Below are positions 1 through 64,000 of a stretch of DNA of 64,000 bases, piece after piece. How positions within the stretch are numbered: the stretch's first letter is position 1; each line of letters begins with the position of its first letter. This DNA comes from a plasmid. Location: sequence record NZ_CP081674.1; one strand, 5' to 3'. The position numbers and the translations under genes are program-made. The notes under the pieces were generated by a model. That model made no database searches, had not been told where the DNA came from, and saw only the letters and a program-made list of their open reading frames with translations.

Positions 1-17529: not shown

Positions 17530-18600
17530 TCATTGTGGTGGTGGTGTTGGTGTTGTTGTGCTGCCGGTTGGGATGCCGTATCGGTCAGTCCACACCAGCC
17601 AGCCCCATCCGCGGCTGTGCGCGAAACTGCGTCCGGCGTCGAACTTGTTCTGATTCACCGCGTACCCGACCTCGTAGATCGGCTTCACCTCAATCAGCAC
17701 CGTGCGGCCATCGCGCAGTTGTGCCACGACATCGGGGTAGTACGGCCTTGCCTGACCGCCCCACTGGTAACGGACACGTACGGGTTGTTCTTGAAATGTT
17801 TCCACCAAGGAGCTGTCGTTCAAGATGCGCAACAGCCGCGCCTCGAACCGGCTATCCCAGGCGGCCTCGCGGCCCAGCTTGTCGAGAAATGTTGCGCCGC
17901 GTCCTTCTTCATCGATATCTACGCGGCGAGCCGCGCGGCTGGGAATCGGGAAGGGGGACATGGTGGTGTCGGCCGGCCACTCGACGTGACTGAGCCAGCG
18001 TTGCAGGTGTGAGGTGGCGTAGGTGTCGGCTACGACCGCTTTGCGCTCAATGCGCTCTAGCTCTCGCAGCCGATGGCGGACTCTCCCGACTCGGGAGCGG
18101 ACCTCGTTGGCAAGCTGTTTGGTGTCGGACACCCGATGCCCGGCGAGGCGTAATTTCATGACTGCGAAACTCTTTGTCAACGGGCCGGTCTCGGTCGCGC
18201 ATGCCTCCAGAGCGAGCCGCCGAACAACTGGCTCAACATCTGCGGCGGGACCGTACCGCTCAGTCAACGTATCGCGGGCATTTCTATCCTCCACAGACTT
18301 GAGAGCCCGGCCGGCCACTCGCATCACGGAACGGTCGACGAGTTGGCGGACCCGCTCGCGTGAAATCCCATGTTGGTCGCCGATCTCCTGCAAGGTGGCG
18401 CGATCCTGGCCGTCTAGGCCGAATCGGGCCGTCAAGATGCTGCGCTCGTAGTCATCGCGGGAGTAGCGGCTCAGCATCGAGGACACCAGCTCGTGGACCG
18501 GTGCGACGTCGCAGCCCAGCTCATCGAGCCAGACGCAGAAAGGATCGACGTCACCGGGATGTACCAGCGGCGGTGGAGACAACGGCTGACGGCAGGCCAT
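17530..18600 (-). CDS. sigma-70 region-4 HTH fused to TnsA-like PD-(D/E)xK endonuclease domain
   Basis: The N-terminal part 'DYERSILTARFGLDGQDRATLQEIGDQHGISRERVRQLVDRSVMRV' is a sigma70_r4-type HTH. The C-terminus 'VRVRYQWGGQARPYYPDVVAQLRDGRTVLIEVKP' matches the TnsA N-terminal endonuclease motif (…Y.PDF…vEVK). Confidence 0.55.
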   Translation of the reverse strand: MACRQPLSPPPLVHPGDVDPFCVWLDELGCDVAPVHELVSSMLSRYSRDDYERSILTARFGLDGQDRATLQEIGDQHGISRERVRQLVDRSVMRVAGRALKSVEDRNARDTLTERYGPAADVEPVVRRLALEACATETGPLTKSFAVMKLRLAGHRVSDTKQLANEVRSRVGRVRHRLRELERIERKAVVADTYATSHLQRWLSHVEWPADTTMSPFPIPSRAARRVDIDEEGRGATFLDKLGREAAWDSRFEARLLRILNDSSLVETFQEQPVRVRYQWGGQARPYYPDVVAQLRDGRTVLIEVKPIYEVGYAVNQNKFDAGRSFAHSRGWGWLVWTDRYGIPTGSTTTPTPPPQ

Positions 18601-18681
18601 GGGATCAAACGCTAGCGGTGACTTCCGACATGCGGTGGCCGGTAGAGGTGGTTGGGCGGCAACGGGTCATCCGCGCCTGCA

Positions 18682-20157
18682 TCAACAATCTCGGGTTCGG
18701 CTCCACCACCGTCGCACACGGGGCGTGCGCGAGGGCAACTCAGTAACCGGCCGCGTTTCCTGCTCGACGGCGGGTTTGCCAGGCTGTGGGGGAGCGACTC
18801 CGAGCACAGCGGTGCGTATGGCTTCGAAATCGCGCCGACGCCATGCGTCGAAAAGTGCAATGGTCGTGACGACCGGGATCGTCAAAGACTGCACGAATTC
18901 CGGTCTCGTGTACGCCTGGTGGGCGCGGTCGCCGGGATAGGTCTTGATCTGATGGTTGATGACGAGCGAAACGCCCTCAATCGCAACGTCTGGCCGTAGG
19001 GCTGACCAGGTGTCGAGGTGTCTCCGTGCATCTCCAACAAGTTTCTCTGAGGCATTGCCCGACTCGCTTTTGACCTCGACCAGGCGCTGTCGAGCTTGGT
19101 AGGTGACGAGTAGGTCAGCGCTTGCAGTGTTCTTGAGGTCGCTGTCGAGGGGAACAGCCGTCATCCCGGCGTCCGTCAGCACTGCCGCGACAGCATCCTC
19201 GAGAGATGTGGACCTGCCGTACAACAGGTTGAAACGCACCTCGTCTGCAGCGGAACGGGCTTCCTCGAGTATCTCGTCGAGCTGCTCGCACTGCACCCGG
19301 TATTGCTCGTCGAGTTCCGCCCGGGCCGCAGCCGCGGACGTTTCGGCAACAGTCTGCAGGGCAGGATCTTCGCCGAGATTGGCGTGGATTCGGCGTACCG
19401 CCGACGGCACGAACTCTGGAATGGCATGCTGCGCCAGCCATTCCAGAACGGTCTTCCAGGACGACAACCAAGGAATGATGTAATGACGGAGCTGCTCATC
19501 CGGGGAGATCCACACCGCGGCGACCACTTCCCCGGTTGTCGAGACGAGCAGGGGCTGCAAGGAGCCGTCGGGTTCCACCTTCTGCCCCGGTCCACCGCTT
19601 CCGGAGAAGATCATCGTTGCGCTGCGGTCCAGCGTCCACCAGTCCATGGCGAGATCACGTGTGTTGATCAGCCGTAATGCCAGGTCACGATCGGCACGTC
19701 CCAAACCTTCGACGATTGCGGGAACGACAACAAGTGGCGTGCGAAAGCCGCCCACTGAACCAAAACCATTCGCAGAGCCTGGAAGGTCGACACGTTCGTC
19801 AGCTCCGCCGAAGATGTCCCGGACATTCATCTCCGATGGTGGTCTGGGATGCCCGATCATCGACACCGCCAGTGCGACCTCGTTTCGATGACGTGACCCG
19901 GTGATGAACCGTGTCCACTCGGCCGCGCCGCGGTTGAAAACCTGGCTGGGTTCGATCGCGGCAAGCGCTCCGCTGCTGTCCTCACCGATCCACCGTGGTG
20001 TCAAACCGAGAGTGCGCCAGTCGAATTGCTCCGAGGTGAGCGTTGGGCGGACCCCTGTGCCGCCGAGGGATTTGTATCGCTTCACGGAGCCGTTGGGTAC
20101 CTTGTCCCACAGTGCCGGCGGCGGGTAGCCGATATGTATGTCGTACGCCTCAGCCAC
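18682..20157 (-). CDS. hypothetical protein with C-terminal PD-(D/E)xK restriction-endonuclease-like motif
   Basis: 491 aa; the C-terminal part 'ASADLLVTYQARQRLVEVKSESGNASEKL…INHQIK' matches a D…(E)VK…K nuclease core. The N-terminal 350 aa has no recognisable family. It lies 81 bp upstream of the sigma-r4::TnsA-like gene on the same strand. Confidence 0.45.
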   Translation of the reverse strand: MAEAYDIHIGYPPPALWDKVPNGSVKRYKSLGGTGVRPTLTSEQFDWRTLGLTPRWIGEDSSGALAAIEPSQVFNRGAAEWTRFITGSRHRNEVALAVSMIGHPRPPSEMNVRDIFGGADERVDLPGSANGFGSVGGFRTPLVVVPAIVEGLGRADRDLALRLINTRDLAMDWWTLDRSATMIFSGSGGPGQKVEPDGSLQPLLVSTTGEVVAAVWISPDEQLRHYIIPWLSSWKTVLEWLAQHAIPEFVPSAVRRIHANLGEDPALQTVAETSAAAARAELDEQYRVQCEQLDEILEEARSAADEVRFNLLYGRSTSLEDAVAAVLTDAGMTAVPLDSDLKNTASADLLVTYQARQRLVEVKSESGNASEKLVGDARRHLDTWSALRPDVAIEGVSLVINHQIKTYPGDRAHQAYTRPEFVQSLTIPVVTTIALFDAWRRRDFEAIRTAVLGVAPPQPGKPAVEQETRPVTELPSRTPRVRRWWSRTRDC

Positions 20158-20434
20158 ACGACGAGGGTAACCGCCAGTTCAGACATGCCAGCATGCTTTG
20201 CCGCCTACAACGTCGCCGCCGGGCCAAACATCATCGACAGTTCCCAGCGCACCAGGTCGATCCCGTTGCGCACCCGCGGATCGTCGGGATCTAGGCCTTC
20301 GGCTACCGCGGCGAGCCGCTCGTCAGCATCCATAACAGGTTCGACGCAGCGTTGGCGCGTTTGGTTCCACTGACCCGGAGCGCTTCCTCAACCCGCCTTC
20401 CCCAGCCTGATGCTGCACGCCACCGCATCGAGTT

Positions 20435-21124
20435 TTCGGTGGAGTTGGGGTGGGTGTTGGAGGTTGGTGGTGGTGTTCGTTCATACTGCGGGGCATGTCA
20501 CTTGATGCGCTTGTGGCCGAGGCCGGTCAGGTGCTCGGTGACGCGCGCAAGATGTTTGGGCCTGCGCCGGCGGCCGGCGGATGGTCGAGCACACCGGCGC
20601 TGAGCGCTGGTAAGGACAGTTTGGCCCAGGCCGGGGGAGTGCTGGCGGGGTGGGGCGGAGCGAGCGCGACGACGCATCTGTCGGCCAGCGGCGGTCGTGT
20701 GGTGGCTCTGGACAATGTGATCGGCGCTGATCGAGGAACTGCGCCGGGTTTCACGGGGGCGGCCCAGACCTCTCAGTCTGGTGGTGGCGGGATGGACGAC
20801 GTCAACGCCGACACGCGTAGGGGAGTGGCTGCGATTGCTCCGAGCACCGACACCCCGGCCGGTAAGACGCAGCTGGTCAATCATCTGCAGTCCCAGCTCG
20901 ACCGTGCCAAAGCGTTGCTCAAGGTTTCCGAGTCGCGCAACGTGATGCTGGCCAATGCGATTCGCAGCGCTGCAGGAGGCTATGGCGGCGGTATGCCGAT
21001 GGGTGGCGGTATGGGTGGCCCGATGGGCGGCGGGATGCCCATGGGTGGCGGGGGAATGGGCGGTGGTGGACTACCCGGCCTCGGCGGCGCCGGCCTGATC
21101 CCCAACCTCTCCGCCTTCACCCGC
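20435..21124 (+). repeat. copy 2 of ~690-bp perfect direct repeat
   Basis: See copy 1. Confidence 0.85.
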
Positions 21125-21568
21125 GGCGCTGGCTTCAAGAGAAGCGGACCCGGCGGAACATTGGGAGGGCCGGGCACGGCGGCGCTGGCCGGTTCCGGCG
21201 GCGGACCTCTGGCCCAGTCAGCGGTCAAAGCAGCGCTGTCCAAACGCGGAACCCCCTACGTATGGGGCGCTAAGGGTCCCAACGTGTTCGACTGCTCCGG
21301 GCTCACCCAGTGGGCATGGCGGCAAGCCGGCGTCACACTCGGCCCCGACACCTATAGCCAGGTAAAACAGGGTCTACCCGTGGCCCCCGGTGATGCGCAG
21401 GAAGGCGACATCATTTTTCCGAAAGGGTCATGGGGTGACAGGGGGCCAGGCCACGTCATGCTGGCCATTTCGCCTACCCAGGTGGTGCACGCGCCTCAAA
21501 CCGGCGACGTCGTCAAGGTCGCGCCGATGCCCGCCGATTTCGTTGCTCGTCGTCCCGTCGCTGCCTGA
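20450..21568 (+). CDS. secreted cell-wall hydrolase: shared N-domain + Gly/Met-rich linker + NlpC/P60 peptidase domain
   Basis: The C-terminus 'GTPYVWGAKGPNVFDCSGLTQWAWRQAG…GDIIFP…GHVMLAISPTQVVHAP' carries the NlpC/P60 catalytic Cys (DCSG) and His. Confidence 0.7.
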   Translation: MGVGGWWWCSFILRGMSLDALVAEAGQVLGDARKMFGPAPAAGGWSSTPALSAGKDSLAQAGGVLAGWGGASATTHLSASGGRVVALDNVIGADRGTAPGFTGAAQTSQSGGGGMDDVNADTRRGVAAIAPSTDTPAGKTQLVNHLQSQLDRAKALLKVSESRNVMLANAIRSAAGGYGGGMPMGGGMGGPMGGGMPMGGGGMGGGGLPGLGGAGLIPNLSAFTRGAGFKRSGPGGTLGGPGTAALAGSGGGPLAQSAVKAALSKRGTPYVWGAKGPNVFDCSGLTQWAWRQAGVTLGPDTYSQVKQGLPVAPGDAQEGDIIFPKGSWGDRGPGHVMLAISPTQVVHAPQTGDVVKVAPMPADFVARRPVAA

Positions 21569-21587
21569 GCCTGGAAGCGGCCCCAAC

Positions 21588-22193
21588 TCAGCTCACCTGA
21601 CGAGCAGCATCCCTGAGAACCTCGCGCTGGCGGTGAACATCGGCTAGCGCCGACATCGTCTCGTCGAACGCATCGGCCGCGTGCGGAAGGCTCGCGGCAA
21701 TCACCTTTTCCAACTCCAGCAACATGCGGTCGAGCTCACGCAACGCCGGACCGGTCTCTGGATCATCGTGGCGCAGCATCACCGCGATCGACTTCGTCGC
21801 GATGGCTGCTACCGCACTGGCGATCGCCATGGTGTGCACCGTGGTCGACGCAGCACCCGTTGGCGACTGCGCCCCGACATGGGTGTGCACGACCGGCTCA
21901 GCCGCGGCTGGTCGCTCTCGACCGGTGTGGCCGGCGGGCGGTTCGTCACGCAGCATCGAGCGCAGGGTGCCGGGCGGCCAGTTCAGGGCAGTTTCCAGTT
22001 TGCGTTGGTTGCCCTCGCGGGGAAAGGTGCGCCCCCGTTCCAAGAACGCGGCGGTGTTCAGAGCGACACCTGCTGCCTCAGCCAGATCGCGTTGCGTGGC
22101 CATACCCATTTCGAGACGCCGGTCAGCCACAGCCCGGCCCACACGTGCGATCGCCGGGTCAACGCCGTCCGCCTCGTGTTCCGCCTTCGCCAT
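21588..22193 (-). CDS. XRE-family HTH regulator
   Basis: 'MATQRDLAEAAGVALNTAAFLERG' is an HTH_3 motif. The start is set at MAKAEHE; the longer ORF runs to 22337. Confidence 0.5.
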   Translation of the reverse strand: MAKAEHEADGVDPAIARVGRAVADRRLEMGMATQRDLAEAAGVALNTAAFLERGRTFPREGNQRKLETALNWPPGTLRSMLRDEPPAGHTGRERPAAAEPVVHTHVGAQSPTGAASTTVHTMAIASAVAAIATKSIAVMLRHDDPETGPALRELDRMLLELEKVIAASLPHAADAFDETMSALADVHRQREVLRDAARQVS

Positions 22194-22340
22194 CGCCACT
22201 TCCCGCTCGAATGCCTCACAAACTGCTGCTCGCACACTTGTGTCTTGTGAACCACAACTATAGGGCCTGATCAACCATAGAAGGCCAAACACGACCTGGT
22301 TTGTAGACATCCGCCCGTAATAGTCAACTAAACTCAACTA

Positions 22341-22955
22341 ATGTTGAGTCAACTCACCCGCAAGGGGCATCCCGCCGCGACGGTCGCACCATCACCGCAG
22401 GTCACAGCCCGGACCGCGGCCATGGTCCTCATCGCTGCTGACACACTTGCCCGCGTCCGGCAGCGCTACCAACAATTCGTGGGCGATCCACGCTCAGCGC
22501 TGGACCGCCCAACACTGGCCGACAGTGCCGACCGCTTCGCACGAGCACTCGCCAAGGCATTCGACGACGCAGCCGAACAGCTCACGAAGTGCCCGCCCGC
22601 AGACCCGGCGGGGGCGGCATCCGCCCTCGCCGCGGCGCACGCCGCCGAATACGCATTTGACCTGGCAGACCAACACGCCCGACGCTCAGCTCGCCGCGGA
22701 CTATATCCAGGCGGAACCCCGCCGCTCGATGCCCGAGCACTCGACCTCATCGAGGAGGCGCGGGCCAGCCTGGAACTCGCTGCCGAATCGACCGATGCTC
22801 ACATTCGGCGCAATCACCGCCTCCGCGCACAGGCACTCGTGGCATCCGCCGGAGTCGTGATCCCCGAATTGCTGGAACCGGCCTGGACCGCGATCAGCGA
22901 CGACCCGGGCCACGTCGAAAGCCGTGCGCAGTTTTGCTCAACAAAGAGCATGTAG
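22341..22955 (+). CDS. hypothetical helical protein
   Basis: 204-aa ORF preceded by a CTCAAC-TAAT-GTTGAG palindrome and TCAACTA repeats (22300-22345). No recognisable family. Confidence 0.35.
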   Translation: MLSQLTRKGHPAATVAPSPQVTARTAAMVLIAADTLARVRQRYQQFVGDPRSALDRPTLADSADRFARALAKAFDDAAEQLTKCPPADPAGAASALAAAHAAEYAFDLADQHARRSARRGLYPGGTPPLDARALDLIEEARASLELAAESTDAHIRRNHRLRAQALVASAGVVIPELLEPAWTAISDDPGHVESRAQFCSTKSM

Positions 22956-23029
22956 AAAATCAACTAAAGGCGTGATATAACAACCATAGTTGACTACACA
23001 GGGTCGTCTTTACGCAGAAGGGGTCGACA

Positions 23030-23470
23030 ATGGCGGACACACCGAGCGGCACTCCTCAGACACGCGGCCTGTGCCGCTACGACAATCCCGACAAGTGGTT
23101 CCCACGGCACCCCGTGCCACGCGCCCGCGTCATCCGGATCTGCAACAACTGCCCGTTTCAGCCTCAATGCGCCCAGGCCGCCCTCGATCTCGCAGAAACC
23201 GACGGCGTCTGGGCAGGCGTCCAGCTCCCGGGTGACCGCGCCGAAGACGGCGACATGGATGAGGCGCGCGAGAAGCTTCGCAAGGTCGCCGCGCGACAGC
23301 TCCATCCTCAGGAGTTCAACCGCCGCAACGACATCGCAGCCGCAATGCGCTTCGTCGCCACCGAACAACGCAAGTTCGACCAGGCATGGACCAACGCCCA
23401 CGCCGAACACACGCGCCGTCGCGCCATTACTGCCGTCGCCGCCGCCCGCAAGGAGCAGATCGGTGCCTGA
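23030..23470 (+). CDS. WhiB-like (Wbl) Fe-S transcription factor
   Basis: Four Cys in the canonical spacing 'CRYD…WF…C(x2)C(x5)C…GVWAGV', followed by a basic/helical tail. Confidence 0.7.
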   Translation: MADTPSGTPQTRGLCRYDNPDKWFPRHPVPRARVIRICNNCPFQPQCAQAALDLAETDGVWAGVQLPGDRAEDGDMDEAREKLRKVAARQLHPQEFNRRNDIAAAMRFVATEQRKFDQAWTNAHAEHTRRRAITAVAAARKEQIGA

Positions 23471-23828
23471 TCGAAAGTTTGAGCAGCACCTCAACACCAT
23501 GCTGCGCGATGACATCCTGGCTCAACTTCGCACCGCGGCGCAGCCGCGCAGTACCAGCGAGCTGCGAGCCAACGCACCAGCTCAGCCGCTACAGCCTGGT
23601 GGAACCGAACACTATCCGCCATTGCAAGAGCGCGTGTACCGAGCTCTGCTCAAACTCCACGCCGACGGAAAGATCATCAAGCATCCCGCCCGTGGCCGCA
23701 TCGTCACCTGGTCGGCAGCGCGCAGCTGCGACGACGACGAAATCGACCGCCTCGAGGACGCCTTCAACGCTCCCTGCAGCGCCTACGCGCTTCAACTCCT
23801 GCTGGGGCGAAAGGGATCACCGTCATGA
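23463..23828 (+). CDS. hypothetical protein, possible winged-helix (GTG start overlapping whiB-like stop)
   Basis: 'ERVYRALLKLHADGKIIKHPARGRIVTW' resembles a winged helix. There is an in-frame GTG at 23463. Confidence 0.35.
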   Translation: MPDRKFEQHLNTMLRDDILAQLRTAAQPRSTSELRANAPAQPLQPGGTEHYPPLQERVYRALLKLHADGKIIKHPARGRIVTWSAARSCDDDEIDRLEDAFNAPCSAYALQLLLGRKGSPS

Positions 23829-24301
23829 CGTCACGCATGGCTCCCAACGTCGGCGACGAATTGAACGATGAGTACGCAGCCCCCCACGACTCCGCCGCTG
23901 GCCCATTGAGCTGGTCCGAAATTGCCTCTACAGGGACCATGACCGCCACCGCGCGTTCCTGCGCGGCTATCGAAGCAAGCGCAGCCGACAGCGCATCCAC
24001 CTCAGCAGCAAGGGCGCACCGCTCCGCAATGTCAGCGTTGGATGCCGAGGGCAGGGCGAGCCAATCAGCTGCCAGCGGGGTGAACAGCCAGGTGAACCAG
24101 GTGAACTCGTGGTCCATCTGGTTCTTCGTACTCGGCATCCTCCTCGGTGTCATCCTCTGCCTTGCAGGGATCTTGACCACCATCCGCCTCCTTGAGGACA
24201 GCCGGCCGCCAGTCAGTGGTCAGCAACCGATAGTGGTCACCGAATACCCGCTGCCTCAGCCATTTTCGCCTTCTGACCTACCTGGTCTGATCCGAGGCTG
24301 A
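23825..24301 (+). CDS. small membrane protein (hypothetical)
   Basis: 158 aa with one TM helix (WSIWFFVLGILLGVILCLAGILTTI); the start overlaps the upstream stop. Confidence 0.35.
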   Translation: MTSRMAPNVGDELNDEYAAPHDSAAGPLSWSEIASTGTMTATARSCAAIEASAADSASTSAARAHRSAMSALDAEGRASQSAASGVNSQVNQVNSWSIWFFVLGILLGVILCLAGILTTIRLLEDSRPPVSGQQPIVVTEYPLPQPFSPSDLPGLIRG

Positions 24302-24302
24302 C

Positions 24303-24794
24303 ATGAGCGCCACCATCAGTACACCGAACCCAGGGTCCTGGCTGGGGGTGCTACTGCGCAGGCAACCACACCAAATCATCTACAACCATGGTGCGCCGTA
24401 CCTGCAGCGGTGGTATCTCATTCCGCGAAACCCGCTGTGCAACATCTATCTGCACCGCTTCGTGGCATCCGACGACCCGACGTGCCACGACCATCCATGG
24501 TGGTTCGCATCGCTGATCCTCACTGGCGGCTACACCGAGGTCCAACCCAGTCGGATCACCTCCCGCCGCCCCGGCAGCCTAGCGCTGCACCAGGCCCAGC
24601 ACCGCCACAGCGTGCGGCTGCCTCGCACTCCTGAGGGAAACGAAATCCCTTGCCTAACTCTCGTCGTCACCGGCCCTCGCGTGCGTGACTGGGGCTTCTG
24701 GTGCCCGCTGCGCAACGGCAGCTACCGATTCGTGCCCTGGAGGCAATTCGGCCCCGGCGGTTGTGGAGAAAGCGAGAGTGAGGCACAGCCATGA
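24303..24794 (+). CDS. hypothetical protein
   Basis: 163 aa, His/Trp/Cys-containing with non-repetitive composition, 1-nt gap to the upstream gene and ATGA overlap with the downstream hydrolase. Confidence 0.35.
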   Translation: MSATISTPNPGSWLGVLLRRQPHQIIYNHGAPYLQRWYLIPRNPLCNIYLHRFVASDDPTCHDHPWWFASLILTGGYTEVQPSRITSRRPGSLALHQAQHRHSVRLPRTPEGNEIPCLTLVVTGPRVRDWGFWCPLRNGSYRFVPWRQFGPGGCGESESEAQP

Positions 24795-25765
24795 TCCGGC
24801 CCTCAGCGAGCATCCAACGCCTCCATGCCATTCCAGCACCCGCCGCTCGAACCGGGCCACACCGTCACACGGTCCACAGCAGTGACGGTGTGAGGCTGTG
24901 CGTCTGCGATCACATCCCCGACGGGAATATCGAACACACCGTCGTGCTCCTCCACGGACTGTGCCTGCGAAGGCAGTCCTGGTACCGCCCAGCCCGAGCC
25001 CGACGCCGCCCAGGCATCCGCATCATCCAGCCCGACCACCGAGGACACGGCCGGTCCGAGCAGGCGCCGCTACACACCTATACACCAGACCGGCTCGCCC
25101 AAGATCTCGCTGAGGTCCTCACCGCTTTGCACGTCACCGGCCCGCTCACCCTCGCCGGGCACTCCATGGGCGGAATGACCGCGTTGAGCTACCTTGCCCG
25201 CCCGGTCAGCCAACAACCCGTACGCCCGCAGGGACTCGTCCTTATCGCGACCTCGGCCGGCAGGCTCACCGATCACGGCCTCGGCCGCATGCTCGCTCTG
25301 CCCGGCCTCGACACCGCCATCAACCTGGCCCAGCACTTTCCCCAGGCACTCACTGAGCGAGTCATGCGCGCCCTGGCGCAACCACTGTGCGATCTGGTCA
25401 CCCACGACAAGACGGTTTCCGCGTCACTGGCCGATGCGTTCAGATCCACTCCGACATCAACCACACTGGGGTTCTTGCAATCCCTTAAGACCTACGACCG
25501 CCACCACGTGCTGCCCAACATCTGCGCAGCCACCACCGTGATCAGCGGGGGGACAGACCTTCTCACTCCACCCGTCCACTCCGACGCCATGGCCGCGGCT
25601 ATTCCCGATGTCACGCGCATACACCTGCCCCACGCCGGCCACATGCTGCTGGGTGAGGCCGCCACCACCGTCAGCGACGCAATCCTGCGCACCGCCACCA
25701 ACCCAGACGTCCAGCTGTACTCGTCCGACCAGGATCAACGAACGGCCATCTCGGCGCCTGCATGA
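24791..25765 (+). CDS. alpha/beta-fold hydrolase
   Basis: 'VVLLHGLCL', nucleophile elbow 'GHSMGG', and 'GHGRS'. Confidence 0.65.
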   Translation: MIRPSASIQRLHAIPAPAARTGPHRHTVHSSDGVRLCVCDHIPDGNIEHTVVLLHGLCLRRQSWYRPARARRRPGIRIIQPDHRGHGRSEQAPLHTYTPDRLAQDLAEVLTALHVTGPLTLAGHSMGGMTALSYLARPVSQQPVRPQGLVLIATSAGRLTDHGLGRMLALPGLDTAINLAQHFPQALTERVMRALAQPLCDLVTHDKTVSASLADAFRSTPTSTTLGFLQSLKTYDRHHVLPNICAATTVISGGTDLLTPPVHSDAMAAAIPDVTRIHLPHAGHMLLGEAATTVSDAILRTATNPDVQLYSSDQDQRTAISAPA

Positions 25766-25933
25766 CCGGCCCCTCGGTGAAAGGAATCCCATCATGGCCA
25801 CGACACTCTGCACCGATCAACGTCCGGTCGCGGCTCGACCGCCCGCACCTGCGCCCGACCTCGCCGACAATCTCACTCTCATGCTGACCGCGCGGCGCCG
25901 CCGCCACCTGCGCCGCTCCGCCTGGACGACACG

Positions 25934-27058
25934 ATGACCCGGGCACACAAGTATCGCGTGTCCACACTCGATCGCGCCCAGCACAGCGCGCCCCGTCCCA
26001 CCCTGTCACCGTACTTCCGCGACGACCAGGTGACGCTGTACCACGGCAAGGCGCTCGACGTCGCACGCGAACTGCCCAGTGGCTCAGTGGATTGCATCGT
26101 CACCAGCCCGCCATATTTCAACCTCCGCGACTACGGTGCCGAAGGACAGTACGGGCTGGAGTCAACACCAGCGGAATACGTTGCCAACCTTCGAGACCTC
26201 TTCAGCGAGCTGCGCCGCGTCCTCACCGACGACGGCACCCTATGGCTCAACCTCGGCGACACCTACAGCACCCGTGCTGACGCTTCAGCTGGGCCAACCT
26301 CAGGACGCAGCCGACCCGACGTCATGCCCGGGCGAATCAACACCACCGGCACCATCGGCCGGAAGCAGCTCCTCGGAATCCCCTGGAGGGTGGCCTTCGC
26401 GCTCCAGGATGACGGCTGGATCCTGCGCCGAGACATCGTCTGGGAAAAGCCCTGTGCCAAACCCGAAAGTGTCACCGATCGACCGTCATCACGACACGAA
26501 TATGTCTTCCTGCTCACGAAATCACCGAACTACTGGTTCGACCTCGACGCCATCCGCGAATCTCACGCTGAGACCAGCATTAAAAGGGTAGCCGCCCACC
26601 GCTCACCAACAGGACGCGCTGCCCGTGAAGGCAAACCCTATGTCGGAGAAGGGAAGCGGGAAACGATGCGCCTCGACCAAATGAACCACCCCCGAGGTCG
26701 CAACCCCGGCGACGTCTGGTCGATCAGCACCATCCCATTCCCACACGCTCATTTCGCCGTCATGCCACCCACACTGGCCCAAAAGTGCGTCATCGCCGGA
26801 TACAAACCCGGAGGGATCGTCCTCGATCCGTGCAACGGTGCAGGAACAACCGGCCTGGCAGCCCAACGCACCGGGCGCCGATACATCGGCATTGATATCA
26901 ACGCCGACTACCTCGACCTCTCACTACGCACACGTCTGCGCGACGCCACATTGGACTTCTGCGTCGTCGACTCCGCCGCCGACATGCCCGAACCCAACGG
27001 CGATGGCCACGACACAGCCCCCACTCTCTACAGCATCGCAAGCGAAGACGCATCGTGA
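25934..27058 (+). CDS. DNA methyltransferase (N6-adenine/N4-cytosine, beta-class; ParB-MTase-like), orphan
   Basis: 'DCIVTSPPYFNLRDYG' (motif IV S/D-PPY) appears early, and the AdoMet-binding region 'VLDPCNGAGTTGLAA' (motif I) appears late, which gives beta-class order. No adjacent restriction endonuclease is recognisable. Confidence 0.75.
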   Translation: MTRAHKYRVSTLDRAQHSAPRPTLSPYFRDDQVTLYHGKALDVARELPSGSVDCIVTSPPYFNLRDYGAEGQYGLESTPAEYVANLRDLFSELRRVLTDDGTLWLNLGDTYSTRADASAGPTSGRSRPDVMPGRINTTGTIGRKQLLGIPWRVAFALQDDGWILRRDIVWEKPCAKPESVTDRPSSRHEYVFLLTKSPNYWFDLDAIRESHAETSIKRVAAHRSPTGRAAREGKPYVGEGKRETMRLDQMNHPRGRNPGDVWSISTIPFPHAHFAVMPPTLAQKCVIAGYKPGGIVLDPCNGAGTTGLAAQRTGRRYIGIDINADYLDLSLRTRLRDATLDFCVVDSAADMPEPNGDGHDTAPTLYSIASEDAS

Positions 27059-27116
27059 CCAAACCGCCCGACGACGCTCACCACCACTGCCACCGAGCGA
27101 ATGGACTGACCCTTTC

Positions 27117-27467
27117 ATGCCCCTGACCGCGCTGATACCGCCTCCGTCGCAATGCCGCACATGCGGGCATCCGATCCGCTGGACCTACGCCTATGTGGCC
27201 GCACCGGATACCCAACAGGGCATGTCCGCGTCCCGACTCGAAAAGACAGTCCTACCAAGGTGCCCCGGCGGCTGCGGACAGACCGTCAGCGACCACCACG
27301 ATCCGTGCGACTCCTGCTGGGACCGGTTGCCGACCGAGCTGAAACGCGGCCTACTGCTCTCCCTCACAGGTCTCGACATCAACGCTGCCCGCATCAACGT
27401 CGCCGCCTACTTGCATGCCAATCCAGGGCAGACAAGGAACCTAACCGAAAGGACGAATGAATCATGA
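27117..27467 (+). CDS. small Cys-rich (zinc-ribbon-like) protein
   Basis: 'CRTCGHPIRW…CPGGCGQTVSDHHDPCDSC'; the start is set at MPLTALIPP. Confidence 0.35.
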   Translation: MPLTALIPPPSQCRTCGHPIRWTYAYVAAPDTQQGMSASRLEKTVLPRCPGGCGQTVSDHHDPCDSCWDRLPTELKRGLLLSLTGLDINAARINVAAYLHANPGQTRNLTERTNES

Positions 27468-27922
27468 GCACTCACACCCTCTCTCGACACATCCGTCCAC
27501 CCCGCACTGTGGGGCGACGTCTTCGGCTCTTCCTGCGACACGACCCTCTCGCGCGCATCTCAAGCCCCAACGACGCGATCACGCTGGCTGATCAAACGCT
27601 GACCGGCATCGGCATCACCTACAGGGACACCATCTGGTGGTCGGGCATCGCGCGTACCCCGCTGGCCGCCCTCATCCACACGGCATCCGGGGCCGGTCAC
27701 GGGCACGGAATCCAATGGGTACTCGACACGGCCCGCCAGCTGCACCTGGCTGACGTGACAGACCCGCTGTGGAACCAGGCTCAGGCATGCTGCAACCGGC
27801 CCACCACCACGATGACGCTGCGAACCGCACTTGCTCAGCTGCGGACTCTGCCGGTCGAGCATCGTCGCCACATCACCGCGTTGTTGGTCGAGGCCGCGGC
27901 CTGCCTACAGCAGAGCCGATGA
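27464..27922 (+). CDS. hypothetical protein
   Basis: 152-aa ORF with ATGA overlap with the upstream gene. Confidence 0.3.
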   Translation: MSTHTLSRHIRPPRTVGRRLRLFLRHDPLARISSPNDAITLADQTLTGIGITYRDTIWWSGIARTPLAALIHTASGAGHGHGIQWVLDTARQLHLADVTDPLWNQAQACCNRPTTTMTLRTALAQLRTLPVEHRRHITALLVEAAACLQQSR

Positions 27923-27980
27923 CCTCATCTCGCGCCGGATGCCGACATCTGTCACCTCGACCGGCGGCAAGGAGGCCGCG

Positions 27981-28790
27981 ATGAGCGCCGTCAACCCTCG
28001 CGCGGCGGCGGCCCGAGCTCGCCGTAAAGCCCTTGCCGAGCAGGGATGGCGGAACTTCTGCGCCGCGCTGGGCTACCCAGATCCCGACACCATCACCCAG
28101 GAGAGGACAATATGGCAGGAAAGCGACGCACAGGTCCGGGCCAAGATCAGCCCGATCTGTTCAGCATCCTCGACGGGGAAGGTGGCAGTGACCAGCCCGG
28201 AGATACGCCAGATCGTGGACAACATCTACAGCCAGCACCTCCAACTACCCCAGAACTGGACCGCCGGCCAGCGCGAGAAGTTCCTGGAGAACGAGGCTTC
28301 GCGGATCAGCCTGCAGATCGCGGACCTAGCAGCCCAAATGGGGGAGCAGGCCGTTCAACACTGGCAGAACCAGAACGGTCACCCGCCGGACTATCTGACC
28401 AAAGTCGGGCTGCTGAACAACGCCCGGTCGCAGGCGATGGAAACAGTGCTCAACAACGAACTCTACGAACAGATTCCCCAGACCGAGGACCCCAACGATC
28501 TCGAAGCACCGACGACCGAGACACTGGCTCGCAGCCAGGTGCCCTGGGATCAGCGCTGGACGAGCCCCCGGTATCGCAGCGAGCCCAGCGAGCAGATCGA
28601 GGACCTGGCCGCGGCGATTTGGCCGGCCCCGGATTTCTCGGCGGTGTTTCGGATCAAGGCGCAGTATCTGCTGGCGGCCCGCGCCGAGGACCAGCTTCCG
28701 CTGCCCACCCATCAGCACGACCCGCTGGCCGCGACACTGGCCGACCTGGTCTACAACGATCTGCGCCACGACGGCCTGCCAGAGCGCTAG
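27981..28790 (+). CDS. hypothetical protein (Gln/Trp-rich, natural composition) immediately upstream of methylase-helicase
   Basis: ATG at 27981 is preceded by a perfect SD AAGGAGG at 27969-27975. The composition is clearly coding, unlike the overlapping Arg/Gly/Pro frame of the giant ORF. Confidence 0.5.
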   Translation: MSAVNPRAAAARARRKALAEQGWRNFCAALGYPDPDTITQERTIWQESDAQVRAKISPICSASSTGKVAVTSPEIRQIVDNIYSQHLQLPQNWTAGQREKFLENEASRISLQIADLAAQMGEQAVQHWQNQNGHPPDYLTKVGLLNNARSQAMETVLNNELYEQIPQTEDPNDLEAPTTETLARSQVPWDQRWTSPRYRSEPSEQIEDLAAAIWPAPDFSAVFRIKAQYLLAARAEDQLPLPTHQHDPLAATLADLVYNDLRHDGLPER

Positions 28791-31700
28791 CCCAACCCTC
28801 ACTTTTCGACGAGGTCGTCGACCAACCCACCGACCCACGCACGATCGACCCCGGCGGCCACGAACTTCCGCCACCGCAACAACCGGCCGAGCCCGTCCCC
28901 ACGCCAACGGTCTCGGCCGACCCCGACCAGCCGCAGCAGGATGTCGACCAGACCGCGCCCGGGCCGACAGCCCCCACCACACCGACGGCGGCATACCGAA
29001 CCCCGACCGACTTTCCCGCCAGCACCGACACGCTAGTCCCCTCCGGAGCGAAGGCACGCGTCCGCGCCAACATCACCGCGATCGAGCTGCTCGAGAAGCT
29101 GCGCGAAGCCGACCGACCCGCAACCACCGACGAGCAGGCAGTCCTTGCCGCATGGTCGGGATGGGGAGCGGTGCCAGCAGTGTTCGACCACCGCAACGAC
29201 ACCTTCGCCGACCAACGTCAACGCCTCCACGACCTACTCACCCCCGATCAGTACCGCCAGGCCGAAGCCTCGGTACTCAACGCCCACTACACCGATCCCG
29301 CTCTGGCTCAGATCATCTGGCAAGCAGTGCGGCGTGCCGGATTCTCCGGTGGCCGGGTCCTCGAACCCGGATGCGGCAGCGGCACATTCATCAGCCACGC
29401 ACCCGAAGACGCGGTCATGGTCGGAGTCGAGAACGACGCGATCACCGCGGCGATCGCTGCCCATCTGTATCCCTCGGCCCAGATCCGACATGAAGGGTTC
29501 GAAGCCACACGCGTCCCCGAGAACAGCTTCGCCGCGGTCATCGGCAACGTCCCCTTCGGCCAGTACGTCATCGCGGACCCCAGCCACAATCCTCAACGCC
29601 TGACCGTCCATAACCACTTCATCGTGAAATCGTTGGCCCTGACCGCCCCTGGTGGATACGTCGCGGTCCTCACCAGCCGCTACACCCTCGATGCCACCAA
29701 AGACACCGCCCGCAGCGCCATCGCCGGATACGGCGACCTCATCGGAGCAGTTCGACTGCCGTCCAAGGCATTTAGCCGAGTCGCCGGAACCGACGTGGTC
29801 ACCGATCTGCTCATCTTGCGCCGCCGCGACCCGCAACAGCCCGTGCCCGATGTGGTCCCAGAGTGGGTTACCACCACCGCACCCATGCTCGACGACGAAG
29901 GCGAGCCCACCGACCTGTTCATCAACAGCTACTACGCCGCCCACCCCGGTCACGTACTGGGCAGTATGCGGATCGGTCGAGGCCTCAACGGCTCACCCAG
30001 CCTCGCCGTCGGCGGCGAAACCGGGCCCGCGCTGGCGCAGCAGCTTGACCAATGCCTGACCGAAATCATCGATGACGCCATCGACAGCAGCCGCGGCCTC
30101 ACCGCCACCGTCGGCGACCTCACCGTCGTCTCTGCCGAAACCTTCGACCCGGGCCTGATCACCGCCGCCGACCGTGGCGACGAGACGCCCCTCTACACCC
30201 TGCGCTACAACCCCGAGACCAAGAGAATCGACTACTGGTCAGGCCACGCCTGGGAGCCAAACAAGACCCCGAAGTCTCGACTGGGCGAGACCCGTGAACT
30301 GATCGCCCTCCGCGACGTCGCCACCAGCCTCATTCACTCCCAACGCGACGGCCGCCCGCAAGCCGAGCGTGACCAACTGCGCGGCCACCTCAACACGCTC
30401 TACGACAACTACGTGCGCCGGCACGGTCCGATCAACCGATTCACGTGGGTCCACCCGAAAGAGATCACCCAGGCGCGTCACGATGAAAAACTCGCCGCCA
30501 CCGAGGCCCGATGGCGGGAAAAGGAAGGACAACCCGGCGCCCCGTACCGTGGCCCAATCCCCGACGAGCTACTCGCACAATGGGACAGCGCCGCCTGGGA
30601 AGCCCCCGCTCCCTACAAGAAACGGTCCCATCTAGACGGAGGCATGCGCCACGACCCCGGGTGGGCCATCGTGTGCGCGCTGGAGGACTTCGACGAAGAC
30701 ACCGGGCTGGCCCGCAAATCCCCGATCTTCTCCACGGACCTGCTCACCCCAGCCCCCGAACGAATCCATGCTGATACGCCCGAAGATGCACTGGCGATGA
30801 GCCTGGACCGCAACCTGCGGGTCGATCTCGACTACATCGCCGAGCTGCTCGAAGTTCCCGTCGATGACGCCCGCGACCTGCTCGACGGACTGGTATATCC
30901 CAGCCTCGACGACCCCGACGAGTTGATCCCCGCTGTCACCGCCCTATCCGGCAACGTGCGTCGCAAGCACACCGAAGCTGCGCTCGCGGCTGAGCACAAC
31001 CCGGTGTATCGCCGCTATGCAGAGGTGCTGCGCGATCTGGTCCCACCCGACCGCACGGCCGACCAGATCAAGGTACGACCCGGAGCACCGTGGGTCGACG
31101 CACGTTACATCGCTCAGTTCGCCGAGGAAACCTTCGGGATAACCGATGTGATCGCCGAGCACCTCGGCGGCCGCTGGACCGTCGATGTCGCCAAGTACAA
31201 GCGCCACGGCCGGCTCATGACCGAGACCTGGGGACTGGACCGTGATCGCTGCGACGCGGTGAGTCTGCTCGAAGCCCTCTGCAACTCCCGCAGCATCGTT
31301 CTGCACACCGATGAAGGTGTGCTCGACACCCAGGCGACCTTCGCCGCACAGGCCAAGTGCGACAAGATCACCGAAGAGTTCCAAAAGTGGATCTTCAACG
31401 ACCCACAACGCACCGAGGTTCTCGTCGCCGAATACAACGAGCGATTCAACTCGTTGCGAGCGCCCAGCTACGACGGCTCCAAACTGCAGCTACCCGGATT
31501 GTCGGATCACTTCACGCCGCACTTCTACCAGCGCAACGCTGTCGCGCGCATCATCGCCGAGCCCGCCACTCTTCTCGATCACGTTGTGGGGGCCGGGAAA
31601 ACAGGCACCATGCTGATGGCTGCGATGGAGCTGCGCCGGCTCGGCTTGGTCCGTCAACCATGGATCGTGGTGCCCAACCACATCGTCGAGCAGGTCGGCC

Positions 31701-34264
31701 GGGAAGCCAACCAGTGGTACCCCGCAGCGCGGGTGCTTCTCGGGTCGGCCGCCACCACCGCAGAAGGACGTCGCCGGTTCATCGCCCAATCAGCTTCCAG
31801 CGATTGGGATCTGGTCATCATTCCGCAATCCGCGTTCACGGCGATCCGCGTGAACGCGGGTGTAGTGCGAGACTACGTAGAAGAGCAACTCGACGATCTT
31901 CGCGCGCAACTGGCCACCGCAGATTCTGACCGGACCGTCAAGCGCATCGAGCTCGCCATCAAACAGACCCAGGAGCGGCTGCAACGGCTCGTTGATCAGG
32001 CCCGCAAAGATCAAGGTCTGGGCTTTGAGAACTGCGGATGCGACTACCTGTTCATCGACGAAGCCCACATGTACAAAAACAAGGCCCGCGTCTGCAACAT
32101 CGAAGAGTTGTCCTGCCCCACGTCCAGCCAACGTGCAGAGGACCTCACCCTCAAACTGAGGATACTTCGGCAACGGCGGCGCGACGAGGCCCGCGCTGCC
32201 GGCATCCCCGAGGACAAGGTCGTCGAGCGAGTCGCCACCTTGCCAACCGGAACGCCGATCGCCAACTCACTGGGGGAGTTGTGGGTGATGCAGAGCTACC
32301 TGCGCCCCGACCTCATGCGCGACGCAGGTGTTGAAGACTTGGGCGACTGGGGCGCGGCCTTTACCACCACCGTCACGACCGTCGAAGTCAACGCCACCGG
32401 AACCAAGCTGCGGCCCGTCACCCGGGTCGGCAAGTTCACCAATCTGCCCGAACTTCTGGCATTGTCGTCGGCCTACACCGACGTCGTCACCCGCGACATG
32501 GTGCCGGTGAGATTGCCGGCCCTGCGCACCGGGCAGCGCCAAATCGTCAGCCTGCAACCCGACATCCAGGTCAGCGACTTCATCGCCGATCTGGGTTACC
32601 GAGCCGACCACCTCGACGCCCGGCAGGCTCACCGCGACAACACCCTCAAGATCGCCAACGATGGCCGAAATGTGTCGCTCGATCCACGGCTGGCGCACCT
32701 TCCCAAGCCCGCCTACAGCCGCGCCGAAGCCGTGTCCGACCGCATCATGGGCGTCCACACCCGGCTGGCCGACCGCGTCTACCACGACATGGACACCGGA
32801 GAACCACTCGACCGCACCGGCCCGTTGCAGATCGTGTTCTGCGACCGTGGCACACCGTCTAAAGACCCCAACCAGTTCACCATCTACCAGGCCATCAAAG
32901 ACGAACTCATCGCACGCGGGATGCCGGCCTCAGCGATCAGATTCGTTCATGAAGCACGCAAACCCAGCGAACTGAAAGCGCTTTTCGCCCAATGCAATCG
33001 CGGCGAGGTGTCGGTCTTGATAGGAAGCACTGAGAAGATGGGCACGGGCACCAACGTGCAAGCACGAGCTGCGGCTCTGCACCACGTCGACGTTCCCTGG
33101 CGGCCATGCGACCTCGAACAACGCGAGGGGCGAATCATCCGCCAAGGCAACCAGAACGAAGAAGTGGACATCTTCAACTACGTCACCGAGGGAACTTACG
33201 ACACCGTGATGTGGCAGAAAGTACAAGCCAAATCGCTGTTCATCGAACAGATGCGCCGCAAAGAGGTCGTCGACCTCGAAATCGAAGACCTCAGCGGCGG
33301 CGACATCGGCTCGGCTGCCGCCGAGACCAAGGCGATCGCCACCGGCGACCCCCGCTACATCCGGCAGGTCGAACTCGACGACGAGGTGCGCCGCCTTAGC
33401 TCCCTCGAACGCGCACATCACGATTCAGTACGGCAACGCGACTGGAGAGTCAGAGAACTGGAACGCTCAATTCCCCATCAGCACAACCAGATCGAAAAGC
33501 TCGACCCACACGTCGCCGACGTCGAACAGCATATCGCCAACGAAACGCCACTCAAGATTGCGATCGACGGGAAGACGTACAGCGACCGAGCCAACCAGGC
33601 CGGCGCCGTGTCGTCAGCGTGCCGCCAGGCCTACCACCGGCTCAAAGAGGGCGCCTCCCGCTTCGAGCCGATCGGCATCACGATCAACGGTGTGGAGGTG
33701 CTTGGTTCGCGCTCGCTCATGCACGACATGCTGATCCTGCGGCTGGCGGTACCCTCACGCACGTCCGACATCAAGAGCCACGATCTATTGGACACTGCCT
33801 CATCGGGGGAGACCGGCGCCGCCAAGGCACGCGGACTGGTCAAGCGTATCGAGAACCTCTACAGCGGACTGCCCGCCCATCGCGCCAACCTGCAGGCCAA
33901 CCTCGACAGCGACCAACGCCAACTCGATGATCTGCAGGCCAACCCACCCGCACCGTTCGAACACGGCGACCAACTCGACGCCAAAAAAGCCGAACTCGCG
34001 GCACTCACACTGGAGCTACGACTGGCAGCCGACAGCCCCGAAGGCAGGGAGAAGGCCCGCGCCGCCGACGAACGCATGATGATGCGCGGCCGCAAACCGG
34101 GATGGAGCCTGCTGCTGAACCCGACGCCGGCGGTACTGGAGGAAACCGGCTGCCCCACCGCCGATGTGCTGCGCCGCAAGATTGCCGTACGTGAGCGAAT
34201 GGCGATCGCTGACCACCATCGTGATCTCGACGACGGCACACCCGGCCACGAACACGAGCTCTAA
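28790..34264 (+). CDS. giant N6-adenine DNA methyltransferase :: SNF2/DEAD-box helicase fusion (phage P1 DarB-like / conjugative anti-restriction type); start codon unresolved
   Basis: MTase motif I 'VLEPGCGSGTF' and motif IV 'NVPFG'. Helicase motif I 'VVGAGKTGT', motif II 'LFIDEAHMYKN', motif VI 'QREGRIIRQGN'. The conserved N-terminal 'NITAIELLEKLREADRPATTDEQAVLAAWSGWGA' resembles the N-terminus I recall for proteins of this class. The ORF is open from 28046, but its 5' 745 bp overlap the 27981..28790 gene in a compositionally non-coding frame. Confidence 0.8.
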   Translation, partial: AQPSLFDEVVDQPTDPRTIDPGGHELPPPQQPAEPVPTPTVSADPDQPQQDVDQTAPGPTAPTTPTAAYRTPTDFPASTDTLVPSGAKARVRANITAIELLEKLREADRPATTDEQAVLAAWSGWGAVPAVFDHRNDTFADQRQRLHDLLTPDQYRQAEASVLNAHYTDPALAQIIWQAVRRAGFSGGRVLEPGCGSGTFISHAPEDAVMVGVENDAITAAIAAHLYPSAQIRHEGFEATRVPENSFAAVIGNVPFGQYVIADPSHNPQRLTVHNHFIVKSLALTAPGGYVAVLTSRYTLDATKDTARSAIAGYGDLIGAVRLPSKAFSRVAGTDVVTDLLILRRRDPQQPVPDVVPEWVTTTAPMLDDEGEPTDLFINSYYAAHPGHVLGSMRIGRGLNGSPSLAVGGETGPALAQQLDQCLTEIIDDAIDSSRGLTATVGDLTVVSAETFDPGLITAADRGDETPLYTLRYNPETKRIDYWSGHAWEPNKTPKSRLGETRELIALRDVATSLIHSQRDGRPQAERDQLRGHLNTLYDNYVRRHGPINRFTWVHPKEITQARHDEKLAATEARWREKEGQPGAPYRGPIPDELLAQWDSAAWEAPAPYKKRSHLDGGMRHDPGWAIVCALEDFDEDTGLARKSPIFSTDLLTPAPERIHADTPEDALAMSLDRNLRVDLDYIAELLEVPVDDARDLLDGLVYPSLDDPDELIPAVTALSGNVRRKHTEAALAAEHNPVYRRYAEVLRDLVPPDRTADQIKVRPGAPWVDARYIAQFAEETFGITDVIAEHLGGRWTVDVAKYKRHGRLMTETWGLDRDRCDAVSLLEALCNSRSIVLHTDEGVLDTQATFAAQAKCDKITEEFQKWIFNDPQRTEVLVAEYNERFNSLRAPSYDGSKLQLPGLSDHFTPHFYQRNAVARIIAEPATLLDHVVGAGKTGTMLMAAMELRRLGLVRQPWIVVPNHIVEQVGREANQWYPAARVLLGSAATTAEGRRRFIAQSASSDWDLVIIPQSAFTAIRVNAGVVRDYVEEQLDDLRAQLATADSDRTVKRIELAIKQTQERLQRLVDQARKDQGLGFENCGCDYLFIDEAHMYKNKARVCNIEELSCPTSSQRAEDLTLKLRILRQRRRDEARAAGIPEDKVVERVATLPTGTPIANSLGELWVMQSYLRPDLMRDAGVEDLGDWGAAFTTTVTTVEVNATGTKLRPVTRVGKFTNLPELLALSSAYTDVVTRDMVPVRLPALRTGQRQIVSLQPDIQVSDFIADLGYRADHLDARQAHRDNTLKIANDGRNVSLDPRLAHLPKPAYSRAEAVSDRIMGVHTRLADRVYHDMDTGEPLDRTGPLQIVFCDRGTPSKDPNQFTIYQAIKDELIARGMPASAIRFVHEARKPSELKALFAQCNRGEVSVLIGSTEKMGTGTNVQARAAALHHVDVPWRPCDLEQREGRIIRQGNQNEEVDIFNYVTEGTYDTVMWQKVQAKSLFIEQMRRKEVVDLEIEDLSGGDIGSAAAETKAIATGDPRYIRQVELDDEVRRLSSLERAHHDSVRQRDWRVRELERSIPHQHNQIEKLDPHVADVEQHIANETPLKIAIDGKTYSDRANQAGAVSSACRQAYHRLKEGASRFEPIGITINGVEVLGSRSLMHDMLILRLAVPSRTSDIKSHDLLDTASSGETGAAKARGLVKRIENLYSGLPAHRANLQANLDSDQRQLDDLQANPPAPFEHGDQLDAKKAELAALTLELRLAADSPEGREKARAADERMMMRGRKPGWSLLLNPTPAVLEETGCPTADVLRRKIAVRERMAIADHHRDLDDGTPGHEHEL

Positions 34265-34527
34265 CCACAGGATGCCAATGCGGCGCTACTTGTAGCGCCG
34301 CGGCACCAGCACCGCCTACCTTCTATCGCATGCACCCCCACGTCGGGCACCGCGCCGCAGACCGCGACCAACGCGGAGCTCGGGTAGGGGAGGAGGGCCA
34401 CCTGGCTACCGTGACGCTGCTGGCCGATGTGCGGCACCGTCGCGCCCGAACGCGTCACCCTCAGCGCACTCCGCGCCGAGGGCCAAATGTGCTCTCAGCG
34501 TGGCTGTTACAGTTCCTGGCGTCCACG

Positions 34528-34938
34528 ATGGACCACGGATGCATCGTGCGCACCAGCATGGCATCACTATCAACGTGGGCTGAACTCATGAGCGCGGTAG
34601 ACGAGTCCGACGACATCGCCGACCGCGACGGTGGCCCCCGAATTGACGTAACTCCCGTCGAGAGCGCCCAGTTCGCGGCGATCGAGCACACCCACCAGTT
34701 ACTGACTGACCTGAATGCCCGTCCCCGCCTCGATATCGAAGTCGCGTGCAACACCGACAGCCTTACCCTGACGCTGCGCGGCATCCTTGCTGACCCGGTG
34801 ATGACGCCGCACATCGCCGACTCCATCACCGGCACGCTGCAGGCCAATGCCGGCCAACACCACTGGTATCTCGACGCGACCGACTCGGGAAGCCTGCGCT
34901 GGGAACTCGCTGCCGCCTACAGCGCGATGCTCCCGTAG
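34528..34938 (+). CDS. hypothetical acidic protein (start uncertain)
   Basis: Weak; the first 65 codons of the ORF are Arg-rich and probably non-coding. Confidence 0.25.
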   Translation: MDHGCIVRTSMASLSTWAELMSAVDESDDIADRDGGPRIDVTPVESAQFAAIEHTHQLLTDLNARPRLDIEVACNTDSLTLTLRGILADPVMTPHIADSITGTLQANAGQHHWYLDATDSGSLRWELAAAYSAMLP

Positions 34939-35648
34939 CCGGCGGTCGCCGCGCCCATGACGGCCGCGGCCTGCGCCGCCGCCGCTTGCGCCTGCTCGAT
35001 CACATCGCGTGCCTCAGATGCCTTGGCGTCCAAGAAACTGGCCAACTGTTGACGGCCCGCTGGGGTGTCCAGAGACGGTTGCAAGGCCGCCATACCCGCT
35101 TCAACATCAGCCTGGATAGTGCGCAGGCGCTCCTGGGCGGTTCGAGCGAACTGCCCAGCATCCCGCATCCCCCTGCCTAACTGCTTGTCCAGTTCGCCTC
35201 GATGGCGCGCCGTCTGCACCAGCGCAGCGTCGGCAGCCTTCGCCTCATCAGCGGCGTTGCCCGACCACCCCATGGTATGCGTCTGCCACGGAGGCGACTG
35301 GGGTTCCCGCGCACTACCGGGCGGCATCCAGATCCCCGGTGCGATCTCCGTCCAATGCAAGCCCGGTCCGAGGGCTTCGGGGTCCTGCACGACCGGCATC
35401 GGATGTGGAGCGTCCCCGGTGCCGTGAAGGTTGTCCAGCGTGCTGCGGGGCATCGATCCGCCACCCGAGGGCGGAGCTACCGACTGCGGTGGGGGAGGCC
35501 GATACGGTTCGGCGGGTGGCTGTAAGCCCCCGTTGTCCGGCCCATCTGGTAGCAACGGGGCAGGCTGGCCCGGCCCCGACTGCCGAACACCGGTCAACGT
35601 GGCCAACGTCGCCGTTAGGTCCTGAGCCAAGCGATCCAGAACGCTCAC
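34917..35648 (-). CDS. Pro-rich protein with C-terminal 'LDTPAGRQQLASFL' domain (paralog of domain in 8671..10293)
   Basis: Shared motif block; a Pro/Gly-rich N-terminal half. Confidence 0.5.
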   Translation of the reverse strand: MSVLDRLAQDLTATLATLTGVRQSGPGQPAPLLPDGPDNGGLQPPAEPYRPPPPQSVAPPSGGGSMPRSTLDNLHGTGDAPHPMPVVQDPEALGPGLHWTEIAPGIWMPPGSAREPQSPPWQTHTMGWSGNAADEAKAADAALVQTARHRGELDKQLGRGMRDAGQFARTAQERLRTIQADVEAGMAALQPSLDTPAGRQQLASFLDAKASEARDVIEQAQAAAAQAAAVMGAATAGYGSIAL

Positions 35649-35818
35649 AACTCAACGATAACGGCACGCGGCCGCGCCGCCGAGACCGTTTCACCATCCC
35701 GGGCCAGGCGCCGTAGACGACGTTCCCGAACGCACACCACCTGCAAATGCTCAACAGGCTGGTATCGCCGCCAGTACATTGACGATTCACCGCAACGCAG
35801 CACCCAGAAGGAGTCCCC

Positions 35819-36514
35819 GTGTCGCTGAAAGAAGACCTGGAGAAATATGTTGCGGAAACCCACAAGAACCAGTGGAAAACCCGCGACGGAACCCAGGTCC
35901 CAGACACCGACGACCTATCGCTGTCCAACGATGCCGTGAAACTCGAAGCCACCGTGCTATATGCCGACCTCGGCGGATCGACCCAGATGGTGAAGAACTA
36001 CGACGACTGGTTCGCGGCCGAAATCTACAAGAACTACCTTTACTGCGCCGCCCGGATCATCCGATACCAAGGCGGTGTCATCACGGCCTACGACGGGGAC
36101 CGCATCATGGCCGTCTTCATCGGGGATTCCAAGAACACGAACGCGGCCAAATGTGGCCTCAGAATCAACTACGCGGTTATCGAAATACTCCGGCCGGCCA
36201 TCAAGAAGCAATACCCCAACAGCACCTTCAACCTCAAACAACGGGTCGGGATCGACACCTCAGACTTGTTCATAGCTCGCACCGGAATCAGGGGGAGCAA
36301 CGATCTCGTATGGGTCGGGAATGCCGCCAACAATGCCGCCAAGATGGCCGCGCTGTCCACGGACTACCCGACGTACATCAGCGCGGACGTCTACTCCATG
36401 CTCAACGACTCATCCAAGTACGGTGGCGACCCCAAGCAGAACATGTGGACCCCTCTCGGCTCACGTGCACTCGGATACGACATCTACGGATCGACCTATT
36501 GGTGGAGCTTCTGA
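35819..36514 (+). CDS. stand-alone class III nucleotidyl (adenylyl/guanylyl-type) cyclase catalytic domain
   Basis: Motifs 'VLYADLGGSTQM' (F-x-D-x-x-G-F-T equivalent), 'GDRIMAVF' and 'GIDTSDLFIARTGIRGSNDLVWVGNAANNAAKMAAL' (G…D..G..VN.AAR). GTG start with AAGGAG 8 nt upstream. GC is visibly lower than flanks (AAR/GAR-rich codons). Confidence 0.65.
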   Translation: MSLKEDLEKYVAETHKNQWKTRDGTQVPDTDDLSLSNDAVKLEATVLYADLGGSTQMVKNYDDWFAAEIYKNYLYCAARIIRYQGGVITAYDGDRIMAVFIGDSKNTNAAKCGLRINYAVIEILRPAIKKQYPNSTFNLKQRVGIDTSDLFIARTGIRGSNDLVWVGNAANNAAKMAALSTDYPTYISADVYSMLNDSSKYGGDPKQNMWTPLGSRALGYDIYGSTYWWSF

Positions 36515-36607
36515 CGCCGGCTGAGCAGCGGTCCGGTGCCTTGGTTGGAACGCTGATGCATGAAACGGCGATTGATCGTGCTGGTATGACCCGAATGCCC
36601 ATCCGGG

Positions 36608-37207
36608 TCAGAGGGCACTGTCGCCCGATCGGTTGGGCGGATTGATCCGGTATTGCAGCCAGTTGGCGGCGTTGTCGATGGCCGATCCGTAGCGTGCGTC
36701 GACAGTAGTAAGTCTCTCGGCGATCAAGGCCGGGTCTACGAGCCGTTCTTGGAGGAGGGCGTCGACAAAGTCGCGGTCTTTTGGCCGGAATGCGCAGAGC
36801 TTGGCGACACACAGATCCTCTTTGTCCAGGCACCAGCCGATGTATTGGGGCTGTCCAGACGGCGCGGCGGTGTTGGCGTTTTGGACCTTGACCAGTCGTT
36901 CGCGCCAGCGGTCGGGGAGTGCCGCGGTGGTGAGGTCAACGCCGTCGATGCTGAACCCGTGGAGCTGCTCGAACGGCGAGAGCTCACCGGCAACGCCAAC
37001 GATCAGATCGGCCAGTTCCATGGTGACGTTGTTGTCATCGGTGATGGGCAGTATGTCGACTTTCATTGAGCGAGTGGCCAGTTCTGGCAGTTCGTATTCC
37101 GGGTAGGTGCCGAGGATCGCCTGGGACCCGATCACAATGACCTCGTCCTGATTGGTGATCTGGCAGGCGGTGCGAATCGCGTGCTCCAACTGATCGCGAC
37201 GCATCAA
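36608..37207 (-). CDS. minimal nucleotidyltransferase-fold protein (MNT/AbiEii-like)
   Basis: 'DEVIVIGSQAILGTYPEYELPELATRSMKVDILPITDD' matches the G-S-x-A…(S/D)-x-D polymerase-beta-type NTase signature. It has a 4-nt overlap with the upstream HTH gene. Confidence 0.5.
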   Translation of the reverse strand: MMRRDQLEHAIRTACQITNQDEVIVIGSQAILGTYPEYELPELATRSMKVDILPITDDNNVTMELADLIVGVAGELSPFEQLHGFSIDGVDLTTAALPDRWRERLVKVQNANTAAPSGQPQYIGWCLDKEDLCVAKLCAFRPKDRDFVDALLQERLVDPALIAERLTTVDARYGSAIDNAANWLQYRINPPNRSGDSAL

Positions 37208-37719
37208 ACGACCTTCCGGAGGGCTTCACGACGTTCCTCGTCGGGAAGAAGACCGCCCATGGGTGTGACCTCACGCATCTCGATGTCCTGGCGGTCGAGG
37301 CCAGTCAGTGCGCGACGCAATGCGGGCACATCGTTGGTTTCAACGATGCGTTCCCAGCGGTCAAGGTTGGCCAGGTGAGGCTGCCCGCGGACCCCGGTTC
37401 GCAGCCGTGTGATATTCGCAAGAATCGTTGGCCCCCAATTGGTTAGCGACACTGGGGTCAGGTGTGTGGCGAGCTGCCGGTGCACTGCCCAGGAGCGATG
37501 CTCCGAGCGCGTGAGGTTGGGGTTGACGGCTCGGCGGGTGATTTCGAGGCGGTAGCCCATGCAGGCGAGGAGGCGAGCCAGTTGGTCATCGCTGCAGTCG
37601 ATCTTGCCGGCCAGGATCTGGCTGATGCTGGGTTGACGGACTCCGCTGAGCCGGGCGAGTTCGGATTGGGTCATGCCTGTATCCCTCATGACCTCGTCGA
37701 GGACCTCACGCGCTCGCAT
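37204..37719 (-). CDS. XRE-family HTH protein (partner of NTase)
   Basis: 'MTQSELARLSGVRQPSISQILAGK' is an HTH_3 motif. The start is set at MRAREVL (ATG complement 37717-37719). A 7-bp inverted repeat lies just upstream. Confidence 0.55.
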   Translation of the reverse strand: MRAREVLDEVMRDTGMTQSELARLSGVRQPSISQILAGKIDCSDDQLARLLACMGYRLEITRRAVNPNLTRSEHRSWAVHRQLATHLTPVSLTNWGPTILANITRLRTGVRGQPHLANLDRWERIVETNDVPALRRALTGLDRQDIEMREVTPMGGLLPDEERREALRKVV

Positions 37720-37726
37720 ACTGCGA

Positions 37727-37745
37727 TTATAGCACCCCATGCTAT
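37727..37745. promoter_or_regulatory. inverted repeat TATAGCA-N5-TGCTATA (putative autoregulatory operator of HTH-NTase operon)
   Basis: Perfect 7-bp arms, unusually AT-rich for this DNA, located 8-25 bp upstream of the HTH gene start. Confidence 0.45.
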
Positions 37746-38038
37746 ATGCCAGGGCGCTGTGGGGCTCGTCCGATTCAAGTGGATGAGCACCAACATATGG
37801 TGATCCGGCGGAACTGGCCGGTTCAGGATTGCTCGACCAGGATCGTGCTCGACGCGTTTCGGGAATGACCATCCGGACGACGTAATGCGCTGTATCGCTA
37901 GCCATTCGAGGCGTAGTCGATCATCCTCAACGACCCGATTTGTCGCGGGGCAAGGGCGTACGTAAAACGTCACTTGACGGTTTCGTCGATCTGGGCCTGG
38001 TTCGACATGCGCGCTCACGCTGTGAATACTTCGAACAT

Positions 38039-38284
38039 ATGAGCGAGTGGAAGCTGAGGCATACCCGCCGGGGCTGGGTGGAGCCCGGGCCGCCGGAATA
38101 TTGCCGCAACGGCCATCCGCTGAGGCCCGGTGCCTATCAGGTCGGAAGCCAGGCGTGCCAGTGCGGGACTATCCATCGGGTATTCCACTGCGACGTATGC
38201 GCCGATCGGATGTACCGCAATCGGTGTCCGATCCGGGAAATGGTGAGAGTGGACCGGCGCTGTGAACTGGGAACTCTCATCTAG
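38039..38284 (+). CDS. small Cys/His-rich protein (zinc-ribbon-like), hypothetical
   Basis: 'YCRNGHPLRPG…CQCGTIHRVFHCDVCADRMYRNRCP'. Weak. Confidence 0.3.
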   Translation: MSEWKLRHTRRGWVEPGPPEYCRNGHPLRPGAYQVGSQACQCGTIHRVFHCDVCADRMYRNRCPIREMVRVDRRCELGTLI

Positions 38285-38847
38285 TCGCGGAAGACTCGAC
38301 GCCATTTTTCCGTGAAGACATGAGAGTGCCGGAGATAATCCGGAGAAACATGAGAGTGTCGGACACCCGAGCGCAGCCGCTACGGACCGCAGTGGTGGCG
38401 GCCTCGTTGAGCGCAGCCATCGTGCGAACGGCCCATCCCCGCCCGATTGGTGCCCATCTCGTCGACGATCTCTAGTTCCGGACTCAATCCACGCCTGGTG
38501 TTGTTGCGCGGGCCGTTAGGGCTACACGACGCTGAACTCTAGATGAGTTATCTGTAGGTCAGAGCGGGGGTGTACTCCACTGTCGCTGACGGTGGATTCT
38601 TGGTTGGTGCGGTCCGGGGGGGTACAGGCTTATCTGTAGGCATGTACTTGATGGTGTTTCAGTGATCGAACTTGGGCTGATCGTTTTCGCGCGTTGCCTC
38701 GGCGGGTGCGGCAGTAACAGACGGTCCACGGAGTGCAGGGAACGATCGAAGGGTGGGGGCGGCCATCGTCTTGTCGTTGGCCTGCCGGGCATCGCGAACT
38801 ACCGAAACTTCGGTGCTGATGATCGACCCGGCGTCCCCGCTGCACGC

Positions 38848-39441
38848 TCAGGAGTGGTCAGCTTCGGAGCCGAGGAACCCTGCGAGGGCAGTCCGTAGCC
38901 GGGTTAGCTTGCGGCCGGTGTCGAACTCGATCAGGGCTGCCTCCGCCACCATGCCGACCCACAGTTGAGCGCTCTGGTGGGGATGTGGCCAACTCATCGC
39001 CTGAAAGTCCGGTTCGCACAGCGTCGCATTGGCAGCGTTGCGCGCGCGCACCTCATCGGCAATCGCCGGTTCGGCTCGAGCCTCAAGGAGCAGTGCTCGA
39101 ACGCCACGCTCGCGCAGGCAGACGTTGAGGTAGGTGCTGGCGCTCAGCAGAAGGCGATCCACACCAGGTCTGTGGGTCTCGGTAGCGCTGATCGTGTCAG
39201 CCAAGATGCGGTCATGGAAGCCACGGTGAAGTGCAACCAAGTAGCTTGCGCGGTCGCCGAAATGGTGGAAGAACGTTCCTTTCGATACACCGGCCTCGTC
39301 CACTACGCGGTTCACGCTCAGGCCCGACAGCCCTGACTGCTCGGCAATGCGCAACCCAGCATCAACCAGTGACTGTCGGGTTCGCGCAGCGGTTTCTTGG
39401 CGCAGGGTCATCGCCGTGACATTACCGGTTGAGGGCGACAT
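38848..39441 (-). CDS. TetR-family transcriptional regulator
   Basis: N-terminal HTH 'TRQSLVDAGLRIAEQSGLSGLSVNRVVDEAGVSKGTFFHHFGDRASYL'. Confidence 0.7.
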   Translation of the reverse strand: MSPSTGNVTAMTLRQETAARTRQSLVDAGLRIAEQSGLSGLSVNRVVDEAGVSKGTFFHHFGDRASYLVALHRGFHDRILADTISATETHRPGVDRLLLSASTYLNVCLRERGVRALLLEARAEPAIADEVRARNAANATLCEPDFQAMSWPHPHQSAQLWVGMVAEAALIEFDTGRKLTRLRTALAGFLGSEADHS

Positions 39442-39467
39442 GGTTCAGTCGGAACCGTGACGTTCGA

Positions 39468-39905
39468 TCAGGTTGCCGGTGCCGATTCGGCGATGACGCT
39501 CGGCACGCTGGTCGAGATCGCTGGAGCAAGAGGGTGCGGGGGGTGAGCCAACGGCAGGTCCCCGCTGACGGTCCTTCGCCGCCCGGCGCGCCGTTGGCTG
39601 CGGCGTGCCAACATCTCGCCGTACATTTCCGATACGTGAATCAGCCCGGTCAACTGATATGTGAGCCAACCTTTTGGCGTCGACGGCAGGTTTTTCTCGA
39701 ATGCGATGTGGCCCAGGATGTTCACCGCCCAACCGGCGACGAACATCGACAACCCCGCCTTCGGTTTAGCGAATATGAGCGGCATCCCGAAGATGATCGT
39801 CGGGGCACCGATCAGGTGGGTGGCTTGCACACCTCGGCTCGTGTGCTGGGTGCGGTAGAAGGCGAGCTTTTCAGCAAATGGGGCCTCTGGTGGCGGAGCG
39901 TCCAT
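39468..39905 (-). CDS. small membrane protein (DUF962/Mpo1-like?) co-transcribed with TetR
   Basis: 'YRTQHTSRGVQATHLIGAPTIIFGMPLI…NILGHIAFEKN' has a two-TM pattern and is first in the operon. Confidence 0.4.
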   Translation of the reverse strand: MDAPPPEAPFAEKLAFYRTQHTSRGVQATHLIGAPTIIFGMPLIFAKPKAGLSMFVAGWAVNILGHIAFEKNLPSTPKGWLTYQLTGLIHVSEMYGEMLARRSQRRAGRRRTVSGDLPLAHPPHPLAPAISTSVPSVIAESAPAT

Positions 39906-39944
39906 GAAAGTTCCTTCTCGTTGGCAATAATCTCAACCTTACCA

Positions 39945-39964
39945 ATTGACCGACCAGTCGGTCA
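39945..39964. promoter_or_regulatory. TetR-type operator palindrome TTGACCGAC-CA-GTCGGTCAA
   Basis: Perfect 9-bp arms, 40 bp upstream of the membrane-protein/TetR operon start. Confidence 0.6.
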
Positions 39965-40445
39965 ATAGAGTTTTCGTATCGTCGTGCCTATGAGGCGAGC
40001 ACCGCGCGGTGAACAAAGTCCTCGATCAGATCTGCGATCATCGTCGCGCCGCGAGTGTTCTGATGGATGAAATCGGCGGTGAGGACGAGGCCTCGGCTCC
40101 GGCCGATGCTGTCATAGGAACGACGCAGAATCCGGTGCTGGAGGACTGAGGTGTACCGATATCTCTAGGTGGTGCAAAGGTATCCACGACATACACGACG
40201 ACTGCTGGTTCGGAGCGCAAGCGCCTGTCGTGAACGAGTTATCTACAGCTGATCCGTGACGACGGCGGCCTGCGTCATTGGTGCGCGCCAGCGAGGATGC
40301 GAAGTACTCGCCGTTGTCGACGCCGACTGGGTCAACGATCACATTCGACGGCTCCACGAGGGCGAGGCAATGTAACCAGAGCGATCAGGTCTGGACGTTC
40401 TCCGAGGCCGCCGCGCTGCTCGGCGTGGTCAGGCCGAGCTCGTGA

Positions 40446-40652
40446 GCACGTTGCCAGGCTGCGGCTAGATTGGCTGCCCGGCTGTCGGCGGACACCTCGC
40501 ACAGGAACTGGCTGCATTCTTTCTTGTTGATCTGCCACCGTAGTTCGGCGTATAGACGCAGGTAGCGGCGTCGGAGGATCACTCGCCCGAGGGCACCGCA
40601 GTCCTGGATGACGCGACAAGCTCGACCACCTGCGGCCTGGTCTTGTTCGAGT
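40446..40652 (+). repeat. copy 1 of ~200-bp degenerate direct repeat (~80% identity to 54184..54395)
   Basis: Visible alignment: …CACGTTGC…GGCTAG…CTGCCCGGCTGTCGG…CCTCGCACA…CTCTTTCTTGT(T/C)GATCT…CGTAGTTCGGCG…CGCCCGAGGGCA(C/T)CGCAGTCCTG(G/C)ATGACGCGAC…CTGCGG(C/T)CTGGTCTT…. Confidence 0.7.
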
Positions 40653-40744
40653 GCTTGGGATTGTTTGGTCCAGTAGGGGTGGACCCGCCACTGGGTGTCG
40701 CGGACGGGAGTCTTGTTCCAGCCCACGTTCGAACCTCGGCGTCT

Positions 40745-41842
40745 TTACACCATGGTGAGGTGTCGGGTGACGGGTTGATCGCTGGCGGTGCGAAATAGGT
40801 CAGCGCGTTGTGTGCTTGTGAGCAGGGTGATTTCGTCGAGTTCGGCGTTGGTGTATCCGGCCGCCAGGAGTTGTTCGAGCACTGAGCTGGTGAGTTTGGG
40901 TTGTTCGGCGGCGACGCCGGCCCGGTTCCCGTACATGCGGCCGGTCTCGTTGAGTAGCCGGAACATGGATCGGTACTGATAGTCGGAGAGGATGCCGCGT
41001 TCGCGGGCACGCATGACCAGTGACGACACGCTCACACCCCAGGTCAGGCGCAGCTCGTCGAGTTCGTGGACGGTGCGAATGGAGACCCGGTCCAGGTCGA
41101 ACGCGATGTCATCGATGGGCGCCAGGAATTCGGCGGCGAAGGCGGTGGCTCGGCGTTCGGTCTCTGTTGGGCTGACCAGGGTCATCGCGTCCATCACGAG
41201 GTGGCCGAGTTCGTGGGCGAGGGTCATCCGCATGCGGTCGGGAGGCAGGGCTGCGTTGACGTACACCAGATGCGGATGGTGCTGGTTTGCCCGCAGGGTT
41301 ACGGCGTCGATCTCGCGGTCGGCGAAGTCTTCGAGGATAACGAAAACTCCTGCGGCTTCCAGTAATTCGGCCATGGAACGGATCGGGCCGGCCACCCGCC
41401 AGAGGCGCCGCAGTACCTGCGCGGCGGTGATTTCGCCGTGCTCGGCGGCGTAGTCAGCGGGGTCGAGTTCGGGGAGCGCGAGCAGAGGTTCGATGTCCGC
41501 ACGCGCTTCGATGCGCCCGAGCCGCATCGCGATGAGGTTCGCTCGCGCCCACACGCGGTCACGTTTCCACTCCGCGGTGCTGGCATTGGCGCGGAAGTGG
41601 GTGCCTTCGGCCGGCGACCGGGTGAACGGGACGCACAACGCCTCGGGTGGGCACTGCAGGACTCGCGCGTAATCGAGCAGGGCTTTCCCGGCCAGAGGCA
41701 GGACACCGGATTCGACCTTGCTTACGTGTGACGCCGATACACCGACCTGGTCGGCCAACTTCTTCTTCGACCATCCGCAGGCGAGTCTGGTCAGCTGCAC
41801 CATCACGTTGTTCGCCTCAGCGTAGGGCTCCGGTGCCGTCAC
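40745..41842 (-). CDS. HTH-XRE :: ImmA/IrrE-family zinc metallopeptidase fusion regulator
   Basis: N-terminal HTH 'WSKKKLADQVGVSASHVSKVESG'; the HEXXH motif 'LAHELGHLVMD' lies in the C-terminal domain. Confidence 0.7.
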   Translation of the reverse strand: MTAPEPYAEANNVMVQLTRLACGWSKKKLADQVGVSASHVSKVESGVLPLAGKALLDYARVLQCPPEALCVPFTRSPAEGTHFRANASTAEWKRDRVWARANLIAMRLGRIEARADIEPLLALPELDPADYAAEHGEITAAQVLRRLWRVAGPIRSMAELLEAAGVFVILEDFADREIDAVTLRANQHHPHLVYVNAALPPDRMRMTLAHELGHLVMDAMTLVSPTETERRATAFAAEFLAPIDDIAFDLDRVSIRTVHELDELRLTWGVSVSSLVMRARERGILSDYQYRSMFRLLNETGRMYGNRAGVAAEQPKLTSSVLEQLLAAGYTNAELDEITLLTSTQRADLFRTASDQPVTRHLTMV

Positions 41843-42110
41843 AGATCAACTCCCCATCCGTCTCGGTGCTCGTGTCTGGACACTAACCCTCCGTCGAGCC
41901 GGAGCTCTGCAGAAACACCGTGTGATCTGCGTCTTTCTCGATTCTGTGGCTGTCCGGCCTGCGACAAGAGTGGCTGGTGTGACTCAGAACTCACCGTAGC
42001 GGTGATCTCGCCACCGATATGCACGTGTGCTGGTACGGCGTGGCGCACGCGACAAACCTTACCACGGTCAGCACGATTCTGGGCAAGATTTTCAATCGAA
42101 AGGTGCAGTC

Positions 42111-42839
42111 GTGACGGCGCTCTTTGAGGATTCCGAGCCGCGGGACCGCGCGGTGTCGCGTAAGGAGGCGACCCGCTTGCTGCGGCAGGTCACTACCGGG
42201 GTCGCAGCGCTGCTCCTTGCCGCTGTCGATGACTGGAATGCCCTGTCCGAGCGGCACGCTGCGCACCTGCGCACCGAGTTGCACGGGCTGCTCCGGGGTT
42301 CGCATGTCGCCGGTCTCACTGCGGCAAGCACTGCGGTGTGGCTGGGCACGCAGGGCATGCACCCGCCTGGTCATATCGTGTCGAAACCGCATCGGTGGCC
42401 GATGATCAGCAGCCACGGCAAGACCTACATGGCCATCCACCACTACGAGATGGAACCGACCAATGCGCGACGCACCGCGTTCTGCAACCAGGACTCCGAA
42501 ACCTTGCGGCTCATCGATGCCGAAACCTCGTCTCTGATAGGCAATCCCACGCATTGCGAATTGACGTGGGACTACGACCCTTACACCGATGCGCACATCC
42601 GCCGGATCTGGGTCAGCGCCCCCAGCGTCGACTGGGCCAGATTCGAAGTTCCCATGGCCAAAGCCCAAGCCCAGCTCGCGTCCTGGCGCAAGCGCAAGAT
42701 GAAGTGGCTGCCAGGAGAGCTGCCCGCCGACATGCACGCGGTGGCACCGTTGCCGGCCCGCGACGCACAGGAGCGCCTCCAGCCAGGCATCGAGATTCAG
42801 CCGCCGCAGCGCTCGAAGGACGCCGGGGACGCCCAGTGA
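42111..42839 (+). CDS. hypothetical protein (GTG start), first gene of recombinase operon
   Basis: Natural composition; 'GAVVTALFEDSEP…'; its stop overlaps the GTG start of the recombinase. Confidence 0.4.
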   Translation: MTALFEDSEPRDRAVSRKEATRLLRQVTTGVAALLLAAVDDWNALSERHAAHLRTELHGLLRGSHVAGLTAASTAVWLGTQGMHPPGHIVSKPHRWPMISSHGKTYMAIHHYEMEPTNARRTAFCNQDSETLRLIDAETSSLIGNPTHCELTWDYDPYTDAHIRRIWVSAPSVDWARFEVPMAKAQAQLASWRKRKMKWLPGELPADMHAVAPLPARDAQERLQPGIEIQPPQRSKDAGDAQ

Positions 42840-43948
42840 GGGCGGCGCCGGTGACCGTGCACGGGCAACCGTCGTGGACGGTGGTCGACGATCATGGGTT
42901 GCCGATCGCAGAGGTCGAGCAGTTCCTGCACTGGTTGCGGGCGGTGGGACGCTCACAGAACACCGTCCGGTCCTATGCACGGCATCTGAGCTTGTTCTAC
43001 CGGTGGCTCTCGGCACGCGGAATCGCTTGGGATGCCGTCGTCTTCGACGGGTTGTGCGACTTTGTCGGGGCGCTGTCAGTGGGATTGCCGCCGCTGCAAA
43101 CCTGGCGTAACGGCCGATCACCAGCAACGGTGAAAGCAGTCAGCGCGGGCATCCGAGAGTTCTACGAGTTCCACCGGGTCGAAGGCCGGGGACCGCTCGA
43201 CTTGGTGCTGACCCGCAACCCGTCGAGGCTGCCGCGCCGATCGCACAGCTTCCTCGCACACGTCGAGCGGCGCCGCCCCAGCGAGGTGTCACGCTTGACG
43301 AGACCGGGCAAGGCTGCAGCGGAGACGGTGCAGGTGATCGACTTCGAGACCGACTTCACGCGGCTACTGGAGTCAGCGTCCACTGACCGGGACAGGCTGC
43401 TGCTCTCTGCCCTGTATGACCTGGGGCTGCGGGTGGGGCAAGCGTTGGGGCTGCGCCACGGTGACCTGGACCCGATGCGCCGACGAGTGCGGGTCTGCCG
43501 CCGGGAAGACAACCAGAACGGGGCCTTGTCCAAGCAGCGGGCGCAGTTCACCGTGGAGGCACCGCGGCGCTTTTTCGACCTGTACGCCGCATACCTGCTC
43601 GGCGAACTCGCCGATGTGGACAGCGATTACGTGTTCGTGAACCTGTCCCGGCGCCCGCGGGGTGGTCCGTTGTCGTACTCGAACGCCTACCAGCTGGTGG
43701 AGCGCATCGGCACCTCCGCCGGCGTCGACGACCTGCATCCCCACATGCTGCGTCACACCCACGCCACGGCGCTGGCGCGGGCCGGATGGACGGCCGCCGA
43801 GATCGCCGCCCGACTCGGCCAATCGCACGCCGCCAGCGCCGACGTGTACATCCACCTTGCCGGCGATGATCTGGCCGAGCGGCTGCGCCGTACCGAGCAT
43901 CTGGTGTGGCGGGCACCGCAGAACAGGGCTGGCAATGACACGCGGTGA
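42836..43948 (+). CDS. tyrosine recombinase (TnpA-like, ~370 aa)
   Basis: SAM-like N-domain 'VEQFLHWLRAVGRSQNTVRSYARHLSLFYRWL'. The catalytic region is 'LRHGDL…HPHMLRHTHATALARAG…DVYIHL' (R…H-x-x-R…Y). Confidence 0.75.
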   Translation: MRAAPVTVHGQPSWTVVDDHGLPIAEVEQFLHWLRAVGRSQNTVRSYARHLSLFYRWLSARGIAWDAVVFDGLCDFVGALSVGLPPLQTWRNGRSPATVKAVSAGIREFYEFHRVEGRGPLDLVLTRNPSRLPRRSHSFLAHVERRRPSEVSRLTRPGKAAAETVQVIDFETDFTRLLESASTDRDRLLLSALYDLGLRVGQALGLRHGDLDPMRRRVRVCRREDNQNGALSKQRAQFTVEAPRRFFDLYAAYLLGELADVDSDYVFVNLSRRPRGGPLSYSNAYQLVERIGTSAGVDDLHPHMLRHTHATALARAGWTAAEIAARLGQSHAASADVYIHLAGDDLAERLRRTEHLVWRAPQNRAGNDTR

Positions 43949-45941
43949 GTCCCGGACCGAATCCCGCGGCGTGCGCTCCCATCCGACACTGCGGGTCCCC
44001 GACGGCCCATGGTGCCAGCCGACCTGGCAGGTGGTCGAGGTGGCAGGGGATCGCCGCAGGCAGGCCGTCGACCCATGCGCGGTCGACGGCTGCGACGGCC
44101 CCCAATACTGGCTGGGCGGCCCCCGCAGCAACTCCGCCGCCACGTCAGGACTGTGCTACGCGCACTACTTCCAATGGTTCCGCGCCGGCCAGCCGGCCGA
44201 CTTCACGGCCTGGGCCCAGACCGGGTCGACACCGGTAGGGCCGCCACGCGGCCGCACTTGCACCCAAGTAGTCGACTTCCGTCGGTTCCCGCCGACGGCT
44301 GCCGACGAGGTCCGGTTCGTCGTGGCCACCAAGGTCGGGAGAGGCGACTGGACGCCCAACGCCAGCCTCCGCCGCGTCCTCATGGTGCTCGTCGATGCGG
44401 CCGACGGCCGGGTCACGGATTCGCTGACCGAACGGCCCGTGCACGATTGGCTTCTGCTCTGCCGACAGCACTGGCCGCATGCCAGCTCGTTCGACACGCT
44501 GTGCGCACCGTACATCCGGAGCTTCTTCCGCCTGCTCGACGGCGCCACCAACCCCGACGCGTGGACCAGCGATCATTGGCACTGGCGCGATCAATTCGAG
44601 TTCGTCCTCGACGCCACCCAATCGGGATCCACGCACACCGCCGTCGACTGGTCATCGGTACCGGTGCCCTGGCTTAAGGTAGCCGTCAAAAAGCTTGCAC
44701 GACAACAGCTCACCACCGCCACCCTGTCCTGGGGAACCCTCACCCAATGGGTGCGCGCCACCCGCCAGCTGGCCCGATTCCTCACCACCGACGGCACGGT
44801 TCCCGATCCACCCTCGGTGACCCGTTCGCTGTTCCTTGACTACCTGGCCTGGACCCGCCGTAGCGACACCGACGCGGACGCCCGGTTGGCCAACACCGGC
44901 GCATACCTGCTGGAGTCGTTGCACGAGACCGGGCTCGTCTGCGACCTGGGCTCGGCGATGTTTCTGCGCCGCGGCGAGAACGTCCACCGCAAGACTCGCA
45001 ACCCTCGCCCGTTCCCGCCGGACGTCGTCGAGCGCATCGACACCCTGATCGTCGACAACCCCGAAACCGACCCGACACTGCGGGCGATGATTGCCACGAC
45101 GCGATGGGCGGGCTGCCGAATCTCCGAACTGGTCGCCCTCCCGCTCGACTGCCTGCACCACTGCGACGGGGGCTACTGGATCGAGTACTGGATGACCAAA
45201 ACCAACGCATGGCGCCGGTTTCCCATCCCAGACACCTTGGCCACCGTCATCTTGGCGCAGCAGACCCGCGTTCGAGACACCTACGGCCCCGAGGCCACGC
45301 ACCTGTTCCCCGGGGCGCGATCGAGCGCCGCCGTCGGACGCACACAGCCCTGGTCCACCAGCGGTCTGCGGCACCGTCTCTCAGTCCTTTTTCGCGAACA
45401 TGGAATCATCTCGTCGGCGATCACCGGTGAGCCGATCTCCGGAGGGGACGTCCACCGATTCCGGCACACCGTCGGGATGACCCTGCTCAACAACGGATGG
45501 ACCCAACAGGAAGTGCGCGACTTCCTCGGGCATCAGAGCGACACCATGACCTCGACGTACGCTCGGATAACCGACGACACGCTGGCCCGCAAGGCACGCG
45601 AATTCTGGGACAACAAGCCCGAGAACCGGTCTGGGGGCGACGCGGGTGTTGAGCGGCTCCGCGCACGATTCGCCGCGGCCCTGCCCAACGGGTTCTGCAC
45701 GCTGCCGTCGGCGCAACGCTGCGAGTTTCGGCCCAACCCCTGCCTGGACTGCTCCTTCCACGACCCGGGCGGCCGGGTCTTCCTCGGCGCTCATATCGTT
45801 CACCGAGACCAACTGCAGCGCCTCACCGACGATGCTCGTGAACGCGGTGACACCGAAGCGGTCGAGCTGAACACGACCATGCTCGCCAAAGTCACCAAGC
45901 TGATCGCCGAACTCGACCCCGACAGCCCGGAACGCCCGTGA
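43935..45941 (+). CDS. tyrosine recombinase (TnpB-like, ~668 aa)
   Basis: C-terminal catalytic region 'HRFRHTVGMTLLNNGW…GHQSDTMTSTYARI'; long N-terminal extension; ATG 43935 overlaps the upstream stop. Confidence 0.75.
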   Translation: MTRGESRTESRGVRSHPTLRVPDGPWCQPTWQVVEVAGDRRRQAVDPCAVDGCDGPQYWLGGPRSNSAATSGLCYAHYFQWFRAGQPADFTAWAQTGSTPVGPPRGRTCTQVVDFRRFPPTAADEVRFVVATKVGRGDWTPNASLRRVLMVLVDAADGRVTDSLTERPVHDWLLLCRQHWPHASSFDTLCAPYIRSFFRLLDGATNPDAWTSDHWHWRDQFEFVLDATQSGSTHTAVDWSSVPVPWLKVAVKKLARQQLTTATLSWGTLTQWVRATRQLARFLTTDGTVPDPPSVTRSLFLDYLAWTRRSDTDADARLANTGAYLLESLHETGLVCDLGSAMFLRRGENVHRKTRNPRPFPPDVVERIDTLIVDNPETDPTLRAMIATTRWAGCRISELVALPLDCLHHCDGGYWIEYWMTKTNAWRRFPIPDTLATVILAQQTRVRDTYGPEATHLFPGARSSAAVGRTQPWSTSGLRHRLSVLFREHGIISSAITGEPISGGDVHRFRHTVGMTLLNNGWTQQEVRDFLGHQSDTMTSTYARITDDTLARKAREFWDNKPENRSGGDAGVERLRARFAAALPNGFCTLPSAQRCEFRPNPCLDCSFHDPGGRVFLGAHIVHRDQLQRLTDDARERGDTEAVELNTTMLAKVTKLIAELDPDSPERP

Positions 45942-64000: not shown

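Follow-up and report, generated by a model that had tools for sequence, protein, structure and literature searches.

The question raised by this locus is whether two adjacent nuclease-like genes on a mycobacterial plasmid act together as one system. The genes lie in a window of 64,000 nucleotides (the whole stretch of DNA analyzed here) from sequence record NZ_CP081674.1, which belongs to a mycobacterial ESX/ParA-type plasmid-like element whose closest relative was found in Mycolicibacterium houstonense DSM 44676. Gene 1 (positions 17530 to 18600, minus strand; 356 amino acids [aa]) and gene 2 (18682 to 20157, minus strand; 491 aa) are separated by 81 bp on the same strand, in agreement with a preliminary description of the sequence. 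That description had read them as a two-gene cassette of PD-(D/E)xK nucleases, a candidate defense or mobility module placed between perfect repeats. Its domain assignments were right, and a role in conflict or mobility is reasonable for genes on a mobile element, but a functional pair inserted between repeats was not supported. The locus as a whole is probably best explained as a cargo hotspot that holds a decaying gene 1 and a self-contained gene 2 nuclease with a presumed role in defense or exclusion.

An exact 690-bp direct repeat does flank the gene pair (16374 to 17063 and 20435 to 21124, both on the plus strand). The first copy comprises 15 nt upstream and the 5' part (about codons 1 to 225) of an SLT-type hydrolase gene (16389 to 17519, plus strand), which encodes a secreted protein with a DUF4226-like Gly/Met-rich N-terminal half and a lytic transglycosylase (SLT) C-domain (Pfam SLT, E 5.9e-5). 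The second copy is the 5' part of a paralogue (20450 to 21568, plus strand) with the same N-terminal half and an NlpC/P60 endopeptidase C-domain (Pfam NLPC_P60, E 2.2e-18; RipC-like in NCBIfam). Both genes are plasmid backbone, and the SLT gene is kept in Mycobacterium abscessus plasmid 1 (L001), in the M. houstonense contig (L002; 98 to 99% identical to the window at the nucleotide level), and in M. wolinskyi (L057). The repeats are the 5' halves common to two paralogous peptidoglycan-hydrolase genes, a feature of the backbone. Inside each plasmid, the two halves were 100% identical (690 bp in the window, 684 bp in the M. abscessus plasmid, and 706 bp in M. wolinskyi), whereas the same halves compared between plasmids showed only 74 to 85% identity. 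Because each of three diverged plasmids has its own perfectly identical pair, the pattern points to upkeep of the repeats by gene conversion and not to insertion scars. The latter origin was rejected, since the homogenized paralogue halves also occur in the M. abscessus and M. wolinskyi plasmids with different cargo. A repeat-bounded mobile insertion (a composite transposon or similar) was likewise rejected; the repeats are not the element's own, and no transposase lies between them in the window. Thus, the perfect repeats reported earlier are real, but the idea of an insertion inside a recombinogenic repeat pair fails, as the hydrolase halves are homogenized in all three diverged plasmids regardless of cargo.

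The cargo between the hydrolase genes differed among these plasmids. M. wolinskyi, which has the same backbone as the window, carries P60, truncated gene 1, and SLT in that order, and gene 2 is absent. The order in M. abscessus plasmid 1 is SLT, IS genes, gene 2, two hypothetical genes, and P60, and gene 1 is absent. The indel between the window and M. wolinskyi corresponds exactly to gene 2: the segment at 18643 to 20238, missing from the M. wolinskyi backbone, contains gene 2 alone. A megablast search of the locus against plasmids matched the M. abscessus gene 2 relative, gave a short repeat match, and returned nothing else. We suggest that the space between the two paralogous cell-wall hydrolase genes serves as a cargo hotspot of this ESX/ParA-type element and that, in the window, it holds two unrelated solo genes, each acquired independently.

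Elsewhere in the window, a WhiB gene was found at 23030 to 23470. An N6_N4 DNA methylase gene, missed in the preliminary description, lies 5.8 kb from the pair (25934 to 27058). This methylase gene is a backbone component, found as well on plasmids without gene 2 (M. wolinskyi) or without gene 1 (M. abscessus). The earlier statement that the pair has no cognate methylase, TnsB-type transposase, or ATPase partners nearby is in keeping with these results: the methylase is not a cognate partner, and no tnsB, tnsC, or tnsD was found within 10 kb of gene 1 in the window. A type II restriction-modification system was rejected, given that the methylase is independent of gene 2 and that gene 2 relatives have no conserved neighbor.

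The distribution of the two genes was then compared, a check that the preliminary description had itself proposed. Gene 1 was present at 1 of 43 other gene 2 loci, namely, the near-identical M. houstonense contig, and gene 2 was present at none of 10 other gene 1 loci (L011 to L014, L019 to L022, L055, and L056), a small sample that comprises the gene 1 loci besides that contig. The candidate defense or mobility pair is essentially never co-conserved, and its adjacency is confined to the window and that one contig. Because the genes co-occur in a single lineage, because either gene stands alone on sister backbones, and because the indel is exactly gene 2, we consider the genes independent, and very probably they do not constitute one system. 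On the window plasmid itself they may nevertheless be cotranscribed. They share a strand, the 81-bp spacer contains no predicted terminator (a promoter and terminator scan of 17300 to 20600 found nothing), and similar 21-nt elements, which form an imperfect pair, lie upstream of the gene 1 start (18613 to 18633, minus strand, bordering the gene 2 indel) and upstream of the gene 2 start (20168 to 20188, minus strand). The element occurs at those two sites only, and because the search pattern was derived from the same two sites, the scan gives it no independent backing.

Gene 1 encodes a sigma-70 region-4 helix-turn-helix (aa 51 to 94; 18319 to 18450, minus strand), a helical linker, and a TnsA-like PD-(D/E)xK nuclease core (aa 235 to 340; 17581 to 17898, minus strand) with residues E253, D291, E305, and K307. 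Pfam matches to Sigma70_r4 (aa 51 to 94; E 7.8e-10) and Tn7_TnsA-like_N (aa 266 to 339; E 4.6e-11) were both over the curated cutoffs, and the YYPDVV and LIEVKP motifs were found, all of which supports the fusion recognized in the preliminary description. A 3' truncation of the gene had escaped that description. Family homology is limited to aa 1 to 343, and the alignment to a 429-aa family member (P0123) ends at aa 343. Past this point lie 13 nonhomologous codons and a stop (17530 to 17571, minus strand); inside this tail, at 17545/17548, is the junction with a segment of 3.04 kb that M. houstonense carries. The missing part is the family's conserved C-terminal domain of ∼80 aa, which is retained, including its near-invariant residues, by all full-length members in alignment A3; no remnant of it was found anywhere in the window. 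The truncated copies of gene 1 each have a different unrelated tail, and further fragmentary copies of 273, 205, and 203 aa were identified.

Several known systems were considered for gene 1. The C-terminal domain of TnsA contacts TnsC. Gene 1 resembles TnsA, the endonuclease subunit of the Tn7-type heteromeric transposase (PDB 1t0f and 1f1z), in its PD-(D/E)xK domain with the Glu, Asp, and Lys residues; however, TnsA lacks the N-terminal sigma-region-4 helix-turn-helix and the helical linker, and it continues after the nuclease core into a C-terminal domain, whereas gene 1 ends 13 unrelated residues past aa 343. The match to NCBIfam NF033179 (TnsA_like_Actin) reached 43 bits, under the cutoff of 110, and no tnsB, tnsC, or tnsD was found in the inspected flanks (8 to 10 kb where the contig allows) of L011 to L014, L019 to L022, and L055 to L057. 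A true TnsA transposase subunit was rejected for lack of TnsB or TnsC. A sigma-70 family sigma factor was also rejected, since region 4 alone was detected, region 2 gave no match, and the rest of the N-terminal half is helical linker. MzaA of the MZA anti-phage system was rejected as well: the NCBIfam score was 34 bits against a cutoff of 800, and the PADLOC search recommended in the preliminary description gave 19 bits for gene 1 and no match for gene 2; both gene 1 matches were confined to the sigma-4 stretch.

The proteins that do share the architecture of gene 1, with clear homology, form a sigma-region-4/TnsA-like family found as solo genes of mobile elements; the window copy differs in being cut after aa 343. 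Full-length members have ∼400 to 530 aa and occur on mycobacterial plasmids, on Nocardia, Xanthomonas, and Actinomadura chromosomes, and on 282 conjugative E. coli/Shigella-type plasmids. Gene 1 is 48 to 89% identical to the mycobacterial plasmid proteins and 26.5 to 27.5% identical, over aa 8 to 343, to the enterobacterial ones. One of the latter, WP_000004560.1, adjoins the exclusion gene excA on pL2-87, an E. coli IncK2/Z plasmid of the IncI-related group (one plasmid inspected). A gene table for pESBL from a TnSeq paper (PMC4288162) lists no open reading frame of fitting size or annotation for this homologue in the excA-pndA interval. In the literature on fusions of sigma region 4 with TnsA, nothing directly relevant was found beyond a single sentence, in PMC9934374, on an RpoD-like/TnsA-motif gene carried by a mobile element of M. 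abscessus.

Gene 2, by comparison, is intact; its product stands alone and belongs to an actinobacterial family that is as yet undescribed. The N-domain (aa 1 to 260; 19378 to 20157, minus strand) has an alpha/beta fold similar to class-I glutamine-amidotransferase/ThuA-like domains and a conserved DRDLA motif (D156-R157-D158), and it lacks the Cys-His-Glu triad of class-I glutamine amidotransferase-like enzymes. A long single helix follows in the AF2 model (aa 270 to 313; 19219 to 19350, minus strand), probably a coiled-coil or dimerization element, and then a PD-(D/E)xK nuclease domain (aa 316 to 452; 18802 to 19212, minus strand). The protein ends in a disordered Pro-rich tail (18685 to 18801, minus strand; pLDDT below 50 for aa 457 to 491) with a basic/aromatic RRWW-type end that is conserved in the homologue alignment. 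The C-domain has the alpha-beta-beta-beta-alpha-beta core of the PD-(D/E)xK fold, in which strand 2 opens with an Asp and strand 3 carries a (D/E)xK motif, and five residues (D338, D348, E361, K363, and E371) were invariant in 29 homologues that are 36 to 72% identical to the window protein. The restriction endonuclease-like D…EVK…K core proposed in the preliminary description was thus borne out. The dN/dS of gene 2 against its M. abscessus relative was 0.26. Searches of Pfam, NCBIfam, PADLOC, and PHROG gave no match, and a gene 2 profile run against PDB sequences returned a chance coiled-coil match and no sequence-level match to a solved structure. Structural neighbors include the repair/resolution nucleases Hjc and NucS. 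In fold and D...ExK motif, the C-domain resembles stand-alone nucleases of the AF1548/Mrr/NucS/Hjc type, and gene 2 is also like single-protein defense nucleases with an N-terminal sensor domain in being one gene that occurs on mobile elements and in defense-island settings. It differs from all of these in its N-domain and long helix, which are absent from Pfam, NCBIfam, PADLOC, and PHROGs.

The gene 2 family comprises ∼1,400 clusters at 50% identity, and relatives were present on 22 complete actinobacterial plasmids. No relative was found in 50,697 phage records (tblastn) or in a pattern scan of IMG/VR. When 29 family members (the window protein and 28 relatives) were searched against PADLOC-DB v2, the window protein had no match, and two chance-level matches (E >0.02) were returned. 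AbiTii is an abortive-infection domain (Anantharaman et al. 2013, PMC3710099) of the kind seen in Lactococcus AbiT. In two proteins (P0114 and P0330), a gene 2-type N-domain directly follows AbiTii and is joined to a membrane-anchored C-terminal region, an arrangement typical of Abi proteins, in which an N-terminal module is combined with interchangeable effectors. The window protein differs from these in having no AbiTii domain (PF18864) and in having an effector with a DNase-type fold rather than HEPN. A Streptomyces relative of gene 2 adjoins genes for LmuB_C (Lamassu-related), OLD-TOPRIM and UvrD (Gabija-like), and Peptidase_M78; another lies near SIR2 and HerA; and further relatives adjoin toxin-antitoxin, Fic, and Dcm genes. 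On the other side, recognized defense systems occurred within 10 kb at only two of the five gene 2 loci with Pfam-annotated gene calls (L015, L016, L017, L053, and L054). All-against-all neighbor clustering of 23 loci identified no conserved neighbor of gene 2 outside the mycobacterial backbone.

A defense role stays plausible for gene 2 alone. PADLOC holds no model for the family, so the case for such a role is drawn from its genomic surroundings and a single domain fusion, and we regard gene 2 only tentatively as a defense gene. In the proposed mechanism, the N-terminal amidotransferase-like domain would be a sensor or regulatory module, the 44-residue helix would mediate dimerization, and the PD-(D/E)xK domain, with its invariant catalytic residues, would cleave DNA; gene 2 would then be a single-gene defense or exclusion nuclease of plasmids and defense islands, with the N-domain as the trigger. 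A more specific proposal, put forward with somewhat greater reserve, is that gene 2 represents a new family of immune nucleases, widespread in actinobacteria and acting as single proteins, in which the N-domain senses infection or incoming DNA and frees a dimeric PD-(D/E)xK DNase. Sister proteins reuse the N-domain with AbiTii and membrane modules, and the nuclease, borne by conjugative plasmids, might protect the plasmid host or exclude rival elements.

Other explanations of the locus have to be weighed against this one. If genes 1 and 2 were a cooperating two-nuclease cassette, a DNA-binding nuclease and a second nuclease that entered together between recombinogenic repeats, then the common strand, the 81-bp gap with no terminator-like site, the PD-(D/E)xK folds in both proteins, the similar 21-nt elements, and the retention of the pair in M. 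houstonense would all be in keeping. That pair, however, is confined to one lineage of 98 to 99% identity, the partner is missing from the remaining 42 gene 2 loci and from 10 further gene 1 loci, and sister backbones carry either gene alone. Gene 1 is also truncated, the supposed insertion repeats are gene 5' halves homogenized in each related plasmid no matter which cargo it holds, and no transposase, TnsB/TnsC, or integrase adjoins the pair. The distribution has already largely refuted a cassette, and we consider it highly improbable. It is less improbable, although still doubtful, that truncated gene 1 functions independently of gene 2, either as a nuclease guided by sigma region 4 or as a sigma-4 decoy whose binding target would be the RNA polymerase beta-flap or WhiB-type regulators. 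All three copies (window, M. houstonense, and M. wolinskyi) retain the open frame and E253, D291, E305, and K307, intact after ∼11% protein divergence, and the dN/dS of 0.36 against M. wolinskyi is below 1. The corresponding dS of 0.155, far under the backbone values of 0.9 to 1.5, suggests recent exchange between plasmids. Group 1/2 sigma region 4 is the surface bound by WhiB proteins; the sigma-4 domain of gene 1 most closely resembles that group, and the window has its own WhiB gene. Moreover, hundreds of conjugative plasmids keep full-length relatives. Against function stand the loss of a C-terminal domain that every full-length member in A3 retains, the unrelated tails of the truncated copies, the several other fragments, and a constraint that is relaxed relative to full-length comparisons (dN/dS of 0.15 to 0.20; backbone genes, 0.06 to 0.18). 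Gene 1 may keep some function despite its truncation, to judge from its sequence, but we favor a decaying family copy, which has kept its helix-turn-helix and catalytic-type residues, has lost its C-terminal domain, and evolves under relaxed constraint.

For gene 2, the alternative to defense is a housekeeping-type nuclease of plasmids or actinobacteria (acting, for example, in conjugative DNA processing, plasmid-plasmid competition, or on recombination intermediates), with its site between conjugation-associated hydrolases reflecting that role. Gene 2 does lie between SLT and NlpC/P60 genes on at least three related backbones (the window, M. houstonense, and M. abscessus), a hydrolase N-domain remnant adjoins the relative at L016, and the occurrence on 22 complete actinobacterial plasmids and the structural similarity to Hjc and NucS would suit such a function. 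M. wolinskyi, however, has this backbone without gene 2, which shows that the gene is dispensable for that plasmid type, and gene 2 relatives are also chromosomal, in defense-island-like settings. The lack of a conserved neighbor and the sharing of the N-domain with AbiTii-fused membrane proteins also argue against housekeeping, which we judge unlikely, if less so than a functional gene 1.

The locus illustrates how plasmids swap cargo at a hotspot framed by paralogous hydrolase genes that are identical over ∼700 bp. The sigma-region-4/TnsA-like family to which gene 1 belongs reaches from mycobacterial plasmids to conjugative plasmids of E. coli/Shigella, hundreds of them clinically relevant, and a role for it in plasmid biology is worth seeking. 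Gene 2 flags a large family, absent from Pfam, NCBIfam, PADLOC, and PHROGs, in which an intact nuclease core is paired with a new N-terminal domain and whose genomic contexts suggest defense.

The two nuclease-like ORFs of the preliminary description were both recovered: gene 1 (17530-18600, 356 aa) and gene 2 (18682-20157, 491 aa) are minus-strand genes with an 81-bp spacer between them and are flanked on either side by plus-strand genes for paralogous secreted cell-wall hydrolases, one with a lytic transglycosylase (SLT) C-domain (16389-17519) and the other with an NlpC/P60 C-domain (20450-21568). The domain assignments also held. Gene 1 matched the Pfam models Sigma70_r4 (aa 51-94) and Tn7_TnsA-like_N (aa 266-339) above threshold, as expected for a sigma-70 region-4 HTH joined to a TnsA-type core, and in gene 2 D348, E361, and K363, which occupy the positions expected of PD...ExK residues of a restriction endonuclease-like core, were invariant in 29 aligned sequences.

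The proposal that the two genes form a functional module did not survive a co-occurrence survey. Searches by tblastn used 12 diverse members of each family, and the gene 2 loci came from contigs of genomes, metagenomes, and assemblies, each taken with as much as 10 kb of flanking sequence if the contig was long enough. Gene 1 was absent from 42 of the 43 other gene 2 loci; the one locus with both was the contig of Mycolicibacterium houstonense DSM 44676, which is near-identical to the window (97 to 99% identity). Conversely, gene 2 was present at none of the nine loci fetched via gene 1 relatives (L011-L014, L019-L022, and L057), which derive from mycobacterial plasmid-like contigs and from Nocardia, Xanthomonas, and Actinomadura chromosomes, and plasmids pGD21-1 of M. 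abscessus and pL2-87 of E. coli likewise carry a gene 1 relative without gene 2. Among the nine, the gene 1 loci other than that of M. wolinskyi (L057), which has the same backbone as the window, had no conserved neighbor. Clustering of the flanking ORFs of 23 gene 2 loci also revealed no conserved neighbor, except for mycobacterial backbone genes.

Decisive for the question of unity were plasmids that have one backbone in common yet differ in the cargo located between the hydrolase paralogues. The SLT-P60 interval holds truncated gene 1 and gene 2 in the window, these two plus an extra 3 kb in M. houstonense, truncated gene 1 only in M. wolinskyi, and IS genes, gene 2, and two hypothetical genes, with no gene 1, in M. 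abscessus 50594 plasmid 1. The segment missing from M. wolinskyi (window 18643-20238) is gene 2 and nothing else. We conclude that gene 1 and gene 2 are not a unit. Each gene is preceded by one copy of an imperfect 21-nt direct repeat (GCATGTCKGAASTSRCSGYTA; minus strand), at 18613-18633 for gene 1 (13 to 33 nt before its start) and at 20168-20188 for gene 2 (11 to 31 nt before its start). One of the copies borders the gene 2 indel. The repeat may mark a recombination junction or serve both genes as a regulatory or translation initiation element. The space separating gene 2 from the P60 gene contains a small minus-strand ORF of 42 aa (MDADERLAAVAEGLDPDDPRVRNGIDLVRWELSMMFGPAATL; 20205-20333); its region aligns at the DNA level (76% block) with M. 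wolinskyi sequence immediately ahead of gene 1.

The perfect repeats around the pair, previously taken as a sign of mobile insertion, are real and have a different origin. Exact identity between the SLT and P60 genes extends over 690 bp (16374-17063 and 20435-21124), covering 15 nt upstream and the first ∼225 codons of each gene, which encode the N-terminal half that the two hydrolases have in common. The 5' halves are 100% identical within each of three diverged backbones (690 bp in the window; 684 bp in the M. abscessus plasmid, at 5844-6527 and 12899-13582; 706 bp in M. wolinskyi, within about 8990-9700 and 11530-12235), whereas between plasmids they share only 74 to 85% identity. This indicates concerted evolution by ongoing gene conversion between the paralogues, and an insertion signature was therefore rejected. 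It is nonetheless probable that the repeats render the interval between them recombinogenic, which fits its behavior as a cargo hotspot.

The window resembles a mycobacterial plasmid, or plasmid-like element, of the ESX/ParA type, with genes for ParA (13940-14920), WhiB (23030-23470), a PE/PPE protein, and DUF4226 proteins. An N6_N4-type DNA methylase (25934-27058) and a 2,072-aa helicase-domain protein (ResIII, Helicase_C, and weak SNF2; 28046-34264) belong to the conserved plasmid backbone rather than being partners of the nuclease genes, in keeping with the earlier statement that no cognate methylase is nearby; they look like typical conjugative-plasmid establishment genes. The methylase also occurs in the M. 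abscessus plasmid and M. wolinskyi, and a large helicase-domain ORF also occurs in M. wolinskyi. A minus-strand Peptidase_M78/HTH (ImmA/IrrE-like) gene (40745-41842) together with two overlapping plus-strand tyrosine recombinase ORFs (42338-43948 and 43662-45941) suggests that the window contains an integrative module or a nested mobile element.

Gene 1 is a truncated member of a family that is annotated in databases and unstudied. Full-length members (about 400 to 530 aa) share a C-terminal domain of ∼80 aa whose sequence is conserved (...IPELxxRxV...LDLIALTxxNRWRWERxPFRL); homology of the window protein to them extends only to residue 343, after which 13 unrelated codons follow, and no remnant of the C-domain was found anywhere in the window. 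The truncation point is common to the window, M. houstonense (352 aa), and M. wolinskyi (358 aa) copies, each with a different tail. Directly after the truncated end (junction 17545/17548), M. houstonense has 3.04 kb that are absent from the window; this segment (12611-15649 of its contig, between truncated gene 1 and the SLT gene) has three ORFs, of 169 aa, 271 aa (bacterial PH domain plus SHOCT), and 297 aa.

Several roles for gene 1 were considered. A TnsA transposase subunit was rejected, since the NCBIfam TnsA_like_Actin score was 43 bits against a cutoff of 110 and, as the preliminary description had noted for TnsB, neither tnsB nor tnsC occurs near gene 1 in the window or near its relatives at the inspected loci. 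The family profile matched region 4 of RpoS, RpoD, and SigA in the PDB (E = 4e-14); a sigma factor was rejected because region 2 is missing. In the PADLOC search suggested earlier, no model matched gene 2, and the hits of gene 1 to MzaA, there and in NCBIfam, were confined to the sigma-4 stretch. Against the M. wolinskyi copy, gene 1 had a dN/dS of 0.36 (dS, 0.155), compared with 0.15 to 0.20 against full-length relatives and 0.06 to 0.18 for flanking backbone genes (dS, 0.9 to 1.5); the shared hydrolase N-half gave 0.10 (dS, 0.66). Constraint on gene 1 thus looks relaxed but not absent, and its transfer between plasmid lineages seems more recent than backbone divergence. The truncated protein keeps the catalytic-type residues E253, D291, E305, and K307 and may retain residual function; most simply, the window gene 1 is a decaying remnant.

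Full-length gene 1 relatives were found by tblastn in 293 plasmids, 282 of them conjugative plasmids of E. coli, Shigella, Salmonella, or Klebsiella. In the one enterobacterial carrier inspected, the IncK2/Z conjugative plasmid pL2-87 (NC_025145.1), a 528-aa relative with the same two Pfam domains (8656-10242) follows the surface exclusion gene excA directly and precedes a hok/gef toxin gene. No function for this enterobacterial protein was reported in the literature searched; one sentence in PMC9934374 mentions an RpoD-like/TnsA-motif gene within a mobile element of M. abscessus. Nocardia genomes hold many chromosomal paralogues (P0140-P0199). Conservation of the catalytic residues was incomplete in this family: in the four Nocardia members aligned, Thr or Ser replaces D291 (YYPT/FYPS) and Gln or Glu replaces K307 (LIDVQ/LIDVE), which, judged from these residues, suggests catalytically inactive derivatives kept for another role. 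On a 76-kb metagenomic plasmid-like contig (L013), genes that match RAMP/Csf3 weakly are found ∼2 kb from a full-length relative (6505-8100) and may represent a type IV CRISPR-Cas module.

Gene 2, in turn, is intact and belongs to a large and so far undescribed family of nucleases. Neither it nor 28 diverse relatives matched a model in Pfam, NCBIfam, PADLOC, or PHROG, and gene 2 had no sequence match in the PDB. The family profile retrieved 1,439 cluster representatives at E ≤ 1e-3 (245 at E ≤ 1e-30). All named sources are Actinomycetota (Mycobacteriaceae, Streptomyces, Micromonospora, Lentzea, Saccharothrix, Geodermatophilus, and Isoptericola, plus Rhodococcus and Kitasatospora plasmids). An AF2 model (pLDDT, 84.2) showed an alpha/beta N-domain (aa 1 to 260), a single 44-residue helix (aa 270 to 313), a compact C-domain (aa 316 to 452), and a disordered, Pro-rich tail (aa 453 to 491; 18685-18801) ending in a basic/aromatic motif (consensus RRWWxR). 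This motif, kept in most family members despite a highly variable preceding linker, may serve in docking, membrane binding, or nucleic acid binding. The 29 aligned sequences (36 to 72% identity to the window protein) also share invariant D338, E371, and H380 and, as the N-domain hallmark, D156-R157-D158-L159; no Cys or His of the N-domain is invariant among them, and the domain is therefore not an amidotransferase. The dN/dS against the M. abscessus orthologue was 0.26.

The defense reading, previously offered for the pair, is not supported for the two genes as one module between insertion repeats; it persists as a guess for gene 2. That gene 2 is a single-protein defense or exclusion nuclease is the best-supported guess, and a tentative one; its properties are those of a self-contained conflict gene, with an intact nuclease core and no obligatory partner. 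Relatives occur on 22 complete actinobacterial plasmids, and the family was not found in phage collections by phage tblastn or an IMG/VR pattern scan. The relative in Streptomyces sp. GMY02 has a defense-island-like setting, adjoining LmuB_C, an OLD-TOPRIM plus UvrD pair (Gabija-like), a Ser/Thr kinase, and Peptidase_M78/HTH genes; a second relative is near SIR2 and HerA, and a third adjoins Dcm, Fic/VbhA, and PIN genes. Sister proteins share the N-domain but have, in place of the nuclease, a linker, a hydrophobic segment resembling a transmembrane helix on inspection, and a small domain at the C terminus. In two of these (P0114 and P0330), the N-domain is preceded by AbiTii, an N-terminal module of abortive infection proteins otherwise fused to HEPN effectors (PMC3710099; PMC13064643). 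Such exchange of modules around a shared domain, with swappable effectors, is a pattern typical of immune proteins. The main rival reading is that gene 2 acts in plasmid DNA transactions. What remains is gene 1, a truncated representative of a family already known, and gene 2, an intact one of a large undescribed nuclease family whose defense associations are suggestive.

Follow-up and report, generated by a model that had tools for sequence, protein, structure and literature searches.

An orphan PycC-family cyclase under purifying selection on a mosaic mycobacterial mobile element

The stretch of plasmid DNA analyzed here (64,000 nucleotides, referred to below as the window) encodes a full-length member of the PycC pyrimidine-cyclase family, belonging to the clade B or "Pycsar-1" subclade. 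The cyclase is an orphan: the adjacent effector gene that marks a Pycsar system at the level of the operon is absent throughout the 64-kb window. The orphan gene is under purifying selection and is not decaying. It is probable, in our judgment, that this is a genuine Pycsar cyclase that is active and kept by selection, with its signal read by a receptor encoded away from the gene. The features on which this account draws are as follows.

35819..36514, plus strand: coding sequence of the PycC-family (clade B / "Pycsar-1") nucleotidyl cyclase, 231 aa, GTG start, WP_066904296.1
35807..35813, plus strand: Shine-Dalgarno sequence GAAGGAG, 5 nt before the cyclase GTG, read from the sequence
35709..35818, plus strand: 110-bp region upstream of the cyclase, conserved, delimited by blastn breakpoints and alignment
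36515, no strand: homology breakpoint 1 nt after the cyclase stop codon, from blastn and alignment
35950..36700, no strand: divergence island that spans the cyclase over its 3' two-thirds, the spacer and the DUF6036 gene at its 3' end, from sliding identity profiles
36608..37207, minus strand: DUF6036 nucleotidyltransferase (PF19502, E=2.9e-11), convergent with the cyclase, from which 93 nt separate it, context only
37204..37905, minus strand: Xre-type HTH protein (Pfam HTH_37, HTH_3), partner of the DUF6036 gene, context only
43662-45941: tyrosine recombinase, about 2.7 kb from the tRNA-Ala gene
48638-48709: tRNA-Ala gene, with ordinary metabolic genes beyond it

The open reading frame of the cyclase is genuine. 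An earlier note on this DNA, made from the sequence alone, had placed a 231-aa product at these positions on the plus strand and had credited it with a strong Shine-Dalgarno sequence; the position proves exact, translation begins at a GTG, and GAAGGAG lies 5 nt upstream of it and is identical across all five aligned alleles and contexts. The start residue is also that of the homologues, whose consensus is MxLKxDL, and NCBI labels the protein as occurring in multiple Mycolicibacterium species. The source was identified as Mycolicibacterium houstonense DSM 44676, contig NZ_JACKVJ010000015.1. The preceding 110-bp leader is the presumed promoter and 5' UTR, the promoter being a presumption from its position; it accompanies the cyclase in every mosaic variant of the element. 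A sigma-70 consensus scan around the cyclase gave no promoter match, and terminator and Rfam scans of the same surroundings found nothing.

The base composition of the gene might suggest a recent arrival. The same note had described a gene of lower GC and atypical codon usage, and its first point stands: GC is 0.569, against 0.64-0.69 in the upstream flanking genes and 0.631 in the whole window. Its second is only partly right, since GC3 is 0.789, at or above the 0.67-0.76 of the flanking genes. The codons mostly end in C (AAC 13 and AAT 2, TAC 14 and TAT 3, ATC 13 and ATT 0), GC1 and GC2 are 0.50 and 0.41, and lysine, asparagine, tyrosine and isoleucine make up 27% of the residues. The low GC is therefore due to a protein rich in these four residues, as the high GC3 and the low GC1 and GC2 indicate, and not to foreign codon usage. 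Recent horizontal transfer, as read from the low GC, is rejected because of this host-like GC3 of 0.79. In the closest relatives outside the lineage, the cyclase has a GC3 of 0.54-0.56 within loci of GC 0.60-0.65.

The protein is a full-length member of the PycC family, by sequence and by predicted structure. The PADLOC PycC model PDLC00766 matches it over model positions 1-230 of 232 (E=5e-100, 332 bits), whereas the Pfam Guanylate_cyc model (PF00211) reaches only 26.9 bits, over residues 43-198, with a cut-off of 21.9. The best structure match by sequence is 7R65 (chain 7r65_A; E=1.6e-64, residues 2-230 against 2-228), which is the clade B cyclic-UMP synthase BcPycC from Burkholderia cepacia LK29 according to the published work and the PDB title (PMC11224242). 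Identity between the two proteins is 52-57%; they are of similar length (231 and 229 aa), and from residue 2 onward they are collinear up to the C-terminus. An AlphaFold2 model that drew on 29 homologues (pLDDT 93.9) likewise has 7R65 as its top Foldseek match (TM 0.93, rmsd 1.6 A) and the Anabaena uridylate cyclase 8JSZ as its second, whereas ordinary adenylyl and guanylyl cyclases reach TM 0.53-0.67 at 15-23% identity, the best non-PycC structure being CyaB (20% identity, TM 0.67). The model also contains a helix at residues 3-16, so that the N-terminal alpha-helix extension regarded as a hallmark of PycC cyclases (PMC11224242) is present, as it is in BcPycC.

The earlier note had called for an alignment of the specificity residues, and this alignment yields the uridylate-cyclase type rather than that of an ordinary adenylyl cyclase. 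Recognition of UTP in BcPycC is by Y50, D94 and R97 (PMC11224242), with which Y48, D92 and R95 of the present protein align, and its metal aspartates D50 and D94 align with D52 and D96. The transition-state motif V-G-N-A-A-N-N-A-A-K (residues 166-175) contains Asn171 and, in place of the canonical Arg, Lys175; a lysine is found at the equivalent position in BcPycC, which thus shares the Asn...Lys motif. The metal aspartates and the motif asparagine reported at first sight are accordingly present, and the motif arginine is not. Y48, D50, D92, D94, R95, N171 and K175 do not vary among 29 homologues whose identities are 63-95%. The conservation of the metal-binding aspartates and of the UTP-selecting triad makes cUMP the predicted product of the enzyme, the clade and specificity assignments being taken from published work (PMC11224242; bioRxiv 10.64898/2026.08.12.744502).

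The first description had also proposed a stand-alone class III cyclase of Pycsar type with no fused sensor, and both parts are borne out by the PycC matches above and by the domain content: the protein consists of a single cyclase domain within 231 aa. The family counts 7210 proteins at E<=1e-10, and the best 120 of these 7210 are 205-283 aa long, none with a sensor domain. In the canonical class III adenylyl cyclases of mycobacteria, sensor or membrane domains are usual, and the purine-recognition residues are Lys/Asp. The catalytic domain of Rv1625c and MA1120, both class III adenylyl cyclases, do share the catalytic fold and the two-metal chemistry with the present protein, but at only 17-18% identity and TM 0.53-0.64. 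A further comparison concerns Pucsar, a cGMP-producing sister branch of Pycsar-1 (bioRxiv 10.64898/2026.08.12.744502). Pucsar resembles the present case in its stand-alone dimeric cyclase scaffold, and its partners are TIR or 3-TM effectors; it differs in a guanine-compatible pocket, whereas the protein described here has the uracil triad of BcPycC and its best matches are PycC models. On the strength of these pocket residues and model matches, we provisionally leave the cyclase outside Pucsar.

No effector accompanies this cyclase in the window, in agreement with the earlier note, and the search for a cNMP-binding or TIR effector that it proposed has now been run on the 64 kb with Pfam, PADLOC and a PycTM profile, finding none. 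The PycTM profile gave no match in the six-frame translation of the window (best E=0.96), and custom HMMs run on the six frames detected neither a PycTM remnant nor a second cyclase, the second-cyclase profile matching only the cyclase at 35819-36514 itself. Among 67 called genes of the window, Pfam and PADLOC returned no cNMP_binding, TIR, PycTM, PycTIR or "Effector" model, and a PADLOC scan of 58 window genes at E<=0.01 detected none of PycTM, PycTIR and Effector. Nor did the PycTM profile match anything in L001-L003, L006 and L007, the sibling contigs. Protein searches with a single PycTM sequence and with a 13-sequence profile returned no match labelled M. houstonense or M. abscessus; these searches were word-limited and are uninformative on this point.

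The same PycTM profile finds its target, at 1e-16 to 1e-82, in each of the 23 related loci that do not belong to the lineage of the window. The loci compared comprise 19 genomic and several metagenomic or assembly contigs; the profile was built from 12 loci, the 23 include some outside that building set, and L022 and L023, with a broken and a truncated cyclase copy, were left out of the count. In every one of the 23, PycTM lies beside the cyclase or within about 1 kb of it, in several arrangements. It is upstream and co-directional in L009, L015, L019-L021, L024 and L028-L030, and downstream in L004/L008; in L026 (86% aa identity) and L027 (84%), which are the closest relatives, it follows immediately downstream in convergent orientation. 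The convergent PycTM of these closest PycTM-linked relatives ends 34-56 nt beyond the equivalent cyclase stop codon. In L010-L014, L017, L018, L025 and L004, PycTM and the 231-aa cyclase are joined by another cyclase of 243-317 aa (PADLOC PDLC02369) to make a set of three genes; the window lineage lacks both the PycTM and this second cyclase. Some of these relatives are located in defence islands, with BREX PglZ/BrxC in L027 and Eco57I-type R-M in L028/L029.

The cyclases of these actinobacterial loci, from Mycobacterium sp. GA-0227b, Nocardioides, Corynebacterium, Brachybacterium, Nocardiopsis and others, are 64-86% identical to the orphan and all about 231 aa long. Their effectors are 3-TM proteins of the pJV1-spdB3 family (Pfam PF18967, PycTM). 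This cyclase clade usually has as its partner a 3-TM PycTM that lacks a canonical cNMP-binding domain, and PycTM was accordingly the effector to be sought. Both the 3-TM effector of pJV1-spdB3 type and Pycsar-1 loci with several cyclases have already been described (bioRxiv 10.64898/2026.08.12.744502). BcPycC, too, is encoded beside its effector, and its synthesis of cUMP has been shown, unlike the orphan, which is on a mycobacterial mobile element with no effector within 64 kb and for which cUMP is a prediction.

The surroundings of the gene are those of a mobile element. The window encodes ParA, a NikA-like protein, WhiB, NlpC/P60, SLT and PE/PPE/EspC proteins, together with two DNA methylases and a 2072-aa methylase-helicase, and it looks like a plasmid-like element that is integrated at, or ends near, the tRNA-Ala gene. 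Its relatives are mosaics. L006 is 89% identical to the window at the nucleotide level from 29822, in the helicase, to 36515, and is unrelated after that point. In L105/L107, identity starts only at 35709, the left edge of the cyclase leader, with a MerR gene to the left replacing DUF4226. The window in turn diverges from all other elements at 38218, and in L103, from Mycobacteroides abscessus, an IS21 element is inserted at 35658-35662. None of the breakpoints at 35709, 36515 and 38218 removes the cyclase, and the cyclase with its leader is the only segment present in every mosaic variant. The region to its right is a hotspot of cargo exchange. A discrete 2.5-kb cassette of cyclase, NTase and HTH genes at 35709-38218 was considered and rejected, because the break at 38218 is specific to the window and the other elements share a much longer block on the right.

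A nucleotide search of the PLSDB plasmids with 34300-38000 gave no match. In a protein search of plasmids with the cyclase, homologues were present on 30 plasmids, with about 71% identity for the best of them, and plasmid carriage of this cyclase family is thus ordinary. The corresponding protein search of a phage collection gave no match.

The orphan cyclase exists as three alleles: A in the window and L001, B in L103-L107, and C in L006. They are 93-95% identical at the amino-acid level and about 90% at the nucleotide level, and form a clade of their own, with at most 85% aa and about 74% nt identity to the PycTM-linked relatives. Pairwise dS among the three is 0.40-0.46 and dN/dS (omega) is 0.05-0.10. 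All catalytic and specificity residues are kept in A, B and C, the 20 variable positions cluster at 60-63, 83-84, 103-108, 134-138 and 188-196, and none of the 12 orphan loci has a disrupted copy. A near-identical allele occurs in one M. abscessus isolate.

Across the divergence island at 35950..36700, identity to L104 and L106 falls to 82-91%, whereas both contigs match the window at 97-100% on either side; dS is 0.41 in the cyclase against 0.12 in DUF6036 and 0.05 in the HTH gene. This indicates allele replacement by recombination, with the cyclase alleles swapped as units. On the most economical view, the effector was lost once, in the ancestor that A, B and C share, and the cyclase then persisted for long under purifying selection. 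Because the island shows alleles imported by recombination, however, some of the divergence may have arisen in the donor elements, whatever genes these carried. The low omega could also stem in part from time spent with a linked effector, if the loss was recent and independent in each allele lineage.

Directly to the right of the cyclase is the convergent NTase/HTH pair that the earlier note had pointed out, identified here as DUF6036 (36608-37207) and an Xre-type HTH protein (37204-37905), both on the minus strand. The longest HTH reading frame spans 233 aa, whereas homologues have 156-178 aa (172 aa in L031), and the real start is probably the ATG at 37719, which would give 171 aa. The DUF6036 protein has no PADLOC match. 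A DUF6036 homologue is encoded in 72 metagenomic loci, 294 kb altogether; the HTH partner accompanies it in 63 of these and a PycC in none, and the sole weak cyclase-like match, in L031, is an unrelated adenylyl-cyclase-STAND (AC-STAND) protein. Because of these two counts, we regard the pair as an autonomous, toxin-antitoxin-like two-gene module separate from the cyclase. On the other side, a divergent DUF4226 gene lies upstream of the cyclase. A second copy of it occurs elsewhere in the window with no cyclase, and for PycC loci that are not of this element family the gene tables contain no DUF4226. As partners of the cyclase, both DUF4226 and the ORF at 34330-34938 (149-202 aa) were ruled out as backbone genes.

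These neighbours might nevertheless suggest that a non-canonical effector is present in cis after all, the HTH/DUF6036 pair or DUF4226 having replaced PycTM to give a new Pycsar variant. The pair does hold the convergent, immediately downstream position that PycTM has in L026 and L027, and in both allele A and allele B the cyclase is accompanied by DUF6036 and HTH, including the cases with MerR upstream (L105, L107). However, allele C (L006) has unrelated genes in place of the pair, and the synteny of L105 reaches far to the right, so that the trio is just part of a larger shared block. The absence of PycC from the 72 DUF6036 loci, the lack of any cNMP-binding domain or PADLOC effector match in the two proteins, and their different dS history argue in the same direction, and on these grounds the pair was rejected as the effector, while the cyclase-free second copy of DUF4226 and its absence from outside PycC loci speak against that gene. 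We consider a cis effector of this kind improbable. Even less credit is due to the view that the gene encodes an ordinary housekeeping enzyme, a minimal adenylyl or guanylyl cyclase of mycobacteria whose cAMP or cGMP serves physiology and has no link to phage defence. It has in its favor the NCBI name, "adenylate/guanylate cyclase domain-containing protein", a Pfam Guanylate_cyc score that passes the threshold, and the recent description of the cGMP-making Pucsar branch. Yet the generic match is weak beside that to the PycC model (26.9 against 332 bits), CyaB is a poor structural match beside BcPycC (TM 0.67 against 0.93), and the uracil-selecting residues of BcPycC are conserved. The relatives, moreover, adjoin PycTM effectors and sit in defence islands (L027, L028/L029), and the gene itself is on a mobile element and not in the core genome. 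This view is very improbable.

The alternative that deserves more weight, although we consider it rather unlikely, is that the cyclase is an inert relic: recombination at its 3' end would have removed a toxic PycTM, and the harmless cyclase would now hitch-hike with no present function. Effector loss is an easy escape from the cost of an abortive-infection system. The absence of an effector from the window, the end of homology with sibling elements at the cyclase stop codon, and the cargo-swap hotspot to its right all fit such a history. However, a neutral gene should show an omega near 1 and broken copies. What is found instead is three alleles as far apart as dS 0.40-0.46, each with an intact reading frame, intact catalytic and specificity residues and an omega of 0.05-0.10, with none of the 12 orphan loci disrupted. 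The region of the presumed promoter and Shine-Dalgarno sequence is also conserved, and GC3 has fully ameliorated to that of the host, which implies long residence.

We accordingly prefer the reading of a genuine Pycsar cyclase with a receptor encoded elsewhere, and infer that the orphan is still an active enzyme, because gene and leader are retained in every variant, the catalytic residues are intact and dN/dS is 0.05-0.10. By analogy with BcPycC, the protein would pair head to tail as a homodimer, having two active sites at the interface, in which D50 and D94 would bind two metal ions and Y48, D92 and R95 would select uracil. Upon phage infection, the presumed trigger, the cyclase would convert UTP to 3',5'-cUMP, its predicted product. 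In complete systems, this conversion follows phage infection, and cUMP activates the neighbouring 3-TM PycTM, which damages the membrane in an abortive infection. In the present case cUMP would be read in trans, by a receptor (PycTM or another) that the host genome encodes at some other place or that a co-resident element carries.

A broader form of this reading, which we advance tentatively, is that effector-less PycC is a mobile, stand-alone "sensor-transmitter" module kept by selection, with allelic diversity that is old. Its cUMP might be read in trans by a new receptor or by a PycTM that is chromosomal or co-resident, or the cyclase might serve the element itself, for example in inter-element conflict. 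As part of this proposal, the elements carrying the orphan cyclase would be conjugative or integrative and would move between Mycolicibacterium and Mycobacteroides abscessus. If it holds true, Pycsar signalling would be split between replicons rather than confined to a self-contained operon.

Overall, the kind of enzyme described here is already known, and as a protein it is an ordinary representative of the well-described PycC family. The point of the finding lies in the effector-less setting, the selective maintenance, the allelic diversity, and elements that reach M. abscessus. To our knowledge, Pycsar has not been studied in mycobacteria, a group in which M. abscessus is a target of current work on phage therapy. 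An active orphan cyclase would offer a simple test of whether cyclic-pyrimidine signals act between replicons, as well as a way to find new cUMP receptors. An inert one would be a clean case of an abortive-infection system disarmed through loss of its effector.

In many actinobacterial Pycsar loci (L010-L014, L017, L018, L025 and L004/L008), which are linked to the membrane effector PycTM, the 231-aa cyclase belongs to a three-gene set together with PycTM and a second cyclase of 243-317 aa, which is of the PADLOC PDLC02369 type. The 231-aa gene in these loci is often convergent to PycTM and the second cyclase. Multi-cyclase Pycsar-1 loci have already been mentioned in a 2026 preprint (bioRxiv 10.64898/2026.08.12.744502).

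Around the cyclase, the window carries the following features.

25934-27058, + strand: separate N6_N4 DNA methylase, preceding the methylase-helicase fusion
28046-34264, + strand: 2072-aa methylase-helicase fusion, with an N6-adenine methylase-like region (PADLOC mad2/MTase_II) and an SNF2/DrmD-like helicase
36608-37905, - strand: HTH (Xre) and DUF6036 nucleotidyltransferase genes, overlapping by 4 nt
40385-40726, - strand: 113-aa ORF, next after the 365-aa gene
40745-41842, - strand: 365-aa HTH and M78/ImmA-IrrE peptidase protein (PADLOC RmrA models, E=4e-47)
43662-46369: 759-aa tyrosine recombinase and DUF6262 protein
48638-48709: tRNA-Ala(TGC), ~2.7 kb from the recombinase/DUF6262 genes

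The HTH and DUF6036 genes, whose pairing recurs in metagenomic loci (63 of 72), seem to form a module of their own, resembling a toxin-antitoxin or defence system. The nearest relative, at 78% aa identity, lies in the metagenomic locus L031, where an adenylyl-cyclase-STAND gene is found 0.8 kb away, a closeness that is probably due to chance. The 365-aa HTH/M78 protein also matches capP, more weakly than RmrA, in PADLOC; the 113-aa ORF gave no matches. This locus may serve to regulate a defence or toxin module. Methylase-helicase blocks of the type seen here are frequent on conjugative plasmids, and the block in the window shows 89-99% conservation among sibling elements.

The region of the recombinase and tRNA-Ala is probably the edge of an integrated element; hydrolases, an amidase and TetR regulators lie to the right of the tRNA gene, and no second copy of its 3' end was found within the window. 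Elsewhere, two ~375-aa ORFs (16389-17519 and 20450-21568), both starting with VGVGGWWWCSFILRGMSLDAL, share their 5' parts through a 690-bp direct repeat of 100% identity (16374-17063 and 20435-21124). The repeat may have arisen by recent duplication, or it may be an artefact of assembly. In addition, two tandem 25-nt repeats, TCCGTGAAGACATGAGAGTGCCGGA and TCCGGAGAAACATGAGAGTGTCGGA, occur at 38309-38363; the recombination breakpoint specific to the window, at 38218, lies ~90 bp to their left.

In a Mycobacteroides abscessus contig (GCA_030514605.1), an IS21-family element (transposase and IstB), inserted at the equivalent of window 35658-35662, separates the DUF4226 gene from the cyclase and its 110-bp leader, both of which it leaves unbroken. 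The flanking homology overlaps by 5 bp, consistent with a target-site duplication.

Finally, comparison with the related mosaic elements L104 and L106 reveals a local divergence island at 35950-36700, where identity to the window is 82-91%, as against 97-100% on either flank. This island takes in the last two-thirds of the cyclase gene and runs on through the spacer into the 3' end of DUF6036, and dS reaches 0.41 in the cyclase compared with 0.12 and 0.05 in the two adjoining genes. Such an island between near-identical flanks, combined with the higher dS of the cyclase, suggests that recombination swaps cyclase alleles.
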